IMG/VR virus record: IMGVR_UViG_3300027808_000022
DNA length: 64,000 bases
Reading direction: 5' to 3' (one strand)
DNA from: an uncultured virus (IMG/VR IMGVR_UViG_3300027808_000022)
Taxonomy: Duplodnaviria; Heunggongvirae; Uroviricota; Caudoviricetes
Numbering within the stretch: position 1 is the first letter of the stretch; every line of letters begins with the position of its first letter. The position numbers and the translations under genes were made by a program. Shown here in pieces: positions 1-64,000 of the stretch. The notes beneath the pieces were generated by a model. It was not told where the DNA came from. It ran no database searches and saw only the letters and a list, made by a program, of their open reading frames with translations.

Positions 1-2254
1 TTGGTGTAACCGTTTTTGTTGGTGTTAGAGTTAAAGTTGGTGTTACTGTAGGAGTTTCAGTGTTTGTTGGTGTTACTGATGACGTAGGTGTGTTTGTGGG
101 TGTATGTGTAGGTGTTATTGTAGGTGTAGGTGTAGGGAAATCACAATTTAAACAATATGGATTTAAAAAATTATAAATTGGTCTTAAAATTCTGGCGTTG
201 TGTTGAATTTCAGGAACCGATAATGGTTTTGCATACATATTAAATTTGGATATTGCACCATCAAAAGTACCGGCAAAATTTTGTTCTATTAATATATTGG
301 TTGTAAGGCCACTTAATGTTGTTCCACTCAAAATATTTGGTGGGAACAATTCAGGGTCTTGTGTGTAGTAATTAATGTCGTTTGTTGGTACCGCGCTAAA
401 AATTAAATTTTCATGTAATCCTTGTGTTCCACCACCCCAAGAAATATTAAATGGTACTCCAACTTGATTTTCTTTGTGTCCAAATAAACCACGAGGTATG
501 ATTTCTTCAACATCTTCAAATACATAAAATATTATACCATTAATGTAAATTTTCATTCTACCTCTACGGTATATTTTTTCTAAAATCCAAAGATTGTTTA
601 ACTCAACAAGTTCTTCTATTGTTGGAATTAATTCATAATGTGTTATTGGTGGTGATATTAATGAAACTGAATTATTTACGGTACTGGCAGTATATGGGAA
701 GATAGTGATTGTCCCAAGACCACCACGATAAAACAAATCGCACGTATCTAACCATGTATATCGTTCAAAGACTACATCCACTAAAACCCAATGTTCTTGT
801 TCGTCATATGTTGTTCCACTACAATTATCATAAATTCCTCTATTGGTACAATAGTTATTTATTGAATAACCAGTTACTGAACCAGGACCTAAAGTTTCAC
901 AAGAACCTGTGTAAATACAATCACCTGTTATGGTTAAAGTTCTTATACAAATTTTTGGATTGTGTGGGTCACCACTAAATTTGATTGCAATTGCATTAGA
1001 CATTGAATCATATTCAGGATTATGTTCAGGAATTGGAACTGGTGGTTCGGGACAACAACAAAGGTCTACTTGAGTATGTGAATCTGTAGTTCCTGTTGGT
1101 GGATATACTAATATACAATTAGAATCATTATATTGCAAATAACCCGGCTTGGTTATTATTGAAAATTTAATGGTTCCCAATCCAACTCGTTTTGTTGTTA
1201 CAAATTTAAAATCTCCGGTTGATGCTGTGTATCCAACAACAGTTCCCTCAAGATATTGAGCGTCGTCATGATAAATTAATGCCGTATCACCCGAAACCCA
1301 TAATAAATTTGGAGAAACAGTTAATGTTCTACCTGTTGTTGTTAAATCAAAAATTGTTGTTGATGAAGTTGTATATCCCGAATATAAATCAACACAAAAA
1401 CAACTTGTTAATCCAGTCAACGGTGTTGTAATTCTGTAATAAGATGGGTCACCTGAATTTGTTCCGGCTGCGTGGTGCCAATACTTATTTTCGGCTCTTG
1501 TACCCATGTAAAAGAATATACCAGCATTATTTGGGTAATATTCATTTAATGTGGTTTGTCCTGAACTTGGAGAATAGACATTTGATAATCTTGGCTTTAA
1601 AGTCATCTCTACCGTCCATCCTTTTGGATATCTTTCAGGTAAAATTTTATAATCGTATCCGAACAATTCATAAAATCCTTGATAAAAACCACCATATAAT
1701 TCTTGGTAATTTCCAATAGTTTGTGCACTATATGACACAACATTATAAATCGTTCCTGCGGTTACACCCGAAAATCTTGTGTTTGGAGTCCAAGTATAAC
1801 CAGTAACTTGATGTAATTTTAATCTTCTATCAAATTTATACCTATCAAATTTTTCATTAGCAGGTAGTAAGCCATTAGTATAAGTTATTGATTGACCTGT
1901 CATTCCGGTTACCAATCCGTTGTCAGTTCCTGTTAATCCAATATCACAAATTGTTTTTGAAGAATAACAATCAATTAGAACATCATTTGGGTTGTAGTAG
2001 TTTTCAGAAATTAAAATGTTATCAAAGTCATAATTTCCATATGTTAATGAAAAATTTTGATTACTTCCTGTAAAATTAATATCAAACTTAACTGGTAACA
2101 CGTCACCATTATATGCGCCAATAATATATGGTGAAAAAATAACTTCTTCGTTATAATCTCGTTCATCTGATGCTAAAGAAAGGTCTGTAACCTCCAAAAA
2201 TGGTGATAAATACCATTTTTTATAGACATATTGGTTAATGTTCTGATAAGCCAT
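1..2254 (-). CDS. Large virion-type protein with LamG/concanavalin-A-like C-terminal region and Thr/Pro-rich repeat (runs off the window start)
   Basis: Not in the ORF track because it has no stop inside the window. ATG at 2254 reads MAYQNINQYVYKKWYLSPF...; the same frame later gives KIYING...NFAGTFDGAISKFNMYAKPLS..EI and then PTPTPTITPTHTPT. The middle was not translated in full. TATTTAT motif just upstream. Confidence 0.75.
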   Translation of the reverse strand, partial: MAYQNINQYVYKKWYLSPFLEVTDLSLASDERDYNEEVIFSPYIIGAYNGDVLPVKFDINFTGSNQNFSLTYGNYDFDNILISENYYNPNDVLIDCYSSKTICDIGLTGTDNGLVTGMTGQSITYTNGLLPANEKFDRYKFDRRLKLHQVTGYTWTPNTRFSGVTAGTIYNVVSYSAQTIGNYQELYGGFYQGFYELFGYDYKILPERYPKGWTVEMTLKPRLSNVYSPSSGQTTLNEYYPNNAGIFFYMGTRAENKYWHHAAGTNSGDPSYYRITTPLTGLTSCFCVDLYSGYTTSSTTIFDLTTTGRTLTVSPNLLWVSGDTALIYHDDAQYLEGTVVGYTASTGDFKFVTTKRVGLGTIKFSIITKPGYLQYNDSNCILVYPPTGTTDSHTQVDLCCCPEPPVPIPEHNPEYDSMSNAIAIKFSGDPHNPKICIRTLTITGDCIYTGSCETLGPGSVTGYSINNYCTNRGIYDNCSGTTYDEQEHWVLVDVVFERYTWLDTCDLFYRGGLGTITIFPYTASTVNNSVSLISPPITHYELIPTIEELVELNNLWILEKIYRRGRMKIYINGIIFYVFEDVEEIIPRGLFGHKENQVGVPFNISWGGGTQGLHENLIFSAVPTNDINYYTQDPELFPPNILSGTTLSGLTTNILIEQNFAGTFDGAISKFNMYAKPLSVPEIQHNARILRPIYNFLNPYCLNCDFPTPTPTITPTHTPTNTPTSSVTPTNTETPTVTPTLTLTPTKTVTP

Positions 2255-2301
2255 ATGACATAAATACTTTTATTGTAGTATTTATAGTATAAAAAATCAT
2301 T

Positions 2302-3111
2302 ATGGTTGAATTTGGTCGTGAATATTATAACAATGACATGTATTTTTTCTTAAAGAAAAGAAAAGATTCTATTGATGTCTACTATTCTGTTGGTAATACA
2401 ATTACAGAAGCCAGAACAATGGATGAAATTGTTAAAATACCTTTAATTAATGAAACTAAACTAAAATTAGTTATTGAAAAATTAACAAAGTCAAAGAAAA
2501 AATTTTCAAAAAAAGATATTAAAAGAATTATGGATAAAATTTCATCTGAAAAAGGTGAAATTGAAGAACTTGTTGATTACGATGGTAGTTTTTCAAATTC
2601 AAAAGTTCCAATTCATGACCCTACTTTATCACCAACAAAAACTATGGACCAAACTGTGTTTGCCGCTAGACAAGCAACAAACCCATTATTACGTGGATAT
2701 AGAGTTTACTATGGTGAAAGTGTTGTTAGAGAAATTGATGCTCGTGGAGCCTTTGGTTTTGAAGAAACTGAATTAGAAGGTGAAGATGCCAAAGAAGCGA
2801 TTGAAACATTTAAAGAATTAGGTGTTGAGGACCCAAAAGGTAGAGCTAAAGAAATGGGTTATGACCCAAAATTAGAAAAGAAAAAATTACCAGGTTCTTT
2901 TACAAGAAAAAGATTAGAAGAAGTCCAAAAAGAAAAAATGATTAAAGTTCTTGAGGATATGGTAACAAAAAAATCAAAAGATACTGACGTTCAAAATAAA
3001 GAAATAAACGCATCAAAATTATTAATTAAGAATTTAAGAACTCTTAAAAAAATGGCGGAAAAAGAAGGGTTAAGTAATTCTGATATTTTAAAGTTACTAA
3101 AAAATGAATAA
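2302..3111 (+). CDS. Hypothetical phage protein (late, possible head-associated)
   Basis: 269-aa ORF, TATTTAT motif at 2279-2285, first gene of an overlapping operon. Confidence 0.7.
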   Translation: MVEFGREYYNNDMYFFLKKRKDSIDVYYSVGNTITEARTMDEIVKIPLINETKLKLVIEKLTKSKKKFSKKDIKRIMDKISSEKGEIEELVDYDGSFSNSKVPIHDPTLSPTKTMDQTVFAARQATNPLLRGYRVYYGESVVREIDARGAFGFEETELEGEDAKEAIETFKELGVEDPKGRAKEMGYDPKLEKKKLPGSFTRKRLEEVQKEKMIKVLEDMVTKKSKDTDVQNKEINASKLLIKNLRTLKKMAEKEGLSNSDILKLLKNE

Positions 3112-3574
3112 AGAACTTTATGATAAGAGTTGGGATTTTCCAAAAGATTTGCAGAATCATATGAGAGTATGTTTTGCTAAGGTCAAAAACGCTGATGCAA
3201 ATACTGAAGGATATAATCGTAACAGAAGATTACAGACGGCAACAACAATTTCTTATCCTGAATTAAAAAGAGTAAAAAACTTTTTTGATAATCACACAGG
3301 AACACCTCAAGACGCACCATTTATTTTAAACGGTGAAAGTAAAATGAGAGATTTTGTTAATTCATCATTATCAGGTGCAAGACAATCACTAGCAACTTCC
3401 AAAAATATCAGACAAGACACTGGTATGGAAAAAGAATTTGTTCAAACACCAAATGCAAATGTAAATCTTAATATTTCAAAAGACGGAGCAAATAAAACAA
3501 GTCTTGAAAAATATGATTTACAAGTAACCGAAAGCCTAAAAAGGATAAATAACATTATGAAAAAAATAATATAA
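3104..3574 (+). CDS. Hypothetical phage protein
   Basis: 156-aa ORF overlapping upstream gene; C-terminal VTESLKRINNIMKKII. Confidence 0.7.
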   Translation: MNKELYDKSWDFPKDLQNHMRVCFAKVKNADANTEGYNRNRRLQTATTISYPELKRVKNFFDNHTGTPQDAPFILNGESKMRDFVNSSLSGARQSLATSKNIRQDTGMEKEFVQTPNANVNLNISKDGANKTSLEKYDLQVTESLKRINNIMKKII

Positions 3575-3579
3575 AAGTT

Positions 3580-3873
3580 ATGGAAAAATTACCATTAGAT
3601 TTTTCACAACCAGCTAATAGATTAACTGCGATTGCGGAAATAGAAAGAAAAAAGAACATTGTAAAAAATGATTTTATTCAACAAAGCAATGAATATGGCA
3701 CCACTAATCCGGCCGCACTTGCGGATGGAGATTCGATGGGAAGAGGTATAGGTACTTCAGACACTCGTAATGAAAGTGCGGGAACATCAATTGACATTTT
3801 TGAAAGAAAGATGAACATTAAATTTAATGCTTATCAAGCAGACAAACCTTACAACGTAAAAGGTGTAGAATAA
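3580..3873 (+). CDS. Hypothetical phage protein
   Basis: 97-aa ORF in operon, TAATG coupling to next gene. Confidence 0.65.
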   Translation: MEKLPLDFSQPANRLTAIAEIERKKNIVKNDFIQQSNEYGTTNPAALADGDSMGRGIGTSDTRNESAGTSIDIFERKMNIKFNAYQADKPYNVKGVE

Positions 3874-4268
3874 TGAAATTAATTGGTTCGTTAAAATCTT
3901 TAATAACTGAAGCGGCATCAATAGATGATATTAAAAAATCTATTGAACAAAAACAAGTATGCTCCATTTACTATGAAGGTGATGAACCAGGAGGAAGAGG
4001 ATTACGTGAAATTGAACCTGTTGCGTTAGGACGTTCAAAGGCGGGTAATTTAGTTCTTAGAGGATGGGATAGAACGGGAGCGTCTCACACCGCTTATAAA
4101 GGTGAACAACCATTACCATCTTGGAGATTATTTCGTGTTGATAAAATAACTATGTTAAAACCTACACGTGAAAACTTTACTCAGGCACAACCTGGCTATA
4201 ACTTTAATGGAGATAAAAGTATGACCCAAGTTATCTTAATTGCAAAATTTGATAACACAACAACATAA
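3873..4268 (+). CDS. Stand-alone WYL-domain protein
   Basis: REIEPVALG...LVLRGWD...WRLFRVDKI matches the WYL pattern; no HTH. Confidence 0.75.
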   Translation: MKLIGSLKSLITEAASIDDIKKSIEQKQVCSIYYEGDEPGGRGLREIEPVALGRSKAGNLVLRGWDRTGASHTAYKGEQPLPSWRLFRVDKITMLKPTRENFTQAQPGYNFNGDKSMTQVILIAKFDNTTT

Positions 4269-4271
4269 TAT

Positions 4272-4877
4272 ATGAACTCAGAAAACGATTTAATGCAAAA
4301 ATTAGTGGTGGCTAAAAAAATTATGGATGCCCATAATAAAACACCAAGAGCTGGAAACAGTGGTGGAATTCCATCAACACCGATGTTAGAACAATTTAAC
4401 ACACCGCCAGCAATGTATAATATTCCACAAGAATATATGGAAGAACAAAAACAAGTTCAACCACAACAAACATCTCAATTACCCGTTAAAGACAGAATTT
4501 TAAATTCAAGATTACCTGATGAAATTAAAAGATTGATGATTGAACATCCTATTGACAAACCAAACAATATGGGTGGTCCAACATTATCTAATGAAGTTGT
4601 TGAAGCGGCAGCGAGATTAATGAAAACAGATGCTCGTGGTAATGTAAGTGAATCAAACGTGCCAAGACAACCTCAAGTACAGTATCAACAAGGACAAAAT
4701 ACCTCTGGTATTGACTATAGTCTATTAAAGTCAATTATTAGAGATACAATAACTGAAGTTTTGACTGAAAAAGGTATGGTTGTTGAAAGTGCGTCAAAAA
4801 CTAAAGAACAAATTTCTTTTAGAGTTGGTCAACACGTGTTTGAAGGTGTTGTAACAAAAATTAAAAAGATGAAATAA
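4272..4877 (+). CDS. Hypothetical phage protein
   Basis: 201-aa ORF in operon. Confidence 0.7.
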   Translation: MNSENDLMQKLVVAKKIMDAHNKTPRAGNSGGIPSTPMLEQFNTPPAMYNIPQEYMEEQKQVQPQQTSQLPVKDRILNSRLPDEIKRLMIEHPIDKPNNMGGPTLSNEVVEAAARLMKTDARGNVSESNVPRQPQVQYQQGQNTSGIDYSLLKSIIRDTITEVLTEKGMVVESASKTKEQISFRVGQHVFEGVVTKIKKMK

Positions 4878-4926
4878 TACTTTGATTTATTGAGTAAACT
4901 TTCTATTATTATGAAAAAGTTTACTT

Positions 4927-6138
4927 ATGTCAAAAATCAAAGTTTTAGTTTTACCATCAGACAGAACAGGTGTCGGAAAATTCCGCTCTGTTGACCCCCA
5001 CATTTTTTTACAAAATTTATATCCCGATGATTTTCATGTTGATATTGTTTTTGATTTAGATATCAACAACCCGTCAGTATGGGATGATTATCAAATTGTT
5101 CATTTTCATAGGGTAATTGCTGGTAATTATGAAAACACACCAAACATTGTTAACTATCTAAAACAAAGAGGTATTAAAACCGTAATGGATTTGGATGATT
5201 ATTGGTTACCAACCAAAGAACACCCAATTCACGATTTAATTCGTGTTAATAAAATTCACGAAAAAATTGTAGATAACATTAAAGTGGCTGATTATGTATT
5301 AACTACAACAACACTTTTTGCTGATGAAATTAAAAAATACAATAAAAATGTTTTTATTTTTCCAAATGCAATTAATCCAAAAGAACCACAGTTTTGTGAA
5401 CCAACAATTAAATCAGAAAAATTACGATTTGGTTGGTTAGGTGGTTCATCCCACTTATATGATTTAATGTTATTAGATGGATTGTTTCAAAGAATGGAAC
5501 CATATAAAAACAAAGTACAAACTTATTTATGTGGTTTTGACATTAGAGGTAGTGTAACAGAAATTAATTCTGAAACAAAAGAACAAACTAAGAGAGACAT
5601 TAAACCAGAAGAAACTGTTTGGTTTAAATATGAAAATATCTTTACAGATAATGGAAAGTTAATCAGTCCTGATTATAAAGATTTTTTATTAAAATTTAAA
5701 GAAGAAGATTATTCTAAATTTTCAGATGAATATTACCATCGTGTATGGACAAGACCTGTTCAAAGTTATGCTAAAAATTACACAAAATTTGATGTGTCTT
5801 TGGCACCGATTAAAAATCATATATTTAACCGAGTTAAATCACAATTAAAAGTTATTGAAGCAGGTTTTTATAAGAAAGCATTAATTGCATCAAATTTAGG
5901 ACCATATACAATTGACTTGAAACATTCATTACAAAATGGTAACTTTGTTGACGGAAACGCATTGTTGGTTGACGAAAGTAGAAATCATAGTGATTGGTTT
6001 AAATATGCTAAGAAACTTATTGACAACCCAAATTGGGCTCACGATTTAGGTGAAAGGTTGTATGAAACAGTAAAAGACACGTATGACTTAAATGTCGTAA
6101 CTAAAACAAGAGCAGAATTTTATAAATCTATAGTATGA
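4927..6138 (+). CDS. Glycosyltransferase, GT-B fold
   Basis: DLDDYW, FPNAI, GWLGGSSH..D, DVSLAP...FNRVKSQLKVIEAG....IAS...PY motifs. Confidence 0.8.
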   Translation: MSKIKVLVLPSDRTGVGKFRSVDPHIFLQNLYPDDFHVDIVFDLDINNPSVWDDYQIVHFHRVIAGNYENTPNIVNYLKQRGIKTVMDLDDYWLPTKEHPIHDLIRVNKIHEKIVDNIKVADYVLTTTTLFADEIKKYNKNVFIFPNAINPKEPQFCEPTIKSEKLRFGWLGGSSHLYDLMLLDGLFQRMEPYKNKVQTYLCGFDIRGSVTEINSETKEQTKRDIKPEETVWFKYENIFTDNGKLISPDYKDFLLKFKEEDYSKFSDEYYHRVWTRPVQSYAKNYTKFDVSLAPIKNHIFNRVKSQLKVIEAGFYKKALIASNLGPYTIDLKHSLQNGNFVDGNALLVDESRNHSDWFKYAKKLIDNPNWAHDLGERLYETVKDTYDLNVVTKTRAEFYKSIV

Positions 6139-6836
6139 TACAGGTACCATTAACTAAACTATTATTTTTTGACATTGAAACTGTTGGATTGCATAAAGAC
6201 TACGATGGTCTTGAACAAAATCATCCAGCACTCACAAAACAATTTAACAATTACTTTGATTGGTTTCAGAAAAGATTTCCTGAAGACCAAGGGTTGGACC
6301 CACAACAAGTTTTTGTAAACCGAGCGGCACTTGTTCCTGAGTTTTCAAAAATTGTCTGTGCAAGTTTTGCCTTTGTTGGTCCTGATGGAAAAACACACGC
6401 ACAAACTTTCTCAGGTGATGATGAAAAAGAAATCTTATTGGGTATTAACGCCCTTTTGAATAAAGTATTCAAATTAGATTTTTGGTTATGTGGACATAAC
6501 ATTAAAAACTTTGATATTCCTGTGTTAAATAAACGTATGGTTATCAATGGAATTAAACCATCACCACTATTACCATCTTATGATACAAAGCCTTGGGAAA
6601 TCAAAGCAATTGATACTATGGATGTATGGAAAATGGGTAATAACTTTGCATTATCATCATTGGAACTTATGTGTGCTGCCATGGGTGTTAAATCACCAAA
6701 AGAAGGTGAAGTTACGGGTAACCGAGTACACGAAGCATACTACGATTTTAATCAACTTGACTTGATTGTTGAATATTGTGAAAGAGATGTAATGGTATTG
6801 ATTGATATAATTAAAAAATTTAAAGAACTACAATAA
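6135..6836 (+). CDS. PolB-like 3'-5' exonuclease (DEDD)
   Basis: FFDIET, GHNIKNFDIP and YCERDV exonuclease motifs. Confidence 0.8.
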   Translation: MIQVPLTKLLFFDIETVGLHKDYDGLEQNHPALTKQFNNYFDWFQKRFPEDQGLDPQQVFVNRAALVPEFSKIVCASFAFVGPDGKTHAQTFSGDDEKEILLGINALLNKVFKLDFWLCGHNIKNFDIPVLNKRMVINGIKPSPLLPSYDTKPWEIKAIDTMDVWKMGNNFALSSLELMCAAMGVKSPKEGEVTGNRVHEAYYDFNQLDLIVEYCERDVMVLIDIIKKFKELQ

Positions 6837-6837
6837 T

Positions 6838-7440
6838 ATGAATAACGAAAACGATGAAATGGACTTGTTGCAACAAGAATTATCTAATATCTTGAAACAA
6901 CTTCAAAATGAAATGGATGGTACTTCTGAACTTGAAATTGAAGAAATTCACGGTGTTAATTTAAAAGAATTAGAAAAAGCATTTAGTGAAAAAGAACCAA
7001 AATTAGATTTAAAATTTGTTAAATGTCATGCCGATGCTGTGTCACCAAGTTATAATTACCCAACAGATTCAGGATTTGATTTACATTCAACAGAATCAAC
7101 AATGATACCTCCATTATCAAGAATGGTGGTTGGAACAGGATTAAAGTTTAACATTAAAGACGGTTATGAAATTCAAATCAGACCAAAGAGTGGTTTAGCA
7201 TTAAAACAAGGATTAACTGTTTTAAACACACCAGGAACAATTGATTCTGGATATGACGGTGAAGTTAAAGTAATCCTATATAACTCAACGCAAAACACAA
7301 TTAAAGTTGATAAAGGTCAAAAAATTGCTCAGGCATGTGTTTGTCCTGTGGCAAATGGCAGATGGATAAACCCTGTTGAAGTTTCTGAAATTTCAGGTAA
7401 GGACAGAGGGGATAAAGGATTTGGTAGTACAGGGATATAA
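6838..7440 (+). CDS. dut: Trimeric dUTPase with acidic N-terminal extension
   Basis: SGFDL, RPKSGLA, PGTIDSGYDGE, KIAQ and RGDKGFGSTG motifs I-V. Confidence 0.95.
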   Translation: MNNENDEMDLLQQELSNILKQLQNEMDGTSELEIEEIHGVNLKELEKAFSEKEPKLDLKFVKCHADAVSPSYNYPTDSGFDLHSTESTMIPPLSRMVVGTGLKFNIKDGYEIQIRPKSGLALKQGLTVLNTPGTIDSGYDGEVKVILYNSTQNTIKVDKGQKIAQACVCPVANGRWINPVEVSEISGKDRGDKGFGSTGI

Positions 7441-7442
7441 GT

Positions 7443-8873
7443 ATGATTACAATAGGTTATAGTACAAGAAAAATTGATGAAAATTACATCTTACAATTAG
7501 AAAAAAGTTGTGGAAGTAAAAATGTTCAGATTATTCCAATTGAAAATAATGGTGAGTATTCATTATCTGAAGTTTATAATAAGATTTTAGAACAATCAGA
7601 AAATGATATTGTTGTTTTATGTCATGATGATTTAAAATTTGATACACATGGTTGGGCATATAAAATTAAATCCCATTTTGAAAAGAACCCTGAATATGGA
7701 ATCATTGGTTTAGCCGGTTCCAAATACATGCCAAAGTCTGGTATGTGGTGGGAAGTACAACCAACAATGTATGGTATTGTAAACCACGAAAATGAAGGTA
7801 AAAAATGGGAATCAAAATATTCAAAAGACATTGGAAATAAACTTGAATCAACGTTAATGGTTGATGGTTTATTTTTTGCATTACATAAACAAAGAATTAA
7901 AAAGAATTTTGATGAAACTGTAAAAGGTTTTCATTTTTATGATGTAACATTCTCATTCCAAAATCATCTTGAAGGTGTTAAAGTTGGTGTTTGTACTGAT
8001 ATTCGTGTAACCCACCTATCCATTGGTCAAACAAACGAACAATGGGAGGCAAACAGAGTTGAATTTGCCAAAAAATTTGAAGATGTATTACCAGTTGATA
8101 TTACAATTACCGATAAAACATTAAAAACATTTATTTTTGTTCATGACCAAGATTTGGTAGAATTGTTTGAGGAAAATAGTAAATTTAAAGGATTTAATAA
8201 TTACACATATGTGTTTGTCGGTAATAGACCTATTGACAAAATTGAAAACTTACCAAATGTTATTATTTCTCGTAACTATGAGGGTCATTTAGAAGACTAT
8301 CCAAAACTAACATCATTTAGCGGTTGGTACACATTATGGAAACATAAATTAATTGATACTGAATATGTTAATTTATTTGAATATGATGTGAATTATGTTC
8401 ATGATTTTTTACCACAAATTTCAAAGATGTTGTACGATAAGTTAGACATGATTGGATATATACCATTTCCCGCACCACACCCAATGTTTATTCAACACCC
8501 ACCATTTATTGAAACTTTATTTAAAACAATTAGAAAGACATATCATGTTGACATTCAAAAAATATTGATGGGGGTAATTTCTGAAGGAAAAATGGGTTAT
8601 TGGTCATCAACATCAAACACTACTTTTAGAAAAAATGTATTTGACCAATATATGAATTGGATGTCACCAATGATTGACGAGATTAAAGTTGACCCAAATG
8701 CTGGTCACCTACACGAAAGGTCAATTACCATTTTTGCATCTATGAAAAGTAAAAAATTAATTTTAACAAATGGTTACTTAAAACATTATCAAATGGACTC
8801 ACATAAGACACAGGGACATTATGTTGATGAAAAAAGTACAATAAACGAACTTCTTGAAAATAAAGTACAATAA
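7443..8873 (+). CDS. Two-domain glycosyltransferase-like protein (GT-A)
   Basis: YNKILE...VVLCHDD, DGLFFA, FDE...FHFYD; second domain with FEYD and HLHER. Confidence 0.7.
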   Translation: MITIGYSTRKIDENYILQLEKSCGSKNVQIIPIENNGEYSLSEVYNKILEQSENDIVVLCHDDLKFDTHGWAYKIKSHFEKNPEYGIIGLAGSKYMPKSGMWWEVQPTMYGIVNHENEGKKWESKYSKDIGNKLESTLMVDGLFFALHKQRIKKNFDETVKGFHFYDVTFSFQNHLEGVKVGVCTDIRVTHLSIGQTNEQWEANRVEFAKKFEDVLPVDITITDKTLKTFIFVHDQDLVELFEENSKFKGFNNYTYVFVGNRPIDKIENLPNVIISRNYEGHLEDYPKLTSFSGWYTLWKHKLIDTEYVNLFEYDVNYVHDFLPQISKMLYDKLDMIGYIPFPAPHPMFIQHPPFIETLFKTIRKTYHVDIQKILMGVISEGKMGYWSSTSNTTFRKNVFDQYMNWMSPMIDEIKVDPNAGHLHERSITIFASMKSKKLILTNGYLKHYQMDSHKTQGHYVDEKSTINELLENKVQ

Positions 8874-9532
8874 TGAATTATGTGAGTTTTAGTCTATGGG
8901 GAAATCAACCAATTTATAATGTTGGAGCAATTAGAAATGCTGAACTTATGAAAACAATCTACCCTAATTGGAAAATGATTGTTTATTATGATAATACAGT
9001 ACCATCTGAAACAATTGATAAATTAAAAGAATTAGATGTTGTAGTTAAAGATATGACAGGAACTGATATCTATGGTATGTTTTGGAGATTTTTTGCTCAC
9101 GATGAACCTAATTGTCAATATGCAATTTTTAGAGATACTGATGCTCGTTTAACTGAAAGAGAAAAACTTGCAGTTGATGAGTGGATTAATAGTAGAAAAT
9201 CCATTCACGTAATGAGAGACCATCCAGCACATAGAATTCCTTATGGAAATACAGGTTTAGGTATCTTAGGCGGTATGTGGGGTATTAAATCAGGGGTTAT
9301 TCCATTAACAGATTTAATTAAAAAATTTCCAAAGTTAAAAGAACTTCAATATGGTAATGACCAAACATTCTTAAAAACTATATATTCAATATTTCAAGAT
9401 GACAGATGTACACATGATGATTTTTTTGAAAATAAACCTTTTCCCATCAAAAGAAACCCTGGTGAGTTTATTGGAAGTCGTATTGACCACAATGATATGC
9501 CAGTTGGGACAGATTATTTAGCGGTGTCATGA
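8873..9532 (+). CDS. Putative glycosyltransferase-related protein
   Basis: SFSLWG...Y..GA..N, GMFWRF, RDTDAR, MRDHP.H, LGGMWG, DQ.FL (DxD-like motif). Confidence 0.6.
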   Translation: MNYVSFSLWGNQPIYNVGAIRNAELMKTIYPNWKMIVYYDNTVPSETIDKLKELDVVVKDMTGTDIYGMFWRFFAHDEPNCQYAIFRDTDARLTEREKLAVDEWINSRKSIHVMRDHPAHRIPYGNTGLGILGGMWGIKSGVIPLTDLIKKFPKLKELQYGNDQTFLKTIYSIFQDDRCTHDDFFENKPFPIKRNPGEFIGSRIDHNDMPVGTDYLAVS

Positions 9533-10191
9533 AAAAAATATTATATGTGATTCTTCACACCTGTACACGACCAGAAAGATATGATGCTGTTGTTAATACG
9601 TGGGGTAAAGACGTGGATTTTATATTCTATGCTGATTGTGATGATAAAGAAAAAAAAATTATTAAAGTTTCTGATGATACTTCATATAGCTCAAATGAAG
9701 CAAAACATGTAAATGTAATTAAATATTTATTTGATAATGATTATCAATATGAATGGTTCTTTTTTTGTGATGATGATACATTTGTAAACACTAAAAAATT
9801 AGAAGAAAATTTAAATAATTTTGATAAAGAAAAAATTATTGGACAAAAATTAAAAGGTACTTGGCCAACCGATACTAATCTAGAATACTGTTCAGGTGGA
9901 GCAGGTTATTTAATAAATAAAAATATTTTAGAAAAAATTGCACCAATGATTACAATAAAAGATACGGGATACTCTGATGTTACATTAGGTCTTTCTATTA
10001 TAGAATTAGGTTTAAAGGTGGTAAATCAGATACCTAAACTAGTTACTCAAATAGAACATAATGAAAAATTTAATGGTCAATCACCAACATATTATAATAT
10101 AGATATATCATCAATTAAAGATGTGTTTACCTATCATTATATTGATTCTCAGACAATGGTTGAAATGTATGAAATATTAAACAACAATTAA
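9529..10191 (+). CDS. Fringe-like / GT31 glycosyltransferase
   Basis: TWGK, WFFFCDDDTFVN, SGGAGYLI and SDVTLG motifs. Confidence 0.8.
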   Translation: MKKILYVILHTCTRPERYDAVVNTWGKDVDFIFYADCDDKEKKIIKVSDDTSYSSNEAKHVNVIKYLFDNDYQYEWFFFCDDDTFVNTKKLEENLNNFDKEKIIGQKLKGTWPTDTNLEYCSGGAGYLINKNILEKIAPMITIKDTGYSDVTLGLSIIELGLKVVNQIPKLVTQIEHNEKFNGQSPTYYNIDISSIKDVFTYHYIDSQTMVEMYEILNNN

Positions 10192-10192
10192 A

Positions 10193-11263
10193 ATGAATCT
10201 TGGTATAATTGGAGTTGGTAATTTAGGTTTAAATTTATTAAATTTTTTATCCGAACAACAACATGAAATTTATGTTTCAGATGTTGATGGTGATAATGTT
10301 GATGTTATACGTAATTCAGATATTATTTTTTGTTGTGTTGATACCAACATACTACCATCAAATTTTTTAGACATAACAAATGTTATGGCTGTTGTTGAAG
10401 ATTTTGGTGTTTCATTTGAAGATGAAATCCCACTATATAACAAAACATTTGTTATTTGTTCAACATTAAATCCTGGTGACACTAAAAAAATCATGGAAAT
10501 ATTAAATCCAATGAATCTAAAAGTATGTTATCTACCATTAATAATCCAATCTGACAACATATTATCATCTCTAAGTAACTTAAAAACAATAGTAGTAGGT
10601 AGTCTTGATTCAGAAGTTATTAATACAATTACAGACCTATTCCAACCATCAAAAAATAATAAATTAAATGTTATTTCAATGACAAGTAAGTCTGCGGAAA
10701 TTTACAGATTGGCATATAGTTCGTATATCCACACCAAAATTAATTTTGCAAATTTTTTAGGTGAGTTAATGTTAAATTTTGGTACTTCAGATGAAACAAA
10801 ATTATTACTTAAAAGTTTAGGATATGATAAATCAATTTCAGATAATAATTTTAATTTTGGATTTGGTGTTGGTGGTCCTTGGGTTCCGACAGAAAATAGA
10901 GTGTTAGGCCAAGTATCTAATGATAACAAATTAGAATTTGTGTTACCATTTGTCAATGAGGATTTCAATTTAAATCATCATCAATTTATTAAAAAACATT
11001 TTATCAATTTAAATCCTGACAAGACAATACCTTTTGTGTTTAACGGTATTGGATATAAAGACATGTCTATTGATATTACAGAATCACCAAAATTTGAGTT
11101 GGTATCAGACTTTTTAAAAGAGGGTTATACTGTGTATATTGTTGAAAGTGATGAATTTATTCGTAACAAAAAAGTAGTTAAAGAATTAATTTTTGATTTT
11201 AATGATAAAGTAAAATTCTTTAAACAAGGTACATCGCCCAAAGGAGTATACGTTAATTTTTAA
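10193..11263 (+). CDS. UDP-glucose/GDP-mannose dehydrogenase-like protein, apparently catalytically degenerate
   Basis: GVGNLG Rossmann motif, CVDT, ICST..PG, SAE..R, KINFAN; GFGVGGPW in place of the GxGxGGxC motif. Confidence 0.7.
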   Translation: MNLGIIGVGNLGLNLLNFLSEQQHEIYVSDVDGDNVDVIRNSDIIFCCVDTNILPSNFLDITNVMAVVEDFGVSFEDEIPLYNKTFVICSTLNPGDTKKIMEILNPMNLKVCYLPLIIQSDNILSSLSNLKTIVVGSLDSEVINTITDLFQPSKNNKLNVISMTSKSAEIYRLAYSSYIHTKINFANFLGELMLNFGTSDETKLLLKSLGYDKSISDNNFNFGFGVGGPWVPTENRVLGQVSNDNKLEFVLPFVNEDFNLNHHQFIKKHFINLNPDKTIPFVFNGIGYKDMSIDITESPKFELVSDFLKEGYTVYIVESDEFIRNKKVVKELIFDFNDKVKFFKQGTSPKGVYVNF

Positions 11264-11300
11264 TCTTTCTTTTATTATTATATTTCATAAATTATAATTA

Positions 11301-12053
11301 ATGGAAAAAAAACCAAGAAAGAAACCAACTGTTTCTACAAAACCAACAGTTTTTAGTGGAGAAACTAGAATTACCCCTAAGTCAAAAAAAGAAATTATTG
11401 CTTCTGTAATTTCAAAACCAACAAAAGAAAAATTTTTAACTGAAAATCAAAGATTGTATTATGATTTATTACAAAAAAATCAAATAACAATATGTTCAGG
11501 TCCCGCTGGTGTTGGTAAAAGTTATATTGCAATGAAGGCGGCTGTAGATTTACTTGCAGACCCAACAACACCGTATGAAAAAATTATTATTGTCAGACCA
11601 GCGGTTGAAGCCGAAGAAAAACTTGGAGCATTGCCAGGTAATGTTGAAGAAAAATTAGACCCGTATATTTTTCCATCTTACTATCTATTAAATAAAATTA
11701 TAGGAAAAGATAAAAGAGAATATTTAAAAAATATTGAAGCAATTGAAGTGTTTGCGTTGGCGTATATGAGAGGTATGAATATTGACAATTCAATTTTAAT
11801 TTTTGAGGAGTCTCAAAATAGTACACCAAAACAAATGAAACTCTTATTAACTAGAATTGGTTTTAAAAGTAAATTTTTTATTTCAGGAGATTTAGAACAA
11901 ACTGATAGATACAAAGACAAAACACAATCTGGATTATGGGATGTAATTGAAAAGTTTAAAAATATTAATGATATTGGTGTTTTTGAATTCAATGACAAAG
12001 ATATTGTTAGAAACCCATTAATTTCACAAATTTTAAGTAAATACGAAGAATGA
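11301..12053 (+). CDS. phoH: PhoH-family ATPase
   Basis: GPAGVGKS Walker A, RPAVE..EKLGALPG, AYMRG, EESQN, SGD..QTD, DIVRNP. Confidence 0.93.
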   Translation: MEKKPRKKPTVSTKPTVFSGETRITPKSKKEIIASVISKPTKEKFLTENQRLYYDLLQKNQITICSGPAGVGKSYIAMKAAVDLLADPTTPYEKIIIVRPAVEAEEKLGALPGNVEEKLDPYIFPSYYLLNKIIGKDKREYLKNIEAIEVFALAYMRGMNIDNSILIFEESQNSTPKQMKLLLTRIGFKSKFFISGDLEQTDRYKDKTQSGLWDVIEKFKNINDIGVFEFNDKDIVRNPLISQILSKYEE

Positions 12054-12643
12054 GAATTGCAATAGATATTGATGGTGTTTTAAGGGATACTTTTAATAAA
12101 ATAGAACAAATTTATCAAAAATATTTTATAGATGAATTAGAACTTGTTGATGATGAATTTAACTATGAAATCATAACACCGTATAGTACACCTGAATATT
12201 CAAATCACTTTAAATTTAAAACAGATGAGGAATATTTGTCATTTATGTATGAAGAGTTTGCTATGGAAATATTTGGACATTCACCGTCAACTGAAATGTC
12301 CACCTTTTATGATTTAAATGACTTAATCGCAAAACACAAAGATAATATAAGTTTTTTATTAATTTCAAAACAAATTGGAAAAACAAAACCAGCAACTTTA
12401 TTTTTCATTTCAAAGTTTGGTTGTGAAATTGAAAAAGTAATTTTTTATAATCAGTTAACAAAAAATAAAATATGGAATGAATTTGATATTTTATTAACGT
12501 CAAATCCTGAATTATTATCACAAACTGAAAATAAAACTTTAATAAAGTATGAAACATCTTATAATTTAACAACAGAGTGTGAGCATACCATTACAACACT
12601 AAAAGAATTAGATAAAAAAATTGAAACTTTAATAGAAAAATGA
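12050..12643 (+). CDS. HAD-family 5'(3')-deoxyribonucleotidase-like protein
   Basis: N-terminal IAIDIDGVL motif. Confidence 0.6.
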   Translation: MRIAIDIDGVLRDTFNKIEQIYQKYFIDELELVDDEFNYEIITPYSTPEYSNHFKFKTDEEYLSFMYEEFAMEIFGHSPSTEMSTFYDLNDLIAKHKDNISFLLISKQIGKTKPATLFFISKFGCEIEKVIFYNQLTKNKIWNEFDILLTSNPELLSQTENKTLIKYETSYNLTTECEHTITTLKELDKKIETLIEK

Positions 12644-12915
12644 TTACAATATTTGGTGAAAACTACTACCTAAATTTAGATAATATTGACAAATATGTTA
12701 ATATGATATCTGAGCCAATATCAGGTTCAACAGAACCTGAGCAACATATTTCTATTGTAAAATACGAAATGGTTAAAACACTTATTGATGTAATCTTAAG
12801 TGAAACTGAAGACATTGATGAAAAACTCGCAAATAAAGTATCGTCACAACTTACAATACCTTTTAAATTGGCGTGGAACACAATGTTAGTAAATAAATTA
12901 ATTGAAAAATTTTAA
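12640..12915 (+). CDS. Hypothetical protein
   Basis: 91-aa ORF, ATGA overlap. Confidence 0.65.
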   Translation: MITIFGENYYLNLDNIDKYVNMISEPISGSTEPEQHISIVKYEMVKTLIDVILSETEDIDEKLANKVSSQLTIPFKLAWNTMLVNKLIEKF

Positions 12916-12926
12916 GTAATCAGTAT

Positions 12927-13979
12927 ATGGAAAACGAAATGATTGAAAAAATCAAAGTGTCAATTAAAAACATTGACGAAAAATTGAACAGAATTTATTT
13001 TTTTGTCCAAGACACTAAAGGAAATGCCAAAGCATCAATACGATACATTTATGAAATGGCTTTGACTTTAAAAAATAACGGACATAATGTTATCATGTTG
13101 TATGAAAAGAAAGAATACACTTCTGTAACTTCTTGGTTAAAGGGTTCTTATGATGAACTACAACATCAAACTTTGGAAGGTCAAAACTTAGCAATTGCAC
13201 CTGAAGATGTTTTGGTTATACCAGAAATTTTTGGTTTTATCATGGAACAAGTTAAAAATTTACCTTGTGGTAAGATTGTTTTGTGTCAAGCGTATGACCA
13301 CATTTTAGAAACTTTATCACCAGGTGGTACTTGGGAACAATATGGTTTCTTTAAGTGTATAACAACATCTGAAGAACAAAAAGATTATATTAACTCATTA
13401 ATGAGACATGTATCTGTTGATATTATAGAACCAACAATACACGAAAATTTTGAAACTTCTAAATTTCCTGCAAAAACATTAATTGGTGTTTCAGCACGTG
13501 AACAAAGAGAAGGTCTTAATATTATTAAACAATTTTATTTAAAGTACCCACAATATAGATTTTTTACTTTCAAAGATTTAAGAGGTTTATCCCAAGATGA
13601 TTTTTCTAAAGGTTTACAAGATTGTTTATTAGGTGTTTGGATTGACCCAACCTCAGGATTTGGAACATTTCCTTTAGAATGTATGAAGAGTGGTGTACCA
13701 GTTGTTGGTAAAATACCAAATTTAAAACCAGGTTGGATGTCAGAAAAAAATGGTATTTGGATTGAAAATCAAAATCAAATGGTTGATGTTATTGCCGATG
13801 TTGTTCAAACATGGTTAGAAGATAATGTCTTAGCGGATTTATATACCGAAGGATTCAACACTGCTGAAAAATTTACAAACCAAGAGAATTTTAAAACGTC
13901 AGTTATTGACATATTTGAATCATTTATTAATAAACGTAAAGACGCTTTTGAAGCACAAATCACACAAGAAACCGAATAA
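12927..13979 (+). CDS. Glycosyltransferase, GT-B fold
   Basis: VIPEI, SGFGTFPLECMKSGVPVVG nucleotide-sugar-binding motif. Confidence 0.75.
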   Translation: MENEMIEKIKVSIKNIDEKLNRIYFFVQDTKGNAKASIRYIYEMALTLKNNGHNVIMLYEKKEYTSVTSWLKGSYDELQHQTLEGQNLAIAPEDVLVIPEIFGFIMEQVKNLPCGKIVLCQAYDHILETLSPGGTWEQYGFFKCITTSEEQKDYINSLMRHVSVDIIEPTIHENFETSKFPAKTLIGVSAREQREGLNIIKQFYLKYPQYRFFTFKDLRGLSQDDFSKGLQDCLLGVWIDPTSGFGTFPLECMKSGVPVVGKIPNLKPGWMSEKNGIWIENQNQMVDVIADVVQTWLEDNVLADLYTEGFNTAEKFTNQENFKTSVIDIFESFINKRKDAFEAQITQETE

Positions 13980-13981
13980 TC

Positions 13982-14788
13982 ATGGAAAAGAAACTTAATT
14001 TATCAATAATATTACCTATCAAATCTACATTGGCAAAAGATTTTGATACATACTTTGAAAGTGCCATTAAATCTTTAATAATTCAAAAAACAACATTTAA
14101 TGAGTTAATTATTGTTCATACTCAAGAAGAACAATTGGTTACTAAATTAAAAAATTATGATTTTGAAACTTTAAATGTAAAACTTGTTGAATATATTGGA
14201 GAACCATCATTCCAAAAACAAATTTCATTTGGTGTTGAACACTCTGAAAGTGAATGGGTATCATTCTTTGAGTTTGATGATGAATATTCGAATATTTGGT
14301 TTGACAATGTTTTAAAATATTCTGAAATATATCCAGATGTGGATGCGTTTTTACCAATAGTTGTTGATGTGGATAATAAAGGTACTTTTGCAGGATTTAC
14401 AAATGAAGCAACATTTGCGGCAAATTTCACACAAGAAATGGGTTATTTAAATAATGAGACATTATTAGATTATCAAAACTTTCAAACCGCTGGTATGGTA
14501 ATTAAAAAAGAAAAACTTGTTGATTTTGGTGGATTTAAACCGTCAATTAAATTAACATTTGTTTATGAATTTTTATTAAGAATGTCATATAATTCTTTAA
14601 GAATTATGACTATACCAAAACTTGGTTACAAACACACAAGTATGAGAGAAGGTTCAATATTTTGGAACTACAAAAATGGTGACGATGTGATGACTGAAAA
14701 TGAAGTAAAGTTTTGGATTTCTACAGCAAAAAAAGAATACTTTTTTAAAGACGACAGAAATATAAAGTATGAAGTTCAAAATGCTTAA
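13982..14788 (+). CDS. Glycosyltransferase family 2-like
   Basis: LSIILPI, ELIIV, EWVSFFEFDDEY, FGGF motifs. Confidence 0.75.
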   Translation: MEKKLNLSIILPIKSTLAKDFDTYFESAIKSLIIQKTTFNELIIVHTQEEQLVTKLKNYDFETLNVKLVEYIGEPSFQKQISFGVEHSESEWVSFFEFDDEYSNIWFDNVLKYSEIYPDVDAFLPIVVDVDNKGTFAGFTNEATFAANFTQEMGYLNNETLLDYQNFQTAGMVIKKEKLVDFGGFKPSIKLTFVYEFLLRMSYNSLRIMTIPKLGYKHTSMREGSIFWNYKNGDDVMTENEVKFWISTAKKEYFFKDDRNIKYEVQNA

Positions 14789-15525
14789 TGTTATCCGCCG
14801 AAACAACCTCAGATTTGGTTAAAAAAAGAGGTAGAAAAGCAACTACTGTAAATTATTTTGATGTTGCCGAAGAAGCGGCGGTAAGACGATATCTTATTGC
14901 GGAAACTTTTGAAGAAAAAAACGCAATTTATAATGAGTTTTTGAGAGGTCCTTTAGATAAGATGATTTCTTCAATCATCCGTAGATATAAACTATATCGT
15001 AAAGATATGAATTTTACCGATATTCATACTGATACACATTCTTTTTTGATGACAAAGGTTGATAAATTTAAACCTTCAAAAGAAAAGAAAGCGTATTCTT
15101 ATTTTGGTACTATTTGTAAAAATTATTTGATGGGTCAAATTATTAAAGACCAAAAAGATACAAATAGAAAAATATCATACGAAGATATATCATCAAGTTT
15201 AGAACAAAGACCTGACATGGTTTATTATATGGAACTTGAAAAACTCGAAACAGATGATATAATCCAAGGTTTCTTAAACGAATTAAGACATTACATAGAA
15301 AATGAACCTTTAACCGAGAATGAAAAAAAGTTAGGTATATCATTATTGGAATTATTTGAAAATTATAAAACCATATTTTTGGGTACTGATAATAATAAAT
15401 TTAATAAAAATATTATCTTACTTTCAATTCGTGAAATGACAAATCTTTCAACCAAAGAAATTAGAACAGCAATGAAACGTTTTAAAAAGTTATATTATGT
15501 TGTGTTAAATAAAATAATAGAGTAA
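14788..15525 (+). CDS. Phage RNA polymerase sigma factor (gp55/late-sigma-like)
   Basis: KVDKFKPSKEKKAYSYFGTICKNYL resembles sigma region 2; lies directly upstream of the structural genes. Confidence 0.65.
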   Translation: MLSAETTSDLVKKRGRKATTVNYFDVAEEAAVRRYLIAETFEEKNAIYNEFLRGPLDKMISSIIRRYKLYRKDMNFTDIHTDTHSFLMTKVDKFKPSKEKKAYSYFGTICKNYLMGQIIKDQKDTNRKISYEDISSSLEQRPDMVYYMELEKLETDDIIQGFLNELRHYIENEPLTENEKKLGISLLELFENYKTIFLGTDNNKFNKNIILLSIREMTNLSTKEIRTAMKRFKKLYYVVLNKIIE

Positions 15526-15554
15526 AAAAAATATTAAAAATAATATTTATCAAT

Positions 15555-15926
15555 ATGTCACGACCAAAAAAAAAGGAAATAAATTTAACTAAAGATTCAG
15601 TTCTTTCGTTATTACAAGAAATCTACAATGAACTTGTAGAACAAAGGTCTACGGCAATTAGAGTTCAAAATAAAATGTTGGCAATGTTAAAAGACCCCGA
15701 AGACATGACGGTTATTGGCCCTGTTTTAGAAAAACAACAAAAAATTATTAATGATGTTGTGGAGAAAAAATTAACATTGGCCAAATTACAATCAACTATT
15801 TGGGAAAAATCAAATAGAACTGAGGATGATTTATCATTAGGTGATATTGATGATGATATGTTACAGTCTTTAATTCAAAAAGATATTGATGGGATGTCAA
15901 ACGACAATTCATATAAGTTTAAATAA
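15555..15926 (+). CDS. Hypothetical coiled-coil protein
   Basis: 123-aa ORF after TATTTAT motif at 15544. Confidence 0.7.
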   Translation: MSRPKKKEINLTKDSVLSLLQEIYNELVEQRSTAIRVQNKMLAMLKDPEDMTVIGPVLEKQQKIINDVVEKKLTLAKLQSTIWEKSNRTEDDLSLGDIDDDMLQSLIQKDIDGMSNDNSYKFK

Positions 15927-15928
15927 TT

Positions 15929-17962
15929 ATGGCAGCTATTGTTGATTTAAATTCCGCTTATGACAACGCTGAAAGTTCTATAAAGGCGGTTCAGACTTTT
16001 AATCAAGTATCGGAAGATAACAAAAAAATTACATCTCAACAACAATCGTCTCAAGAAAAGGCAGCTGAAGAAACTGTAAGTCCTTTAACTCAATTACAGG
16101 AAAACAAAAAAAAATTCCAAAGACAAGCTGAGACACAATTAGATAAATTATTAAATCTTAATCAATTATTACCTGATAATAGATTATCGGGTAAATCATC
16201 TAGTTCAGTTGTTTCATTAGTTAAAAATGATTTTTTAATAGCTTTAAATCAAATTAAATCTGAAATACCAGATATTATTAAAAAAGCAATGTTGAAACAA
16301 TTAGGATGTTCACAAGAACAAACTTATGATGTATCAACCTTTTCTGCCGGTGGTATTTTTATTCCTGTTGAAAGTGTGGATTTATTTGGTTTATTAAAAG
16401 AGTCACCAACAACTCCCATGGGTAGATTGATGTATGAAACATTACCAACAGATAAATCATTTAAAGATTTAACTAGTACCGCAACAACAACTACAACAAC
16501 TACAACATCTCGTTCAGGAGTTCAAAAAAATCCTTATTTTATGAATCGTCAATTATATGAAAGGATTCAAAGCGAAGGTGTGTCCTACGATGATACATAT
16601 GGTCAAAATTATCTTGGTTTATCACAACAAGGTTTACTTGATGTTACATATGTAACAGAAGATGATAATGGGAACCAAGGAAGTTTTTTCCAAGTAAAAT
16701 TACCAGACAGACTTGACAATAAAAATTTAGTTAGTCAATTTATCACCGATTATTTTGAGACTATCAAAATGGTTGATACTAAAAATATATATCTCCGAAT
16801 ATTTCAAGTTTTATTTGGGGCGATGTCAATACAATTAAAAAATGGTTCTGCAGAAACCGAAAGCCAATTATTCTTTCAAAGAATATTAACTCGTATTTTA
16901 GGTCTATGTTTTGACGATAGGTCAGAAATTGATGTTAGTGGTGTTGCCAAAGTAGCACCTTTAGATGGTATTGATGAGTCTTTTTTTGAATTAACAGATG
17001 TTGATTTAAGAATAATTGAAAATGATTTATCAAACATTCAAAGAGGTGTTGTTGAATATCCTGACTGTACTACAGTAAAGTTACCAATAGATACTGAAGC
17101 ATTATTCAATACGTTTCTTGGAATTTTAGAAGTTGATGATAATAACTCTGACGGTAATAGTAAAATATTTAACAAGTCAATTGCATCTGTAACAAAAAAT
17201 CCACAATGGCCGCAAGGACCTGAAATTCAATTTTCAGTGGATACCAATATAATCAAAGCAATACCACAAGCGTTGTACGCATCCGTTCTTTCACCAAAAG
17301 TATTATTACCATTTATGGTGATGTATAAAGCAATTGAAGGAATTGCTCTTGGTAAAGTTGGTTCTGTGGTAAATGAAGTTTATAATTTACAAACATTTTT
17401 AAAAACTTTCCAAACATTAAACATAGATGTTATGTCTGAAATAGGAGCAAGATTTGTAAAAATTTTACGTGATTTAATTGTTAGAGACATTAGAAAACTT
17501 CTTCAAAGTGTTGTTAGAGATTTAAAAAAATCCCAAGTTGCAAAACAATACTCAGTTATATTTCAATTAATTGAAGGTGCAATATTAATAACCCAGTTGG
17601 TTACGGACTATAAAAAATGTAAAAGTGTTATTGGTGATATTATTAATATTATTGAATTTGCCTTACGAGGAACACGAATTGAAATACCACCATTTTTATT
17701 GTTTTTATCAACATTTAGAACAGGATTTAATGACATAAGAGCATCATTAGAAGTAATTAAAGAATTACAAAAAGCTGGTATTCCAACGGGACCAATGCCT
17801 GATGGAAGTCCAAATTTATTTTTACAATCAATAGTATCTCAAATAAAAGGTACCGAATCTGAACGAACAAAAAATTCAAAGATGGTGTCCATGACTCCAG
17901 CACAAGTAATAACACCAAGTGGATTTACAGTACCAAGACCAATGACAGGAGTTCCCTTATGA
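15929..17962 (+). CDS. Large putative virion structural protein
   Basis: 677-aa ORF in late operon upstream of spike-like gene; short poly-Thr insert. Confidence 0.6.
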   Translation: MAAIVDLNSAYDNAESSIKAVQTFNQVSEDNKKITSQQQSSQEKAAEETVSPLTQLQENKKKFQRQAETQLDKLLNLNQLLPDNRLSGKSSSSVVSLVKNDFLIALNQIKSEIPDIIKKAMLKQLGCSQEQTYDVSTFSAGGIFIPVESVDLFGLLKESPTTPMGRLMYETLPTDKSFKDLTSTATTTTTTTTSRSGVQKNPYFMNRQLYERIQSEGVSYDDTYGQNYLGLSQQGLLDVTYVTEDDNGNQGSFFQVKLPDRLDNKNLVSQFITDYFETIKMVDTKNIYLRIFQVLFGAMSIQLKNGSAETESQLFFQRILTRILGLCFDDRSEIDVSGVAKVAPLDGIDESFFELTDVDLRIIENDLSNIQRGVVEYPDCTTVKLPIDTEALFNTFLGILEVDDNNSDGNSKIFNKSIASVTKNPQWPQGPEIQFSVDTNIIKAIPQALYASVLSPKVLLPFMVMYKAIEGIALGKVGSVVNEVYNLQTFLKTFQTLNIDVMSEIGARFVKILRDLIVRDIRKLLQSVVRDLKKSQVAKQYSVIFQLIEGAILITQLVTDYKKCKSVIGDIINIIEFALRGTRIEIPPFLLFLSTFRTGFNDIRASLEVIKELQKAGIPTGPMPDGSPNLFLQSIVSQIKGTESERTKNSKMVSMTPAQVITPSGFTVPRPMTGVPL

Positions 17963-18177
17963 TTACAACAAATAAAATATCGTTTGACGAAGCCAATGAA
18001 ATTATCTCTGATATTAAAAACAGAGGAAATGGTGATTTAACAAAAGTTATGGATTTTTTAAATGAAGATTTTGAAGAAACAAAAAATCTTATTGTAGAAT
18101 TGACCAAACACTTGGACAACATTGAATCTTTGTATGATAGCGTATTAAAAGAATATAATTCACGAAATAATGGATAA
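17959..18177 (+). CDS. Hypothetical protein
   Basis: 72-aa ORF with overlapping start and stop. Confidence 0.6.
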   Translation: MITTNKISFDEANEIISDIKNRGNGDLTKVMDFLNEDFEETKNLIVELTKHLDNIESLYDSVLKEYNSRNNG

Positions 18178-19681
18178 GTCACAAAAGAAAATAATATTTC
18201 CTGCCGAGGTTGTTAATAATCAAGACCCACAAATGTTGGGTCGTATTAGAGCATATCCGTTAGACCAAAATACAAGAGCCGTATTGGAAGGTTATAGTTT
18301 TAATCCTGTAACCGATACTTGGGGACCAAAAGACCCCTTTGTACAATTACCATTATTACCAATGTTTTTTAGCCAAGTTCCTGACGTTGGGGAAAGAGTT
18401 AACATTATTTACCAAAATAGTTTATATCCATTCCAAGACCAATATTATATTCAAGGAGCCTATTCATCACCAATGAGTTTACCCTTTGAAAATATTTTAG
18501 CGGCAAACAAATACACATCATTAGGTGATAGAGTTTTAAGTACATTATCCATTAAAAATAAAGATGGTACATACAAGAATGTAAAATCTTATGGTGTATT
18601 TCCTGAACCTGGTGACAACGCTTTATTGGGTAGAGGTGCGGCCGATGTCATTGTAAGAAGAAATAGTGTTATTTTAAGAGCCGGAAAAACAAAAAGGTTT
18701 GATACAAATAAACTACCTATTGCCAATACAAATAGAGCGTTTGTTCAATTATCAAATTTTGATTCATCAGAAAAAACTAAATACACAGACCCAACTTTTA
18801 TTAAAAAAACACAAACTTTTATTAAACTTGGAACTGCAAATCAACAAATTAAAAAATTAGTTGAGTGGGAAGTTCAAAATTTAGAAAACCAACAAAATGC
18901 CTTCACTGGTTCAATAAGATTATATTCATTAAAACCTGTTAATAAAACATTATCAGACAATATTGATTATGATAGTAATTTAGAAGATGTTAAATTTTTG
19001 GAATACTACCAAAATTTTATTGGTTTTTCATTTGAAAGAACCATTAAATTAATAAATGATTTTATTATTGGTGTTAATAATGGTCAACTACCAAATGGAC
19101 CAATTGTTGAAAACCAATTTCCATTTATCTATAGACCAAACATTACCGCCAGAAAAATATTAAGAGACATTTCAACAACCGCAAATGCCGTTATCTTTAC
19201 AAATGCATCAAGAATTGCAAATTCAATTACATTAAACCCCGGTTTAGGTACACAAGCCATAAAGTACGCGATTGTACGTTCAAAAGGTGAAGTAGGAAAA
19301 CCCATTAAAGTTGATTTAGAAGATGTGGTTTCAAAACAAGTTGTTGCAGATTATGGAACATTTTTAGCCTCAGGTGCAGATACAGTTTATCTTTTATCAC
19401 ATAAGTCAAACAAACCTGTTGATTTAGAGGGTACAATATATGGTATTACACAACAAGATATTATAGATAAAGTATTACCTTTTACATCATCAATGGTTAG
19501 AGGTGAGGAGTTAATTGAATTACTTAATTTAATTGTTAGATTCTTAGTTGCTCACGTTCATCCAGTACCAGGAACCCCACCAGTTCCCGTTGCAACAGAC
19601 GGAACACAATCCACACAAATATTGTTTGAATTACAAAATGCAGTAAATAAAATTCTAAATCCAAATATTAGAATTAATTGA
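18170..19681 (+). CDS. Baseplate hub/spike protein (T4 gp5-like N-terminal OB fold)
   Basis: AEVVNNQDPQMLGRIRA...P.VGE.V.I N-terminus; C-terminal HVHP metal-binding spike motif. Confidence 0.65.
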   Translation: MDKSQKKIIFPAEVVNNQDPQMLGRIRAYPLDQNTRAVLEGYSFNPVTDTWGPKDPFVQLPLLPMFFSQVPDVGERVNIIYQNSLYPFQDQYYIQGAYSSPMSLPFENILAANKYTSLGDRVLSTLSIKNKDGTYKNVKSYGVFPEPGDNALLGRGAADVIVRRNSVILRAGKTKRFDTNKLPIANTNRAFVQLSNFDSSEKTKYTDPTFIKKTQTFIKLGTANQQIKKLVEWEVQNLENQQNAFTGSIRLYSLKPVNKTLSDNIDYDSNLEDVKFLEYYQNFIGFSFERTIKLINDFIIGVNNGQLPNGPIVENQFPFIYRPNITARKILRDISTTANAVIFTNASRIANSITLNPGLGTQAIKYAIVRSKGEVGKPIKVDLEDVVSKQVVADYGTFLASGADTVYLLSHKSNKPVDLEGTIYGITQQDIIDKVLPFTSSMVRGEELIELLNLIVRFLVAHVHPVPGTPPVPVATDGTQSTQILFELQNAVNKILNPNIRIN

Positions 19682-19703
19682 TATTTATATAGTAAAATAT
19701 ATA

Positions 19704-21191
19704 ATGTCAATTTTAAGGTCATATTTTAACAAGAACAACACAATCCAATTAAACAGTGTAGTTAATACGGGTAGAAACCCAATTACACAACTTTATTTTG
19801 GGGGTGACTTAGCCACTTTTGCACCAAGAGGGTTTACAAGATTTCTTTTTGATTTGGATTTAGCAGATTTAATAGAAGGTGTTGCCACAGGCACAATATC
19901 AACAGGTTGTACAACAGGAATGACTCATGTATTAAACATGACAAATACATCAGCGTTTGATATTGATTTACTGAATACAACAACAACTGATGGTTCTCGT
20001 AGAGCAACATCATTTGATTTAATATTATTCAGAATACCTGAATATTCAGGAACCACAGGTAATCCCCAAGATTGGGATGAAGGTGTTGGTTTTGATTATA
20101 CATATCAACCTGTAGTGAGTCAATTCTCAGATAACGTACCATTTAGTGAAAGACCATCAAATTGGTTCCAAACAACCACTATAAATAATTGGTCATATCC
20201 AGGTCTATACAACAACACCAATACAATACCAACAACATCACTTTCAGGATTAAATTATTCGGCTTTAACAATTGTTGATACCCAACATTTTGAGTTTGGA
20301 AATGAAGATATTAACTTTAATATGACAAGTGAAATCAATGGTATTTTAAACGGTAGTATTACAGGTGTTACAGGTTGGGGTATTGCATATGTTCCCGAGG
20401 TAGAAAACATCTCAGGATTGACTGAAACTTATTCTGTGGGGTTCTTTACCCGTCACACCCAAACGTTCTACCAGCCCTTCTTACAAACCACATACGATGA
20501 TATTATTAAGGATGATAGAAACACTTTTGCACAGAACAGAACAAATCAGTTATATTTGTATGTTTATCAAAATGGTGACTTTGTAAATTTGGACCAAAAT
20601 CCTGTTGTTGATATTTTAAATCCTGATGGTGAACCTATTTCAGGTTATACTGGTCTAACTACTTGTTTACGTACAAAAGGTGTGTATGAAGTTGTAGTAC
20701 CACCATTGAATGGATATTATACACCATGTCAATTCACAGATAAATGGACTAATATTGTTATTGATGGTAATAATTTATCTGACATTGAAAATGATTTTGT
20801 TTTATTACCAACATCTTCTGCATATCAAATTGGTGTTCAATCTAAAGACCCAATCCTTTATGGTTTTGATTTTAGTGGTATTAAACAAAATGAAAAAATA
20901 CTTAACACCGACATTCGTAAAGTGATGGTAACTATTAAACAAGCTTACACAAGTCAGGTTGTTTTAAATAGTATTGACACATTTTATAGAGTATACGTTA
21001 GAGAAGGTAATACCGAAGTACAAGTTCAAGATTGGACACCAATTAATAGAACACCCAACGAATACTACTTTATGTTTGATACAAGAGATAAAATACCAAA
21101 TCAATATTATGTTGATATAAAAGTGAATACTAGCGGAGAACGAGATACTTATCAAAAAGAATTAATGTTCCAAATCGTAAACAAAAAATGA
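19704..21191 (+). CDS. Putative virion structural protein (beta-rich)
   Basis: 495-aa T/G/N-rich ORF with TATTTAT motif upstream. Confidence 0.55.
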   Translation: MSILRSYFNKNNTIQLNSVVNTGRNPITQLYFGGDLATFAPRGFTRFLFDLDLADLIEGVATGTISTGCTTGMTHVLNMTNTSAFDIDLLNTTTTDGSRRATSFDLILFRIPEYSGTTGNPQDWDEGVGFDYTYQPVVSQFSDNVPFSERPSNWFQTTTINNWSYPGLYNNTNTIPTTSLSGLNYSALTIVDTQHFEFGNEDINFNMTSEINGILNGSITGVTGWGIAYVPEVENISGLTETYSVGFFTRHTQTFYQPFLQTTYDDIIKDDRNTFAQNRTNQLYLYVYQNGDFVNLDQNPVVDILNPDGEPISGYTGLTTCLRTKGVYEVVVPPLNGYYTPCQFTDKWTNIVIDGNNLSDIENDFVLLPTSSAYQIGVQSKDPILYGFDFSGIKQNEKILNTDIRKVMVTIKQAYTSQVVLNSIDTFYRVYVREGNTEVQVQDWTPINRTPNEYYFMFDTRDKIPNQYYVDIKVNTSGERDTYQKELMFQIVNKK

Positions 21192-21658
21192 AAAAAATAG
21201 TTAGACTTAACGAATCTATGATTCAAGACCTTGTAAGAAAAGTATTACAAGAACAAAAAAATGAAAGATATATGTTCTTCTCTAATTTAGAACAAATGAA
21301 AAGACAATGTGAAATGTTGTTAGATTTAGATGAATCACAAATTGAAAGTATTCTTGACAATGGTCATGACTGGGCTCAAGACCACATTTCTGAAGCAAAA
21401 AACAATATGGACCAAGTCTTTGATTTTTTAATGAATGAAATCAATGGGGGCGAAGACGAAACAATGGAGGTTGAACCTAATATGATGGAAGGTAAGAAAA
21501 AAACGGGAACAAAATTATGTGTTCGTGGTAAAGCTGCGGCTAAAGCAAAATATGATGTTTACCCTTCGGCATATGCGAATGGTTATGCCGTTCAAGTGTG
21601 TAAAGGTAGGATGCCAGGTTTAGACGGAAAAAAACATTGTTCAGGTGCCTATTGTTAA
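21188..21658 (+). CDS. Hypothetical protein with C-terminal basic Cys domain (KAKYDVYPSAYANG)
   Basis: 156-aa ORF; N-terminal KKIVRLNES motif. Confidence 0.7.
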   Translation: MKKIVRLNESMIQDLVRKVLQEQKNERYMFFSNLEQMKRQCEMLLDLDESQIESILDNGHDWAQDHISEAKNNMDQVFDFLMNEINGGEDETMEVEPNMMEGKKKTGTKLCVRGKAAAKAKYDVYPSAYANGYAVQVCKGRMPGLDGKKHCSGAYC

Positions 21659-21695
21659 TTCAAAAAAAAATTATTATCTTTGAATCCATATTAAA

Positions 21696-22103
21696 ATGAA
21701 AGAATACAAACACATATTCAAAAGGTGGATTCAACGAATGTACATTGATTCTGCAAGAAAAATGGACTACGAACGTGGTCACAGGTCAAAATACGAGTTG
21801 GATTGTTTATCAATTTGTAAAAAATTGATTGATAAACCAGATACTCAATTATTGATGACACCACTTTCAAATAAAAAATACATACACAATCCTGCAAATT
21901 CTATTTTTATTACAATTGAAGGTAATACAGTTAATGTAATTAATCACAAATATTCATATACGGTTGTAATTCAAGACAAATCAAAAATTGAAATAACAAA
22001 TCACTTTAATGAAGTTTTAGAAAGTCAAAGATTAAAAATGGAAGAAGAAATTACTTCCAATATCAAACATTCTCTTAAGAATATATTACAAACATTAGTT
22101 TGA
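21696..22103 (+). CDS. Hypothetical protein
   Basis: 135-aa ORF preceded by TATCTTTG host-type promoter. Confidence 0.65.
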   Translation: MKEYKHIFKRWIQRMYIDSARKMDYERGHRSKYELDCLSICKKLIDKPDTQLLMTPLSNKKYIHNPANSIFITIEGNTVNVINHKYSYTVVIQDKSKIEITNHFNEVLESQRLKMEEEITSNIKHSLKNILQTLV

Positions 22104-22652
22104 TGGACAAACTTCCTTAGCGATTTTTTCTGTTTGTCCTTCTTCAATTAGTCCTATTCTGTGTAATACACAATAATATCTTGGGTTTTCATTTAAATGT
22201 TGTTGTGCAATTTTACGAGCTTCTTTTAAATCTTTAGCATATTGCGATTCAACCATTTCTCCAAGGTCTATCATTTTGTTTTTTCTGACCTGTTCGTTGA
22301 GGATGGACTTAATAAATTGTCTCATACCTTCATTAGTGTTTTTCTTTTTGGGTTTATAAGAGGTCATTATTGGTTTTTGACCTTTACCTGATTGAGTATC
22401 TTTTTTTTCAGCTTCTCTTTTTTGTCTACAAGCATTTTGTTTTGCGGAATCACTCATTTTACCCGCAACACCTGTTGCTCGACACTTTGGATAAGCACCT
22501 TTATCAGTGTCAGAACGACCACAAGGTGGATGTTTTCCATCTTTATCTTTCCTACAAATATTAACCCACGGCCCTTTAGGCTGACTACTTCCTTTTGGCG
22601 CCTTTTTTTTGCCAAACCATACTGCCAAATCTTCATTTAATTGTTGTTCCAT
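22095..22652 (-). CDS. Hypothetical basic Cys-containing protein (WF...WVNI...CGR...YPKCR)
   Basis: 185-aa ORF, TATTTAT upstream. Confidence 0.7.
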   Translation of the reverse strand: MEQQLNEDLAVWFGKKKAPKGSSQPKGPWVNICRKDKDGKHPPCGRSDTDKGAYPKCRATGVAGKMSDSAKQNACRQKREAEKKDTQSGKGQKPIMTSYKPKKKNTNEGMRQFIKSILNEQVRKNKMIDLGEMVESQYAKDLKEARKIAQQHLNENPRYYCVLHRIGLIEEGQTEKIAKEVCPSN

Positions 22653-22701
22653 GTTGTTTTTGTGAAAAAAATTACGATACTTAACATAAATATAAAACCA
22701 T

Positions 22702-22941
22702 ATGGAAAATACTGAAAATACTGAAGAAATGTCAAAAAAAACACAAGAAATTATTGGTTCTCTTTTTGATACAATACATTACACCTCAAATGAACAATTA
22801 AATTCACTTATTGATGGTATGAATGAAGAACAAGCGATATATTGTATAAGACAAGCATTAATCGCTTGCCACGTTAGAGGCGCATTTACAATGGAAGAAA
22901 CCGAAGCAGTTTCAAAGTCTTTAAGAGTTATAAATTCTTAA
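22702..22941 (+). CDS. Hypothetical protein
   Basis: 79-aa ORF with A-rich leader. Confidence 0.55.
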   Translation: MENTENTEEMSKKTQEIIGSLFDTIHYTSNEQLNSLIDGMNEEQAIYCIRQALIACHVRGAFTMEETEAVSKSLRVINS

Positions 22942-23360
22942 GGTCTTGATGGTGTGGGTGTAGGTGTTTTTGTTGGAGTAACCGTAGGTGTTGATGTATT
23001 AGTTGTGGTTACACTTGGAGTAACCGTAGGTGTTACTGTATTTGTTGGAGTTACACTTGGTGTTACTGTATTTGTTGGAGTTACACTTGGTGTTACTGTA
23101 TTTGTTGGAGTTACACTTGGAGTTACTGAAGGAGTTGCGGTATTGCTTGGTGTTTGAGTAACTGGTGGCCATTCAATTGTAGAATCTATTGTTAAATTTG
23201 AAAACGCCGTTTTATATGTACCATCAACATACCAAATGTTTACGGTTTCGTTTCCTTGAATTTCGTAATTATTAAATACAAAATTATCATCACATCTTGT
23301 GTATGATATTACTTTAATACTTTCTGAAGTATTTGTTATTGTTGATTTTTTACAGGCCAT
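22938..23360 (-). CDS. Small Thr/Pro-repeat (mucin-like) protein
   Basis: N-terminal Cys-containing beta domain followed by TPSVTPTNTV repeats. Confidence 0.75.
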   Translation of the reverse strand: MACKKSTITNTSESIKVISYTRCDDNFVFNNYEIQGNETVNIWYVDGTYKTAFSNLTIDSTIEWPPVTQTPSNTATPSVTPSVTPTNTVTPSVTPTNTVTPSVTPTNTVTPTVTPSVTTTNTSTPTVTPTKTPTPTPSRP

Positions 23361-23403
23361 AATTTAATTATTTTTTTTATACATATAAATACCACGTAAA
23401 AAC

Positions 23404-23432
23404 AAAAAAGGGAACCGAAGTTCCCTTTTTTT
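23404..23432. terminator. Intrinsic terminator after major capsid gene
   Basis: aaaaaagggaac-cgaa-gttccctttttt hairpin with A/T tracts. Confidence 0.85.
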
Positions 23433-23449
23433 ATAAGTTTTAAGATAAA

Positions 23450-25306
23450 TTATCTTAATTCTTGTAAGTTGAATGTTCTTACACCATCAACTGTTACTCT
23501 ACCATAGAAACGGTTGTTAACCATTTTCTTAGCGTATCTTGTCATGATACCCTTGATAGGTGTGAAGTTGAATGGGTTATACATAGTTGGAGTCAACTGT
23601 AAAGGAACATATGGAGCGTAGATGTACCCTGTATCCAACAAGCTAGTACCTTTGTGTCCGATTAACACTTGGTTAGCTGGGAAGTAAGGGTCACGATACA
23701 CTTGGTATCTTCCTGACAATGTACCAACTCTTTCAATACCCATGTTGTATTGGTCTTGCTCAGGAGCTGCATTTGATACGTGGAAGTATTCCAAGTCATC
23801 AAAGATAGCAGATACTTCAGAAGATACAACAATCCAGTTAGCACCACCTCTTAAAGTTGATTTGTGAATTTGAGCAGACAATTGGTTAATTGCTGTAATC
23901 AAAGTTTGGTTCCAATCTTTTTGAGTGTAAGGAGTTGTACCAGCAGAAGATAGTCTCTTCCAACCGTTGTAATCCCATCTCAAGTTCCAAGCTGCACCTT
24001 TTCTCAAATCTCTCAAGATTTCTCTATCAATTTCTGCAGCAACTTGCTCAGATAATAATGCTGTTAATTCAGCCTCAGCATCAATGTTGTGGAATGCCGC
24101 AACGTCTTGAGCTAATTCAGGAGACCATTGTGCTCTCAATTTTCTTTCTGTAACAGAAACAGTTACTGACTCAAGGTCAAAAGAAACTTCACCGATTTGG
24201 TCTTCAAATTCCAACTCTTTATACAATCTGTAAACTGCTAAGAATGCATTATTTGAACTTGTTGTAGATGAGAATGTTGAACCTGTGTAACCGTCCATAG
24301 ATGAATCACCACAAGTAATACAAACTGGTACTTGTAAATCAATTTCTAAGAATATGAAACCATTAGCATCACATACGTTGTAGAAAGAACCACCTGAGTT
24401 AGCGTTGTAAGCACCAGGTCCACCAGGGAAATTAACTGTAACATTACTACCATACTGAACAATACCTTTACCATATCTTTGAGTTACAACTCTGAATAAG
24501 TAAGGGTTACTTGTGTTAGCTGAAGTTGTTCCGTTAGTAGAAACACCTAAGATGTTCAAACCTGATATGAATTCTTCAGTATCCATAGTATTACCATTAG
24601 GACCAATCAATTGACCAGCACCAGCGTTAGAGAAACCACTCATAACAATAATTACTTTTCTGTAATTATCTGTACCGTATGCTGCAGGTAATAAATAACC
24701 AGCGTTAGACCAAGCGTAAGTTACAGTTGAAGCAGTTACTGCTGTCCACTGACCTTTTGAATAGTCAAACAAACCAGGAGGATTTAATCCAGCTTCGTTA
24801 CCTTCGTAGAATAAGTCATATAAATCCTTATTGTAAATAGGGTTGAAGTCACCTGTTCCTGAATTGTAACCAGCATCTGGATTACCATTATAGTTTCCTG
24901 GAGCACCTATAGGAGCGTAGTGTGAACCACTATTTCCAAATAGACCATCTGTTGATGTACCACCAGAATAACCTTGAATTTTAGGTACGAAGTAGAACAA
25001 TTTACCGATTGGTAAGTTCATTGCTTGTACAGACACGATGTCGTTAGCTAATAATTTAGAGAATACTCTTCTCACGATTGGGAAAACAACCGTTTCAAAA
25101 GAACCTGAATCAGAAGTTGAAGAAGCTTCGTTAATTAAGTGTGAAGCTTGGTTTTCATACAACTGAGCCACGTTTTCTTTCATGTGACCTTTTAGACCTT
25201 CTAAAAAGCCAAGTTTATCCCATTTGTTGATTGTGTCTTCTTTGATAACTTTAAGGTGTTTCAAACCAATGTTACCAACAAGACCGCTTTCTAATAATGC
25301 ACCCAT
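23450..25306 (-). CDS. Major capsid protein (T4 gp23-like)
   Basis: VRRVF...IVSVQAMNLPIGKLFY, RKLRAQWSPELAQD..AFHNIDAEAEL, AEIDREI, YAPYVPL, KGIMTRY. Confidence 0.96.
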   Translation of the reverse strand: MGALLESGLVGNIGLKHLKVIKEDTINKWDKLGFLEGLKGHMKENVAQLYENQASHLINEASSTSDSGSFETVVFPIVRRVFSKLLANDIVSVQAMNLPIGKLFYFVPKIQGYSGGTSTDGLFGNSGSHYAPIGAPGNYNGNPDAGYNSGTGDFNPIYNKDLYDLFYEGNEAGLNPPGLFDYSKGQWTAVTASTVTYAWSNAGYLLPAAYGTDNYRKVIIVMSGFSNAGAGQLIGPNGNTMDTEEFISGLNILGVSTNGTTSANTSNPYLFRVVTQRYGKGIVQYGSNVTVNFPGGPGAYNANSGGSFYNVCDANGFIFLEIDLQVPVCITCGDSSMDGYTGSTFSSTTSSNNAFLAVYRLYKELEFEDQIGEVSFDLESVTVSVTERKLRAQWSPELAQDVAAFHNIDAEAELTALLSEQVAAEIDREILRDLRKGAAWNLRWDYNGWKRLSSAGTTPYTQKDWNQTLITAINQLSAQIHKSTLRGGANWIVVSSEVSAIFDDLEYFHVSNAAPEQDQYNMGIERVGTLSGRYQVYRDPYFPANQVLIGHKGTSLLDTGYIYAPYVPLQLTPTMYNPFNFTPIKGIMTRYAKKMVNNRFYGRVTVDGVRTFNLQELR

Positions 25307-25342
25307 TTTAGTATTTTTTTTGTTTTTAAGTTTTATTTATTT

Positions 25343-26956
25343 TTATTTTTGTATTTTTTGCATAATATCCTTCATTCTTAAGAACTGTGGATTTTCATAC
25401 GTTTTTGACTCAATTAAGTTTTGTGAAGAACCTGATGCTGGAGATTTTCCAATTTTTTCAATAGATTCTGTTACAACACTTTGAGTACTACTTGTTGTGT
25501 TTAATTCTCCTTTAATTGATGAATATAAAGTTTTAGACTCTTTTAATGATTCAACATCATCAAATCTTCTTAAGATATTAATTTTTTCTTGTTTAGTTGT
25601 AGTATGTTCAGTAAACAATCTTGTAGCGTAAGCCAAGTTTGAATTAAATACTGCAACTTCATTTAATTTATCTCTGAAGATATTAAGAGCTTTTCTATAC
25701 TCTTCATTTTTTTCTCTTAATCTTTCAACTTCCTCAGCAAGAGCTTGATTTGGAATTACTTTCATTTTAGGTAAACCTTTTCTTTCAGCATAATTTCTAG
25801 TTCCATTACCTAATGTTCTAGCCGCTTCTTTAGTTTCCTCTTTTTCGTAATCTTTGTAATGACCATCTTTTTCACCAGCTTTCTTTTCAACACCATCAAC
25901 ATCCTTACGTCTGTATTCGTGTTTTTTAGAACCATACTTATCTTTCATTTCAGCTTCAGTGTATTCAAACTTTTTAGGTTTCAAATTCATACCAACTCCT
26001 TTAGCCATACCTTTTGGTTCAATAGCCGATTCTTTGGTTTCCATTTTTCTACCTTCTTTATATTCAAATTTAGCACTTCCGGTTTTAACACCTTTACCTA
26101 CTACAGGTTTACTCATCATTGACCCTTCTTTAGTTTCCATTTTTTTAACTTTGTTAGTTAAAGAGGATTTAGTTAATTTACCCATAACTGGTTTAATTGT
26201 CATTTTACCTTCAAACATGCTTTCATCACCACTATAATCATTCATGCTTTTATCATCACTATCATCATCCATGTAATCATCCATTTCTATTTCATACACT
26301 ACTTCATCCTCATCAACAACACCATCCTCATTATCATCACCATAATCATTCGGTTGTTCGTAAATGTTCATCTCTTCACCGAAAATATCAGCCATCATAG
26401 AATCTAAATCCTCGTCTGATAATTCTTCTTCTCCATCCATTTCTTGCATAGGTTCGTTTTCCATGTAACTTTCAGTTTGAATAATGTATTCAACATCTTC
26501 GTCTTCATCACTCAAAGTAATTTGGTCGCCATCTTGTTTAACAATGATACCATCTTCATCACTCATAGATTTAAAAACCTTTAAGATTTCATCATCAGAT
26601 GCGTTTGTAAGGTCAATTGGTAGTGTATCATCAGAATCCATATCAAAGTCCATCTCAAGTTCATCTTCCGATTCATCATCGTCAGAATCCATATCAATGT
26701 CCATTTCAACATCATCCATGTTTTCATCATCAGAATCCATATCCATATCCATGTCTAAATCATCTTCCGATTCATCATCCATTTCAACTCCCATTGATTC
26801 ATCTTCAGCCTCGTTTTTCAAAGACTCTTTTACTAATTCTGAGATTTCTTCCTTCATTGTAGAAGCAAGTATTCCTTTTGCATTTTCGGCAACTACTTGT
26901 TCCAAATTTCTCATTTGTAGTAGTGCTTCCTCAACTAACGACTTTTTTTCTGTCAT
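25343..26956 (-). CDS. Prohead core/scaffold protein (gp22-like)
   Basis: Acidic low-complexity and coiled-coil protein directly upstream of the major capsid gene. Confidence 0.7.
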   Translation of the reverse strand: MTEKKSLVEEALLQMRNLEQVVAENAKGILASTMKEEISELVKESLKNEAEDESMGVEMDDESEDDLDMDMDMDSDDENMDDVEMDIDMDSDDDESEDELEMDFDMDSDDTLPIDLTNASDDEILKVFKSMSDEDGIIVKQDGDQITLSDEDEDVEYIIQTESYMENEPMQEMDGEEELSDEDLDSMMADIFGEEMNIYEQPNDYGDDNEDGVVDEDEVVYEIEMDDYMDDDSDDKSMNDYSGDESMFEGKMTIKPVMGKLTKSSLTNKVKKMETKEGSMMSKPVVGKGVKTGSAKFEYKEGRKMETKESAIEPKGMAKGVGMNLKPKKFEYTEAEMKDKYGSKKHEYRRKDVDGVEKKAGEKDGHYKDYEKEETKEAARTLGNGTRNYAERKGLPKMKVIPNQALAEEVERLREKNEEYRKALNIFRDKLNEVAVFNSNLAYATRLFTEHTTTKQEKINILRRFDDVESLKESKTLYSSIKGELNTTSSTQSVVTESIEKIGKSPASGSSQNLIESKTYENPQFLRMKDIMQKIQK

Positions 26957-27038
26957 ATTATTATAGAATAATTTAACATATAAATATATCCATATGCCAA
27001 AAAATTCTGTTTGGGCTTAGTAAAAACCCTAAATAAAT

Positions 27039-27067
27039 AAAAAACCCCTCGGTTATGAGGGGTTTTT
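27039..27067. terminator. Intrinsic terminator
   Basis: aaaaaacccctc-ggttat-gaggggttttt. Confidence 0.8.
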
Positions 27068-27068
27068 A

Positions 27069-27281
27069 TTAATCTTGAATAACTTCGTCTATTTTACTTT
27101 CGGAGACCGCTGTGATTCTCCAATCATGTTGAAACCCAGTATATCGGGATGTTACCTTGGCTTCAACATCAGTTACAGAGTAACCTTTAACCAATTTTTC
27201 CTCTCGGATTTTTTTTAATTTTCCTGTATTTTCATCAGGTAAATCGTACTGTACTTTTGCTACAAAATATTTCTCGTCCAT
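27069..27281 (-). CDS. DUF4494-like small protein (Bacteroidota-type)
   Basis: YFVAKVQY...ENTGKLKKIREEKLV...SVTDVEAKV pattern. Confidence 0.6.
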   Translation of the reverse strand: MDEKYFVAKVQYDLPDENTGKLKKIREEKLVKGYSVTDVEAKVTSRYTGFQHDWRITAVSESKIDEVIQD

Positions 27282-27292
27282 GTTTTTTTAAA

Positions 27293-28024
27293 TTATTTGT
27301 CTAAATAATGATTTAATTTTTTTAATAAGTCAATAGAGCGATTCATTTTTGTTCCACTTTCTTGTTCTATTGGAGATGTTCTTAAAACTTTTTCTTCTTC
27401 TAAATTTTCTTCAAATTTGTTTCTATCATCAGGATTTGTAAATAAGTAAGCACCGGGTGTAGATGGTGAAGATACCAAATCAAAACAGATTAATTCAAAA
27501 TCATCTTGTACTTCATTTTGTTCACCAGTCTTTTTTAATGAACCAACTCCACGTGAAGATATACCCAAAGTAACACCTTGTCTTAACAAGTTTGCTGCTT
27601 GGTCACCCTTTGTAGATACAATCCCTCTCTCATGGAATCCTGGTGAGGTTAGAAGACGTAACTTACCCATAAGGATATGTCCGTCCCACCAAATGTCATT
27701 AATGATGTGAGACACACGGTCAAGGTCAATTAATGATGATTCAGGGTGATTTAATTCTGAAAGAGATGTTCCTTTTTCAATCATCTTTTTATAATTTTCA
27801 GATTCACGTTTTAAAATTCTTTCAGGGTACACCCTACCATTACGGTTTGGTGTGTTGTATTTTTGAAGTACGGCATAGAATTCAAAAGGTTTTGAATAAT
27901 CCAAGAAATTCTTGTGATTTTCTTCAAGCATCTTTTTATTAAATTCATGAGATGGTGACACATATCCTGCGTCCATTTCAATCAATATTCCTTTACCTGT
28001 CTCGGTAGGTCCTAATATTTTCAT
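27293..28024 (-). CDS. Prohead protease (T4 gp21-like)
   Basis: NRNGRVYP, ELNHP, VSH, LGISSRGVGS, FDLVSSPSTPGA. Confidence 0.93.
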   Translation of the reverse strand: MKILGPTETGKGILIEMDAGYVSPSHEFNKKMLEENHKNFLDYSKPFEFYAVLQKYNTPNRNGRVYPERILKRESENYKKMIEKGTSLSELNHPESSLIDLDRVSHIINDIWWDGHILMGKLRLLTSPGFHERGIVSTKGDQAANLLRQGVTLGISSRGVGSLKKTGEQNEVQDDFELICFDLVSSPSTPGAYLFTNPDDRNKFEENLEEEKVLRTSPIEQESGTKMNRSIDLLKKLNHYLDK

Positions 28025-28046
28025 ACGTATGTTTTAGTAATAAATA

Positions 28047-28493
28047 CTAGGATGCTTCTTCTTTGCTCTTTTTAGATAGTGTAAAATCAAAATACTCGTT
28101 CTTTTTAAAGTTTTCAATATAAATTTCTTTGGCAATTCTTTTTAATTTATCTTTAAGAATTGTATCTTTAAAATCTATTTCTTGAGATAAGAATAAAGTA
28201 ATTTCCAAATTCATAAAACTTTTCTTCCCGTAAACAATCCCGCTAGTTCTTAAATCCAAGTCAATAATATAATTGTCTTTAAAAAATGTTGGGTCTAGTA
28301 TTTCAAATATTGTATGTTTTATCTGTCTACTAAAATTTGATACTATTCTTTCCCAATTGTTATAACTTTGTTTTGGTGAAACCCAACTTTGTAGATTAAG
28401 ATAAACCGATTTAAAATTTTTGGAATCAACTGTTCCATAACTCACTTTTGAATTGTTGAATCCTACAATTCGTGATGTTTTTCCTTTTTTCAT
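28047..28493 (-). CDS. Hypothetical protein
   Basis: 148-aa ORF in head module. Confidence 0.65.
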   Translation of the reverse strand: MKKGKTSRIVGFNNSKVSYGTVDSKNFKSVYLNLQSWVSPKQSYNNWERIVSNFSRQIKHTIFEILDPTFFKDNYIIDLDLRTSGIVYGKKSFMNLEITLFLSQEIDFKDTILKDKLKRIAKEIYIENFKKNEYFDFTLSKKSKEEAS

Positions 28494-28591
28494 TAATATT
28501 CATGTGTATAAATTGTTTATTGTTTGAAAAAAAATAATCTAATTTGTTTCTATTGTCAAATTTTTACCAACTTTGTATTATTTACTATAAT

Positions 28592-28780
28592 ATGTTAAAA
28601 GTAAAAATTGATGCAAAAACTCCTTTGGAAAAAGCCTTGAAACAATTAAAAGGAAAGGTAATTAAAACCAAGCAAAATGAAAAATTGAGAGAAAGACTTC
28701 AATATGAAAAACCATCTGTTACACGTAGAGTTCAAAAATTAAAGGCTCAATACGTTGAATCACAAAAACCTAAAGATTAA
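28592..28780 (+). CDS. rpsU: Ribosomal protein bS21 (phage-encoded)
   Basis: 62 aa from ATG 28592: MLKVKI...LEKALKQLKGKV.KT...LRER..YEKPSVTRR...KAQY; the track start at 28544 is over-extended. Confidence 0.88.
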   Translation: MLKVKIDAKTPLEKALKQLKGKVIKTKQNEKLRERLQYEKPSVTRRVQKLKAQYVESQKPKD

Positions 28781-29481
28781 TTAATATTATTATACAAATT
28801 GTATAATTTTACATAATTGATTTTAGAAAACACCTCACCTTTAATTTGTTGGATGGTTTCTTGTAATTTTTTTGTTGTACTTTCATCCATTGATTCATTA
28901 AGATTACTTAATGAATGAATTGTTTTTGTTTTTAATTCTTCAAATTCTTTGGATAATTCAGTATCTTCAGTCATTAACACTTTAGATAAGTCTCTTTTAG
29001 AATCCTCATCTAAATTTTCAATATAAGAACTAATTTCTCTATTGGCAATATTCAATAAAGTTTCCATTGGTAGTTGTATCGCAGTTTTAACTTCAGTGGT
29101 TTCACTTAAAGTTTTTATCAAAGTGTTTCTGCTTTCAACATTCTCCATAATTTTATCAGGAGAATTATAAATTAAATTGTCAATATTTTTGTAGTTATTT
29201 TCACTAACAACATCTTTAACCCAATATTCAATTTTTTGGGTATTTAATTTCGGAAGAATTTTTTCAACTTGTCTTAAAGATTCATTGATGTAAGCCTCAG
29301 ATAATGTCTTATCATAACCTTTTTTCTTGGACAATTCAGTATAAATGTAAAACATTGTACTAACATTTTTGTTTTCCAATACCAATTTTTTGAAGTTCCT
29401 CACCTCAAATTTTGTTGTTTCATTTACATAAGAATTAACCATTAATCCTTCAATTTTGCTAAGTAATTGTCCAAATTTCAT
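28777..29481 (-). CDS. Hypothetical head-module protein
   Basis: ORF downstream of portal; likely start MKFGQ just after TATTTAT. Confidence 0.7.
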   Translation of the reverse strand: MKFGQLLSKIEGLMVNSYVNETTKFEVRNFKKLVLENKNVSTMFYIYTELSKKKGYDKTLSEAYINESLRQVEKILPKLNTQKIEYWVKDVVSENNYKNIDNLIYNSPDKIMENVESRNTLIKTLSETTEVKTAIQLPMETLLNIANREISSYIENLDEDSKRDLSKVLMTEDTELSKEFEELKTKTIHSLSNLNESMDESTTKKLQETIQQIKGEVFSKINYVKLYNLYNNIN

Positions 29482-29494
29482 ATTAATAAATATA

Positions 29495-31303
29495 TCAATC
29501 AATTAGTTTTCCTAATTGTTCTTCAATAATACCTAAAGAACGTCTACCTTTTTCCAAATCAATTTCATCAACACCATAAACATTATCTCTTTCTAATAAT
29601 ATATTCATATTCTTTTTAACAGATTCAGGTGTGATTGCAGTTTCACCTTCAGCCGGTGGAAGTTCACCTCCTGCCGGTGGAGCTCCACCTAAATCAGCCC
29701 CTAATCCACCACCTTCAGCCGGTGGAGATGTTGTTCCTGATGATGGACCATTACCATAAAGTTTATCAATATTATCGAATAATCCGGTATGTGTTATAAC
29801 ATTAGGTGTTGCTTCAATTTCAGCGGCAACCGCTTTCTCAACTCTTTGTTGTTGTAAATCAAGTTTAATATCTTCATCAGAAAAACCAAGAATGTGTTTC
29901 TTAGCCCATGTTTGTGATGTTGGAGCGATACCTTCAACCTTTGTTACAGCGTCTTTGTACAACAACATTTTTTCTTTCCAAACATCTATTGTTAGTAAGT
30001 CAGCTTGTTTAGATGGGTTAGTTAAACTCAATTGGAACGAGTTTAATTCGTCTTCAAAACCCAATAAAAATAAATGAACAATTGCAATTTTGTTAAGTTC
30101 TGCAACCATAGATTTTTGAATTCTATTGATTGTTCTTGCAAAACGAATATCTTGTAACGATAAATTTCTACCATCACCAACAACCTCTTCAAATCCCAAG
30201 AATGCTTTTGGTATTCTTAACGCTGTTAAAAGTTTCTTTTGAATGTATTCAATGTCGGCAATCTCCGATAAGTTTGTCGCTCCTGGCAAAGTCTCAATTG
30301 GGTTTGGTGATGCCGGGTCTCTAACAGGTACAAAGAAATCTTGGTCAACCGCCATTTGATTGAATCTCATATCTACGTTTCCTGTTTGTGGGTCAGTTAC
30401 TTGGTCTTTTTTAAATTGTTGAGCAAATCTTTGAACGTATGGTTGAATATCTGCATCATCCATGTTACCAACAAATACCTTAAATACACGTCTTTCTGGT
30501 GCTCTTGATGTTCTATATACCAACATAGCATCTTCAGCAAGAATTAATTGTTTCCAAATTCTTCTTGCCTTTTCCAACATGGCGGTACCATATGGTAATT
30601 TTCTATCATCACCCAATAATCTAAAGTGAGCAACTTCCCAACTATTAAATTCCAAACTTTTGTTTTTCCAAGTAAATGTTAGGCTTTTGGCATCGCTACC
30701 CGAAGCAACCGCTCCACCCATACCTGAAGTTGCTTTACCTTTCATACCAACTTCAATACGTTCAATTTCAATGTTTGGTAATTGTAAACAACCAACAACA
30801 CCTCTTTCAGGGTCCAACTTTAAAAACACGAAGTTGTCACCATATTTTGCGGTATTACGTGTCCACATTGGTAAGTTTGTGTTAATGTCCAAAGCGTTAT
30901 TAAATAAATCTCCCAATACAGCCTTAATTCTTGGAGAATCGGAGTATATTTGTAACATGTATCCATTCTCATCAACTGTTGTTGATTCTTCAGCGTATGT
31001 ATCTAATGCTGCAGAAATTTCAGGAGTATATTCCATTGACTCATAATCATAATACGATGCCAATCTAGTTGGTTGATAATAAACCGCTTGTGAATATAAA
31101 TTATTTTCAATTTTAGCCCATTGGCTTGTAATATAATATGTTTGTCTGGCTTGGAGTTTTTGTTTTTCATACTCATCCTTGTCAGTAGTTCTTAATAGTT
31201 CTTTTTTATCAAACTTATAAGTAGGTATGTCTTGACCCAACAATGAATTTGGTCCAAGTTCTTGGGACAATCGTTGCCATATTGTCAAGTTTTTTTCTTC
31301 CAT
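29495..31303 (-). CDS. Portal protein (T4 gp20-like)
   Basis: PEISAALD, KYGDNF, EDAMLVYRTSRAPERRVF...VGNM, IETLPG, YIQKKL..AL.IP. Confidence 0.95.
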   Translation of the reverse strand: MEEKNLTIWQRLSQELGPNSLLGQDIPTYKFDKKELLRTTDKDEYEKQKLQARQTYYITSQWAKIENNLYSQAVYYQPTRLASYYDYESMEYTPEISAALDTYAEESTTVDENGYMLQIYSDSPRIKAVLGDLFNNALDINTNLPMWTRNTAKYGDNFVFLKLDPERGVVGCLQLPNIEIERIEVGMKGKATSGMGGAVASGSDAKSLTFTWKNKSLEFNSWEVAHFRLLGDDRKLPYGTAMLEKARRIWKQLILAEDAMLVYRTSRAPERRVFKVFVGNMDDADIQPYVQRFAQQFKKDQVTDPQTGNVDMRFNQMAVDQDFFVPVRDPASPNPIETLPGATNLSEIADIEYIQKKLLTALRIPKAFLGFEEVVGDGRNLSLQDIRFARTINRIQKSMVAELNKIAIVHLFLLGFEDELNSFQLSLTNPSKQADLLTIDVWKEKMLLYKDAVTKVEGIAPTSQTWAKKHILGFSDEDIKLDLQQQRVEKAVAAEIEATPNVITHTGLFDNIDKLYGNGPSSGTTSPPAEGGGLGADLGGAPPAGGELPPAEGETAITPESVKKNMNILLERDNVYGVDEIDLEKGRRSLGIIEEQLGKLID

Positions 31304-31333
31304 AGTAAAAAGTTAATATATATGTATTTTTTA

Positions 31334-33103
31334 TCAACGCTTATATCCGCCGAACACCCATAAATAGTCTTGATAATCCTTTTGTGTTGGTTGATTTTGA
31401 TATGCAATATTTGTTTTATATTGTGTATTTGGCATTGCCGGGTTAAAGTATTGTTCTTTTGGTGGGTCATAAGAAGTAACCTGCCAAGATTCCAACATTG
31501 TTTTTGCCTGTTGTGTGACCTTTGTAAGTTGTGAAAAAGATGAATCAGATACATAAACAGCCATAGCCAAAGACATAATTAAATCATCATGTTGTCCTTT
31601 CATGTGGTCAGGTCTTCCATTAATATAAACAAATGTATTCATTTCATTCAATAATCTTGATGAATGAACTTTTAATCCGTGTCTTAATCCTTCCTCAAGA
31701 GCAGCAATAATTTGAACTCTTTTATTGTTAAAGTTAATACCAGGAATTTTTTCAGCCGCCTTTGGGTCATATTTCCATTTGTTACCAAAATCTACACCAT
31801 CAACATACAAATCTTTATATCCTAATTCTTGGAGTTTTCTTGCGGTAGCAACTCCCATACCACCCGTGATATCCACAACAATGAAACAGTTGTACATGTT
31901 ACCCCATTTGTAAGCAATTTCTGCCAATACATCAGGAGGAAGTTTTCCAATATACTCAGCAACTTGGTCTCTTTCGTCAAAATCATAAATTTGGAATGTT
32001 GAATAATCTTCAGAGTCCCCACGAGAAACGTCCACACCCATAATGTATCTGTGACCCATTTCAGGTTCTTTCCATATCCAAAGTCCACCACCCATCATTT
32101 TATTGATAGGTTCTTTAATCATATTATCTGTGATATTTTTAATTAAGTTAGAATCAAATACGTTATCACCTGAACCCAAAAAATTACATTCCAATTCCTG
32201 TGAAACTTTACGCTTATCATACTTAAGTTTTTTAACCATCGCCTCAAACCAAGAGGAACATGGTTTATAACCTAAATCAAAATAGGCTTTTAACTCATCA
32301 TAATTTCTTTCATAAGGGTCACGACCTGAAAAATCAACAACACTATCGGCGGTATATTCTTCACGGTTTAACAGATAATGAATAATTTCATTTGTTTTAA
32401 CCAAATATAAATCTTTTGTATAACGAGGGTCACGATACCAATACATTTCTGTAATTTTGAAATCGTTCATTCCACGATTGGCTTGTTCGTAGATTTCATA
32501 GTAAATTGGGTCATATCCGTTTGGTGTTGATACAACAACAACTTTACCACCCGTAGACAACGAAGCCATACAGGCAGCCCAGAAATCACCATCCGCCTCA
32601 ATATACGCAGCTTCATCAAATATCAACATAGTGGGGCTATAACCACGAAGTGCATCTTTTGATGTCGCAACGGCTTTAACTTCACAACCGTTTGTTAATT
32701 TAAAATGTCTTGCCGCGTTTTTATCTGGTGAAAAACTTACACCAACCCAAGCAGGCCATTGTTCAGTAAATCCACGTATTTTGTTTGCCATTTCCACGGC
32801 AGTGTCCAATTTGTTCGCAATAATCAAAACCTTTTCAGGTCTTTGTTTTGATGCAAATACAAGTCTTTTACTTGCCCAAGCCGCAGTCACGGTAGATACA
32901 CCCGCCTGACGGTATTTTAATGCAATGTTTTCGTTATAGGATTCATAATCCTCAACCAAATTAACTTGGTCAGGAAATAACTCTAATGGGACGTATCTTG
33001 ACTGAGTATTATCATAAGTCTGAAGATACGTCTTAAGAGCGTATGGTGTATTTTTTATACACCTTGAATATTCTAATAGTAATTGTTCTCTGGTTAAACC
33101 CAT
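31334..33103 (-). CDS. terL: Terminase large subunit (T4 gp17-like)
   Basis: KYRQAGVST Walker A, LIFDEAA Walker B, STPNG, QELECNF, GVDVSRG..DYS, HDDLIMS; no intein or intron seen. Confidence 0.95.
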   Translation of the reverse strand: MGLTREQLLLEYSRCIKNTPYALKTYLQTYDNTQSRYVPLELFPDQVNLVEDYESYNENIALKYRQAGVSTVTAAWASKRLVFASKQRPEKVLIIANKLDTAVEMANKIRGFTEQWPAWVGVSFSPDKNAARHFKLTNGCEVKAVATSKDALRGYSPTMLIFDEAAYIEADGDFWAACMASLSTGGKVVVVSTPNGYDPIYYEIYEQANRGMNDFKITEMYWYRDPRYTKDLYLVKTNEIIHYLLNREEYTADSVVDFSGRDPYERNYDELKAYFDLGYKPCSSWFEAMVKKLKYDKRKVSQELECNFLGSGDNVFDSNLIKNITDNMIKEPINKMMGGGLWIWKEPEMGHRYIMGVDVSRGDSEDYSTFQIYDFDERDQVAEYIGKLPPDVLAEIAYKWGNMYNCFIVVDITGGMGVATARKLQELGYKDLYVDGVDFGNKWKYDPKAAEKIPGINFNNKRVQIIAALEEGLRHGLKVHSSRLLNEMNTFVYINGRPDHMKGQHDDLIMSLAMAVYVSDSSFSQLTKVTQQAKTMLESWQVTSYDPPKEQYFNPAMPNTQYKTNIAYQNQPTQKDYQDYLWVFGGYKR

Positions 33104-33115
33104 AAAAGGTTAGTG

Positions 33116-34411
33116 TTAGGACCTGTCAATACCTAAACTACCTAAGAAATCATCTAAATCACTCAAATCATCATCGTCAGGACCCATAGTGTCACCATCT
33201 TCATCAGTATCATAGTCTTCGTCATCATCACTATGTACTTCATTCAAATGAGCTACAATTTCCTTAACCATTCTGTCCAAGATTGATGTTGCTTTTGCAT
33301 CACCTCTTAAAATCATTTTTGCTAATTTGAAAAACTCATCAGCCGAAAGTGCTGAAAATCTTGCAAAGAGGTAGTTTTGTATGAATTTTTTATCTTCTTC
33401 AAATAATTCTTCAGGATATGCTGCTAAGAATTTTTCCCACAATATTGGACCAATTCTTAAATCCCAAATTTCATTTGATAAGCTGTCAGTTGATGCCATG
33501 ACCATTTCGGCTTGTTTTGGGTCATCAGGAAGACCTTGAGTACCCAAGATTTCCATTGTACCTTTAATTAACTCGTGAATTAATATAGGAAAAAATACAC
33601 CTGTCGCTTTAACTGTTGGAGGGTCAGTTTGAATATCTACTTCTTCTTTACCACCAACACCACCTTGACTCATCATCATGTCCATCATTTCGTCAGGTAA
33701 TACCCAATACAATAAATCATTTACAGACATAACAACACCGTACAAATTCAATAAGTCGGGGTCAACTCTATCTAATTCATCTCTAACTAATTCAAACATG
33801 TAATGTCCTTTTTTAGACGAACCTTGAATTAATGCGTTAATAAATCTTCTTTTTGCCTTTTCAATATCAAATCTTTCAAATGCTGAAATAAAATCTTCAA
33901 GGTCTTCTTCTTTTTCTTGGAAATTCTGTTCAACTTCTTCGTCTTCAGGTTCTTCACCTTGTTTTTGAAAACCAGACATATCAATTTGACCTGGCATTAC
34001 AAGTTCAGCAACATAATTAATTTGGTCTGGTCGTACACCCATTTCTTTTCTAACCAAATCAATCGCCAAATTTTCAAGATATTCTTTATGAGCCATTTGT
34101 TTTTGTAACAATTGCATGGCCATAGTCATCATCATTCTTTGTAATTGTTGTAAAGCGTTTCCTCTTGAGATGTCAGCACCAGCGTTTGGTACATAACGTC
34201 TAACTTTAGCAACAACATCTTTAAATCTTTTAGAAGCAACTAATTCTTCAAATGTCTCAGGTAAATTACCCTGTTCAATATTTGGAAATGCTGGATTTGT
34301 AGATAATGGAGTTCCTTTTGAAAGAATTGTTCTTTCAATATCAGGTGACATTCTTTCAGGTCTATCTCCATAATCAATTGGAGCTTCTCTAACGATTTGT
34401 TTCTTTTTCAT
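33116..34411 (-). CDS. Hypothetical protein (HELIKG motif, acidic tail)
   Basis: 431-aa ORF co-oriented with terL. Confidence 0.7.
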   Translation of the reverse strand: MKKKQIVREAPIDYGDRPERMSPDIERTILSKGTPLSTNPAFPNIEQGNLPETFEELVASKRFKDVVAKVRRYVPNAGADISRGNALQQLQRMMMTMAMQLLQKQMAHKEYLENLAIDLVRKEMGVRPDQINYVAELVMPGQIDMSGFQKQGEEPEDEEVEQNFQEKEEDLEDFISAFERFDIEKAKRRFINALIQGSSKKGHYMFELVRDELDRVDPDLLNLYGVVMSVNDLLYWVLPDEMMDMMMSQGGVGGKEEVDIQTDPPTVKATGVFFPILIHELIKGTMEILGTQGLPDDPKQAEMVMASTDSLSNEIWDLRIGPILWEKFLAAYPEELFEEDKKFIQNYLFARFSALSADEFFKLAKMILRGDAKATSILDRMVKEIVAHLNEVHSDDDEDYDTDEDGDTMGPDDDDLSDLDDFLGSLGIDRS

Positions 34412-35394
34412 TATTGGTTTTTAAAGTCAATTTTTAATTGGTCAAATTCTAAATAATCAGGAATCTTAACAGTACCCATTTTTGGAGCTTCAGTAGACGC
34501 CTTTGGTTTTGGTTGATGTTTTGGGTTTTTAAAAGGGTCAGAAGTATTTGGTTTTTCTTTAGTACCAGGTTTTACTCTTGTAGGTGCTGGTGCTGTTTTT
34601 GTACCTTGTTCATCCATTTTTTCCGCTTTTGGTTTTGGTTGATGTTTTGGGTTTTTAAAAGGGTCCATTTTACCAGGTTTTTCCTTTTCTTTAGTACCAG
34701 GTTTTACTCTTGTAGGTGCTGTTTTTGTACTTTGTTCCATTGCTTCTTTTTTAGAAACATATGTGTTTTTATTTGATTTGTCCATTTTTGTTTCATCAAC
34801 AAATCCAATCATACTATTTTTAAATGGACGAGAAATTATTCCTTGTTCACTTAAAGTATTTAATAAATCAATTTTAGAAATTTTTGGTGATATATGTTTT
34901 TCAACCATTCTTAATAAAGAAGACTCAACAATTGGTAAATAAGGATTTTTACCTTCTTTAATATTTCTTTTTACATCCATCACACATCTTTCAAATTTTT
35001 TCTTATCTTCTCTACCAACTGATGAGGTACAAATTGCATATGGGTTATATTTTGATTTTTTCTTCGCTTCGCTAATATCTTCTTCTTTGTCAATACCATC
35101 ATCGCCTTCATCATCCATACCATCAGGTGCTTGTACTTGATGTGGTTCTTGAGTAGTTTGACCAAGTTTTGAATCACTTTTATCAACTTCTACACCTTGC
35201 TCATAAACTTCAAAAGGTTTTTTCTCGTTTTTTAATTTATCAATTGTTGCGGTGTCAGTTTTTGGTACCATTGTTATTTCAGATACCATCATTTTATGCA
35301 ATTGATTGATTTGACCTTCATTCATTGTTAATAACAATTTATGGCTCAATCCACGTTCCATTAGTTGTTTAATTTTTTTATTTTTCATATACAA
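34411..35394 (-). CDS. Hypothetical protein with duplicated basic ~40-aa C-terminal repeat
   Basis: EQ.TKTAP..TRVKPGTKEK...DPFKNPKHQPKPKA occurs twice. Confidence 0.7.
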   Translation of the reverse strand: MYMKNKKIKQLMERGLSHKLLLTMNEGQINQLHKMMVSEITMVPKTDTATIDKLKNEKKPFEVYEQGVEVDKSDSKLGQTTQEPHQVQAPDGMDDEGDDGIDKEEDISEAKKKSKYNPYAICTSSVGREDKKKFERCVMDVKRNIKEGKNPYLPIVESSLLRMVEKHISPKISKIDLLNTLSEQGIISRPFKNSMIGFVDETKMDKSNKNTYVSKKEAMEQSTKTAPTRVKPGTKEKEKPGKMDPFKNPKHQPKPKAEKMDEQGTKTAPAPTRVKPGTKEKPNTSDPFKNPKHQPKPKASTEAPKMGTVKIPDYLEFDQLKIDFKNQ

Positions 35395-35776
35395 CGTCTT
35401 TTTCTAATTCTAAAATAATGTCTCTTTCGTACAATTTATCTTTTACTTTCTGTTCTGAATCTCCGAAACGAAAAACAAGACGGGTCTCATCTTCACAACT
35501 TTCATCTTTTTCCCAGGCTAACGCAATTACATCTTCCATTGCGTCTGTGACTCCCATAAAATCAGAGTCCTGTATAAGTTCAAGTTGGACCACCGTATTT
35601 TTCAGTAGTCCAACTTTCTTTATATGTTTTAATTCAGGTGGTTGTGGGTAACCGTGTGCTGGTCTTGAATCCCAATTTTCACCCCAAACGTCTAATTCAT
35701 CACTAAAGATAAACTCATACATGTTATCTCCTCTATAATTTGGACCAAGTCCATTAATATAGATTAAATGACTCAT
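35378..35776 (-). CDS. Hypothetical protein
   Basis: 132-aa ORF with overlaps on both sides. Confidence 0.7.
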   Translation of the reverse strand: MSHLIYINGLGPNYRGDNMYEFIFSDELDVWGENWDSRPAHGYPQPPELKHIKKVGLLKNTVVQLELIQDSDFMGVTDAMEDVIALAWEKDESCEDETRLVFRFGDSEQKVKDKLYERDIILELEKDVVYEK

Positions 35777-37242
35777 AAAACTTCACCTTTTGGTGTTACT
35801 CTAATTTGTTCTCCGTTGTGTTCAAACACTAAATTACTTTTGTTTGTTTTTCCAACGAATTTAAAATTATTGTTTTCTTGTAAGATAAATTCAGACGCCA
35901 ATTCTTGTTCGTAAGTTTCTGACAATTTTTTAACTTTGTCCATTACTTGTGTTTTTTGTTGCTTTGACTCAACAAGTTTTTTACTTTTTGTTTTTTGTTC
36001 ATTTTCATTTACAACAAAATATGATGATAAAACCTTATCAACTTTAGATTCACTAAAAATTTCATCCATAATTTTAGAAACATGAGAATTAACTTTGTCT
36101 TCTTCAGACATTTCACTTCCCATTCTTTTAACTCTAACTTTCATTGGACCAAATTTTTCTTTGTATGCGTTGAACATTCTTTCACCCTCAGGTCCTTTTT
36201 GAAACATCGCATTATTACTATGTTTTTTCATCATTGGTTCAAATTCATCAAACTCTTCCTCGTCAAAATCAAAGTCAAAACCACCTTTATATGGTCTATC
36301 AGTTTCATCATACCATTCATCGTTTTTAAATGAACCATACATACCTTCTCCCATTTCACCATCAATTGGTTCTTCCATGTCCATATCCATATCTACGTCC
36401 ATATCTTCGTCATCACCCATAGAACCCATATCCATATCTGAATCATAATCAGATTCTTGGTCTTCTTCAAATTTTGACATGATATCTTCTTGGTCTTCTT
36501 CGTCAAGTTTGCTCAAATCCAATGCTGACAATAATGAATTAATAACATACTTAACATCTTCAGAAGTCATTCCAACAGAATCATTCATCATTCTGATTTT
36601 TTGACCCAATTTGCCTGTAAGTTTTTGAATAGTTTTAAATGTAATATCTTCTTCCTCACCAGCCATTGGTTCTTCTTCAGAACTCATATCCATATCCATA
36701 TCACCTTCAGGTGTATCTAATTCCATGTCCATATCCATTTCATCACCAGCTGGCATATCCAAAGATGCATCATCTAATGGTGCATCCATTGAACCTTCTT
36801 CAGGTGCAGGAGCAGGTGGTGGAAGTTCAGCTGCCGGTTCTGGCATTGGTGCCGGTGCTTTAGGAGTTTTTAATGTAAATTTTTTTTGTTCTGAAATTTG
36901 ATACATTGAAACCTCTTCTTCGTTTTCAACAAGTCTATTAATTTCACCTGCCATAAGGTTCAATCTTTTTAATGCTTGTGAATAAGAACGATAATACGTT
37001 CTATTTTTCATTGGCTCAATGTAATCCAAAGATTCATCAATTCTTTTCTTTATGATGTAACCAGTTTTTTCTTTTACAATCTCATACTGATGACCATCTG
37101 CTAACGTTTTTTCAAACTCCACTCTTGAAGTTTCATTAATGTTAGATGGTGCGGTTTCTTTATATCTAGAAATTTCAAGGATTCTATTGATTTTATCTTG
37201 TCCTTGTAATCTCTCACTTCCGATTGGTTTTAAGTCAGCCAT
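35773..37242 (-). CDS. Acidic low-complexity protein (possible head core/internal protein)
   Basis: 489 aa with D/E/M-rich tracts like the scaffold. Confidence 0.65.
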   Translation of the reverse strand: MADLKPIGSERLQGQDKINRILEISRYKETAPSNINETSRVEFEKTLADGHQYEIVKEKTGYIIKKRIDESLDYIEPMKNRTYYRSYSQALKRLNLMAGEINRLVENEEEVSMYQISEQKKFTLKTPKAPAPMPEPAAELPPPAPAPEEGSMDAPLDDASLDMPAGDEMDMDMELDTPEGDMDMDMSSEEEPMAGEEEDITFKTIQKLTGKLGQKIRMMNDSVGMTSEDVKYVINSLLSALDLSKLDEEDQEDIMSKFEEDQESDYDSDMDMGSMGDDEDMDVDMDMDMEEPIDGEMGEGMYGSFKNDEWYDETDRPYKGGFDFDFDEEEFDEFEPMMKKHSNNAMFQKGPEGERMFNAYKEKFGPMKVRVKRMGSEMSEEDKVNSHVSKIMDEIFSESKVDKVLSSYFVVNENEQKTKSKKLVESKQQKTQVMDKVKKLSETYEQELASEFILQENNNFKFVGKTNKSNLVFEHNGEQIRVTPKGEVL

Positions 37243-37266
37243 TTTTATATTTTTTGTTTTTTATGT

Positions 37267-38232
37267 TTAAGAGTTTAATCCATTAAATCCACCAAGAGCA
37301 ACTGAGTCAACTTGGACTACAGACCTTCCTTGTGCATTTGAATATATTGCGTGTGGCATTGCTTGTGTAGTTGTATCACCTGAACATGTAATACAATCTT
37401 CATATACTATTGTTCCACTACTTGTATTAGTTGTTCCACCTGTAAGAGCAAATCCACTTAAGGTAGGTGTTGGTGTTAAGGTAGGTGTTTTAGTTACAGT
37501 CGCAGTAACACTTGGTGTAACTGTTTTTGTTGGAGTAACCGTTGGTGTTTTAGTTACAGTTGCGGTAACACTTGGTGTAACTGTTTTTGTTGGAGTAACC
37601 GTTGGTGTTTTAGTTACAGTTGCGGTAACACTTGGTGTAACTGTTTTTGTTGGAGTAACACTTGCGGTAACACTTGGTGTTTGTGTTTTAGTAACACTTG
37701 GTGTTGGTGTATTAGTTGTTGTAACTGTTGGTGTAACCGTTTTAGTTACAGTTGCGGTAACACTTGGTGTCACAGTATTTGTTGCAGTTACAGAAGGTGT
37801 TACGGTTTTAGTTGGTGTAACACTTGGTGTTGTAGTATTAGTTGGTGTAAGTGTTGGTGTCGCAGTTTTTGTTGGAGTTACTGATGGTGTTGCAGTTTTT
37901 GTAACACTTGGTGTAACTGTATTTGTTGGTGTTACAGTAGGTGTTTTAGTTACAGTAGGTGTTACAGTTGCGGTAACACTTGGTGTTGGAGTAGGTGTTG
38001 AGGCTCCTTGACATGTGGCACAGTCATTATAATTTGTAGATTGAGTAGCAACAGTATCAATACCAACACCTGGTTCAGCGGTATCTACAATTTCGTAACA
38101 ACCACTATCAGTTGAACCTACAAATGTTAAGAAATAATTTCCTCCAACAACTGGAAGCGTACTACTACTAAATTCAACTAAAATTGCCGATGGTCCTTCA
38201 CAGGGTGCTATTAAATATGTTACTAATGCCAT
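37267..38232 (-). CDS. Mucin-like Thr/Pro-repeat virion-type protein
   Basis: Cys-containing end domains flanking ~190 aa of TPSVT/TPTVT/TKT repeats; start MALVTY after TATTTAT. Confidence 0.8.
   Translation of the reverse strand: MALVTYLIAPCEGPSAILVEFSSSTLPVVGGNYFLTFVGSTDSGCYEIVDTAEPGVGIDTVATQSTNYNDCATCQGASTPTPTPSVTATVTPTVTKTPTVTPTNTVTPSVTKTATPSVTPTKTATPTLTPTNTTTPSVTPTKTVTPSVTATNTVTPSVTATVTKTVTPTVTTTNTPTPSVTKTQTPSVTASVTPTKTVTPSVTATVTKTPTVTPTKTVTPSVTATVTKTPTVTPTKTVTPSVTATVTKTPTLTPTPTLSGFALTGGTTNTSSGTIVYEDCITCSGDTTTQAMPHAIYSNAQGRSVVQVDSVALGGFNGLNS
37485..37660. repeat. Near-perfect 60-bp tandem repeat inside the Thr/Pro gene
   Basis: Lines 37501, 37561 and 37621 are almost identical (..ggtaacacttggtgtaactgtttttgttggagtaac..). 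Confidence 0.85.
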
Positions 38233-38274
38233 AATTTTACTATATAAATATAGCAATAATGGTAAATTGTTAAA

Positions 38275-39027
38275 TTATTCTACGTCAGTATTTTCAATAG
38301 ATAAATTTTTATCCATTAATTTGTTTTTAAAGTTGAATAATTTGTCAATATATCCGTTTCTACGAAGAAATTTAAAGACCAAATTTTCGTATGAAAACTC
38401 ACCATCTTTTTCCAAACCTGATGACCTATACTTCTTTAATTTTTCTTTAAAACTGTCAATATGTTTTACAGCTTTTTCATAATTCTCACTTTTGGAATCC
38501 TCAATTGCATTATCAATTTTTGACATCATTGAATTTGCCTTTGATAATAACATTTCTTTATCAATTTTTACACTTTCTTTTTCAGGTTTGTGAACCCAAG
38601 TATCAAACATAACGGAATAGACACCGGTTGAAAAATGTGATTCATCAATATCTTCAGCATATAATTCCACATCAAAACCTTTTACGGTAATATTGTGGGT
38701 GGTATTAAATAAAGTTTTTTTAAGTTGGAATAATTCTTTGTAAACTTCAACATCTTCAACATCAAATTGTGAGAAGTCAACATAAAGGTGTAAATCAATA
38801 TCTGAAAACTTGGACCAATTATAATTTGCTAGTGAACCAGTAAATCTAACATCATCAACAAATAAATCATCACCCAAGAAATCCATGAATTCTCCGGCAA
38901 TCATTAACAATGCTTTTCTAATTTGTGGTTTTAATTTTGGTTCATCGCTTTCAACATCATCCCATATTTGAGGGTTCAATGTTTCTTGAGTTCCAAAAGA
39001 AGATAATATTTCTGAGTATTTATCCAT
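38275..39027 (-). CDS. Pol-beta-superfamily nucleotidyltransferase
   Basis: TGSLANYNWSKFSDIDLH (GS...DxD) and VELYAED. Confidence 0.75.
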   Translation of the reverse strand: MDKYSEILSSFGTQETLNPQIWDDVESDEPKLKPQIRKALLMIAGEFMDFLGDDLFVDDVRFTGSLANYNWSKFSDIDLHLYVDFSQFDVEDVEVYKELFQLKKTLFNTTHNITVKGFDVELYAEDIDESHFSTGVYSVMFDTWVHKPEKESVKIDKEMLLSKANSMMSKIDNAIEDSKSENYEKAVKHIDSFKEKLKKYRSSGLEKDGEFSYENLVFKFLRRNGYIDKLFNFKNKLMDKNLSIENTDVE

Positions 39028-39052
39028 CTTATATAAATACTCAAGATTTTAT

Positions 39053-39298
39053 TTAAGGTAATTTTTTGTATTTGTATACTTTTGAAATTTTGGAATTGAA
39101 ATATTTTCCTTGTGATTCTGACAATCTGAATTCTGCATATACATTGTGTGGTACATCTTCATATTCATAACGTGTACCATTTTTAAATTCTGTAATCATT
39201 GTTTTGTCTGCGGTATCATATTCAGTTCTAATAATATTAGATGAATTAATTTCATTAAGAATTTTTGTTCCTTTTATATCTTGTCTTCCTACTGCCAT
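39053..39298 (-). CDS. KTSC-domain protein
   Basis: SSNI...YD......EFKNG..YEY.DVP..VY..F..SESQGKYFNSKI. Confidence 0.88.
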   Translation of the reverse strand: MAVGRQDIKGTKILNEINSSNIIRTEYDTADKTMITEFKNGTRYEYEDVPHNVYAEFRLSESQGKYFNSKISKVYKYKKLP

Positions 39299-39347
39299 AA
39301 TAGTATAAATATTAAAAGACCCCTGATTTTAGTCAAGGGTCTTTTTG

Positions 39348-39794
39348 TTAGGGTCTCATTTTTCGTAGTTGGTCTCGGACTTCAATCGCTCTTTCAAAGT
39401 CTTGTCTTTCAATACAATCTTTTAACTCATCCTCAATCTTTTTAATTTCTTCTTGGTCTCTTTCAAAAGTTTTGATTTTATCACGAAGATAAATTGCCAA
39501 TTGGAAATCTTCTTTTTCAACTGCTTTGTCAAGTTGTTGTTTTAATGACTCCAAAGAATTTTTATTCTTTTTTGGTGGAACTGTTGAACTTGATGTTATG
39601 ATATAGGTAAATTTTCCATCGGGTGTTGTATAGACTTGTTTTTCCCAATCCATACCATCATCATTTCCTGTTTCTGATTTATGTTCCATAGAAGAACTTT
39701 TAAAGTTAGGGTTGTAATCACCGAACATCTCGTTGAGTTCGTCCATCATTTGTTTTAGTGATTTTCTGCTGTTGTTTCCAAATAAGTCAAACAT
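39348..39794 (-). CDS. Tandem UvrB/UvrC (UVR) motif protein
   Basis: LKQQLDKAVEKEDFQLAIYLRDKI and IEDELKDCIERQDFERAIEVRDQL. Confidence 0.8.
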   Translation of the reverse strand: MFDLFGNNSRKSLKQMMDELNEMFGDYNPNFKSSSMEHKSETGNDDGMDWEKQVYTTPDGKFTYIITSSSTVPPKKNKNSLESLKQQLDKAVEKEDFQLAIYLRDKIKTFERDQEEIKKIEDELKDCIERQDFERAIEVRDQLRKMRP

Positions 39795-39950
39795 ATTTTT
39801 TTTATTTTAATTTTTTTATGTATCTTTGTGAAACATAAATACAAAATTATGCCAAATCAACAGTACTGACATTTTGTCATACCATACTGACATATAGTCA
39901 TTATTGTTATTTGAAAATAAAATGGTATATTTGTGGTAAGATAAAAGACT

Positions 39951-41945
39951 ATGATTGAATCAATGGATAACACAGAAGGTAAATCAACACCTAAAAAGAA
40001 ATCAGGAGGAACTCCTGTATTGGACAATTTCAGTAAGGACTTAATTAAAATGGCTCAAGAGGGTAAATTGGACCCTGTAATTGGTCGTGAGATGGAAATT
40101 AACCGAATTGCTCAAATCCTTTCCCGTAGAAAGAAAAATAACCCAATTATCATTGGAGAACCTGGTTGTGGTAAAACCGCAATTGTTGAAGGTTTGGCAA
40201 TGAAAATCTTTAACGGGGATTGTCCTCGTAACTTGCGTGATAAACGTATTGTATTATTGGATTTAACATCCATCGTTGCCGGTACAAAGTATCGTGGTCA
40301 ATTTGAAGAACGTATGAAAGTTATTATTGAAGAACTTTCAGAAAATCCTGACATTGTAATTTTCATTGATGAAATTCATACAATTGTTGGAGCTGGTAAT
40401 TCTTCAGGTTCAATGGACGCATCCAACATCTTTAAACCAGCTCTTGCTCGTGGTGAAATCCAATGTATCGGAGCTACCACTTTGGATGAGTATCGTACCA
40501 ATTTTGAAAAAGACGGAGCCCTTGAGCGTCGTTTCCAAAAAGTTGTTGTTGACTCTCCAAATAAAGCTGAGACTTTAACAATTATTACAAATGTTAAAGA
40601 CAAGTATGAAGACTACCATAAGGTTAGTTATTCTGATGAAGTCTTGGAAATGTGTGTGAACTTGGCTGACCGTTACATTACTGACCGTGAGTTCCCTGAC
40701 AAAGCATTTGACATTATGGATGAAGTTGGTGCCCGTTCTCAAGTAGATACCAAAATCCCTGAAGCATTGGAGATTCTAAAACAAAAAGCGGCAGAACTTA
40801 AACAACAAAAACTTGATGTTGTTAAAAGACAAGACTTTGAACACGCTGCTGAACTACGTGATAAAGAAAAGAAACTTCTTGAGCGTTTAGAACTTGAAAA
40901 AGCAAAGTTTGAAAAGGAACAATCTGAAAATCGTAGACCGATTGACCCTGAGTTGGTATTGAATGTAGTTTCTTCAATGACAAAGATTCCAGTCAACAAA
41001 TTAAATGTTGATGATAAAATGGCTTTGATTGGAATGGAAAAAACATTGATTTCTGAAGTTGTAGGTCAGGATGATGCAGTGTCAAAGATTTCAAAATCCA
41101 TCCGTAGAAACCGTCTTGGTATTAAAGACCCAAACAAACCAATTGGTTCATTTATATTCTTGGGTTCAACAGGTGTGGGTAAAACTCACTTGGCAAAACA
41201 ATTGGCAAAACAAATCTTTGGTAGTTCAGATGCTCTTATCCGTGTGGACATGAGTGAGTACCAAGAGAAACATACCATTTCTCGTTTGATTGGTTCCCCT
41301 CCAGGTTATGTGGGTTATGAAGAAGGTGGACAATTAACCGAACAGGTTAAGAACAAACCTTATTCTGTAATCTTGTTTGATGAGGTAGAAAAGGCAAACA
41401 AAGAAATCTTCCATACACTTCTTCAGATGTTGGACGAAGGATACCTTACAGATTCTTTGGGTAGAAAGATTAACTTCAAAAACTGTTTAATTATTATGAC
41501 ATCAAACATTGGAGTTAAGAAACTTCAAGACTTTGGAACAGGTATCGGTTTTTCAAGTAACGCTTATTCTAATGAAGAACAGAAGAAAGAAATCTTGAAA
41601 AAAGAAATGAAGAATTTTTTCTCTCCTGAGTTCTTGAACCGTATTGATGATGTGATTGTATTTAATTCTTTGAATGAAGAATCTATCAAAAAGATTGTTG
41701 ACATTGAATTGAAGAAATTAATGGGTCGTTTATCAGAATTGAAACTTGTTTTCAAATATGATGATAAATTGGTTTCACACATCGCCAAAATTGGTTATGA
41801 TGAAGTGTATGGTGCTCGTCCAATTAAAAGAGCAATTCAGGACCAAATTGAAGATTTGATATCTGAAGAAGTCCTAAACGGAAATGTGGTTGAGGGTAAA
41901 CAATATTCCCTATCGGTAAAATCTGAGAAAGTAATCATCAAATAA
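39951..41945 (+). CDS. clpC: ClpC-type AAA+ unfoldase lacking the N-terminal domain
   Basis: Two AAA modules ([28 protein letters not shown]), UVR middle domain ([11 protein letters not shown]), ClpP-docking GIGF loop. Confidence 0.88.
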
Positions 41946-42046
41946 GTGAATAATATTCCTTATCGGTAATAAAAGTGGGGTCATTGACCCCATTTTTATT
42001 TATAAAGTTATAAGCATAAAAAAAAGGTCGTTAAGACCCTTTTCTA

Positions 42047-42874
42047 TTAAATATACCACTGAGATTTTGCGTATTCTTTATCGTACTGATACTCATGTTT
42101 CTCATACCCAAGTTTATCAATCATTGCATATGCGGTCTTGATTGAATTATCCAAATCATCAATTACAACATACTCACTTGGTCTGTGGTAGTTGTAATAT
42201 CCACAAGAAATGTTGATACAAGAGAAATCAAACTTCATCTTCAACTGTGAAACATCGGTGTATGGGTGAACCATATACTCACGTTTTGGCATGTATTCAT
42301 CCAATACCTTATCAACAATGGTAAAGAATTCACTGTCACGGTTGAATAGACGTACACCAGAACAAACTTCAGTAACCATGTAGTTCAACGGTGCGTCCAA
42401 CTGAATTGCGTAAGCCACATCAACAAAGAAGTTTGGGTCGGCTTTACGAGAACCCCAACATCCTGTTTCTTCACTAACAAAGAACGCCGCCTTTACGTGT
42501 GGTAAATCCAATAAAGCTGACATTGCTCCAAACACACCACATTTGTCATCACCACCAATACCGGTTTCTTTACCTTCAGGGGTGTAACCCTTAAGACATA
42601 CTTTAAGGTTTCCTTCGTAATCAGGTAGAGTTTCTGTGTGAACAACAATCTCGTTCATTCCGTGAACAGTATCGGTATGACCAACCATACATGGATAAAG
42701 TTTTCCTTCAAAACCTTCACTTGTTTTGGTTGCGTAAATGTTCATCATTTCATCTACCACGTAAGGAATGTTATTTTCCTTAAGCCAGTTGGAAATGAAT
42801 TCCACCATATATTCTTCATGGTACGTAGCGGTTGGAACGCTAAGGACTCTTTCTAATAAATCTAATCTGTTCAT
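42047..42874 (-). CDS. M20/M28-family zinc peptidase-like protein
   Basis: GHTDTV, GGDDKCG, SEETGCWGS, YYNYH; start MNRLD after TATCTTTG. Confidence 0.8.
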   Translation of the reverse strand: MNRLDLLERVLSVPTATYHEEYMVEFISNWLKENNIPYVVDEMMNIYATKTSEGFEGKLYPCMVGHTDTVHGMNEIVVHTETLPDYEGNLKVCLKGYTPEGKETGIGGDDKCGVFGAMSALLDLPHVKAAFFVSEETGCWGSRKADPNFFVDVAYAIQLDAPLNYMVTEVCSGVRLFNRDSEFFTIVDKVLDEYMPKREYMVHPYTDVSQLKMKFDFSCINISCGYYNYHRPSEYVVIDDLDNSIKTAYAMIDKLGYEKHEYQYDKEYAKSQWYI

Positions 42875-42907
42875 CTTACCACAAAGATACAACAAAATTA
42901 TGAATTA

Positions 42908-44701
42908 TCAAAAAAGTTGTAGATTATAAATAAAATCTTTGAATTTTTCAAATGGTAATCTCATTTTTTTCAAATCTCTTGTTTCCCTATTTTGTAGTGC
43001 AAACGTTACCCTATCATCTTCCATGTCCAAATCGGTGATTTTTAACATGTATCTTTTGTCACCAGGCATATCAATCCACTCATCAAAACCACCCAATTTT
43101 TTGATAAAATCATAATGGTCAATGTAATCACCTGTTATGTTTTCATTTTCATTGATAGTTTCTTCCATAGTGTCCAATAATTTTTCTATGGCACTGTTGG
43201 TACTACTATATTCATAATTATTAGTCCTAAACTCATATACACTATCAGCAATACTTGGGGGGTCAATATTTTCAAGATTAATAATTCTTCTCAATAACCC
43301 ATAAATTCCAATATTAAACGTTGGATTGTATTTTTGATACGTTTTTATAAGGTCATCTAATTTAACGGTTTTTTTATAAAAAGTTCCCGTCATTGGTAAT
43401 CCATATTCGGCAAACATATTTGAATAATCTTTTTCCAAATATTCTCTAATACCTTGTTCGGTATCAGCATTCATGTCATAAGTATATTCACTGGTTATGT
43501 TATCAACGGCATTTTCAAATGCTTTTGACAAGAATTCGGAAACTTTAATTCTACAATCATCACTATCTCGTTCTTTTAATCCCAACGTACATTCATATAA
43601 TTTTGGATTAATAATTTTCATATACGTTTGAAGTCTTTTCATTTGTTCGTCATCAAAGTTAGAAAACAAATATCCCTCTTTCCATTCTTCTTCAGCATAA
43701 TAACTATCAAAAATTTCACCTGTACCGTAACTAGATAATGAAATATCTAAGTACATTCTATCACCGTCACCTTCGTTCCACTCAAATAAATCAAAATAAT
43801 CGCTATCTCTTCCGTTAAAATCTAAATTCAAAGTGACATTATCTTCATTATCTCTATTGTAACTGGTGATTAATGGGTCCACCCTATCAGCATTCCAGCT
43901 TGAAATAGTTCCGTCTTTAATTCTTTCAAATCCTGATTTTACTTTTCCACCACCCAATAGTTTTTCAATAACAAAATTCTCAACCTCGGGATAAACATGG
44001 TATAGAAAATCCACATCATGTCCAGTATCCGCAGCATCATACACAGTTGGGTCACCGTCTTTAATATATAAAGCAATCTTTTGTCTTCTATTTGATTTGT
44101 CAATAAAGTAATAAAGTTTACCGTCTTTGGTGTATTTGTTAAAATAATCTGGCTGTTGTCCCGCAGTACACCAACGTGTACCTGAACCATAATAACAAGA
44201 AGCATTATGTGTGATGGCTCTGATTCCCAATACATCACCATCTTCAAATACTTTTTCAGCTTCTTTTTTCGCCGCTCGTTCTTTTTCTCTTTTGGATGAA
44301 ATCATTGAAAGGGCTTGTGTCAAATATCCCAAGGTATTAATATTATACGAATTAATATCTTTGGGCGATTTCATCACAACATCTAATTTTGGAAACGCCC
44401 TTGACTCAACACCGTCCCAAAGTTCTTTAACAGTACCAATTACTTCAGGTGTAATTTTATTACTATTTTTATTAAAAAATTCTATTTGTCTGATTAGCCC
44501 AGATATAAAGACATCAAAATCCGTAAACGGGTCAAAAAGAAATCTTTTGGTTTCAGTTTCAACAAAAGGAATGTATTTTGCACCTAACTTTGCAGTCTCA
44601 TCAAATATTTTGTCTATAAAATCAGAGTCGTCAGGAAACATTTCCTTAACCCTTTTAATAGAGTCTTCTTTCTTACCCTCTTGTAAAAATATTTTGTACA
44701 T
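42908..44701 (-). CDS. Hypothetical protein with ASCYYGSGTRWCT domain (paralogue 1)
   Basis: 597 aa; shares the domain with 53002-54561. Confidence 0.75.
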   Translation of the reverse strand: MYKIFLQEGKKEDSIKRVKEMFPDDSDFIDKIFDETAKLGAKYIPFVETETKRFLFDPFTDFDVFISGLIRQIEFFNKNSNKITPEVIGTVKELWDGVESRAFPKLDVVMKSPKDINSYNINTLGYLTQALSMISSKREKERAAKKEAEKVFEDGDVLGIRAITHNASCYYGSGTRWCTAGQQPDYFNKYTKDGKLYYFIDKSNRRQKIALYIKDGDPTVYDAADTGHDVDFLYHVYPEVENFVIEKLLGGGKVKSGFERIKDGTISSWNADRVDPLITSYNRDNEDNVTLNLDFNGRDSDYFDLFEWNEGDGDRMYLDISLSSYGTGEIFDSYYAEEEWKEGYLFSNFDDEQMKRLQTYMKIINPKLYECTLGLKERDSDDCRIKVSEFLSKAFENAVDNITSEYTYDMNADTEQGIREYLEKDYSNMFAEYGLPMTGTFYKKTVKLDDLIKTYQKYNPTFNIGIYGLLRRIINLENIDPPSIADSVYEFRTNNYEYSSTNSAIEKLLDTMEETINENENITGDYIDHYDFIKKLGGFDEWIDMPGDKRYMLKITDLDMEDDRVTFALQNRETRDLKKMRLPFEKFKDFIYNLQLF

Positions 44702-44766
44702 TTCTTATAAATAGTTGTGCAGTTCAAAAAATGGTTGTATATTTGTATAAGAAAGGAAGACAAACT

Positions 44767-45186
44767 ATGAAAAACATCATCACCACCATCGCAATGTTCA
44801 TCTTGACTATCGCAGCTCAAGCACAAGTCTATCAGTTTCACTGTAAAGGTTTCTACAGGTTCGAACATACATCAGGGTTGAATTCTATGGAAGTTTTGAA
44901 TAACGACCAAGAAACCAAATTGATGGGTCAAACATCAAATATCTTCTTCATCTTTGATAGTGTTAAAAATACAATGACCAGAGTGGATTCTTTTAACAAA
45001 TCAGTTATGGTAAGAACCATTGTTGACTCTCATTCTGAAAACAACTATCAATCATTTACTGTGAGTTCACCTGAAGGAACTGACTATCTTTATATCTTTG
45101 ACAAATATAACCCAACATTTTTGATGTGTGTTTGGAGAAAAGATTTGTTCATGACTCAAGGTTGGGTGTCTAAAAATCTTAAATAA
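44767..45186 (+). CDS. Secreted hypothetical protein
   Basis: Signal peptide MKNIITTIAMFILTIAAQA-Q (Bacteroidota-like Gln at +1); TATATTTG promoter at 44738. Confidence 0.65.
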   Translation: MKNIITTIAMFILTIAAQAQVYQFHCKGFYRFEHTSGLNSMEVLNNDQETKLMGQTSNIFFIFDSVKNTMTRVDSFNKSVMVRTIVDSHSENNYQSFTVSSPEGTDYLYIFDKYNPTFLMCVWRKDLFMTQGWVSKNLK

Positions 45187-45214
45187 AAAAAGGGACCAAG
45201 TAGTCCCTTTTTTT
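45185..45214. terminator. Bidirectional intrinsic terminator
   Basis: aaaaaaagggac-caagta-gtccctttttt between convergent genes. Confidence 0.8.
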
Positions 45215-45234
45215 ATAATAATGTTAAATATTTT

Positions 45235-45840
45235 TTAAGCTAATCCCAATTGATTTTTTTGTGAAAATTCTTTAAAAAATGGTAACGCTTTTTTAACCGC
45301 ATCTGGTGGCATTACCTTCATACCAGCCTTTACTTGAGCTAAGTAAGTTAAACCATCTCTTAACAATAATAAATCGTTAACCATTGCTGATAGGGCGGCC
45401 ATTGACATTATATTATCAAACGGCCTACCATCCATCATAGCTTTGTAACCACCTGCACTACCCAATTGATATCCAAGTGTTGCAATTGATTTGTTAAATG
45501 AATTAATTAAATCATTGCCCCAAATACCCTGTAAAGCCTCATAAGGTGTTCCTCCAATCAATTTTTTGTCAAAATCTTTTAAGGCTGAAGCCATAGATGT
45601 TAATGTTTTCCTATCTAAAGGTAATTTTTGATTAACAACCAACATGCTTTTATCCAACAACGGCTTTGTTTGGTCAGGTGTAGACACTGATGTAGCATCT
45701 TGCTCCTTAGTTTCCATTCTCTTTATTTTCAAACCATTAGGTTCTCCTGACATAAAGCCAACACCCATAGATTCTTTTATTACACGTCTTACGATTCTTT
45801 CTAAATCAGATTCCGTTAATCTTACAATTTTTTTTGTCAT
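45235..45840 (-). CDS. Hypothetical protein with KKIVRLTES N-terminal motif
   Basis: Likely start MTKKIVRLTESDLERIV after TATTTAT; the longer track start overlaps the tmRNA. Confidence 0.7.
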   Translation of the reverse strand: MTKKIVRLTESDLERIVRRVIKESMGVGFMSGEPNGLKIKRMETKEQDATSVSTPDQTKPLLDKSMLVVNQKLPLDRKTLTSMASALKDFDKKLIGGTPYEALQGIWGNDLINSFNKSIATLGYQLGSAGGYKAMMDGRPFDNIMSMAALSAMVNDLLLLRDGLTYLAQVKAGMKVMPPDAVKKALPFFKEFSQKNQLGLA

Positions 45841-45918
45841 AATGAAATTATTTCTTAATAAATAGTTGTTGATATAAAAAAGTATATTTATATTTGTTGA
45901 AATGTTCTTTGAAATTAT

Positions 45919-46304
45919 GGGGATGACACAGATTCGATTGGCGTAGTTAGTCAATGGGTGCATGTATGAGCTGAAATAACTCATTAAAAACTGGTTCAAA
46001 AAATTAAACGGAAACGTTTTAGACAAAATGGCGACTATCGGATTAATCCGTGAAAACGCTTCTGTAGTAGCCTAATCGCTATTACAAAACAGGTCGGGAG
46101 ACATACAACCTAGGAACAGAAGTCTTTTAAAGGTGTAGTTTCTATCTTAAAAGAAACAAGTGGAGGATTAGTTCTCAGTAAACCAAACCACTATAAAATA
46201 AGGGAATTGTGAATTTCGGAACATTAGAAAATGTTGACCTAAACATGTAGTACCTCTTGGGTAAGACGAGCAAGACCGGGGGGCAGTACCTCGCATCTCC
46301 ACCA
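45919..46304 (+). ncRNA. ssrA: tmRNA (one-piece)
   Basis: 5' GGGGATG pairs with 3' CATCTCC-ACCA and has G3.U70; T-arm CGGGG-GGCAGTA-CCTCG; internal tag frame 46010-46075 GNVLDKMATIGLIRENASVVA*; terminator directly after. Confidence 0.92.
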
Positions 46305-46307
46305 AAT

Positions 46308-46337
46308 AAAAAAACCCATCTTTACGGATGGGTTTTT
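46308..46337. terminator. Terminator after tmRNA
   Basis: aaaaaaacccatc-tttacg-gatgggttttt. Confidence 0.8.
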
Positions 46338-46356
46338 CTTTTATATCATTTTTATA

Positions 46357-46659
46357 TTATAGACAACCTGTGAATGGAATAAATTGTGGTTTGTGGTGTT
46401 TTCTAAGTATCTGTACAACAACTTTGGCGTCAGCCTTACTACTTCCTTTCAAAAATTGTTTTAAGTCCTCTACGGCTCTTTTACCGTTCTCGTCTTTTTC
46501 TAACATTAATAATTCTACAATGTTTACCAATGCTCCAATATGGTGTTTTGGACCACCAAAACATCCTTCAGGAACAACAACATCATCCTTCTTTTTACTA
46601 TCGGCTTCATTAAGATGTGCAACTAAGCTTTCTCTTATAAGTTTTTTCAATCTATCCAT
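46357..46659 (-). CDS. Hypothetical protein
   Basis: 100 aa, N-terminal LIRES...LNEA, TATTTAT upstream. Confidence 0.65.
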   Translation of the reverse strand: MDRLKKLIRESLVAHLNEADSKKKDDVVVPEGCFGGPKHHIGALVNIVELLMLEKDENGKRAVEDLKQFLKGSSKADAKVVVQILRKHHKPQFIPFTGCL

Positions 46660-46766
46660 GTCTATAAATAGTATAATAGTATAAAAAATTTTTGTCCTTC
46701 TATTGTCAAGGACATATTTATTGACTATAATTTAAACACACAAATAAAACACACACACAAAACATT

Positions 46767-46961
46767 ATGAAAAAATTAATTTTAAGTCTTTTGATGGTTA
46801 CTGCATTGGTTGCTTGTACAAGCCAAGAAACCGAAACAACTCTTGTTGACTCTACTTTGATGGATAGCACATGTGCTGATAGCACTTGTTGTGATTCTGC
46901 TAAAGTTTCTGTTGACTCTGTAAAAGTTGAAGAAGTTAAATCTGTTGAATCTGCAAAGTAA
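46767..46961 (+). CDS. Small lipoprotein
   Basis: MKK, hydrophobic stretch, LVAC lipobox, DST-rich tail (D-S/T sequons). Confidence 0.7.
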   Translation: MKKLILSLLMVTALVACTSQETETTLVDSTLMDSTCADSTCCDSAKVSVDSVKVEEVKSVESAK

Positions 46962-47010
46962 TTAGACGGAAACCATCTTAAACAAAGAACCCCTCAAACG
47001 AGGGGTTTTT

Positions 47011-47724
47011 TTATTTTATAAGTCTTTTGAATTTTTGAATTTCTTCCATAATTTCTTTGGGAAGTTTGGATTCTTTTTTTGGAGTTGTTAATCCTTTTAA
47101 ACTTGCCAATGCTGCAACAGGAGTATACACATTTAAAAATTTATCCATGATGTTGTTAAATCCTGACTTACCTGTGCTTTTAACTAACCCATCATCACTA
47201 TCGTCACTATCGTCACTAACATCATTGTTATTTTTTTTATTTTTATCTTTATCTTTGTTTTTTCCAACTAATAATGAACCAACAAGGGCTGCACCGCCTA
47301 AAGCAGCAACTCCTGTTAAAATTGGTTCTGGATTAATTGGTTGTTTACTACCATCTAATATTTCAAAATGTAAATGAGGTCCTGTGCTTCTACCTTTATT
47401 TGGGTCATTAGGTCCACCACCACTTTCACCAATTTTTTCACCGGTAGTTACTGTTTCACCCACTCTAACATAACGTTTTCTCAAATGAGCATATTTTGAA
47501 TAATAAGTTTTTCCATTTAACAAATGTTTAATTATTATTTGACCACCATAACCATTTGGGTCACTTGTATCATCAGATTTAAAAACTTCACCATCAGTAA
47601 TGGAAACAACTCTTGTTCCAGAATCGGCTTTTAAATCAACACCGCTGTGTCTTCCAGTTCCTCTTAGACCAAAACCAGATGTTGCTTCAAATGATTTATT
47701 TAATAATGGGTACGTTAATTCCAT
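47011..47724 (-). CDS. M23-family peptidase
   Basis: HSGVD, YAHL and STGPHLHFEI motifs. Confidence 0.88.
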   Translation of the reverse strand: MELTYPLLNKSFEATSGFGLRGTGRHSGVDLKADSGTRVVSITDGEVFKSDDTSDPNGYGGQIIIKHLLNGKTYYSKYAHLRKRYVRVGETVTTGEKIGESGGGPNDPNKGRSTGPHLHFEILDGSKQPINPEPILTGVAALGGAALVGSLLVGKNKDKDKNKKNNNDVSDDSDDSDDGLVKSTGKSGFNNIMDKFLNVYTPVAALASLKGLTTPKKESKLPKEIMEEIQKFKRLIK

Positions 47725-47735
47725 AATAATAAATA

Positions 47736-48017
47736 TCACATAATATTTTTTCGGATAAACTCATCAATTTTTGAAATGTCATCACCGATTCCTTTTATTG
47801 TTATACCTGAATTTGGTTCAGGATAATATACCAATGTTTGTTCATTTAAATGATAAAATAACCCATCATCAATTTTATCACCATTATGATTGATAATATC
47901 TTTTACAAAAATTTCTTTGTTTTTTCTTTTAAATCCAAGTTTGTATAACCCTTCAATAAAATCATCAACTTCCAAATCCAACTCATCTTCCAATTCAATA
48001 TCCCAAAACTCCATCAT
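47736..48017 (-). CDS. Hypothetical protein
   Basis: 93-aa ORF coupled to upstream gene. Confidence 0.55.
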   Translation of the reverse strand: MMEFWDIELEDELDLEVDDFIEGLYKLGFKRKNKEIFVKDIINHNGDKIDDGLFYHLNEQTLVYYPEPNSGITIKGIGDDISKIDEFIRKNIM

Positions 48018-48640
48018 AATAAATAAGGTTTTAATGAATTGGCATCTTGATATAATTGAGTTTTGAATTCTTCAGTAAACTCACCATTACTGGCAATTGA
48101 TGTTGGGAAATCAGAAAACACCCAACTTACACATAAAACACCAATTAAATGTTTATCGGTATTATAAATTGGAACACCAGCGTGTGCGTAGTTTCCATAA
48201 TGTCTTAATAAACTTTTGGTTGGTAAATCACTTATTTGATTATCAACATCAACATAAAACAATCGGTTACCAAGTGTTTCTGTTAAATACCAATTATAAT
48301 TTGAAATTAAAATATTTTGAAATTTTTCTGAAATTTTTTCTAATCCATCTGAACATCTTTCATATGTCACAGATGCTTTTTGCATTGGTGCTTGAGTATA
48401 AAAAGTTCCACCATTATGAAATTGAATGATGTAAACTCTATCTGTAATGTACTTTCGTCTTAATTCTTTTAATGTAAAGTGGATTAATTCATCTCTTTGA
48501 ATCTGTTCCACCAATTTTTCACGACTTTTCTTTTCTTTATTTTTGTCTTGGGTTTTTCTAAAATAACCCGCAGTCACCAACGCAACTATAACTGAAGCCA
48601 CCGCTGTTATCAAAGTTTTAAATACATCTGCCCAATCCAT
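48014..48640 (-). CDS. Single-TM protein with GAF-like domain (T4 holin T-like candidate)
   Basis: N-terminal TM helix, then DRVYIIQFHNG...S..YE...PIYN...IGVLCVSW; near M23 peptidase. Confidence 0.45.
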   Translation of the reverse strand: MDWADVFKTLITAVASVIVALVTAGYFRKTQDKNKEKKSREKLVEQIQRDELIHFTLKELRRKYITDRVYIIQFHNGGTFYTQAPMQKASVTYERCSDGLEKISEKFQNILISNYNWYLTETLGNRLFYVDVDNQISDLPTKSLLRHYGNYAHAGVPIYNTDKHLIGVLCVSWVFSDFPTSIASNGEFTEEFKTQLYQDANSLKPYLL

Positions 48641-48707
48641 TAGTAAAAATATATTGTTTAGTAAATAAATACAAAAAAACCTGATATAAATCAGGTCTTT
48701 TTAAATT

Positions 48708-48893
48708 TTATTCACCACTTGGTATAAACATCCATAACAACAAATATGTTATACCAATTGGAAATGGATAAAAAAGTAATACCACGGAAAATACACGAAG
48801 AAAAATTGGGTCAATATTCATACGGTATGCGATACCAGCACATACACCACCGATTACTCGGTCTACTTTTGGTCTATACATTTTTTGTTTCAT
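48708..48893 (-). CDS. PspC-domain protein
   Basis: YR...DRVIGGVCAGIA....DP...R...YLLLWMFIP. Confidence 0.88.
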   Translation of the reverse strand: MKQKMYRPKVDRVIGGVCAGIAYRMNIDPIFLRVFSVVLLFYPFPIGITYLLLWMFIPSGE

Positions 48894-48894
48894 T

Positions 48895-48971
48895 TGGTGG
48901 ACCCTGTAGGGCTTGAACCTACGACCTACTGATTATGAGTCAGCCGCTCTGACCAACTGAGCTAAGGGTCC
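48895..48971 (-). tRNA. tRNA-Ile2(CAU, lysidine-type), less likely Met
   Basis: GGACCCTTAGCTCAG...CTCATAA...ACCA; body resembles bacterial Ile2. Confidence 0.8.
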
Positions 48972-49000
48972 ATTGTTATACAAAGATAATAAAAAAATTC

Positions 49001-49423
49001 TTAATCCCACCAATGTTCAATTTTTTGTTCAAGAATTTTAAATAATAAACGTTTAGCTTTATTGTGCTTATCTGTTACCATTTTAAGAGCTTCAGATGAC
49101 CGTTTATCTAACTCATAAAACCCATCATAATATGATTCATTTTGTATTTTATCAATTAACCTAACACAAGTCATCATTAACTCAGCATCACGTTCAGAAC
49201 TTTCATGAGAACCATATTTAACAAGATGTTTGGCTTGTTTTTCTAACTTGAATTTTAATACCTGAAAAACATAATGGTGGTCCCAATCCCTATCTTTCCA
49301 TATTATCCAAAACCATTTATATAGGTTCTGAACTCCATACTTAATGTATTTGTGTTGGTTGGGTAGTTCCCATCTTACCCATCTGTAAAGTTTCCAATAC
49401 CATTCGTTATATTCTGTGTTCAT
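49001..49423 (-). CDS. Hypothetical Trp-rich phage protein
   Basis: 140-aa ORF, WKDRDWD...WWD. Confidence 0.7.
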   Translation of the reverse strand: MNTEYNEWYWKLYRWVRWELPNQHKYIKYGVQNLYKWFWIIWKDRDWDHHYVFQVLKFKLEKQAKHLVKYGSHESSERDAELMMTCVRLIDKIQNESYYDGFYELDKRSSEALKMVTDKHNKAKRLLFKILEQKIEHWWD

Positions 49424-49437
49424 AGTTATGATTTTAG

Positions 49438-49511
49438 TAGACGAGAAGGGACTTGAACCCCCAACCTTGATGATATAAGCATCCTGCTCTAACCTGTTGA
49501 GCTACCCGTCC
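49438..49511 (-). tRNA. tRNA-Ile(UAU)
   Basis: Anticodon arm GATG-CTTATAT-CATC; cloverleaf with TTCAAGT T-loop. Confidence 0.85.
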
Positions 49512-49516
49512 AAATA

Positions 49517-49702
49517 TTAGTTGAAATGAGTACAATCCCCTTGAGTATTATCCCACGGGCATATGTACATTTCTGGTTGGGTATGTATGTAAACTCCATC
49601 AACACCAAAGTTGTCATTTTCACCATACAACCCAAGTGACTGACTTAATTCTGTCAATTCGGTTAAAAAATCTTCCTGCGTCATTTGAGTCTTGGGGTCC
49701 AT
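49517..49702 (-). CDS. Hypothetical protein
   Basis: 61-aa ORF between tRNAs. Confidence 0.45.
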   Translation of the reverse strand: MDPKTQMTQEDFLTELTELSQSLGLYGENDNFGVDGVYIHTQPEMYICPWDNTQGDCTHFN

Positions 49703-49715
49703 GATTATTGTGTTT

Positions 49716-49792
49716 TGGAGCCTGAAGACGGACTCGAACCGCCAACCCCCTGATTACAAGTCAGGTGCTCTACCAATTAAAGCTATTCAGGC
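49716..49792 (-). tRNA. tRNA-Thr(UGU)
   Basis: CCTGA-CTTGTAA-TCAGG; encoded CCA. Confidence 0.92.
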
Positions 49793-49811
49793 ATTTATGT
49801 TTTAATATATA

Positions 49812-50099
49812 TTACTTTCCTTGTTTTTTGTAAACATAAGTGATGGTATCACCAATGTTGTACTTCCTCAAAGAAGTAAACTCACTGCTGTCTGACATGA
49901 AATACTTGTACTTCCTGTCAAGTTCAATTGTGCTGTGAGGTGGCAATTGAACCATTGAATCAATAACGAACTTTTCAACTACATCACCTTTTTCAATCAA
50001 AGGTTTCTGTTTACAAGCTCCTAACATAGTGGCAAGAATAATAGATAAAATAATCCATAAGGAAAAATAAAGTCGGGGGTCTTTTAATATGTTTTTCAT
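49812..50099 (-). CDS. Putative membrane/lipoprotein
   Basis: Hydrophobic N-terminus ending LGAC; start after TACCTTTG promoter. Confidence 0.55.
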   Translation of the reverse strand: MKNILKDPRLYFSLWIILSIILATMLGACKQKPLIEKGDVVEKFVIDSMVQLPPHSTIELDRKYKYFMSDSSEFTSLRKYNIGDTITYVYKKQGK

Positions 50100-50100
50100 G

Positions 50101-50652
50101 TTACAAAGGTAATATATTTTTTTCAAAGTTTTTTACATAATTGTCAACTATGTGTTGAATTTCATTTTGATATCTACTATGAACATACTGATGATGTGTT
50201 GGACATAATGGTACCAAGTTTTTTGGTTCGTTATTTTGGTGATTATTGTCATAATGATGGATAGTCACAATTTTATTTTCACTACAAATAATACATTCTT
50301 TTTTGTGATAATTAAAACCAATTCTTCTATAACCGTTACGTTCTTGACTATCACCAAAATTTCCCCAATTTGGGTTATTTTCACCACTTCTAAAAAAGGT
50401 GTTTGAACAAGAATAAGAACATGTTGTTCTTTCTTCTTTCCCTCCAACTTTTGTTTCAAATTGAATATCACAAACAGGACACAATTTAATAACTGATTGG
50501 TATTTTATTTCTCGACTTCTTAAATGCGAAACGTCAATTTTATTTTCAACAATGAAATTTTCAAATTTTTTTCGAGTTTTTCCATTGTCAAAACCATAGA
50601 GTTTTTTAATAGCTTCAGCCCTTGTCTTAGAATTTTTAATTATTTCTACCAT
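50101..50652 (-). CDS. HNH endonuclease inside tRNA array
   Basis: CPVC..TCSYSC, GENNPNW, CIICS...IHH.D.N..NN...NL..LCPTHH. Confidence 0.85.
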   Translation of the reverse strand: MVEIIKNSKTRAEAIKKLYGFDNGKTRKKFENFIVENKIDVSHLRSREIKYQSVIKLCPVCDIQFETKVGGKEERTTCSYSCSNTFFRSGENNPNWGNFGDSQERNGYRRIGFNYHKKECIICSENKIVTIHHYDNNHQNNEPKNLVPLCPTHHQYVHSRYQNEIQHIVDNYVKNFEKNILPL

Positions 50653-50714
50653 ATATAATAAATATATTGATTGTCGTTAAAATTAGATTTGGTCAAATAT
50701 TTTTTTAACGATTG

Positions 50715-50790
50715 TAGCGTAGACTGGATTCGAACCAGCGTGCCTCTGCTCCCAAAGCAGATGAGATAAACCTGACTCCTCTACTACGCT
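50715..50790 (-). tRNA. tRNA-Pro(UGG)
   Basis: TCTGC-TTTGGGA-GCAGA. Confidence 0.85.
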
Positions 50791-50799
50791 ATTTGTTTG

Positions 50800-50869
50800 T
50801 GGACACTGTGGGAATCGAACCCATACGTTCTGATTGCAAATCAAACGGTCTGCCGTTGACATCAGGCCC
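50800..50869 (-). tRNA. tRNA-Ala(UGC), atypical
   Basis: TTTGA-TTTGCAA-TCAGA; G3.U70 present; irregular acceptor and D arms. Confidence 0.7.
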
Positions 50870-50880
50870 TTTTATTTTTG

Positions 50881-50952
50881 CGGTCCCACCGGGAATCGAA
50901 CCCGGCACTTTGCCGTGACAGGGCAATATTATAGCCGATTAACTACAGGACC
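50881..50952 (-). tRNA. tRNA-Asp(GUC)
   Basis: TTGCC-CTGTCAC-GGCAA; G73. Confidence 0.9.
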
Positions 50953-51020
50953 GTAAGTTAGTAAACCCGGGCCCAACAAGCCGTGATAAACACGGAAGGG
51001 CCCTTTTTAAGATTTACTTT

Positions 51021-51096
51021 TGGAGCGAGAGACCAGGTTCGAACTGGCGACCCTCAGTTTGGTAAACTGATGCTCTACCGACTGAGCTACTCTCGC
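51021..51096 (-). tRNA. tRNA-Gly(ACC)
   Basis: TCAGT-TTACCAA-ACTGA; GCG acceptor, U73, CCA. Confidence 0.88.
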
Positions 51097-51101
51097 TTTT
51101 G

Positions 51102-51173
51102 AGCGAGTGGGGAGAATCGAACTCCCATATCCAGCTTGGAAGGCTGGAGTAATAGCCTTTATACTACACTCGC
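51102..51173 (-). tRNA. tRNA-Gly(UCC)
   Basis: CCAGC-CTTCCAA-GCTGG; U73. Confidence 0.9.
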
Positions 51174-51180
51174 TTTTTTC

Positions 51181-51262
51181 GAGTCAGAGTAGTCACGGCC
51201 ACCTCTTATCCTTCTGACTCTTGATGTAAAAGTGGCCAATGTGGCACGACCCAAGTTACATC
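51181..51262 (-). ncRNA. Candidate two-hairpin (kissing-loop) RNA
   Basis: Stems GATGTAA/TTACATC and GAGTCAGA/TCTGACTC with complementary loops GGCCAC/GTGGCC. Confidence 0.5.
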
Positions 51263-51265
51263 CAT

Positions 51266-51339
51266 TGGTTGCGGACCCGAGACTCGAACTCGGAACTATG
51301 GGTTATGAGCCCATTATGTTACCATTACACCAACCCGCG
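51266..51339 (-). tRNA. Initiator tRNA-fMet(CAU)
   Basis: C1:A72 mismatch, GGG/CCC anticodon stem, CTCATAA loop, CCA. Confidence 0.9.
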
Positions 51340-51348
51340 ATTTATTTG

Positions 51349-51420
51349 TACTCGGTAGGGGAGTCGAACCCCTCTTTCCAGGATGAAAACCTGGCATCCT
51401 AACCGATAGATGAACCGAGC
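51349..51420 (-). tRNA. tRNA-Glu(UUC)
   Basis: CCAGG-TTTTCAT-CCTGG. Confidence 0.9.
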
Positions 51421-51433
51421 AATTATTTTTTTC

Positions 51434-51455
51434 TTACCAATACGTCAAAGAACTT
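51434..51455 (-). promoter_or_regulatory. boxA-like element before tRNA array A
   Basis: AAGTTCTTTGACGTATTGGTAA, identical to 58371-58392. Confidence 0.65.
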
Positions 51456-51486
51456 TTTTGTTCTGTTGTCTTATTCAACAACAATA

Positions 51487-51518
51487 CAAAGTTAATACAT
51501 TTTTTTAATACTACCAAA
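51487..51518 (-). promoter_or_regulatory. Bacteroidota sigmaA-type promoter between attenuator A and array A
   Basis: TTTG-N20-TAACTTTG. Confidence 0.6.
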
Positions 51519-51525
51519 CAAACAC

Positions 51526-51557
51526 AAAAAAAACCCATCCTTTCGAGATGGGTTTTT
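51526..51557 (-). terminator. Attenuator terminator A
   Basis: AAAAACCCATCT-CGAAA-GGATGGGTTTTTTTT; 5' arm complementary to GAGATGGG in leader A. Confidence 0.85.
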
Positions 51558-51578
51558 GTAAGATATTTTTTTACAATA

Positions 51579-51647
51579 TTATCCCATCTCCACTTTGGAA
51601 GTATCAGCCTCTGTTGCTGGTGTGCCGAATATGAATATGGTTTTCAT
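51579..51647 (-). CDS. Leader peptide A (22 aa) MKTIFIFGTPATEADTSKVEMG
   Basis: ATG..TAA read directly; A-rich start; ends in anti-terminator sequence. Confidence 0.75.
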   Translation of the reverse strand: MKTIFIFGTPATEADTSKVEMG

Positions 51648-51704
51648 TGAATGTATTATTATTTGATTTCTTATTAAATATAATAAACTTTTAAAAAGTG
51701 TCAA

Positions 51705-52979
51705 TTAAAACGCCAAAGAATTTACATAACTTACCGATTTTTGTACAGACTTTTCAATTGTTTTAATAATTGAGTCCAAATTTAACTCGGCAACATTACC
51801 AATTGAGATTCTAAACCATCCTTTGTTACTCTTTGAACCAAAATATTCAAACGGAACAATTCCCAACCCACAGGTATTAATTAAGAACGAAATATACTCT
51901 TCTGTGGATGAAAATGAATGAACATAACCCAAGTAAACCGAAATATAAATTCCACCATCAGGTTTTTGGTAATCAACATTATGACCTTTGTTTTTCAATT
52001 CTTCCAACTTGTCACAGATTTTATCTGATATAAATTCATACGATTTTGTTACATAGTTTATGTGAGAAATGTAATCTTCATAATCTACTCTGATGTACGC
52101 ATCCAATGCTCGTTGTTCAGGTTTTGGTGCCCATGCTCCAATGTGAGACAAAACTTCGGTTATCTTTCCAATAATATCTTTTGGACCAAACAACCAACCA
52201 ACACGAACACCAGTTGCGTTTAATGATTTTGAAATACCATCAGCACAAATCAAATAATCTCTGATTTCAGGACATAAAGTTAATGGGTGGATAAACAAAC
52301 CTTCTTTGGTGATGTCAGAATAAATCTGGTCAAAGAACAAATACAATGGTCTTGAACCTACTTGTGTTGACCTGATTTTATTTTCTCTCACAATCAACTC
52401 ACAAATACCTTTCAGAACTTCGGGGTCAATTACACGACCTGTTGGATTTTGTGGCGAACAAATGCAAACCAATGATGTTTTATCACTTATTCTACCGTCA
52501 ACATCTTCAACGGTTGGAAAAAATGAATTTTCAGGTGTACATTCAATTTCTTCTTTTTGTGCATTATGTAAAAAACAATAGTGGTTATTATTCCAAGATG
52601 GTACAGGATAAATCACCTCTTCATTCGGATTTACCGTGGCTTTATAAACCGTATAAATCAATGGACGAACTCCACCACCAATTAAGATTTCTTCAGGTGA
52701 ATAATCAACATTGAACTGATGTTTAATGTGTTTGGAAACAGATTCCCTTAATTCAAGTTCTCCTTGTGAGTTTGGATAGTTGGTTAAATCCCACTCGTAA
52801 GCATCTTGAATGTGTTTTCTTAATTTTGAGGGTATTGGCCATAGTTTGGAATTAAAGTCACCTATGGTTAGGTTAGATACTGGTTTTGTTTTAGCAATTT
52901 CTTTGATTTGTTGTGAGATTTTAATAATTTCAGAGCCAACAATATTGTTCCCTACATTTGATAATTTTTCCATTATCAA
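51705..52979 (-). CDS. Class I/II PLP-dependent aminotransferase (aspartate aminotransferase-like)
   Basis: CSPQNPTG, FDQIY, DGISKSLNATGVRVGW, WFRIS. Confidence 0.9.
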   Translation of the reverse strand: MIMEKLSNVGNNIVGSEIIKISQQIKEIAKTKPVSNLTIGDFNSKLWPIPSKLRKHIQDAYEWDLTNYPNSQGELELRESVSKHIKHQFNVDYSPEEILIGGGVRPLIYTVYKATVNPNEEVIYPVPSWNNNHYCFLHNAQKEEIECTPENSFFPTVEDVDGRISDKTSLVCICSPQNPTGRVIDPEVLKGICELIVRENKIRSTQVGSRPLYLFFDQIYSDITKEGLFIHPLTLCPEIRDYLICADGISKSLNATGVRVGWLFGPKDIIGKITEVLSHIGAWAPKPEQRALDAYIRVDYEDYISHINYVTKSYEFISDKICDKLEELKNKGHNVDYQKPDGGIYISVYLGYVHSFSSTEEYISFLINTCGLGIVPFEYFGSKSNKGWFRISIGNVAELNLDSIIKTIEKSVQKSVSYVNSLAF

Positions 52980-53001
52980 AAGTATAAGACACTAATAAGA
53001 A

Positions 53002-54561
53002 TTATTCAAATATTTTACTATAAAATTTGTCAAAGTTTGGTCCTTTAACCAAACCACTTTTTCCTTGTCTGGCACTAATACCTGCCATATTTGACGCCGA
53101 AAAGAAACTACTATATTGACCAGGACCACTTCTTCTACCTATTTGAGTTAAAAATTCGTTCTTATTACCGACCTTACCTTCAGGAATGTTTTTAAGATAT
53201 TCCATAAATGCTTTGGTTAACGCACCTTTACCTGTGAAGGTGTATTTTGACCTGGTATAAGTCTTAGACTTTGTTGGTGGATACCTATCTAACAAGAATT
53301 CATCTTCACTAAGTTCTTTGTATATTGTATAATAAAATTCTTTATACAAATTATCTAATAAATTACTAGTTCTTCTTAAAACGTGTTCAGGGTCACTCTG
53401 TCTATCCTCATCCAATATTAAAGTTTTAGTATAGGTTGATTTTTTAACAATATTTTGGTCCGTATTATATGGTATTATCTCAGCGTCAAATCTAACGATG
53501 TGTTTTCCTATCATTACTTGAGTATTATAAACCTTAAAATAACAATCAATAACGCCATCTTCACTATAAGAAGTTTTTCCTTCTTTATCAATTTCTACAA
53601 CCTCCCAAGGCGTACTAATTCTAATACTCGTATTATCTCTATCACTATCTTCAACGCTTGGTCTTCCAATATAAAACTTTAATTTCCCACCTTTGAATTG
53701 GTATATCTCATTGTGGCTTGTAGTAACTTTTGGTATTATTTTATAAATAACATCCAAGACATCTTCTTTAGGGAATGATGTTTTATAGTCATTAACCATT
53801 GAATTATACGCATCTTTTGGCATATGAGCCAATACTGATTCTTTTTCTCTTGATGTCAATCTTTCGTCAGTTGAATCGTACCAAATTGAATCTGAATCAA
53901 ATTTTCCATTCTTTGGTGCGTGAATGGCCATTTTGTAAAATTTATTATCCCTGTCAACATTTTTTAATATTAAATAATACAAGTTTCCATTTGAACTATA
54001 TTGATTGAAATACGATGGATTACCTTTCATTGTTGTACACCATCTTGTACCTGAACCATAATAACAAGATGCGGTAAATGATTTTGGTTTTATAACCAAC
54101 AACGTATCGTTTTCAAAAATTTTATCTATTTCTTTCTTGGCTAATTTTTCTGTCTGTTTGGTCTCAACGTCAGTTTTAATCTTTTGAGCTTCATTGAAAA
54201 AATCTTGTATATTTGTACTGTATTGTCTAAACTCAGGATATTTGAATTTTGATTTGTGTTTTTCAAATGTATCTAAAGAAGCAACAATCTTGTCAATTTC
54301 ACTCCTCATTCTAAATATTAGAGTTCTTGCTCTGTCTTTGTCTAAAGGCTCAGCTTCACCTGAATAATAATTTACGGTATAATAATAATCCAAAATATCA
54401 TTAAGATATTTGTAATTAGTCTCTTTTATAAAAGGTTCACCAATTAAAAAATCATACGCAGACGCATCATCCATGTAAGTGGATATCATCTTTCTTTCAC
54501 CATCAATACTTTTTTGGAATTTCTTAAATGAGTCTTCCTTACGACCTTCAAATAAAATCAT
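53002..54561 (-). CDS. Hypothetical protein with ASCYYGSGTRWCT domain (paralogue 2)
   Basis: 519 aa; N-terminus ILFEGRKED resembles FLQEGKKED of paralogue 1. Confidence 0.75.
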   Translation of the reverse strand: MILFEGRKEDSFKKFQKSIDGERKMISTYMDDASAYDFLIGEPFIKETNYKYLNDILDYYYTVNYYSGEAEPLDKDRARTLIFRMRSEIDKIVASLDTFEKHKSKFKYPEFRQYSTNIQDFFNEAQKIKTDVETKQTEKLAKKEIDKIFENDTLLVIKPKSFTASCYYGSGTRWCTTMKGNPSYFNQYSSNGNLYYLILKNVDRDNKFYKMAIHAPKNGKFDSDSIWYDSTDERLTSREKESVLAHMPKDAYNSMVNDYKTSFPKEDVLDVIYKIIPKVTTSHNEIYQFKGGKLKFYIGRPSVEDSDRDNTSIRISTPWEVVEIDKEGKTSYSEDGVIDCYFKVYNTQVMIGKHIVRFDAEIIPYNTDQNIVKKSTYTKTLILDEDRQSDPEHVLRRTSNLLDNLYKEFYYTIYKELSEDEFLLDRYPPTKSKTYTRSKYTFTGKGALTKAFMEYLKNIPEGKVGNKNEFLTQIGRRSGPGQYSSFFSASNMAGISARQGKSGLVKGPNFDKFYSKIFE

Positions 54562-54590
54562 ATATATAAATACTCACAATTATGTATTTG

Positions 54591-54664
54591 TAGCGAGGGA
54601 GGGAATTGAACCCCCCACCTCAGGGTTATGAATCCTGCGCTCTAACCGACTGAGCTACCTCGCC
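54591..54664 (-). tRNA. Elongator tRNA-Met(CAU)
   Basis: GGCGAGGTAGCTCAG...CAGGA-TTCATAA-CCCTG. Confidence 0.85.
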
Positions 54665-54668
54665 ATGA

Positions 54669-55280
54669 TTATTCTATGGTTTCACCATCCAATGTATAAA
54701 TCATACATGAGGATGATTTCCCTGAATTATCCAAACAATCTTCAATTTCTAATGGTTGTCCTTTAAAAAAGACTTGACCGATAAAATCATAATCACCTTC
54801 TGGTGTTCCTATTGAACCTGATGAGTACGTAAAATCTGTCGGAGTTGGTACTGTGTCAGACTCAAGTGAAAATTTAAACATTCCACCTTTGTTTTCATCA
54901 ATACTCAAATAGACATTTGTTGGTCCTTCTTTTTGAGGAAACGCATTATACTCTCTGTACTCATACTTTTCTTCAAAATCTTCAATTGTTTCGTATAAGT
55001 CGGCGGTTTCATCAATACCAAACTCTAATACTTTATTTTCTTCTTCATCAAGAAGTTCAAAGTGCATTGTACCATTGTCAAACGCTTCGGTTTTGTGAAA
55101 GATTTCACCGTCCCAAAAATCAAGGTCCAAAAGTTCATCTAAATCAAAACGGATTTCATGAAGTTCAGAAAAACCTTCCTCTTCCATTTTATCTTTAATA
55201 ATTTGTATTTGTTCGTCAGTTAGAGATTTGCAGACTGCCTCAAAAGACCATCCATAAGTGTTAAGTGTGTATTTAGCCAT
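54669..55280 (-). CDS. Acidic hypothetical protein
   Basis: 203-aa ORF, TATATTTG promoter upstream. Confidence 0.7.
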   Translation of the reverse strand: MAKYTLNTYGWSFEAVCKSLTDEQIQIIKDKMEEEGFSELHEIRFDLDELLDLDFWDGEIFHKTEAFDNGTMHFELLDEEENKVLEFGIDETADLYETIEDFEEKYEYREYNAFPQKEGPTNVYLSIDENKGGMFKFSLESDTVPTPTDFTYSSGSIGTPEGDYDFIGQVFFKGQPLEIEDCLDNSGKSSSCMIYTLDGETIE

Positions 55281-55315
55281 ACGGCAAATATAAATTATAA
55301 ACCGTGATTCGTCAA

Positions 55316-55753
55316 TTATTTTAAGAATCTTAATTTGTATAATGTTGAGTAAATCAATTCTTGAACTCCATCAATTTGATTTTGAATATAAGATTCTTTA
55401 ACCGATGTCCTATTTTTTTCAATATTTTCATCTAATTCTTTAAAATAAGCTATTACTTGTTCTGTTGATTTGTAATCAACTGTTTTAATTGTTTTATAAC
55501 CAGTAATTATTTCGTATTTTCCTTGATAACTTTCAACAATATTATCAACTAACCCATCAATTCCATCATAATATTCTTGTAAAGCTTTATGTTCAGAAAA
55601 TGATGATTGTGATTTTGTCTGCCAATGAAAGATATGTACTTGAGACTGTGAATGTAATAATGTTGCAATCATATCAACCACATCGGCAGTTTCAGTTGCA
55701 GGATTTGATTTTGATGATAAACCATTTAAAAGGTCTCTTTTTGTAATTTCCAT
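55316..55753 (-). CDS. Ferritin/Dps-like four-helix protein
   Basis: HIFHWQT...EHKAL.EYY....D..VESYQG. Confidence 0.7.
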   Translation of the reverse strand: MEITKRDLLNGLSSKSNPATETADVVDMIATLLHSQSQVHIFHWQTKSQSSFSEHKALQEYYDGIDGLVDNIVESYQGKYEIITGYKTIKTVDYKSTEQVIAYFKELDENIEKNRTSVKESYIQNQIDGVQELIYSTLYKLRFLK

Positions 55754-55774
55754 ATCAATAAATATACTGATGTG

Positions 55775-56458
55775 TTAATATGTCTTAAACTTCATTTCTT
55801 TGATAACACAATTTCCAATTTTTTTATGTCCTGATGGTGCCATATGACAAAGTCCATCCCAACAATCCGATTTTGTAATCACACGAGTATTAATCACTTT
55901 TCCACCAACAATTTTTTTTATCAATTCATTCTGAAATTTGGAATACTTAACTCTGTAGTTTGGATTTTCTGGTGTGTTGATGCAAATTAATGGGTCAAAT
56001 CCGGTAATTACAACTGGTTTAACACCTTTGGAATTACAAATGTTTACAATTTTTTGAATGTTCTTTACTGCGCTTTCAATGGTGATTTTGCTGTTATACA
56101 TATCATTGGCACCTCCATAGATAAAACAATAATCTAAACCATTGTGAATAGATTCTTTTGCTCTTTCTAACATCCAACCTGTGGTTTTTCCACCAACAGA
56201 TATGTTATTCATTCTCATTTTTGTTTTGTTGGATAGAGTATATTGCCAACCATTAGGATTTGATGTGTGAGAATCACCAATAAAAAGAACGTATTTTCCT
56301 TTTACATCCACAATTGTGTCTTGTGGTTTAATTTTTACCGTATCAATTTTAACGGTATCTTCAATTTGTTTATTGTTACCCCAAACTTTCCAACTTGTTA
56401 TGAATCCTAAAATTGCTATAACAATGACCAAAATAATTGCTTTTACTAAATTTTTCAT
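55775..56458 (-). CDS. SGNH/GDSL hydrolase with N-terminal membrane anchor
   Basis: FIGDSHT, GG.T, GGAND, DGLCH motifs. Confidence 0.85.
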   Translation of the reverse strand: MKNLVKAIILVIVIAILGFITSWKVWGNNKQIEDTVKIDTVKIKPQDTIVDVKGKYVLFIGDSHTSNPNGWQYTLSNKTKMRMNNISVGGKTTGWMLERAKESIHNGLDYCFIYGGANDMYNSKITIESAVKNIQKIVNICNSKGVKPVVITGFDPLICINTPENPNYRVKYSKFQNELIKKIVGGKVINTRVITKSDCWDGLCHMAPSGHKKIGNCVIKEMKFKTY

Positions 56459-56470
56459 ATTTTTTATTAA

Positions 56471-56562
56471 AAAACACTCTCAAGCTCTCTACTCCCAGTT
56501 CCGAGGAATTGTATCTTACTTAGCCCGTCTCACCACTGTGTGGGTACTTGAGTTTATGTTTT
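56471..56562 (-). ncRNA. Candidate structured RNA
   Basis: Closing stems AAAACA/TGTTTT and CTCAAG/CTTGAG, inner CCCA/TGGG; GC-rich within tRNA transcript. Confidence 0.4.
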
Positions 56563-56564
56563 TG

Positions 56565-56642
56565 TAGTCAGGACAGGATTCGAACCTGTAACACCGGTTT
56601 GACCACTTACGTGGTTGCGTCTATCCATTCCGCCACCTGACT
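56565..56642 (-). ncRNA. tRNA-Leu-like RNA with GNRA tetraloop in place of the anticodon loop
   Basis: Perfect acceptor AGTCAGG/CCTGACT with A73, Leu-type D arm GGCGGAATGGATAGACGC, perfect T arm; anticodon arm ACCAC-GTAA-GTGGT. Confidence 0.7.
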
Positions 56643-56644
56643 AT

Positions 56645-56716
56645 AGTTGTCAGTCTCTCCTGACCGTCACCCCCACTCCGAAGGTATGAGCCTTCATATG
56701 TGATGCTGGGTTAGCT
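56645..56716 (-). ncRNA. Candidate structured RNA
   Basis: Hairpins GAAGG-CTCATA-CCTTC and GTCAG-GAGAGA-CTGAC in a GC-rich spacer. Confidence 0.4.
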
Positions 56717-56719
56717 TTG

Positions 56720-56793
56720 TGGTGTGAACGGGAATCGAACCACGTGGCACGTAGGGTTTCAATCTACTGCTCTACCTGCTGAGCTACCACACC
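56720..56793 (-). tRNA. Second tRNA-Phe(GAA), atypical
   Basis: GTAGA-TTGAAAC-CCTAC with A:C mismatch; bulged T stem. Confidence 0.6.
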
Positions 56794-56820
56794 ATTATTG
56801 TTATACAAAGTTAAAATATA

Positions 56821-57297
56821 TTATCCAATTTTCCAAGCTCCAATTATGTGTTTTTTTATTTTTTTACCGTCCTCAGGGTTACCAATAACAACACCATCTT
56901 TAATGGTAAATGCGTGACCTTTAACAACCACCATGTAAGAACCAACAGGATATTTTTTAATGAACGAAAATGTTGTTGTTGCTCTTAATTTTTTAACACC
57001 TTTAACTACAACATAATACAACATGGTATTGTGTTCCTCAGAAATAATTTGAACGTCTTTACCGTTAATTTGTTTACCATTCTTTGATAACAAATTCATG
57101 CCAGTACCAAGTAAAAAAGTACCTTTACCATTTTTTCTCTTGAAAGTTTCTTTAACAAATTGGTGGGCGGAATCATAGTCCATATCCGCGGCTGATGCAA
57201 TTGCCCTAACAACACAATCGTTTTTTTCAGATTTGGCAATTTTTGATTCAGTATATCCTTTGATTGCGTTTGAAGATGATATAAACCCCTTTTCCAT
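56821..57297 (-). CDS. Hypothetical protein (NDCVVRA...GHAF; possible Cys/His hydrolase fold)
   Basis: Start MEKGF after TATATTTG promoter. Confidence 0.65.
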   Translation of the reverse strand: MEKGFISSSNAIKGYTESKIAKSEKNDCVVRAIASAADMDYDSAHQFVKETFKRKNGKGTFLLGTGMNLLSKNGKQINGKDVQIISEEHNTMLYYVVVKGVKKLRATTTFSFIKKYPVGSYMVVVKGHAFTIKDGVVIGNPEDGKKIKKHIIGAWKIG

Positions 57298-57343
57298 ACT
57301 ACAAATATACAACAGGTATTTGACATTACAAAAAAATATTTTG

Positions 57344-57416
57344 CTCCCCGGATAGGATTTGAACCTATGACCTATCGCTTAACAGGCGAGTGCTCTAACC
57401 ACTGAGCTACCGAGGA
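57344..57416 (-). tRNA. tRNA-Asn(GUU)
   Basis: TCGC-CTGTTAA-GCGA; G73. Confidence 0.9.
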
Positions 57417-57422
57417 ATGTTG

Positions 57423-57504
57423 TACCAAAGGTGGGAGTCGAACCCACACGTCTTTAAGACATTAGTTTCTAAGACTAATGCGGCTACCGTTACGCCACTT
57501 TGGT
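57423..57504 (-). tRNA. tRNA-Leu(UAG)
   Basis: TTAGT-CTTAGAA-ACTAA; long variable arm. Confidence 0.9.
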
Positions 57505-57510
57505 ATTTTG

Positions 57511-57581
57511 CGCAAGTGGAAGGACTCGAACCCTCGCCAAAAGTTTTGGAGACCTTTATGCTACCATTACACCACACTTAC
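57511..57581 (-). tRNA. tRNA-Trp(CCA)
   Basis: AAGGT-CTCCAAA-ACTTT; G73. Confidence 0.88.
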
Positions 57582-57588
57582 GTATTTG

Positions 57589-57663
57589 TGATTCCTGAGG
57601 GACTCGAACCCCCACATCTTCTCGTCCGTAGCGAGATGTTTTATCCAATTAAACTAAGGAACC
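57589..57663 (-). tRNA. tRNA-Arg(ACG)
   Basis: TCTCG-CTACGGA-CGAGA. Confidence 0.88.
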
Positions 57664-57666
57664 ATT

Positions 57667-57741
57667 TGGGGTGACTGATGGGATTCGAACCCACGACACT
57701 CGGCACCACAAGCCGATGCTCTACCACTGAACTACAGTCAC
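57667..57741 (-). tRNA. tRNA-His(GUG)
   Basis: TCGGC-TTGTGGT-GCCGA; C73-CCA; no encoded G-1. Confidence 0.9.
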
Positions 57742-57743
57742 AG

Positions 57744-57817
57744 AGTCCATAGTTGGAATCGAACCAACGAATAACAGTTTTGCAGACTGTCCCTTTGAAC
57801 CGCTCAGGCATATGGAC
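57744..57817 (-). tRNA. tRNA-Cys(GCA)
   Basis: ACAGT-CTGCAAA-ACTGT; U73. Confidence 0.9.
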
Positions 57818-57879
57818 TTATATTCTATAATCCTCCAAATCTAGTAAAAAAAGTGAGTTTTGGAGGATTATAAGTTTTG

Positions 57880-57961
57880 TGCCAGCAGTAGGACTCGAAC
57901 CTACGAACTCAAATGAGAGCGGGTTTACAATCCGCCGCAATTGCCGCTATGCGATACTGGC
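57880..57961 (-). tRNA. tRNA-Tyr(GUA)
   Basis: GCGGA-TTGTAAA-CCCGC; long variable arm. Confidence 0.88.
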
Positions 57962-57968
57962 ATTTTTG

Positions 57969-58041
57969 TCTTTCCTGTTGGATTTGAACCAACGACATCT
58001 TGGATGTAAGCCAAGTGCTCTTCCAACTGAGCTAAGGAAAG
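57969..58041 (-). tRNA. tRNA-Val(UAC)
   Basis: CTTGG-CTTACAT-CCAAG. Confidence 0.88.
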
Positions 58042-58047
58042 ATATTG

Positions 58048-58121
58048 TGACCCCATCGGGACTCGAACCCGAAACCCCCGTGTTAAAAGCACGGTGCTCT
58101 AGCCAATTGAGCTATAAGGTC
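58048..58121 (-). tRNA. tRNA-Lys(UUU)
   Basis: CCGTG-CTTTTAA-CACGG. Confidence 0.9.
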
Positions 58122-58127
58122 ATATTG

Positions 58128-58198
58128 TTACCCCTGAAGGATTCGAACCTCCACTAAGTGGACCAAAACCACTCGTCCTGCCGTTAGACGAAAGGGTA
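58128..58198 (-). tRNA. tRNA-Gln(UUG)
   Basis: AGTGG-TTTTGGT-CCACT; U1-A72. Confidence 0.88.
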
Positions 58199-58203
58199 AT
58201 TTA

Positions 58204-58280
58204 TGGTTGGTGATACAGGACTTGAACCTGTGACCCCTACGGTATCAGCGTAGTGCTCTAACCAACTGAGCTAATCACCA
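58204..58280 (-). tRNA. tRNA-Ile(GAU)
   Basis: CTACG-CTGATAC-CGTAG; CCA. Confidence 0.9.
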
Positions 58281-58289
58281 ATGTATTTG

Positions 58290-58362
58290 TGGGGTAGACA
58301 GGTATCGAACCTGTTCCTTCGGATTTTCAGTCCGGCGCAATGACCTCATCTGCCACTACCCC
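58290..58362 (-). tRNA. tRNA-Phe(GAA)
   Basis: CGGA-CTGAAAA-TCCG. Confidence 0.88.
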
Positions 58363-58370
58363 ATTTTTGG

Positions 58371-58392
58371 TTACCAATACGTCAAAGAACTT
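58371..58392 (-). promoter_or_regulatory. boxA-like element before tRNA array B
   Basis: AAGTTCTTTGACGTATTGGTAA, identical to 51434-51455. Confidence 0.65.
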
Positions 58393-58398
58393 AAAAAC

Positions 58399-58429
58399 AA
58401 AAAAACCCGAACCTTGTGAGTTCGGGTTT
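58399..58429 (-). terminator. Attenuator terminator B
   Basis: AAACCCGAACT-CACAA-GGTTCGGGTTTTTTT; 5' arm complementary to AGTTCGGGT in leader B. Confidence 0.88.
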
Positions 58430-58450
58430 CCTTTTTTAGGCTACTACGTG

Positions 58451-58546
58451 TTAACTTATAACACCCGAACTTGAAAATACGCGAAGATACCAATTCTGAC
58501 AGAATTGAATGACATGTTTCACGATTTGTTTATTTACGAGTTTCAT
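58451..58546 (-). CDS. Leader peptide B (31 aa) MKLVNKQIVKHVIQFCQNWYLRVFSSSGVIS
   Basis: ATG..TAA read directly; TATCTTTG promoter at 58570-58577; anti-terminator in codons 26-28. Confidence 0.85.
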   Translation of the reverse strand: MKLVNKQIVKHVIQFCQNWYLRVFSSSGVIS

Positions 58547-58595
58547 TGTGTTTAGTATTAAATATGGTACAAAGATACAAAAGTTTCTTGATATG

Positions 58596-58856
58596 TTAAA
58601 TATTTTTTTCGTTTTTATTTTTTAATAACCAGTTGGCTCCGACTACAAACCCTTGTTTCCATTTTGTAATATCATCATCACACATCCCTTCACTGTATTG
58701 TTGATATTTGTCATCAGCGCCAATATGAATCATTTGTTGGATTCTTTTTTCTATAAAACCGGGCTTAGTTTCAAACTCAGGTTCTCCCAATTCAACCATA
58801 CCATTTTTCCACTTTTTCCAAGTGTCAAAATCTTTTAAATCTTCAATGTTAATCAT
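58596..58856 (-). CDS. Hypothetical protein
   Basis: 86-aa ORF, GFVVGANW motif. Confidence 0.6.
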   Translation of the reverse strand: MINIEDLKDFDTWKKWKNGMVELGEPEFETKPGFIEKRIQQMIHIGADDKYQQYSEGMCDDDITKWKQGFVVGANWLLKNKNEKNI

Positions 58857-58869
58857 ATTATTTTTTTAA

Positions 58870-59286
58870 TTATAACCTGTCTTTTACAATATTCAATAAG
58901 TCCTCATTAAAAGGTACTCCATGTCTTGAATCAAATTCATCTTCCAATCTTTCAGTTGACATATCATTTTTCTTCAATAAAATATACGCTCCCAAATCAG
59001 CTTCAATTTCATCTTTTTCAGACCTCGGTCCGTTGTGTCCCAATAACAAATGTGAGATTTCATGAGCTTCAATAAATTTCATGTCATCCATAGTTAAACC
59101 ATCATCACCCAAAAATATTTCACCGTCAATAAAAATTGTTTTGAATTCTGGTGCAAGAAATCCATAACCGTATTGGTCAAAAATTTTTCTCATTGCACTA
59201 TAATTTGGATTTTCTTTGAATACCAAATTAATATTCATGTTTGGGATAAAACTACTTTTGTACGCTATGATGTCTTGGTCTTCCAT
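58870..59286 (-). CDS. HExxH metallopeptidase-like protein
   Basis: AHEISHLLLGH...EIEAD. Confidence 0.7.
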   Translation of the reverse strand: MEDQDIIAYKSSFIPNMNINLVFKENPNYSAMRKIFDQYGYGFLAPEFKTIFIDGEIFLGDDGLTMDDMKFIEAHEISHLLLGHNGPRSEKDEIEADLGAYILLKKNDMSTERLEDEFDSRHGVPFNEDLLNIVKDRL

Positions 59287-59288
59287 TT

Positions 59289-59852
59289 TTATAATAAATA
59301 TTCCAATACTTTTTCTTTTATGCCCGTTTGTTTAATGCCTTCTTTATTTTCGGGTGTTAATACAAAGTTCTTCAATCCCCAAGTCTTATCGTGCACATCC
59401 GTTAATGACATATTCAAATCATCAATTGCCACCCAATGTGTGATTACAGGATTCTGACCAATATATTGCGCAATCTCCAAACTACGAGTTTGTTCTAACT
59501 CCGATTTGTTGTGCCATGGGAAATCATCATAATCATCATATAAGATAGAATCGGTAAAGGCAATTGGTTTTTTAATAATACCTTTTGATTCGTAATATTC
59601 TCCCATCTCCTCAACTGTCGCCCAATTTTTCCAATCTGAAGATACAACAATTTCGGCACCTGTTTCCTCTAAGATTTCATTAAGAACTTTAACCGCCTCC
59701 TCATCAAAATTATCAAAACGATACTCAACGGGCATACTTAAAGTACTCATAGACAATTTACGTTTACCCCAACTTTTTTGTTTTTTGAAACGATTACCCC
59801 AATTATCAGACAGACATATCACACCATCGTGGTCCAAAAATATAACTTTCAT
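59289..59852 (-). CDS. HAD-family protein (Swiss-army-knife RNA-repair-like HAD)
   Basis: IFLDHDGV, IVVSSDW, R..EI, WVAIDD. Confidence 0.75.
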   Translation of the reverse strand: MKVIFLDHDGVICLSDNWGNRFKKQKSWGKRKLSMSTLSMPVEYRFDNFDEEAVKVLNEILEETGAEIVVSSDWKNWATVEEMGEYYESKGIIKKPIAFTDSILYDDYDDFPWHNKSELEQTRSLEIAQYIGQNPVITHWVAIDDLNMSLTDVHDKTWGLKNFVLTPENKEGIKQTGIKEKVLEYLL

Positions 59853-59960
59853 AACACAAAGATAATAAAAGTTATTCTTGTATCAAAGAAATATCGTAAT
59901 AAAAACTATTGTATCATATTTTACAATTTGACAAATATGTTGTATTTTTTTTAAAAAACT

Positions 59961-60677
59961 ATGTCATATTTAAATACACCAATTCCCGTAGTAGAGGCTT
60001 ACATTAGAGGAAACTTCTTAAGAAACCAAGAAGATTCTCACGATAAAAAATTCCCTTGTTACATTTTTGGAATGTCGTCAATTCCAGCACAAGCACCATT
60101 ATTTCACTTTATCATGGAGGATGGGGCATTATGGTGGAGAATGCCAATACAGGCATTTTGTTGGAAAGAAGATGCACCTGAACAAGAACTTGATGAATTA
60201 GTGTTATGGGATTCATTTTCATATCATGTTGGAGCAACAGCATTCCCTATGTTAAAAAACAAGACATGTAAATTCATATCAAGACGTAGAGTAGAATATA
60301 CGGGCAAATATTTATTTACCTTAGATTGGGGGTCATCTTCAGACATGGGAGACACAGATTTTGGATTAAGTGAATTCCCATCACAACACAAATGTGGTCA
60401 TTTCATTGCCATGGATAATGGAAACTTTGCAATACAACCAAACAATAGGTTTGTGCTTCATGACCCATCGTTCACAGTAAAAGATGAATTGGTTATACAT
60501 AGAAAATACAATACCACATTATGGACTGCTGAAAGAAATGGAAGATGGGTCACACCTGATACTGACATTATGAATTACGACCATACCGATTTAGAAAAAG
60601 GTGAGAGTAATAAAAAACGGTCAGATGAATATAATAAAATTGATTCCGAACGTTTAAAGAATGAAGGTTCAATTTAA
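59961..60677 (+). CDS. Conserved phage hypothetical protein
   Basis: 238-aa ORF, YLFTLDW...HKCGH...NGNFAIQPNNR. Confidence 0.7.
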   Translation: MSYLNTPIPVVEAYIRGNFLRNQEDSHDKKFPCYIFGMSSIPAQAPLFHFIMEDGALWWRMPIQAFCWKEDAPEQELDELVLWDSFSYHVGATAFPMLKNKTCKFISRRRVEYTGKYLFTLDWGSSSDMGDTDFGLSEFPSQHKCGHFIAMDNGNFAIQPNNRFVLHDPSFTVKDELVIHRKYNTTLWTAERNGRWVTPDTDIMNYDHTDLEKGESNKKRSDEYNKIDSERLKNEGSI

Positions 60678-61290
60678 CCACCAAAATGGATTCTTTTTAG
60701 ACGGGAGAATATTTTGTGAAGTTTACGGTATTGCGGAAAACGAATCAAATGATGAGTTATTAAATTCAGGATGGTTACCGTCAATGGAGGAAAAAAATAT
60801 TTGGTATCAATCAAGAAGTCATAGAATAGAACTATCTAATTTTGAGATATCAAAAAAACGAAGACACATAATTAAAAAGTTAACCTGTGAAGTAAGTGAT
60901 TATATTCAAAACCAAGAAATAGATGATTTCTTTCAAGAATACTACAATGATAAGGATTTTGATATTATGGATGATTATAATAACTGTTCAAAGTTTTTTG
61001 AACCAAAAATATTGTACTTAAGATTAGAAGGTAAATTAGTTGCGGTGGGAAGATACTTAGAAAATAAAAAGTCTAATGTATTTTTAAATCTTGCTTATGA
61101 TAACAATAATTTAAAGTTATCTCTTGGTACTAATTTATTTTACATACTCGCAGATATTACCAAGAAACAAAATAAAGATTATTTGTATATCTATGAATCA
61201 TATGATGATAGTTTTTCATATAAACAAAAATTACCTAACTTAAATTTTTGGAGTGGGACTAAATGGATATCAAATGCTATTTATAAATAA
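60661..61290 (+). CDS. Aminoacyl-tRNA-protein transferase-like (ATE1/Bpt-like GNAT)
   Basis: L..GW, SRSHRI, YD.....LSLGT, YLYI..SY.....YK pattern. Confidence 0.5.
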   Translation: MKVQFNHQNGFFLDGRIFCEVYGIAENESNDELLNSGWLPSMEEKNIWYQSRSHRIELSNFEISKKRRHIIKKLTCEVSDYIQNQEIDDFFQEYYNDKDFDIMDDYNNCSKFFEPKILYLRLEGKLVAVGRYLENKKSNVFLNLAYDNNNLKLSLGTNLFYILADITKKQNKDYLYIYESYDDSFSYKQKLPNLNFWSGTKWISNAIYK

Positions 61291-61292
61291 AA

Positions 61293-62015
61293 ATGGAAGA
61301 GGGTAATTTTAAAGTATTAGTTAATACAATTGAAGAACTAAAAAAATATAAAAAAGTTCTTTTATTAACTTGCTCTAACAGAGGTGAAGAAATTTCAAAA
61401 GAAGAAACACCAAAATCTACAATTTTAGCAAAAGTAATACATAACAATCTTAGTAATTCTACAATAATAGATGTTACTAAACTTAAAATTTATCCATGTG
61501 AGGGAAATGTTTCTTTAATGGAAGGAAACGTTTGTGGTGTTAAAGATGCTCTTTTAGACGACCCTGAGAAAAATCCATCAGGATATCATAGATGTTGGGC
61601 TTCAATTCATAATCCTGACGATGAACTTTGGAAAATAAGCAAAGAACTTTTTGAATCTGACTGTGTAGTTTTTTTCGCGTCAGTTAGATGGGGAGCTGCT
61701 AATATGTTTTATCAAAAACTTATAGAAAGACTAAATTGGATTAATAATAGATATATCCCATATGGTGAAGACAACATAATAAAAAATACAACATCAGGTT
61801 TTATAATTGTTGGACAACACAAATATGGTGATGATATTGCCGAACTTCAGTATAACAATCACGAATATTATGGTTTTAAAGTTAACAAAAAACTATATTG
61901 GAATTGGAACGCCGAAAATATTGAATACGATGATGAAACCTTACAAGGATATATTGAAAGTTATCCCGAATTTTTTAAAGATTTTAAGATAAAAAAGAAA
62001 CCTGTTCTTGATTAA
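61293..62015 (+). CDS. Flavodoxin-like NAD(P)H-dependent FMN reductase family
   Basis: SNR...KST, IYPCEG...C, DD.L......ESDCVVFFASVRWG. Confidence 0.7.
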   Translation: MEEGNFKVLVNTIEELKKYKKVLLLTCSNRGEEISKEETPKSTILAKVIHNNLSNSTIIDVTKLKIYPCEGNVSLMEGNVCGVKDALLDDPEKNPSGYHRCWASIHNPDDELWKISKELFESDCVVFFASVRWGAANMFYQKLIERLNWINNRYIPYGEDNIIKNTTSGFIIVGQHKYGDDIAELQYNNHEYYGFKVNKKLYWNWNAENIEYDDETLQGYIESYPEFFKDFKIKKKPVLD

Positions 62016-62686
62016 AACTCTTCTTGATGGAAGACAACATCTTCATATGCATATTCATTCCAAGTAAATTTTAATGTAATTGTACCCGCTCTTGAATCAA
62101 TCATGAAATTTCCAAAAGAACCTTCATCATTTTCCCAACCACCATACACTCCCAACATATCGTATAAATAATCATCTAATCCTGGTACACTATCTACGTT
62201 TCTTTCTGGTTTACTACCAGAATCAACATATAAGGTACCATCAATATATCCATCATCACCACCACCATTAAACGTAACTTCAGCAAATGGAAATATGTCC
62301 TCTTGTTTAAGAAAATTCATAATCTCTTTTAGATTTTCATCATCTTCTTCACTTCTTTCAGTTTCACCTGAAGGTCCGTCAACAATTTCTTGATAAGTTC
62401 CACTAATAGTAACTGTTCTTGTTTGGGGATATAACGCAAAAGTTATTGCATTCAAATTATCTTCATCAAAATCTGAAGCATTTTCACCAACATATTCGGT
62501 AATTATCTCACTAATATCAAATGGTAATTTTTGTGGTGTTTCATGTTTTTCAATTCCACAACCAAAATTTCTACCGTTATATGGTGTGTGATTCCAAGGG
62601 TCAACATCCATCTCAAGATACTCACAACCACGAGAAGATGCGTATTTGGATATTAATTCAAAAATTGATTTTTGTTTTGGGGTCAT
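62012..62686 (-). CDS. Acidic hypothetical protein (F.GGGDDG...GWENDEGSFG)
   Basis: ORF with TATTTAT just upstream of MTPKQ. Confidence 0.65.
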   Translation of the reverse strand: MTPKQKSIFELISKYASSRGCEYLEMDVDPWNHTPYNGRNFGCGIEKHETPQKLPFDISEIITEYVGENASDFDEDNLNAITFALYPQTRTVTISGTYQEIVDGPSGETERSEEDDENLKEIMNFLKQEDIFPFAEVTFNGGGDDGYIDGTLYVDSGSKPERNVDSVPGLDDYLYDMLGVYGGWENDEGSFGNFMIDSRAGTITLKFTWNEYAYEDVVFHQEEF

Positions 62687-62697
62687 AGTAATAAATA

Positions 62698-63051
62698 TCA
62701 ATCATCTACTTTGAGGTCCAATGTTCTTAACATCCACATTGGTTTCTTTTCAGCTTGTAAAGCATCTATCCAATCTTTTGCCGTTGGAATATAATTAAAA
62801 CAATCTTCTTTCACGTGTTGTTCACCAACATACCTGGTGTAGACAGTTTTACCGTCACTATTAACAAATGATTTACCAAAGATTTTTTCCATCTCAAAGA
62901 TACCTTCTGAGTGGTGACGAAACATTCTATGATTTGAATGTCCAACCCACGCCTTTGTTTCATCTAACCAATCGTGTAAATGAATATAATCTTCAAATTT
63001 TCCACCAAATTTTTTGGCTGAAGATTTTGCATGAATTAAAGGATGTGCCAT
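62698..63051 (-). CDS. His-rich conserved hypothetical protein
   Basis: HP..HA.SSAKKFGG, H.W.D, HR.FRHH..G, EQHV.ED. Confidence 0.7.
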   Translation of the reverse strand: MAHPLIHAKSSAKKFGGKFEDYIHLHDWLDETKAWVGHSNHRMFRHHSEGIFEMEKIFGKSFVNSDGKTVYTRYVGEQHVKEDCFNYIPTAKDWIDALQAEKKPMWMLRTLDLKVDD

Positions 63052-63186
63052 ATTGAAATGATAAAACTAATTAAACAGAATGATAAAACGGCAATTGTTG
63101 CTACCGTACCAATATTTCTATAATAGGACTCCACTTGTTCTTTGGACCTACCTTGCCATTCGTCTTTATTCCAAAATTTCATTTTG

Positions 63187-63260
63187 TACCCCCGACAGGA
63201 CTCGAACCTGTGACCTACGGTTTAGAAAACCGTTGCTCTATCCAGCTGAGCTACAAGGGC
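63187..63260 (-). tRNA. tRNA-Arg(UCU)
   Basis: ACGGT-TTTCTAA-ACCGT. Confidence 0.9.
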
Positions 63261-63263
63261 ATT

Positions 63264-63626
63264 TTATTTAAATATTACTTGAATTATAATAATCATAACC
63301 GCCAAAGTCAAACTAGCCCATGTTTTTGCTGACATCCCTTGATTTAGAAATAAATATGTTAAAATCGCGTACATTACAATCCCAATTGAAAATCCCAAAA
63401 ATCGTTGTGGCCACATTAAACCCATGAATGCTTTTTCACCGTAACCTGTTGCCAATATAAAAAGATATGTAAATGGTACACCTACAAAAGACATAATTAA
63501 TGTATTTCTTTTTGCCCAATCCCACATAAATTGAGCATTCAGTTGAAACCATATTCCAGTTTGACCTATTAAGAAAAACAAACAAGTGAGTAAGAAATAC
63601 TTTAAATTAATATTCATGTGATACAA
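63264..63626 (-). CDS. Small multi-pass membrane protein
   Basis: Four hydrophobic segments. Confidence 0.65.
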   Translation of the reverse strand: MYHMNINLKYFLLTCLFFLIGQTGIWFQLNAQFMWDWAKRNTLIMSFVGVPFTYLFILATGYGEKAFMGLMWPQRFLGFSIGIVMYAILTYLFLNQGMSAKTWASLTLAVMIIIIQVIFK

Positions 63627-63677
63627 AGATAAATCAAATATTTGACCTTTTCAAGGAATACACCTATTTATGTCTAA

Positions 63678-63791
63678 ATGAACAACACGGCAATGAATAT
63701 TGGGCAAACAGAGATTGTGTATCTTAACGGTACGCCTTCGTTATTGTTTGATAAACCTATGACCCTTTTGAAACGCCGAACCATATATTAA
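63678..63791 (+). CDS. Putative leader peptide C (37 aa) MNNTAMNIGQTEIVYLNGTPSLLFDKPMTLLKRRTIY
   Basis: ATG..TAA after TATTTAT; contains sequence complementary to the base of the downstream terminator. Confidence 0.55.
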   Translation: MNNTAMNIGQTEIVYLNGTPSLLFDKPMTLLKRRTIY

Positions 63792-63804
63792 AACGTGTTT
63801 AGAA

Positions 63805-63833
63805 GGGTCCTGAGAAATCAGGACTTTTTTTTT
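63805..63833 (+). terminator. Terminator/attenuator C
   Basis: GGTCCTGA-GAAA-TCAGGACT followed by T tract. Confidence 0.8.
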
Positions 63834-63869
63834 ACACATAAATTTCGTAAATTTGTAAAACATATTGTA

Positions 63870-64000
63870 ATGGATAAAGTATTAGTATTAAACTCAGACT
63901 ACACACCCTTGAACGTAACTTCGGTTCGTAAGGGATTTGTATTGGTAATAAAAGGAAAGGCTGAGGTATTAAAACAAGACTCACAAAAATTGTCATCATC
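63870..64000 (+). CDS. N-terminus of HNH (McrA-like) endonuclease, truncated by window
   Basis: MDKVLVLNSDYTPLNVTSVRKGFVLVIKGKAEVL, typical VLVLN..Y.PL N-terminus. Confidence 0.7.
   Translation, partial: MDKVLVLNSDYTPLNVTSVRKGFVLVIKGKAEVLKQDSQKLSS

Follow-up and report, generated by a model that had tools for sequence, protein, structure and literature searches.

We have identified, just ahead of the tRNA genes of a giant lake phage, a short leader that is likely to be a ribosome-mediated (leader-peptide) transcription attenuator heading a phage tRNA transcription unit, named here unit A. The proposal builds on the anatomy of the element, on its conservation and covariation among relatives, and on the composition of the leader. 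In the window, i.e. the whole stretch of 64,000 nucleotides that was analysed, the last codons of a 22-codon ORF carry a strand, GAGATGGG, which is the exact 8-nt complement of CCCATCTC in the 5' arm of an intrinsic terminator (Table 1). These elements, together with a TTGTAA/TTACAA stem between them, had been described in an earlier note on this DNA and all are present.

Table 1. Coordinates of unit A, its tRNA genes and sister unit B in the window
Feature	Position	Strand	Description
Promoter-like site P1	51704-51677	(-)	TTGACA 51704-51699, TATATT 51682-51677 (TATATTTA to 51675)
Leader ORF A	51647-51579	(-)	22 codons + TAA, encodes MKTIFIFGTPATEADTSKVEMG
Proposed sensor block GTPATEADT	51626-51600	(-)	codons 8-16: GGC ACA CCA GCA ACA GAG GCT GAT ACT
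Antiterminator 5' strand GAGATGGG	51590-51583	(-)	spans codons 20-22 of leader A
Inner hairpin TTGTAA-N9-TTACAA	51576-51556	(-)	within antiterminator loop; arms 51576-51571 / 51561-51556
Intrinsic terminator	51557-51526	(-)	12 pairs then T run; hairpin called at 51557-51529
Terminator 5' arm CCCATCTC	51552-51545	(-)	
Terminator 3' arm GGATGGG	51540-51534	(-)	
Terminator T tract	51533-51526	(-)	
Internal promoter-like site P2	51522-51487	(-)	TTTG/TTGG stretch 51522-51511, TAACTTTG 51494-51487
BoxA-like 17-mer GTTCTTTGACGTATTGG	51453-51437	(-)	
Proximal tRNA array	51420-50714	(-)	Glu(ttc), initiator-like Met(cat), Gly(tcc), Gly(acc), Asp(gtc), weak Ala(tgc), Pro(tgg)
Distal part of unit A	50652-48672	(-)	ORFs, Thr, Ile and Ile2-like tRNAs
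HNH-like ORF	50652-50101	(-)	
ORF	50126-49812	(-)	
tRNA-Thr(tgt)	49792-49716	(-)	
ORF	49702-49517	(-)	
tRNA-Ile(tat)	49511-49437	(-)	
ORF	49423-49001	(-)	
Ile2-like tRNA(cat)	48971-48895	(-)	
PspC-domain ORF	48893-48708	(-)	closes distal part
Next minus-strand terminator	48703-48672	(-)	
Sister unit B	58546-58374	(-)	directly before 12-tRNA array
Leader ORF B	58546-58451	(-)	encodes MKLVNKQIVKHVIQFCQNWYLRVFSSSGVIS
Terminator B	58433-58399	(-)	
BoxA B	58390-58374	(-)	adjoins 12-tRNA array

The two alternative structures are nearly isoenergetic, with predicted energies of -14.9 kcal/mol for the antiterminator, which is transcribed first, and -14.7 kcal/mol for the terminator; folding of the whole leader as naked RNA, without translation, favours the antiterminator. 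When the 70 nt upstream of the terminator were shuffled 20,000 times, a complement of at least 8 nt arose in only 22 cases. Among the 25 terminator-like hairpins of the window, only those at 51557 and 58432 have an upstream complement of this length (8 nt and 9 nt, the latter between leader B and its own terminator arm); both head tRNA arrays. The other 23 have at most 6 nt, including the tmRNA terminator at 46311, in which the identical CCCATC/GATGGG stem occurs as a plain terminator. The inner hairpin (-1.8 kcal/mol, z = -2.8) is lineage-specific and not a family feature, since its mean z in the family is -0.25 and values below -1 are seen in 8 of 37 sequences. No anti-antiterminator or pause hairpin was identified, and the 27 Rfam matches in the window are all to tRNA or tmRNA, none being a T-box or another riboswitch.

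The leader was analysed for its relation to the tRNAs encoded downstream. As the earlier note had claimed, the block GTPATEADT is limited to Gly, Thr, Pro, Ala, Glu and Asp, and tRNAs for all six lie downstream, that for Ala (50800-50869) being weak, with 29.5 bits in Rfam against a gathering score of 29 and no call at this position by ARAGORN. The Gly(acc) gene has an unusual anticodon. Together, the amino acids E, G, D, A, P, T and I have a background frequency of 0.423, giving p = 4.3e-4 per start for a run of nine residues and p = 0.03 for at least 12 matching residues of 18; the matched block is thus real but, as a single-sequence signal, modest. Both Ile codons are ATA, which the note had matched to two AUA decoders downstream. 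This observation holds weakly: ATA makes up 0.25 of the Ile codons in 11 long ORFs (p ~0.06 for two of two). Besides tRNA-Ile(tat) there is the tRNA(cat) at 48971-48895, whose best match, an E. coli gene annotated as tRNA-Ile with anticodon CAT, fits a putative Ile2. The residues K, F, S and V of this leader, which the note had listed as unmatched, are served by array B only or by nothing in the window, and the N-terminus is hydrophobic (MKTIFIF; MKNLHIILL in relatives). The description of the attenuator as codon-matched goes too far: under strict wobble the array tRNAs decode 8 of 17 sensor codons in leader A and 298 of 678 across the family, so that the match is mainly one of amino acids and only partial at the strict codon level.

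In a second leader of the same phage, that of sister unit B, residues 2-24 are drawn only from the 12 amino acids of array B (22 in a row, p = 3e-6). The two leader ORFs share no sequence, as stated before; the units themselves do, having in common the general terminator shape and, downstream of the terminator, an identical block of 22 bases around boxA. Since this block is shared and leaders of the B kind occur behind an A-type promoter (L345, L445), the earlier view that the architecture recurs independently is doubtful.

In the relatives of leader A, the ATG start, the frame and the stop beside the antiterminator strand are all retained, leaders differ in length by multiples of three, and Gly8 is encoded by synonymous codons (GGC/GGA/GGG). 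The composition of the leaders follows their own arrays, with a match of 0.670 against 0.494 after permutation over 18 units (0 of 100,000 permutations) and of 0.548 against 0.472 in a promoter-anchored family of 13 clusters (79 of 100,000); a first test within the family was marginal (4,505 of 100,000). The class of the window matches its own array at 0.67 and none of 11 other A-type arrays matches as well; in a broad set that includes 17 other arrays, 4 of these match the window leader equally or better. In the positional profile of 36 peptides, counted back from the stop, own-array matches amount to 0.53-0.86 between positions -16 and -8. They then fall to 0.42, 0.25, 0.08 and 0.36 over positions -7 to -4, which have the highest entropy, while positions -3 to -1 are held by RNA pairing. 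The distance of 15 nt from the start of codon -8 to the antiterminator fits the footprint of a ribosome, which extends roughly 12-15 nt beyond the A site. The N-terminal K, N, H and F are unmatched to the array in most family members. Examples among relatives include leaders in which Leu codons accompany Leu tRNAs, AGA accompanies Arg(tct) and Tyr accompanies tRNA-Tyr.

Covariation was analysed in 37 sequences that had been collected independently of the terminator arm, homologues being where the earlier note had suggested looking for it. The antiterminator helix is paired in 83.6% of cells; shuffles give 79.3%, with 0 of 500 attaining the observed value, and slid controls 43.5-68.6%. Compensatory, two-sided changes occur at 4 pairs (5 of 500 shuffles) and in 12 cells (0 of 500). 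Its pair types include GGAGATGG/CCATCTCC, GGAGAGGG/CCCTCTCC, GAAGAGGG/CCCTCTTC, GGAGAAGG/CCTTCTCC and, in L010, GGGTGGG/CCCACCC. For the terminator hairpin itself, 96.1% of cells are paired. The exact run to the unit's own terminator arm averages 6.71 nt against 4.22 nt for other arms (21 diverse units; 0 of 100,000 permutations), falling to only 4 nt in 5 of the 21. The helix is weakened in L356 by a G-A mismatch and in L389, L341 and L377, which keep about 3-6 of 9 pairs. The compensatory changes also preserve the similarity of the leader strand to the terminator 3' arm; thus covariation demonstrates a three-way constraint and not the switch itself.

The promoter, leader and terminator are associated in relatives with tRNA arrays, not with the aminotransferase. 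Of 48 viral loci sharing the terminator sequence, 33 are followed by tRNAs or boxA, and 27 of these have an upstream complement of at least 6 nt; of the 15 lacking both, only 1 does. The possibility that the terminator serves only the upstream aminotransferase, which the earlier note had set against its own proposal, is contradicted by the finding of a homologue of this gene upstream in just 4 of 53 distinct contexts of the leader A family; the leader is absent from aminotransferase relatives without tRNAs.

P1, which begins immediately after the aminotransferase stop codon and scores 11/12, may act as the promoter of the leader. It is kept ahead of the leader in A1 relatives, most of what a scan with it as anchor retrieved were units of leader and terminator, and its spacer contains a conserved inverted repeat (ACTTTT 51699-51694 / AAAAGT 51692-51687). 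P2, which lies downstream of the terminator, as the earlier note had pointed out, and ahead of boxA, is likewise a presumptive promoter: a TAnnTTTG motif, whose TTTG/TAnnTTTG consensus we take to be that of Bacteroidota promoters, occurs in every one of the family's 23 long spacers between terminator and boxA, where shuffles lead one to expect 1.27. This agrees with the suggestion that the attenuator boosts rather than gates expression. Sister unit B and 5 of 28 family spacers have no room for P2. Further TAnnTTTG motifs lie at 50111 and 48988, so that Thr, Ile and Ile2 do sit beyond additional promoter motifs; from 51529 to 48703 the minus strand has no strong terminator-like site, the only one being a weak 5-pair site at 51251-51234. 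The boxA 17-mer heads many phage tRNA arrays and also a phage tmRNA gene, and was found in the 16S-23S spacer before the 23S rRNA in 12 of 12 Bacteroidota genome loci checked; its function in the phage is putative. Two RNA-library contigs, one bridging leader and terminator (run X17, 51657-51490) and one at 51555-51477 (run X15), are assembled contigs in which carried-over DNA is possible, and lend the attenuator weak support.

The frame, the helix changes, the linkage, the composition and the positional profile support a translation-coupled attenuator matched to the downstream tRNAs. A translation-coupled switch might instead report general translation capacity (ribosome availability, host shut-off or inhibitors), the match being a by-product of codon usage. 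The partial codon matching and the unmatched N-terminal residues would fit such a sensor, and, as naked RNA favours the antiterminator, any failure of translation would open the switch. We nevertheless consider it unlikely, because codon bias cannot explain that a leader matches its own array better than those of related phages, leaders A and B within a single phage each draw on the amino acids of their own array, and the match peaks exactly in the zone that the footprint permits. It is very unlikely that the switch consists of RNA only, with a protein, small RNA or tRNA binding the leader and translation of the ORF absent or irrelevant. A constraint on RNA or on a binding site could be reflected in GCTGATACTTC, identical in the window and L010 while the neighbouring protein is only 67% identical, and the conserved repeat in P1 suggests an additional regulator; however, no T-box or riboswitch was found by Rfam in the window, the start, frame and stop position are conserved with indels in threes, and an array match in amino acids rather than nucleotides, with a footprint-shaped profile, needs translation.

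Harder still to accept is an ordinary terminator of a small gene or of the aminotransferase transcript, with the ORF as a chance frame or lipoprotein-like relic and an incidental complement. Five relatives (L003, L004, L005, L039, L009) do have a small lipoprotein-like gene and terminator after the aminotransferase, behind a similar promoter, with a C-terminus (..DTAKVETK) resembling ..DTSKVEMG, and the CCCATC/GATGGG stem is a plain terminator after the tmRNA. Against this, the unit accompanies tRNA arrays in 49 of 53 contexts with the aminotransferase absent, the frame is conserved, the helix covaries, and the complement is missing from 14 of 15 like terminators without tRNAs and from 23 of 23 other window terminators. 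The least probable explanation is a small functional peptide, e.g. a membrane or regulatory micro-protein, whose gene is merely ended by the terminator; the hydrophobic N-terminus and the conservation of the peptide across many contigs would be expected, but the four codons before the pairing strand are the most variable, the last three follow the RNA helix, the composition shifts with array content, and the unit is always ahead of tRNA genes.

The proposed attenuator resembles those of amino-acid operons (trpL, hisL, leuL, thrL and pheL, and the multivalent ilvGMEDA and thr leaders) in its short translated ORF, its intrinsic terminator, an exclusive antiterminator that uses the terminator 5' arm, and regulatory codons whose position lets a stalled ribosome free the antiterminator; as in the ilv and thr leaders, several amino acids would be sensed by one leader. 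It differs in belonging to a phage of probable Bacteroidota hosts, in sensing six to eight amino acids, once or twice each, without single-codon runs, and in the second promoter and boxA after the terminator. Furthermore, no 1:2 anti-antiterminator was found, so absent translation should give read-through and not super-attenuation, and the regulated genes are tRNAs instead of enzymes, so the product sensed would be the decoder itself. The pheST leader, through which phenylalanyl-tRNA synthetase is under attenuation control in E. coli, similarly governs a component of the decoding apparatus rather than a biosynthetic enzyme, although it concerns a synthetase and one amino acid, not tRNA genes and an amino-acid set. 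T-box riboswitches also tie tRNA status to a terminator/antiterminator choice upstream of translation-related genes, but they bind uncharged tRNA directly, with the specifier codon and the T-box sequence as contacts and no need of translation, whereas here a translated ORF is indicated. E. coli rrn operons carry a spacer boxA at the position corresponding to the Bacteroidota 16S-23S spacer motif, with which the phage 17-mer is identical; in contrast to boxA in rrn-type, Nus-factor antitermination, it heads phage tRNA arrays and a tmRNA gene, and lying downstream of the regulated terminator it would not override it. In ribosome-stalling leaders of antibiotic-resistance genes such as vmlR (PMC9226507), stalling on a short leader ORF likewise shifts the terminator/antiterminator balance, drug-bound ribosomes being sensed via specific nascent peptides; what the phage leader seems to sense is how fast its codons are decoded, the choice of these codons following the downstream tRNA set. 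Our literature search returned no description of leader-peptide attenuation control of tRNA genes.

Thus, we propose that transcripts start at P1, presumably at ~51670, and carry the 22-codon ORF, which we infer to be translated, its last codons GAG AUG GG being able to pair with the terminator 5' arm in an antiterminator hairpin that excludes the terminator hairpin. A fast ribosome would reach the stop and cover GAGAUGGG, so that the terminator forms and transcription ends at ~51526. A ribosome lingering at codons 2-16, above all at the Gly/Thr/Pro/Ala/Glu/Asp block, would leave GAGAUGGG free to pair with CCCAUCUC as this arm emerges, and the polymerase would then continue past boxA and transcribe the genes for the Glu, fMet, Gly, Gly, Asp, (Ala), Pro, Thr, Ile and Ile2 tRNAs. 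As P2 is present, the unit A array need not depend on read-through: P2 would give basal expression, to which read-through would add without alone gating the unit; in unit B and in the five family spacers without room for P2, the attenuator would be the only entry. Slow decoding of the served codons would raise the synthesis of the tRNAs serving them, and, as these accumulate, the leader would be read quickly and read-through would fall, which amounts to product feedback. When ribosomes are slow to decode the amino acids that these tRNAs carry, the phage probably raises its output of them.

The observation of the earlier note is confirmed by our analysis. Leader A, the 22-codon ORF that precedes the tRNA block, is present and ends in a strand, GAGATGGG, exactly complementary to CCCATCTC, the 5' arm of the terminator that follows, and the inner TTGTAA/TTACAA stem lies between both strands as described. 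The terminator consists of 12 pairs and a T run, and 96.1% of its cells are paired in 26 sequences. The helix GAGAUGGG/CCCAUCUC is adopted in the fold of the whole leader, the isolated folding energies being -14.9 kcal/mol for the antiterminator and -14.7 kcal/mol for the terminator. An 8-nt complement arose by chance in 22/20,000 shuffles of the upstream 70 nt. Two of the 25 terminator-like hairpins in the window possess a complement of at least 8 nt, and both head tRNA arrays (8 and 9 nt); the complement does not exceed 6 nt in the remaining 23, including the tmRNA terminator with an identical CCCATC/GATGGG stem. Thus an ORF with start and stop, an intrinsic terminator, an alternative pairing overlapping the ORF and placed regulatory codons, four features of a leader-peptide attenuator, are found. 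Folds of the window leader offered no convincing anti-antiterminator (1:2) or pause hairpin as competitor, just a hairpin of 4-5 bp before the strand. Equilibrium folding with the 5' part blocked formed the terminator in both the 'stalled' and the 'at stop' cases; consequently the switch, if real, must be kinetic. The inner hairpin (z = -2.8 in the window, z = -4.6 in the relative L010) was rejected as a family feature, the family mean z being -0.25.

The positional profile of 36 distinct leader peptides, numbered backwards from the stop, relates the match with the array to the distance from the pairing strand. Positions -1 to -3 (V/G, M, E) form this strand and show little variation, while variability peaks at positions -4 to -7 (entropy up to 3.13 bits), which rarely match the array (0.36, 0.08, 0.25 and 0.42). 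The match is 0.53-0.86 at positions -8 to -16 and 0.31-0.53 at positions -17 to -22. Since codon -8 starts 15 nt before the pairing strand and the ribosome footprint ahead of the A site is about 12-15 nt, this codon lies approximately at the last site where a stalled ribosome would leave the strand free. The K, F, S and V codons listed as a caveat are indeed unmatched, and the positional rule explains three of the four, S, K and V being placed at -6, -5 and -4. The positional fit is the strongest mechanistic argument that leader A may function as an attenuator, and the rule that matched codons end about five codons before the antiterminator provides a sharp falsifiable prediction as well as a handle for finding more sensors.

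Covariation of the antiterminator helix in homologues, proposed earlier as a check, was indeed detected. In a first alignment of 26 sequences, mostly selected by the fixed arm, the helix was 90.4% paired and both compensatory pairs came from the single lineage L010. A second test used a promoter-anchored set of 37 sequences, blind to the arm, in which the pair types GGAGATGG/CCATCTCC, GGAGAGGG/CCCTCTCC, GAAGAGGG/CCCTCTTC and GGAGAAGG/CCTTCTCC were found; further types are GGAGGTGG with a G-U pair and GGGTGGG/CCCACCC in L010. Paired cells amounted to 83.6% versus 79.3% in shuffles (0/500), two-sided changes affected 4 pairs and 12 cells (5/500 and 0/500 shuffles), and slid controls were 43.5-68.6% paired. 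The terminator 3' arm covaries too, and the data thus show a three-way constraint, as an attenuator requires. Four exceptions (L389, L341, L377 and L448) retain part of the 9-pair helix. In L356 the strand GGAGAGGG faces the terminator arm CCCATCTCC, leading to a G-A mismatch; this locus resembles a product of recombination between two of the pair types and offers a naturally occurring test of a weakened antiterminator.

The aminotransferase gene directly upstream of leader A has relatives at 41 viral loci, 6 of them with tRNA-Glu located 260-288 nt past its stop. The intergenic DNA of L006, L002 and L010 contains a homologous leader, the terminator, the TAnnTTTG motif and a GTTCTTTGAC motif, and the same elements occur in L037, where an insertion parts the unit from the tRNAs. 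Scanning with the leader end gave 8 loci, L048 with its different upstream gene being the single new context; the terminator sequence gave 48 loci, and P1, the promoter-like site before leader A, gave at least 119 loci, at least 75 of them distinct. A search of the phage collection returned tRNA-Glu matches only (20 records) and no leader relative. The pattern GAGATGG..CCCATCTC matched at least 120 loci of viral contigs and was discarded as dominated by unrelated hairpins; among the 120 matches listed, 4 had a downstream boxA-like word and 2 of these were relevant. At five other loci (L003, L004, L005, L039 and L009) the first 320 nt past the aminotransferase stop contain instead a small lipoprotein-like gene (MKNTILTLFTIVALASCG...) with a similar promoter (TTGAC..TATATTTA), its own CCCAC-type terminator and no tRNAs there. 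Its C-terminus ..DTAKVETK resembles by eye the ..DTSKVEMG of the leader (L003/L009), and both may have a common origin or be alike by chance.

The position of the terminator just past the aminotransferase gene admits the reading that it serves that gene only, which the earlier note had named as its refutation. An aminotransferase homologue lies within 1.5 kb upstream in just 4 of the 53 distinct contexts of the leader family; the unit is therefore an attribute of tRNA arrays, not of the aminotransferase gene. Of the 48 loci sharing the terminator sequence, 33 are placed before tRNAs or boxA, and 27 of these have an upstream complement of at least 6 nt, compared with 1 of the 15 others. A T-box, defined by a stem I with specifier loop and the conserved T-box sequence, was not found in the window by Rfam; the scan at gathering score gave 27 matches over the whole window, all tRNA or tmRNA. 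With respect to translation of the leader, the family conserves the ATG, the reading frame and a stop no more than a few bases past the pairing strand, leader lengths range from 20 to 25 codons with differences in multiples of three, and in the close group of the window Gly8 is GGC, GGA or GGG and Ile4 is ATA, ATT or ATC. In a variant, L292, the ORF ends a codon sooner, with its stop immediately ahead of the pairing strand. Such frame conservation is a signature, not a proof, of a translated ORF.

The claim of a codon-matched leader holds at the level of amino acids and partially under strict wobble. The amino acids of the block GTPATEADT all have downstream tRNAs, that for Ala being marginal, and judged on this one sequence the match is of modest significance (run of 9, p = 4.3e-4 per start; 12/18, p = 0.03). 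ATA is used for both Ile codons, its background share being 0.25, and the CAT-anticodon tRNA at the end of the block is like the E. coli tRNA-Ile gene bearing the CAT anticodon, which backs its designation as Ile2. The regulatory codons upstream of the antiterminator strand are thus present as amino acids and partially as codons, 8/17 sensor codons in the window and 298/678 in the whole family being decodable by array tRNAs under strict wobble. Strict codon-by-anticodon matching was rejected as the main signal on these figures as too weak, and leader and array correspond chiefly in the identity of the amino acids. In a broad set of 18 units the window leader scores 0.60, and 4/17 other, larger arrays match equally well; when the A family is divided by hand into 12 classes it scores 0.67, and no other array equals its match. 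Permutation of these 12 classes was marginal (0.537 for the own array versus 0.504; 4,505/100,000); repetition with 13 objective 75%-identity clusters from promoter-anchored and terminator-anchored sets gave 0.548 versus 0.472 (79/100,000 permutations). Where a leader contains TTA, TTG or CTA, its array includes Leu(taa) or Leu(tag), and the window leader and its array lack these codons and tRNAs; AGA in the leader accompanies Arg(tct), and Tyr codons are confined to units with tRNA-Tyr in the array. As counter-examples, CTA and CCA occur in the leaders of the MKTIHIILIGGTDRTEATTPMEMV group with neither a Leu nor a Pro tRNA within 3.4 kb, and the array of L329 has Leu(tag) with no Leu codon in the leader.

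The same architecture is found before other arrays. A 17-mer located past the terminator recurs ahead of the other array of the window and is present in at least 116 viral stretches, in many of which a tRNA array begins 24-35 nt downstream and a small ORF with a terminator lies upstream. Fixed rules extracted 29 units, 18 of which were picked by eye as non-redundant for the composition test, 11 near-duplicates or close relatives being dropped. Leader residues had a tRNA in their own array at a fraction of 0.670 compared with 0.494 when permuted (sd 0.025; 0/100,000; 18 units). The longest exact complement in the 75 nt upstream averaged 6.71 nt for the own terminator arm and 4.22 nt for the arms of others (21 units; 0/100,000), with 5/21 units having an own-arm complement of merely 4 nt. 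It is possible to see the correspondence directly in L053, with leader ..WDDAEEV.. before the array Asp Asp Glu Glu Val, and in L106, with leader MKTTYTYQPETKQPKGGT.. before Pro Pro Gln Gln Gln Tyr Glu Lys Gly Thr. In leader B of the window, every residue from 2 to 24 is one of the 12 amino acids served by its 12-tRNA array (p = 3e-6). Leader A is the weaker of the two copies: its matched block is shorter, and a predicted promoter lies inside the unit. It is of value chiefly as a second example, broadly supported in the family and clearly covarying. In L028 a different leader, MKPINKNMISKRQPQISICWYPRITHSSVIGESNIS, is found 60-330 nt past the aminotransferase stop, with terminator, TAnnTTTG and boxA-like motif; its array is Pro Ile Cys Trp Tyr Gln Met Ser, and the leader run I-C-W-Y parallels the tRNA gene order.

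The promoter announced downstream of the terminator, here P2, was also recognised as a predicted promoter, with TAACTTTG and an upstream TTTG, which we take to be of the Bacteroidota type (-33 TTTG / -7 TAnnTTTG); the housekeeping consensus, TAnnTTTG and a TTTG-like element about 20 nt upstream, is found at this site. Of 28 distinct spacers between terminator and boxA, 23 measure at least 35 nt, and TAnnTTTG occurs in 23/23 of these versus 1.27 in shuffles; the other 5, of 1-24 nt, leave no room for a promoter, the spacer of unit B (the sister unit headed by leader B) being 11 nt. The design thus would have gate-only and gate-plus-promoter forms, and leader A, which was suspected to boost rather than gate, would be of the latter. 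The 17-mer is identical to a Bacteroidota genome motif found between the spacer tRNAs and 23S rRNA in 12/12 loci checked, which identifies it as a boxA of the rrn type and indicates a host among the Bacteroidota. Judged by sequence, the unit would thereby belong to the boxA class, having downstream of a promoter a boxA like that of host rRNA operons.

Parts of the stretch occur in six RNA-library runs, four of which were compared as assembled contigs, which cannot reveal starts, ends, strand or level. A contig from run X17 (168 letters, 3 differences) covers 51657-51490, from the leader across the terminator to 36 nt past it, and contigs from run X15 cover 51555-51477 and 51506-51366. Depth is mostly on tRNA genes, possibly those of other organisms, and X17 has no cover at 51658-51714, a gap to which we attach no meaning. 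These contigs are compatible with read-through transcripts and are no proof of them, as DNA may be present in the libraries.

The parent virus record has 117,610 bases and a CheckV completeness of 39%, and DNA identical to the window is carried by contigs in IMG/VR, the longest of which has 294,914 bases, which makes the window a fragment of a very large phage; the DNA runs containing it are freshwater metagenomes. The window has 25 tRNA genes by ARAGORN, a weak 26th by Rfam and a tmRNA, with no tRNA-Ser call anywhere. Leader A heads the second tRNA block, and beyond its terminator come tRNA genes and then small ORFs. From 51529 to 48703 the minus strand has no strong terminator-like site, the sole listed site being weak, and additional TAnnTTTG motifs exist; therefore Thr, Ile and Ile2, which the earlier note placed beyond further promoter motifs, are reachable by read-through and possibly from their own promoters too.

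Several observations accompany this setting. The ORF interrupting the block, and the varied insertions between leader, boxA and tRNAs in L296, L301, L306, L311 and L318 (first tRNA 600-2,800 nt past boxA), suggest that mobile insertions have entered tRNA arrays. An Ala(tgc) gene is called by ARAGORN at the corresponding place in L002, L010 and L048, and the window copy may be decaying, though leader A retains two Ala codons. The second tRNA-Gly of the window has the anticodon ACC, an A34 Gly tRNA being unusual; the corresponding gene has GCC in L002, L010 and L048. The RNA-library contig of a relative differs in letters at both inverted-repeat spacers (joints 51096/51097 and 51177/51178). The tmRNA is preceded by TAnnTTTG and boxA-like motifs without a leader ORF (region 45880-46336), and followed by a bidirectional terminator whose CCCATC/GATGGG stem is that of the leader A terminator. 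The P1 spacer holds an inverted repeat that changes symmetrically in relatives (columns about 36-52 of the leader alignment A1: CACTTT..AAAGTG, GACTTTT..AAAAGTC, and TACGT..ACGTA in L290), which may represent an operator or a hairpin.

Features of the leader A unit, its tRNA block and related sites in the window
Feature	Coordinates	Strand	Remarks
Aminotransferase gene	51705-52979		Pfam PF00155
P1 inverted repeat	51687-51699	-	ACTTTT-N-AAAAGT
Leader A ORF	51647-51579	-	encodes MKTIFIFGTPATEADTSKVEMG
Antiterminator strand	51590-51583	-	GAGATGGG
Terminator	51557-51529	-	3' arm GGATGGG
Terminator 5' arm	51552-51545	-	CCCATCTC
P2 motif (predicted)	51494-51487	-	TAACTTTG
17-mer (boxA)	51453-51437	-	
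17-mer, second copy	58390-58374	-	
Nested inverted repeats, two inter-tRNA spacers	51174-51265, 50953-51020	-	e.g. GGCCAC..GTGGCC, GAGTCAGA..TCTGACTC, GGGCCC..GGGCCC; no Rfam family at gathering score
Weak terminator-like site	51251-51234	-	5 pairs
Second tRNA-Gly	51021-51096	-	anticodon ACC, likewise in L006
tRNA-Ala(tgc)	50800-50869	-	Rfam 29.5 bits vs gathering score 29; no ARAGORN call
ORF interrupting tRNA block	50101-50652	-	weak HNH / RecA-dependent-nuclease matches, E = 0.004-0.005, below Pfam cut-offs
TAnnTTTG motifs	50111, 48988		
CAT-anticodon tRNA	48895-48971		
tRNA-like gene	56564-56642	-	two-base 'anticodon' ta; no ARAGORN assignment; Rfam 41.2 bits
tmRNA gene	45919-46304	+	Rfam 63.7 bits
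boxA-like motif before tmRNA	45904-45912		GTTCTTTGA

tRNA genes are usually viewed as controlled at their promoters, by growth rate and the stringent response. To our knowledge there is no published case of tRNA genes under leader-peptide attenuation, and none of the abstracts returned by our literature search describes tRNA genes of phages or bacteria as being under the control of a leader peptide. The attenuators of amino-acid and synthetase operons (trp, his, leu, thr, ilv, pheA, pheST) regulate enzymes or a synthetase, whereas the leader A unit would regulate tRNAs. The earlier proposal of a translation-coupled attenuator matched to the downstream tRNAs is supported by the comparative evidence, partially at codon level and with a predicted internal promoter present. 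The unit would be best described as leader-peptide attenuation controlling tRNA genes, its mechanism class being that of classic attenuation.

We further propose, giving it even chances, that giant Bacteroidota phages run array-specific 'tRNA homeostats', in which each sub-array has its own test peptide sampling the amino acids of its tRNAs, switching a short block on, and off once supplied. In this mechanism the peptide would sample amino acids within the stretch permitted by the ribosome footprint, decoding speed would be measured codon class by codon class, and exactly the tRNA block in shortage would be switched on, to be shut off again after supply returns. The shortage might come from degradation of host tRNAs during infection or from their cutting by anticodon-nuclease defences. 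The dual-promoter form of leader A would provide a constitutive floor together with an emergency boost. Should leader-peptide attenuation of tRNA genes prove true, phages would control tRNA supply by direct product feedback read on the ribosome, large phages would have a concrete, testable reason for separate tRNA blocks, a natural sensor of tRNA depletion would be at hand, and classic attenuation would be extended both to hosts of the Bacteroidota type and to a target class new to it.

Follow-up and report, generated by a model that had tools for sequence, protein, structure and literature searches.

Analysis of a 64,000-nucleotide stretch of DNA from an uncultured virus of the Caudoviricetes (IMG/VR record IMGVR_UViG_3300027808_000022; referred to below as the window) makes it likely that this freshwater phage of ~295 kb carries two ribosome-mediated (leader-peptide) transcription attenuators, each heading one unit of tRNA genes. 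Both arrays are preceded by the same layout, namely, a promoter-like motif, a short ORF, an antiterminator in the end of the ORF, an intrinsic terminator, and a 22-nt box. The phage probably makes each tRNA block when ribosomes decode slowly.

tRNA units of the phage

The features of unit B and of the genes surrounding it are as follows.

63260-63186, minus strand: stand-alone tRNA-Arg(UCU), 3 nt behind an ORF, without leader
58572..58599, minus strand: promoter-like site of leader B (motif match only), including TATCTTTG (pattern TAnnTTTG) at 58577-58570, then ATATTTAAT
58451..58546, minus strand: leader B ORF, 31 codons, MKLVNKQIVKHVIQFCQNWYLRVFSSSGVIS
58463..58471, minus strand: putative antiterminator segment B, AGTTCGGGT, inside codons 26-28, a copy of the terminator 3' arm
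58399..58433, minus strand: intrinsic terminator B, 15 pairs, then a T run
58371..58392, minus strand: boxA-like box B, AAGTTCTTTGACGTATTGGTAA, 14 nt past the terminator and 8 nt ahead of tRNA-Phe
58362-57343, minus strand: array B, 12 tRNAs (Phe, Ile-GAU, Gln, Lys, Val, Tyr, Cys, His, Arg-ACG, Trp, Leu-UAG, Asn)
56793-56719, minus strand: second tRNA-Phe(GAA), with a promoter-like motif of its own, TTAACTTTGTATAACAAT, directly upstream
56642-56564, minus strand: tRNA-like gene without anticodon loop, the anticodon arm being capped by a GTAA tetraloop
54664-54590, minus strand: stand-alone tRNA(CAU), Met, 4 nt behind a 203-aa ORF, without leader

Unit A has the following features.

51677..51704, minus strand: promoter-like site of leader A, TTGACA-16-TATATT, then ATATTTAAT
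51579..51647, minus strand: leader A ORF, 22 codons, MKTIFIFGTPATEADTSKVEMG
51583..51590, minus strand: putative antiterminator segment A, GAGATGGG, in codons 20-22
51529..51557, minus strand: intrinsic terminator A, 12 pairs, then a T run
51487..51494, minus strand: TAACTTTG motif, in the context TTAACTTTGTAT, between terminator A and boxA A
51434..51455, minus strand: boxA-like box A, 22 nt identical to box B, 13 nt ahead of tRNA-Glu
51420-50714, minus strand: array A, first block (Glu, initiator CAU, Gly-UCC, Gly-ACC, Asp-GUC, weak Ala-UGC, Pro-UGG)
51420-51348, minus strand: Glu-UUC, first of array A in transcription order
51339-51266, minus strand: initiator CAU tRNA, with C1 opposite A72 and GGG/CCC in the anticodon stem
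50869-50800, minus strand: weak Ala-UGC, Rfam only (29.5 bits versus a cut-off of 29)
50790-50714, minus strand: Pro-UGG of array A
50652-50101 and 50126-49812: two ORFs between the blocks of array A
49437..49792, minus strand: array A, second block, behind the two ORFs (Thr-UGU, 49792-49716; Ile-UAU, 49511-49437)
48971-48895, minus strand: third tRNA(CAU), with a promoter-like motif of its own, TTATCTTTGTATAACAAT
48672..48703, minus strand: strong terminator closing unit A, after a 61-aa PspC-domain ORF

The sequence-only reading had assigned nonoverlapping tRNA sets to the two arrays and had found no Ser tRNA in the window, and both observations were borne out by ARAGORN and Rfam. The two programs placed all tRNA genes of the window on the minus strand and recovered the tRNAs attributed to arrays A and B, with no anticodon common to the two. 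The exception was Ala-UGC, which ARAGORN did not call even with a lowered threshold; this gene has the G3:U70 pair and a deletion in the acceptor stem. Three genes had been overlooked: the second tRNA-Phe, the tRNA-like gene without anticodon loop, and the third tRNA(CAU). At gathering thresholds, the Rfam scan of the window returned only tRNAs and a tmRNA.

Genes for Ser-GCU, Ser-UGA, and Leu-UAA were found outside the window in the 117,610-bp record, and all 20 amino acids are therefore covered. The tRNA set of the record comprises 25 anticodons, which constitutes a complete minimal decoding set. Judged from the phage set alone, this composition fits better with autonomy from the host than with a codon-usage supplement. 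An additional array with its own leader carrying Ser and Leu-UAA, which the sequence-only reading had proposed to look for, was not found. Both Ser genes and the Leu-UAA gene are leaderless, and a third array is absent, since Rfam yields the same 29 tRNA hits for a nearly identical record of 294,914 bp (98% complete). Five tRNA genes (Met-54664, Arg-UCU, both Ser genes, and Leu-UAA) are thus ungated, no leader having been found before any of them.

Leader codons and array content

Codons 2 to 24 of leader B specify all 12 array-B amino acids and nothing else. The sensing part of this leader contains 23 cognate codons out of 24, covers 12 of 12 species, and is devoid of array-A codons. Based on the codon usage of the phage itself, the probability of at least 23 of 24 codons being cognate to array B is 2.7e-7, and 24 random codons covered all 12 species in 10 of 300,000 trials. 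The Leu and Arg codons of leader B are CTC, CTT, and CGC; CTN accounts for 21% of Leu codons and CGN for 26% of Arg codons in the phage genes. Leader A contains four Thr codons, two ATA codons, two Ala codons, and one codon each for Gly, Pro, Glu, and Asp, in addition to Lys, Phe, Phe, Ser, Lys, and Val. If the weak Ala gene is counted, 12 of the 18 sensing codons are cognate and seven of eight species are sensed (P = 0.014 for at least 12 of 18, again with the phage's own codon usage). Five of the six noncognate codons (K, F, F, K, and V) belong to array-B tRNAs. Leader A is leakier than leader B, and the evidence that it provides alone is modest. The split of Ile by isoacceptor reported in the sequence-only reading was confirmed, since array A carries Ile-UAU and array B Ile-GAU, and the leaders mirror this distribution with ATA in leader A and ATC and ATT in the sensing part of leader B.

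Leaders of this layout were also found in other phage contigs and fall into 14 families. In these families, a leader's own array contains the cognate tRNA for 67.1% of the sensing codons, versus 36.8 ± 4.0% with permuted arrays, and 92.4% of the array tRNA species have a codon in their own leader, versus 56.2 ± 5.2%; neither value was reached in 100,000 permutations. Analysis of whole ORFs led to a similar comparison (58.5% cognate versus 36.4 ± 3.2%; 0 of 200,000 permutations). At the isoacceptor level, 34 codons from 15 leaders fell in the class present in the array versus 9 in the absent class. The match was poor in some families (L049, 10/32; L071, 6/21; L020, 12/26), in part because the fetched DNA extends only 3 kb beyond the box or ends with the contig. 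Our script detected no leader in 7 of the 48 loci combining box and tRNA genes.

Changes in array content are mirrored by changes in leader codons in relatives, as the sequence-only reading had proposed to check. In close relative G001, array B contains an additional Ser-UGA gene between His and Arg, and leader codon 17 is TCG instead of CAG. Comparison of L060 with L005, whose leaders are homologous to leader B, revealed that Ala-UGC is absent from the L060 array and Ser-GCU present, with the loss of all three Ala codons and the gain of AGT in the leader. Contig L042 contains two arrays, each gated by a leader, and Lys, Val, Leu-UAG, Pro, and Ile-UAU are located on the opposite side in comparison to the window; its leaders follow their own arrays, including a split of Ser codons into AGY and TCN that parallels its two Ser tRNAs. 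G001 also provides counter-cases, as its leader A contains ATT, ATC, and AAC without cognate tRNAs in the array and its extra CAU tRNA is accompanied by no new ATG in the sensing part.

Could the attenuators respond to the overall capacity for translation (ribosome supply, amino acid starvation, or host shut-off) rather than particular tRNAs, the codon match merely feeding tRNA output back? Most species are represented by just one to four codons per leader, far below the runs of the his or phe leaders, and noncognate codons are present in every leader except leader B. A general sensor, however, needs neither isoacceptor matching (34 versus 9) nor codon changes that track the gain or loss of single tRNAs, and we consider this explanation distinctly unlikely. 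For the preferred explanation, sensing of particular tRNAs, there is also a difficulty: amino acid starvation would likewise stall ribosomes, yet extra tRNA would be no cure, which counts against it.

Terminator, antiterminator, and boxA

In both units, an intrinsic terminator is present between the leader and the tRNA genes (58433-58399 and 51557-51529). Folding of leaders with the terminator 3' arm left out revealed an antiterminator in 20 of 20 cases, representing 14 families, the terminator 5' arm pairing with a segment of 7 to 12 nt in the 3' part of the ORF. The antiterminator stems differ from family to family. The longest complementary run had a mean of 7.57 nt between a leader and its own terminator, versus 5.25 ± 1.09 nt with the terminators of other families, and the observed mean was reached in none of 100,000 permutations. 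A candidate for the upstream segment (region 1) that would pair with the antiterminator in an untranslated leader is provided by early ORF bases, with which the antiterminator segment pairs in full-length minimum-energy folds of most leaders; these helices are short.

These data also bear on the possibility that the hairpins simply terminate genes and the small ORFs are unremarkable short genes, both lying ahead of tRNA genes by chance. Short ORFs are plentiful in AT-rich DNA (162 ORFs of at least 30 aa in 18 kb), and the excess of terminator-like sites is small (15 versus 8.3 expected). This reading, which we regard as extremely improbable, is already contradicted by the permutation and leader B counts: codon matching and antiterminator complementarity were matched in none of at least 100,000 permutations, the content of leader B is by itself highly significant (see above), and the same layout is seen in 14 leader families.

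Only two copies of the 22-nt box are present in the 117,610-bp record, one ahead of each array, and the box is identical to the boxA of Flavobacteriales rRNA operons. In three Flavobacteriales genomes, the exact 17-mer is located 13 to 41 nt ahead of the 23S rRNA gene and a variant of this 17-mer 63 to 83 nt ahead of the 16S rRNA gene. Only 3 of the 10 bacterial 17-mer loci scanned are rRNA operons, the other 7 having no rRNA gene within 2.5 kb. The signals of the phage look like those of Flavobacteriales (Bacteroidota). According to PMC6614801, NusB/E are bound by the boxA sites of the leader and spacer, on which the rrn antitermination complex is assembled; this complex counteracts intrinsic terminators as well in vitro. 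The rrn boxA, with its complex of NusA, NusB, NusE, NusG, SuhB, and S4, likewise heads a long untranslated stable-RNA unit. Unlike the rrn element, the phage box heads tRNA arrays and is placed after the attenuator, so that the regulated decision would precede the modification of RNA polymerase. No leader-trailer helix was found at the phage units.

The promoter-like TTAACTTTGTAT downstream of terminator A is a possible bypass promoter, and array A may therefore also be made by bypassing the attenuator. The 12-mer at this site recurs ahead of the second tRNA-Phe gene, and the estimated chance of any TAnnTTTG in the spacer between terminator A and boxA A is ~6%.

Proposed switch and relation to known systems

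A model of the mechanism of leader-peptide attenuation is described in PMC1183508. In the phage, transcription would start at the promoter ahead of the 22- or 31-codon leader. If the leader is read fast, the ribosome at its end would cover the antiterminator, the terminator would form, and the tRNA genes would be silent. If the ribosome stalls at a codon read by a tRNA in short supply, the antiterminator would pair with the terminator 5' arm and the polymerase would run on. Having passed the terminator, the polymerase would transcribe the host-type boxA, and the Nus antitermination complex would probably be loaded for the long untranslated array. Since each leader is written in the codons of its own unit's tRNAs, down to the isoacceptor class, each unit would be a self-limiting supply loop.

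The claim that the tRNA genes are organized as separately inducible modules stands insofar as each unit has its own promoter-like motif, leader, terminator and antiterminator, and boxA, and the two units may respond independently; the partition of the code as a design principle does not. A deliberate division of the code between two sensors, giving separate answers to two classes of tRNA loss, would accord with these separate signals, with the lack of array-A codons in the sensing part of leader B, and with the Ile split found in arrays and leaders alike. In addition, the two gated arrays of L042 jointly cover 20 amino acids, and 15 of the 20 shared species are grouped as in the window. We nevertheless judge such a division unlikely. 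The grouping common to the window and L042 is not significant (Fisher P = 0.065), and tRNAs from both sets of the window occur together in 11 of the 12 arrays that belong to other leader families. Disjointness is automatic with single-copy genes: nearly every tRNA species is single copy, and two clusters would therefore be disjoint anyway. Furthermore, leader A devotes 5 of its 18 sensing codons to array-B tRNAs, and five tRNA genes lack a leader. The second tRNA-Phe gene and the third tRNA(CAU) gene each have a promoter-like motif of their own, and array A has the possible bypass promoter described above. Finally, a terminator scan found no strong terminator between unit B and leader A, and induction of unit B could spill into unit A because the rrn complex acts against intrinsic terminators in vitro. 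The split of the code follows from where single-copy tRNA genes lie and is mostly a by-product, neither a conserved nor a complete division. A related and somewhat less doubtful idea, which we put forward tentatively, is that the complete minimal tRNA set is run as two self-regulating supply loops, each leader reading the state of its own tRNAs with isoacceptor resolution, so that different attacks on the tRNA pool (host shut-off, anticodon nucleases) would switch on different halves. The grouping of E, D, G, A, T, and M versus F, I, Q, Y, C, H, R, W, and N, which is common to L042, a second lineage, despite scrambled gene order, would then be functional rather than inherited.

Leader-peptide attenuation is the textbook control of amino acid synthesis, known from trp, his, leu, and phe, from the multivalent thr and ilvGMEDA leaders, and from the pheST synthetase operon of E. 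coli. In common with the amino acid operons, the phage units have a short leader that is translated and contains regulatory codons; they also have an intrinsic terminator and a mutually exclusive antiterminator overlapping the leader end. Their regulatory codons likewise name what the operon supplies. They differ in that the products are tRNAs rather than enzymes, that up to 12 to 13 species are sampled with one to four codons each instead of runs of a single codon, that isoacceptor class guides codon choice, that a boxA follows the terminator, and that the carriers are phages with Bacteroidota-type signals. Our literature search found no description of leader-peptide attenuators gating tRNA genes. 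T-box riboswitches similarly gate genes of the translation apparatus by a choice between terminator and antiterminator that depends on tRNA status. They bind uncharged tRNA directly and do not need translation, whereas the phage leaders contain an ORF. No match to the T-box model was found in the window with Rfam at gathering thresholds.

Clusters of tRNA genes in phages have been interpreted as a supplement to codon usage or as a substitute for host tRNAs that are lost during infection or defense. As in the known cases, a large phage carries a clustered tRNA set; unlike in these accounts, the set is complete and minimal (25 anticodons, 20 amino acids) and two clusters have a sensing leader. 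The rRNA-type boxA gives an indication of the group of hosts infected by uncultured phages, and the codon-for-tRNA bookkeeping makes array content predictable from the leader, and the leader from the array. If tRNA genes are gated too, phages own a built-in sensor of the decoding capacity of the cell. If true, this bears on the long-standing question of why tRNAs are carried by large phages and when they come into use, a question that would become testable with simple reporter constructs.

tRNA gene content of the window and of the complete record

The window corresponds to the reverse strand of a virus record of 117,610 bp, estimated to be 39% complete by CheckV. It has a G+C content of ~32%, and its DNA is present in freshwater metagenome runs. 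ARAGORN identified 25 tRNA genes, all on the minus strand, to which Rfam added a borderline tRNA (50869-50800) and a tmRNA-like match (45919-46304). The tRNA genes form two clusters, arrays A and B, each headed by a short open reading frame (leaders A and B). The sequence-only reading proposed that the two arrays partition the genetic code between two sensors, and its tRNA lists for the arrays were confirmed; three further genes were absent from that reading, as indicated below.

Features of transcription units B and A
58546-58451, minus strand: leader B ORF, reading MKLVNKQIVKHVIQFCQNWYLRVFSSSGVIS
58433-58399, minus strand: strong intrinsic terminator after leader B
58362-57343, minus strand: array B, comprising Phe, Ile-GAU, Gln, Lys, Val, Tyr, Cys, His, Arg-ACG, Trp, Leu-UAG and Asn
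56793-56719, minus strand: second Phe tRNA (absent from the earlier list)
56642-56564, minus strand: tRNA-like gene with an anticodon arm capped by a GTAA tetraloop (absent from the earlier list)
51647-51579, minus strand: leader A ORF, reading MKTIFIFGTPATEADTSKVEMG
51557-51529, minus strand: strong intrinsic terminator after leader A
From 51420, minus strand: first genes of array A, in order Glu, initiator-type CAU, Gly-UCC, Gly-ACC, Asp, a weak Ala-UGC and Pro
Behind two ORFs that come after Pro, minus strand: remaining genes of array A, Thr and Ile-UAU
48971-48895, minus strand: third CAU tRNA (absent from the earlier list)
48703-48672, minus strand: terminator closing unit A

Genes for Ser-GCU, Ser-UGA and Leu-UAA are present on the other strand of the whole record, each immediately behind a protein gene. 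The existence of a third leader for these tRNAs was ruled out, since the small ORF, the terminator and the box (see below) were all absent at the three genes. The search suggested by the sequence-only reading, for a Ser/Leu(UAA) array with its own leader, led to three single leaderless genes. A near-identical record of 294,914 bp, 98% complete, contains the identical set of 29 Rfam tRNA matches, indicating that a third array does not exist. All 20 amino acids are represented among the 25 anticodons of the record, and each four-codon box has one U34 tRNA. Searching a phage collection for near-identical phage records returned a single match of 94 nt, the size of a tRNA.

In the tRNA-like gene at 56642-56564 (minus strand), which is kept in two relatives (L032 and L050), the variable arm is long and a GTAA tetraloop takes the place of the anticodon loop. 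The Tyr-Cys gap of array B is filled by a hairpin (57826-57872) with 17-nt arms that are 94% complementary, a possible processing site. The tRNA-Asn(GUU) of the close relative G001 (L233, 2988-3070) has a length of 83 nt, including a long variable arm, whereas the Asn tRNA of the window, in the same place, is an ordinary 74-nt molecule. The tmRNA match (45919-46304, plus strand) scored 63.7 bits in Rfam (cut-off, 47), was not called by ARAGORN and overlaps in part a 263-residue ORF on the opposite strand. Neighboring genes encode an aminotransferase, a GDSL hydrolase and a PspC-domain protein. A further product, of 187 residues, is encoded a short distance upstream of leader B (59289-59852, minus strand) and contains the HAD domain found in "Swiss Army Knife" RNA-repair proteins.

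Organization of the leaders and of the boxA-like element

The terminators following leader B and leader A and the terminator closing unit A are the strongest minus-strand matches within 16.5 kb. The 3' end of each ORF contains a copy of the 3' arm of the following terminator, AGTTCGGGT for leader B and GAGATGGG for leader A, which pairs with the 5' arm of the terminator once the 3' arm is omitted from the fold. Judged from the sequence, both leaders are thus organized like a classical ribosome-mediated attenuator, with the same succession of an ORF, an antiterminator in the end of the ORF and an intrinsic terminator. The antiterminator was present in all 20 leaders that were folded, and it matched its own terminator over 7.57 nt on average versus 5.25 nt for the terminators of other families, a mean reached in none of 100,000 permutations.

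Promoter-like motifs of the form TAnnTTTG, which we take to be the Bacteroidota -7 element, occur 5 to 10 nt upstream of many start codons and also before rRNA operons of the Flavobacteriales. Just after such a motif, leader cassettes of different families, including those of L042 and L043, share the sequence ATATTTAAT (58560-58568 and 51670-51678 in the window, minus strand), a possible marker of where the leader transcript begins. Metatranscriptome contigs from four runs map to portions of the stretch, among them the two leaders (records 18 and 23 of X17); such contigs carry no start, end or strand information and originate from libraries in which DNA may be present.

A 22-nt box, AAGTTCTTTGACGTATTGGTAA, is located between the terminator and the first tRNA of each array and has no further copy in the record. 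Scanning viral contigs with its 16-nt core revealed 111 loci, 62 of which have a tRNA starting at most 80 nt after the box, the first tRNA belonging to many different species. An exact 17-mer of the box is found 13 to 41 nt upstream of the 23S rRNA gene in three Flavobacteriales genomes (Cryomorphaceae, Crocinitomicaceae and Fluviicola), and a close variant 63 to 83 nt upstream of the 16S rRNA gene in the same genomes. Since boxA classically occupies these two positions, the box heading both arrays is, on the basis of sequence and location, a putative boxA. The remaining 7 of the 10 bacterial 17-mer loci scanned had no rRNA gene nearby; in these loci, the 17-mer is intergenic, upstream of assorted small genes. 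BoxA is described as the site of NusB/E binding and of assembly of the rrn antitermination complex (PMC6614801). Because the attenuator precedes boxA, the stop-or-go decision would be made before the polymerase turns termination resistant. No inverted repeat linking the box regions with the array ends, as expected for leader-trailer helices around the arrays, was detected.

The box is not confined to this arrangement. The 17-mer with the flank ATTTACCG occurs in many contigs without a nearby tRNA (L011, L023, L027 and about 15 further viral loci; L119, L146 and L155 in Bacteroides and relatives), which points to its use before protein-coding stretches of Bacteroidales elements. In several families (L024, at 2369 upstream, L035, L060, L064 and L078), the attenuator terminator is separated from boxA by a tRNA or tRNA fragment, indicating that the box is not always the first element past the terminator.

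Match between leader codons and array content

In leader B, 23 of the 24 sensing codons are cognate to tRNAs of array B (P = 2.7e-7 given the codon usage of the phage), and all 12 species of the array are represented; only 10 of 300,000 random strings covered all 12 species. The match is weaker for leader A, with 10 of 18 cognate codons, or 12 of 18 if the weak Ala tRNA is counted (P = 0.014), the noncognate codons being K2, F5, F7, S17, K18 and V19. At the isoacceptor level, leader A contains two ATA codons, and leader B contains ATC and ATT, CTC and CTT, and CGC. The shares of ATA, CTN and CGN among the codons for their amino acids in phage genes are 25%, 21% and 26%, respectively.

Of 48 box-plus-tRNA loci screened by script, 41 were assigned a leader and a terminator, and these represent 14 families after two doubtful calls were dropped. 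Permutation tests were performed with one representative per family, thereby omitting the other members, the seven loci in which no leader was called and the doubtful L037 and L056. Sensing codons were cognate to their own array in 67.1% of the cases versus 36.8 ± 4.0% with permuted arrays, and 92.4% of the array species were sensed by their own leader versus 56.2 ± 5.2%. None of 100,000 permutations reached the observed codon or species match (0 of 200,000 with whole ORFs). Over 15 leaders, 34 codons were of an isoacceptor class that the array contains, compared with 9 of a class that it lacks.

Relatives showed the opposite of reshuffled arrays with unchanged leaders, the outcome named by the sequence-only reading as contrary to its proposal. 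Array B of G001 contains an additional Ser-UGA tRNA between His and Arg, and codon 17 of its leader is TCG versus CAG in the window, corresponding to two base changes within one codon. The leaders of L005 and L060 are both homologs of leader B; the L060 array contains Ser-GCU and lacks Ala-UGC, and its leader lacks the three Ala codons of L005 and has gained AGT. L042, a 253,879-bp contig, carries two tandem leader-gated arrays in which Lys, Val, Leu-UAG, Pro and Ile-UAU are on the opposite side in comparison to the window, with corresponding differences in the leaders. The Ser tRNAs of L042 are distributed over array 1 (GCU) and array 2 (UGA), whose leaders contain AGT/AGC and TCG, respectively. 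As counterevidence, leader A of G001 contains ATT, ATC and AAC codons that have no cognate genes in its array, and the sensing part contains no counterpart to the extra CAU tRNA of this phage. Covariation in the window and its relatives directly supports the conclusion that the leaders mirror their own arrays.

Significance of the partition of the code

The observation of the two arrays and their leaders was confirmed, and the proposal of separately inducible modules was supported in part; the division of the code itself was judged to be mostly a by-product, for several reasons. Nearly every tRNA species of the phage is encoded by a single gene, and the duplicates (two Phe and the two Gly) are each confined to one unit, so that any two clusters would be disjoint. 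A clean separation is also lacking at the level of the sensors, since 5 of the 18 sensing codons in leader A are cognate to array B tRNAs. Five tRNAs are leaderless. The second Phe tRNA and the CAU tRNA at 48971 are each preceded by a promoter-like motif, CTTTGTATAACAAT, that extends up to the tRNA 5' end, and the related TTAACTTTGTAT, located between terminator A and boxA, could provide array A with a bypass promoter; the 14 nt separating terminator B from its box are too short for a comparable motif. No strong minus-strand terminator was found between unit B and leader A, and the rrn complex is also reported to counteract intrinsic terminators in vitro (PMC6614801). Induction of unit B could therefore extend into unit A. 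Finally, among 12 arrays from other families, 11 combine tRNAs from the two sets of the window, and the grouping common to the window and L042 (15 of 20 species) was not significant (Fisher P = 0.065). The partition claim adds little beyond leader-array matching.

In full-text searches (listings and abstracts), no paper was found that describes phage tRNA genes controlled by leader-peptide attenuation or preceded by boxA. Leader-peptide attenuation is a known kind of control, which here would gate phage tRNA arrays, and the window and its relatives provide direct covariation evidence for leader-array matching.

Follow-up and report, generated by a model that had tools for sequence, protein, structure and literature searches.

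To our knowledge, the genes described so far under attenuator control are those of amino-acid operons and a few synthetase genes. Enterobacterial leaders can be multivalent, with Thr and Ile codons in the thr leader and Ile, Leu and Val codons in the ilv leaders, and in the pheST attenuator a leader peptide controls the phenylalanyl-tRNA synthetase genes. The T-box, a sensor of tRNA supply and charging state, has no ORF and binds uncharged tRNA directly, taking one input per element, and boxA, the site of NusB and S10, is the antitermination signal of rrn operons. The purpose of tRNA genes in phages has been debated for decades, and we know of essentially no description of their regulation.

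Phage tRNA arrays have been viewed as a means of codon compensation or as replacements for tRNAs hit by host defences (PMC10264068; for the repertoires of huge phages, PMC7162821), and the latter study assigns all of its largest genomes to the Mahaphage clade, whose hosts it predicts to be Bacteroidetes. In their available portions, both papers treat the same kind of arrays and address the reasons for which phages have tRNAs and not the regulation of the arrays; the available main text of PMC7162821 makes no mention of a terminator, a leader peptide or attenuation. Our search of the full-text literature found no description of leader-attenuator control of phage tRNA arrays. Here we argue, from sequence comparison and folding models, that each large tRNA array of the phage analysed is probably under a ribosome-mediated (leader-peptide) transcription attenuator, a reading to which we assign a probability of roughly 85%.

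Two tRNA arrays and their leaders

The window, by which we mean the whole 64,000-nucleotide stretch of DNA that was analysed, comes from a large phage of Bacteroidota. A sequence-only reading had described a promoter-like motif, a 31-codon ORF, an intrinsic terminator, a boxA-like box and 12 tRNA genes as a candidate attenuator, and all of these parts are present on the minus strand where that reading had placed them. The promoter-like region (P1; 58570..58599, minus strand) comprises a hexamer resembling a −33/−35 element (58599-58594) and a −7 element of the TAnnTTTG type (58577-58570), and matches sigma-70 at 9 of 12 positions in an 11-kb scan. The proposed motif is thus there, and its position is conserved in relatives, but it is not enriched in the window (124 occurrences versus 112 expected), so we gave the motif alone no weight. 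Leader ORF 1 (58451..58546, minus strand) does have 31 sense codons plus a stop. Its codons 26–28 (58463..58471, minus strand), the 5′ segment of the putative antiterminator, are indeed a perfect 9-nt complement of the core of the terminator 5′ arm (58427-58419), a length reached in none of 2,000 shuffles. The intrinsic terminator itself was confirmed (58399..58433, minus strand; 15 pairs, −13.8 kcal/mol, with a T-run after the stem) and is among the two strongest in the 11-kb scan, which found 13 terminators against 5.4 expected. Next come a 22-nt box with an rrn-type boxA core (58371..58392, minus strand), identical in both units of the window, and tRNA array 1 (57343..58362, minus strand), with genes for Phe, Ile(GAU), Gln, Lys, Val, Tyr, Cys, His, Arg(ACG), Trp, Leu(UAG) and Asn. 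ARAGORN returned these 12 tRNAs in the order and with the anticodons originally read from the letters, and all 12 are also Rfam tRNA matches. With the box directly 3′ of the T-run and no exact promoter-like motif between the terminator and the tRNAs, we see no way for transcription to enter the 12-tRNA array other than read-through.

Codons 2–24 of leader 1 (58543-58475) had been said to use only the 12 amino acids of the array and to use all of them, and this was reproduced: 23 of 23 codons fall within the set, and 12 of 12 types occur. The chance of such a match is ~3.5e-6 in random nucleotides of the genome's composition; it arose in none of 2,000,000 draws with proteome composition, and the one ORF among the genome's 476 small ORFs to show it is leader ORF 1 itself. 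In this AT-rich sequence 69% of random codons already lie inside the 12-amino-acid set, and two other small ORFs of the genome have in-set prefixes longer than that of leader 1. The further proposal that the match extends to codon boxes, against the bias of the genome, stood for Leu (CTC/CTT; in the long ORFs of the genome CTN makes up 22% of the Leu codons) and Arg (CGC; CGN makes up 27% of the Arg codons there) but not for Ile, because ATC and ATT make up 74% of the genome's Ile codons.

The second tRNA array of the window is headed by the same design, with its parts in the same order. Its promoter-like region (P1; 51677..51704, minus strand) is the best sigma-70-type match of the 11-kb scan (11/12) and is conserved in relatives. 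Leader ORF 2 (51579..51647, minus strand; 22 codons plus stop) has 15 of its 21 post-start codons for amino acids of array 2 and represents all eight amino-acid types of that array. The antiterminator 5′ segment lies in the last ORF codons (51583..51590, minus strand), with a compensatory variant in the relative L068, and is followed by an intrinsic terminator (51529..51557, minus strand; 12 pairs, −12.3 kcal/mol) and the second copy of the 22-nt boxA-type box (51434..51455, minus strand). Between terminator and box lies a second promoter-like −7 motif (P2; 51487..51494, minus strand), which within the window occurs in unit 2 only; the sequence-only reading had not mentioned it. Array 2 has a contiguous part (50714..51420, minus strand) with Glu, Met, Gly(UCC), Gly(ACC), Asp, Ala(UGC, 50869-50800) and Pro, and a continuation (48895..49792, minus strand) with Thr(UGU), Ile(UAU) and Met behind an inserted HNH endonuclease gene; in the relative L064 the equivalent array is contiguous. 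The tRNA-Ala was seen by Rfam and by an nhmmer profile and was missed by ARAGORN even at relaxed thresholds. The solitary tRNAs of the genome have no leader/terminator unit.

Leader codons and array content across phages

Across 13 related phage contigs we found 22 such units, of which 21 are non-identical, and the ORF is present in 22 of 22. These relatives retain the small ORF, the terminator and the stretch at the end of the ORF that complements the terminator 5′ arm; the sequence-only reading had made conservation of the ORF and of the pairing a condition of its proposal. The tRNAs are partitioned among arrays differently between genomes, and the amino-acid content of each leader follows its own array: 14 of the 21 leaders contain every amino-acid type of the array and the other 7 miss exactly one, and 16 of 17 fit their own array more closely than any other array of the same genome, counts that are not independent events because the units of the family are homologous. 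Across eight representative units and 20 amino acids, 80 combinations were present in both array and leader, 1 in the array alone, 37 in the leader alone and 42 in neither (Fisher p = 2e-15), and the true pairing of leaders with arrays was the single best of 40,320 permutations for both match and coverage. In 37 distinct leader DNAs, match and coverage were 0.71 and 0.97 in the ORF frame versus 0.41–0.49 and 0.60–0.74 in the five other frames. The covariation between leader codons and array anticodons that had been put forward as a check therefore held against permuted and frame-shifted controls.

Substitutions between homologous leaders fall inside the array set in 74 of 106 cases versus 54.3 expected (p = 8e-5), and codons of split families are readable by the isoacceptor of the array in 109 of 133 cases versus 88.5 expected. 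The internal Arg codon is CGN where the array carries Arg(ACG) and AGA where it carries Arg(UCU), and the Ser codon is AGT with Ser(GCU) and TCN with Ser(UGA). In L064, where the array has gained a tRNA-Ser(UGA), leader codon 17 is Ser TCG, not Gln. Two leaders match poorly, one (L068:11323) at 10 of 22 codons, with another array fitting slightly better, and one (L076:1341) at 9 of 28, with an eroded array; in many cases codons 2–3 and the tail of the ORF do not belong to the array set. Most amino acids occur only one to three times per leader, which we counted against the attenuator model, as one hungry codon may delay the ribosome too little. A blastn search of deposited phages returned no close relatives and tRNA-only matches, and tblastn with the neighbouring 424-aa protein returned only aminotransferase-like matches at less than 30% identity.

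A hold-out set of loci was picked by script from a scan for the terminator pattern. The 5′ arm was present in 50 of 97 loci, all 50 of which have the ORF and 49 of which have downstream tRNAs. The set contributed 16 new peptides, 14 of them with at least five tRNAs, for which the four counts above became 139, 2, 76 and 63 (Fisher p = 6e-21). With one representative for each of nine leader families, the observed value was reached in 25 (match) and 28 (coverage) of 362,880 permutations.

The same design occurs in an unrelated lineage, in two megaphage records of 634,780 and 735,411 bp. Ten units there cover 31 of 32 array amino-acid types, none of 200,000 random pairings reached the observed match, and the leaders are each 1.6- to 12-fold enriched for the amino acids of their own array; one has 7 Gln among 15 post-start codons, upstream of three tRNA-Gln genes. 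An eleventh unit was also seen. Scored by duplex energies against shuffles, the antiterminator pairing is weak in 2 of the 10 units (equalled by 53 and 106 of 500 shuffles). No unit was found at the heads of the Ile array or the 10-tRNA Cys...Asp array of megaphage L327, or at several single tRNAs behind protein genes in these records.

The candidate switch and its alternatives

Within the phage family of the window, all 19 units that were processed carry, at the end of the ORF, 6–9 nt perfectly complementary to the terminator 5′ arm; L078 has no perfect complement of at least 5 nt, and inspection by eye shows a 7-bp pairing there that includes one G-U. The antiterminator helix has changed on both sides at two positions, one with C-G in 10 and T-A in 4 cases and the other with T-A in 10, A-T in 3 and C-G in 1, the pairs being counted (with L082 included) on anchored segments and not on the MAFFT alignment, in which one row was a column off. 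In the terminator helix, the first of these positions (C-G/T-A) forms no more than a G-U wobble. Full-length equilibrium folds predicted the terminator even with a ribosome at codons 5 or 10; as they gave no switch at early stalls, nascent-RNA folds were used. When the nascent RNA of unit 1 was folded with a ribosome footprint, as the sequence-only reading had advised, the antiterminator was predicted with the A site at codons 2–21 and was lost from codons 22–23 to the stop. The nascent-RNA folds of unit 2 also switch at the expected codon, with codons 2–15 on the antiterminator side. The attenuator model would need the usual kinetic assumption that the antiterminator forms first. In the leader type of L074:8418, 23 nt separate the end of the segment from the stop, too far for a ribosome halted at the stop to cover it.

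The units thus combine a short ORF between promoter (identified at the level of a motif) and genes, cognate codons, an intrinsic terminator and a mutually exclusive antiterminator in the 3′ part of the ORF, the layout of a leader-peptide attenuator. Support for this reading comes from the second unit, conservation, covariation, the unrelated megaphage lineage and the nascent-RNA folds. In the proposed mechanism, host RNA polymerase would start at a host-type promoter and transcribe the short ORF, whose codons would sample every amino acid, and mostly the same codon boxes, served by the downstream tRNAs; the 3′ end of the ORF would pair with the terminator 5′ arm as the antiterminator. A ribosome running smoothly to the ORF end would cover this segment, so that the terminator forms and transcription stops. 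Were the ribosome absent, or lingering on an earlier codon (2–21 in unit 1, 2–15 in unit 2), the segment would be free, the antiterminator would pre-empt the terminator and polymerase would continue, read the rrn-type boxA, probably turn termination-resistant and transcribe the tRNA array. Because the leader is written in the codons of the array and its terminator appears switchable, slow decoding of those codons is probably what leads the phage to make the tRNAs; since a stall at any codon would free read-through, the circuit would be a multi-input OR gate with a negative feedback loop, the tRNAs being made when cognate codons are slow and shut off once supply suffices. We infer that the leader ORF is translated, that the switch works in the direction the folds predict and that boxA has the role its sequence suggests. 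As the natural trigger, for which the sequence-only reading had named anticodon nucleases, toxins or starvation, we envisage a host tRNA pool ill-suited to the codon use of the phage, the disappearance of host tRNAs in infection, or tRNA-cleaving defences.

The boxA-like box proved to be real: a 17-mer of it, with two purine positions open, equals the boxA of the rrn 16S–23S spacer of Bacteroidota. This pattern occurs at at least 122 bacterial loci, mostly in Bacteroidota, and in 17 of 20 loci scanned it lies in the rRNA operon between the spacer tRNAs and the 23S gene, just upstream of the latter. A host rrn boxA in this position, after the attenuator, points to additional borrowing of host antitermination machinery by the phage for its long, homing-endonuclease-interrupted arrays. 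Of 21 distinct terminator-to-tRNA segments, 14, with that of unit 2 of the window among them, have an exact TAnnTTTG motif between terminator and box; the other 7, with that of unit 1 among them, have no exact promoter-like motif behind the terminator. In units with the second motif, the array may be transcribed without read-through, in which case the attenuator would do no more than raise a basal level. Contigs of four metatranscriptome runs were compared with the window: one is fully identical over 58439-58677, and coverage extends to some tRNA pieces, with DNA carry-over possible and the contig proving no ends.

Both the second motif and this contig bear on an alternative in which the matched ORF is translated but its output is not read-through in cis; the leader would be a separate small gene (a trans-acting attenuator-type RNA or peptide) or an insulator, and a second promoter would drive the arrays. 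The frequency of the motif would fit such an arrangement, as would the lone RNA-library contig over the leader, which ends short of the terminator hairpin and has no connection to the array, and attenuator-derived trans-acting RNAs exist in bacteria, as the available parts of PMC6614838 and PMC7968998 describe. We nevertheless consider it unlikely, given that unit 1 and six other distinct segments lack any exact TAnnTTTG between terminator and array, that the units always directly head the array whose content they mirror, and that a terminator alone needs no conserved, co-varying complement in the ORF end. Leader translation might instead promote read-through, with Rho blocked or the RNA protected, or the effect might be on RNA stability or processing. 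Nothing specific points to this other polarity, although the direction of the switch comes from folding models only, and it seems quite improbable: with the stop codon 18–56 nt upstream of the terminator, a ribosome that terminates there cannot melt the hairpin; in most units that ribosome covers the antiterminator segment; and the three-segment layout is that of classical attenuators.

The two remaining alternatives concern the ORF itself. If the ORF encoded a functional micro-protein that resembles the array in composition by coincidence, the constant length of 31 codons in 5 of 5 leaders of the unit 1 type would be accounted for, yet residues vary freely among relatives without leaving the array set, RNA pairing dictates the C-terminal part, and leaders of different arrays differ strongly in composition, each mirroring its own array, which makes this reading very improbable. 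An accidental ORF in AT-rich intergenic DNA beside the terminator of an upstream gene, matched merely through AT-rich codons, would draw on the 69% in-set fraction and the two ORFs with longer in-set prefixes. It is scarcely credible in view of the chance level for leader ORF 1 alone, the replication of the design in the window, in 21 units of relatives, in the hold-out set and in the other phage lineage, and the permutation and frame controls that contradict it.

Proposed decoding-speed sensing and known attenuators

Beyond the attenuator reading itself, we lean towards a wider one, in which codon-barcoded leaders are a general and so far undescribed form of on-demand tRNA control in large phages of Bacteroidota, and perhaps others. 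Each leader would be a multi-input sensor of decoding speed for its array, replacing tRNAs that run short, including through host anticodon nucleases, and so acting as a homeostat and as a counter-defence trigger. Because the barcode is rewritten when tRNA genes move between arrays, leaders would, if this is true, be a readable record of co-transcribed tRNAs, with a use in annotation: a leader tells which tRNAs, including odd tRNA-like genes, share one transcription unit. If the model is correct, tRNA genes join the attenuator-regulated genes, the phage measures decoding capacity codon by codon, giving a handle on codon compensation versus replacement of tRNAs lost to defence, and a natural multi-input OR gate of ~170 nt has inputs that can be read from sequence.

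Searches with models of known elements returned no Rfam leader or other cis-regulatory family at threshold, the best being Thr_leader over the terminator (25.7 bits against a gathering threshold of 55, E = 0.35), and the T-box covariance model had no match at E up to 1 in window positions 48000-64000. Like the boxA of rrn operons, the phage box lies just upstream of structured-RNA genes; unlike it, the box is in a phage, stands behind an attenuator and heads tRNA arrays, as a putative site for Nus factors. As in T-boxes, tRNA supply and charging would be sensed and a terminator/antiterminator switch precedes translation-related genes. With pheST these units would share the regulation of a component of the translation apparatus by the decoding speed of cognate leader codons, and pheST differs in having one amino acid as input, a synthetase as product and a cellular setting. 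Closest are the thr and ilv attenuators, in which, as here, a promoter-proximal short ORF carries codons for several amino acids, an antiterminator at the ORF end excludes an intrinsic terminator, and slow decoding of any regulatory codon leads, or here would lead, to read-through. The phage units differ from these in their setting and in that the genes they would regulate encode tRNAs and not biosynthetic enzymes. Their leaders sample up to 14 amino acids, mostly with one to three codons each and no runs, and unlike the leaders of thr and ilv they have a codon set that copies the content of the array and moves with it between genomes.

Leader units at the heads of two tRNA arrays

Two tRNA arrays on the minus strand of the window are each headed by a putative ribosome-mediated attenuator, to which, judging from sequence, we assign a probability of roughly 0.85 of coupling transcription of the array to the decoding speed of the array's codons. 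Unit 1 (58599-57343) comprises, in order, a promoter-like region (P1) with a -7-type motif at 58577-58570, a 31-codon leader ORF (58546-58451), a strong intrinsic terminator of 15 pairs (58433-58399), a 22-nt box (58392-58371) and array 1 (58362-57343), in which ARAGORN identified 12 tRNA genes (12/12 also Rfam tRNA hits): Phe, Ile(GAU), Gln, Lys, Val, Tyr, Cys, His, Arg(ACG), Trp, Leu(UAG) and Asn. A sequence-only reading of this DNA had listed the same parts, and all of them were where it had placed them. A terminator scan over 11 kb returned 13 terminators against 5.4 expected, with that of unit 1 among the two strongest.

Codons 2-24 of the unit 1 ORF encode exclusively the 12 amino acids of array 1 and include each of them, as had been claimed. 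A run of 23 consecutive in-set codons covering all 12 amino acids has a probability of 3.5e-6 under random nucleotides of genome composition, was absent from 2,000,000 draws of proteome composition and occurred in only 1 of the 476 small ORFs of the 117.6-kb record, the unit 1 leader itself. As AT-rich sequence favours the array 1 set, which takes in 69% of random codons, we did not rest the case on chance figures alone. The sequence-only reading had also seen codon-box choices that run against genome bias. This stood for Leu (the run uses CTN both times, a box that supplies 22% of Leu codons in long ORFs) and Arg (CGC; CGN makes up 27% of Arg codons) but not for Ile, for which the choice is uninformative because ATC and ATT already account for 74% of Ile codons. 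Its further claim that codons 26-28 can pair perfectly, over 9 nt, with the terminator 5' arm was confirmed, and a complement of this length arose in 0/2000 shuffles.

Unit 2 has the same organization on the same strand: a promoter-like site at 51704-51677, the top sigma-70-type match of the 11-kb scan; a 22-codon leader ORF (51647-51579), the final codons of which are complementary to the terminator 5' arm; a terminator from the terminator scan (51557-51529); a copy of the 22-nt box identical to that of unit 1 (51455-51434); and array 2 (51420-50714), with Glu, Met, Gly, Gly, Asp, Ala and Pro, which resumes with Thr, Ile(UAU) and Met beyond an inserted HNH endonuclease gene. All eight array 2 amino-acid types are present in the leader, 15 of its 21 post-start codons lie within the set, and both Ile codons are ATA, read by the Ile(UAU) tRNA of array 2. 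No leader-terminator unit was found at solitary tRNAs elsewhere in the genome.

Several features of the window's tRNAs were observed alongside. The HNH gene (50101-50652, minus strand; PHROG hits) lies between tRNA-Pro and tRNA-Thr; it is missing from the relative L064, in which the array 2 counterpart is contiguous, and several relatives carry other ORFs inserted between tRNAs. A tRNA-Ala(UGC) at 50800-50869 (minus strand) was missed by ARAGORN even under relaxed settings and recovered by Rfam (29.5 bits) and by an nhmmer profile of phage tRNAs. The tRNA-Gly at 51021-51096 (minus strand) has the unusual anticodon ACC where relatives carry GCC. An odd ARAGORN call at 56564-56642 (minus strand) has a 2-base anticodon and an Rfam tRNA score of 41 bits; a 23-nt string from it, comprising the T arm and the acceptor 3' strand, recurs many times between tRNA genes of relatives, and together these suggest a family of tRNA-like elements whose middle part varies. 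Positions 1440-6510 of the related contig L069 gave about 14 partial tRNA-profile hits, some corresponding to Rfam tRNA hits of 90-110 nt.

Leader and array content across phage lineages

A blastn search among deposited phages found no close relative, returning only tRNA-level hits, among them LR745206.1 and LR756501.1. Homologues of a neighbouring 424-aa gene were present at 41 IMG/VR loci (50-100% identity), and in 13 of these contigs we set 22 units by coordinates, 21 of them non-identical. The partitioning of tRNAs among arrays varies by genome, and leader content varies accordingly. The leader covers every array amino acid in 14 of 21 units and lacks exactly one type in the other 7; 16/17 leaders match their own array better than other arrays of the same genome, the exception being the unit at L068:11323, which, with L076:1341 and its eroded array, is one of two poor matches. 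Across 8 representative units and 20 amino acids, 80 amino acids were present in both array and leader, 1 in the array only, 37 in the leader only and 42 in neither (Fisher p = 2e-15), and the true leader-array pairing was the single best of 40,320 permutations, both for match and for coverage; the representatives were hand-chosen and several leader types are homologous, so that these figures describe an association rather than independent events. Across 37 distinct leader DNAs, the ORF frame had a match of 0.71 and a coverage of 0.97, against 0.41-0.49 and 0.60-0.74 in the five other frames. The sequence-only reading had proposed testing whether leader codons co-vary with array anticodons, and these permutation and frame controls agree with the association in relatives.

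Changes between homologous leaders follow the arrays. Residue differences fell within the array set in 74/106 cases, compared with 54.3 for single-nucleotide neighbours (p = 8e-5). L064 has gained tRNA-Ser(UGA) in its array, and leader codon 17 is TCG (Ser) instead of Gln. In another relative, L074, tRNA-Pro stands at the head of a different array, whose leader has three Pro codons, and the array in which other genomes keep tRNA-Pro has a leader that has lost its Pro codon. The correspondence extends to isoacceptors: the internal Arg codon is CGN with Arg(ACG) in the array and AGA with Arg(UCU), Ser is encoded by AGT where the array has Ser(GCU) and by TCN where it has Ser(UGA), and the array isoacceptor can read 109 of 133 split-family codons, where the codon usage of this genome would predict 88.5. 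Most amino acids are represented by one to three leader codons.

A hold-out set was drawn from an IMG/VR scan with a 19-nt terminator pattern (97 loci), using a script blind to composition that required a complementary 5' arm and kept 50/97. As leader the script took the longest ORF that began with ATG, had 15-50 codons and stopped 5-75 nt upstream (present in 50/50), and as array all same-strand downstream tRNAs (49/50). This yielded 16 new leader peptides, of which the 14 with at least 5 tRNAs inside the 3-kb flank gave counts, in the same order, of 139, 2, 76 and 63 (Fisher p = 6e-21). With one representative for each of 9 leader families, grouped by first four residues, the observed match was reached in 25 and the observed coverage in 28 of 362,880 permutations. 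One of the new partitions, His-Ser-Tyr-Leu-Pro-Phe-Gln, has a leader in which most codons are for His, Ser, Tyr, Leu, Pro or Gln.

The two megaphage genomes with tRNA-level hits, LR745206.1 (634,780 bp, 61 tRNA hits) and LR756501.1 (735,411 bp, 66 hits), represent an independent lineage and also group their tRNAs in arrays; two of the largest genomes in PMC7162821 have matching lengths, and that paper assigns every one of its largest genomes to a clade for which replication in Bacteroidetes is predicted. Ten megaphage array heads are equipped with a promoter-like motif, a small ORF and a terminator whose sequence is unrelated. Their arrays are sorted by amino acid, and their leaders resemble those of textbook attenuators: three tRNA-Gln genes follow a leader with 7 Gln in 15 post-start codons, five tRNA-Leu genes one with 7 Leu in 21, an Arg-Ser pair one with 9 Ser and 2 CGN Arg codons, a Glu/Tyr array one with a Tyr- and Glu-rich stretch, and an Asn/Arg/Leu/Val/Ile/Thr/Met array one in which 23 of the first 24 post-start codons are in the set. 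Coverage was 31/32 array amino-acid types over the ten units, 0 of 200,000 random pairings reached the observed match, and leaders were 1.6- to 12-fold enriched for their own array's amino acids relative to the other nine. The best duplex between ORF end and terminator 5' arm was equalled by only 0-2 of 500 shuffles in 5 units, was moderate in 3 and was weak in 2 (equalled by 53 and 106 of 500). In an eleventh unit, a Thr/Pro/Ala/Val/Arg/Gly-rich leader precedes Arg...Thr...Val...Ala...Gly...Pro arrays; no leader unit was seen at one 10-tRNA megaphage array and several single tRNAs. A boxA-like variant lies 3' of the terminator of the Leu-array leader (about 880-900 of L328, a locus of LR756501.1), and other boxA copies precede leaderless arrays, such as the head of a Cys...Asp array in the megaphage locus L327.

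The relatives held further RNA features. Suppressor-like tRNAs occur at L060 6634 and L093 7539, with anticodons CUA, just upstream of a leader unit, and UUA, which hints at stop-codon reading in part of the phage group. tmRNA genes are present in L086 (10405-10787, minus strand; Rfam 73.7 bits) and L069 (15658-16048, minus strand; 54.8 bits), and ARAGORN found none in the 117.6-kb record. Several relatives share a conserved, ORF-free, G-rich stretch (L086 about 3100-3390, L068 about 7970-8270, L082 about 4450-4760, L071 1-300) that spans about 280 nt, lies ahead of protein genes and closes with a long terminator; it gave no Rfam hit at gathering level in L086 and is possibly an unknown structured RNA. 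Three tRNA-Trp genes (L067 7766-7811, L082 7065-7110 and L095 3232-3277) follow the tRNA profile only as far as the point where the T arm begins, diverging beyond it, and are possibly interrupted or intron-bearing.

Predicted mutually exclusive RNA helices

All 19 units processed have a perfect 6-9 nt complement of the terminator 5' arm at the ORF end or just past the stop (-23 to +9 nt relative to the stop codon); outside these 19, L078 has an imperfect complement only. The check proposed earlier, that ORF and pairing be kept in relatives, was answered positively, with covariation at two positions. Across 15 anchored rows, one of which (L078) was wrongly anchored, pairing in the 7-bp antiterminator helix holds at every position in 13-15 rows, and two positions have two-sided changes: C-G in 10 rows and T-A in 4 at one, and T-A in 10, A-T in 3 and C-G in 1 at the other. 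The terminator helix can accommodate the change at the first position only as a G-U wobble, and the ORF-end segment is therefore not a mere copy of the terminator 3' arm. In the unit 2 counterpart of L068, all three segments have changed in a compensatory manner.

Nascent RNA was folded up to, but excluding, the terminator 3' arm with a 30-nt ribosome footprint. The unit 1 folds contained the antiterminator when no ribosome was placed and for A-site positions from codon 2 to codon 21, and lost it from codon 22-23 through the stop; those of unit 2 switched at codon 16-17. Array-matched codons lie almost entirely inside the permissive range of both. Predicted stabilities are of the usual kind for such elements (terminator, -13.8 and -12.3 kcal/mol; antiterminator domain, -16.9 and -14.9 kcal/mol, for units 1 and 2, respectively). 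The switch on ribosome placement that the sequence-only reading had proposed to look for by folding thus appeared in nascent-RNA folds and failed to appear in full-length equilibrium folds for early stall sites. The model assumes that the antiterminator would be first to form, as is assumed for classical attenuators.

Expression, host and relation to known attenuators

The box had been described as boxA-like, and its core is indeed the rRNA-operon boxA. A 17-mer from it, in which two positions were allowed to be either purine, occurs at no fewer than 122 bacterial loci, mostly in Bacteroidota, and in 17/20 loci scanned it lies inside an rRNA operon directly upstream of the 23S gene, mostly just past the spacer tRNAs. 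If the box confers resistance to termination, as we infer, its position past the attenuator is logical, since assembly of a termination-resistant polymerase would then wait until the decision has been made. Host-type promoter motifs and the box point to a host in the Bacteroidota. The 117,610-bp record is probably part of a larger genome, about 300 kb in size, as the two boxes occur once each on a 294,914-bp IMG/VR contig and completeness is rated at 37% for a 111,976-bp relative; its source is likely a freshwater jumbo phage of that size.

In four metatranscriptome runs, examined as contigs, one contig covers 58439-58677 at full identity, spanning the end of the upstream gene, P1 and the leader and stopping before the terminator hairpin, and some tRNA pieces are covered; neither transcription nor transcript ends can be deduced from such contigs. 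Of the 21 distinct segments that separate the terminator from the first tRNA, 14, that of unit 2 among them, contain an exact promoter-like motif (TAnnTTTG type); in these, any effect of the attenuator could only come on top of a basal level, or else the unit has a different output. The exact motif is absent from the remaining 7 segments, unit 1 and six others, one of which has a one-mismatch version. In unit 1 the box directly follows the T-run, and expression of array 1 therefore appears to depend on read-through. The attenuator interpretation put forward in the sequence-only reading is supported by the comparative evidence, namely leader-array and antiterminator covariation. Candidate triggers are a mismatched or collapsing host tRNA pool and tRNA-cleaving defence.

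The phage units belong to no Rfam leader family, and the Rfam search gave no T-box hit in the region at E up to 1. Searches of the main text of openly available papers turned up no account of tRNA genes, or of tRNA arrays in phages, being controlled by a leader peptide or an attenuator. The proposed mechanism is leader-peptide attenuation, apparently with a new target class, tRNA arrays, and apparently widespread in large phages of Bacteroidota. Closest in logic are the thr and ilv leaders, which are multivalent attenuator leaders; closest in target is the pheST leader, which, as proposed for the phage units, regulates a component of translation.
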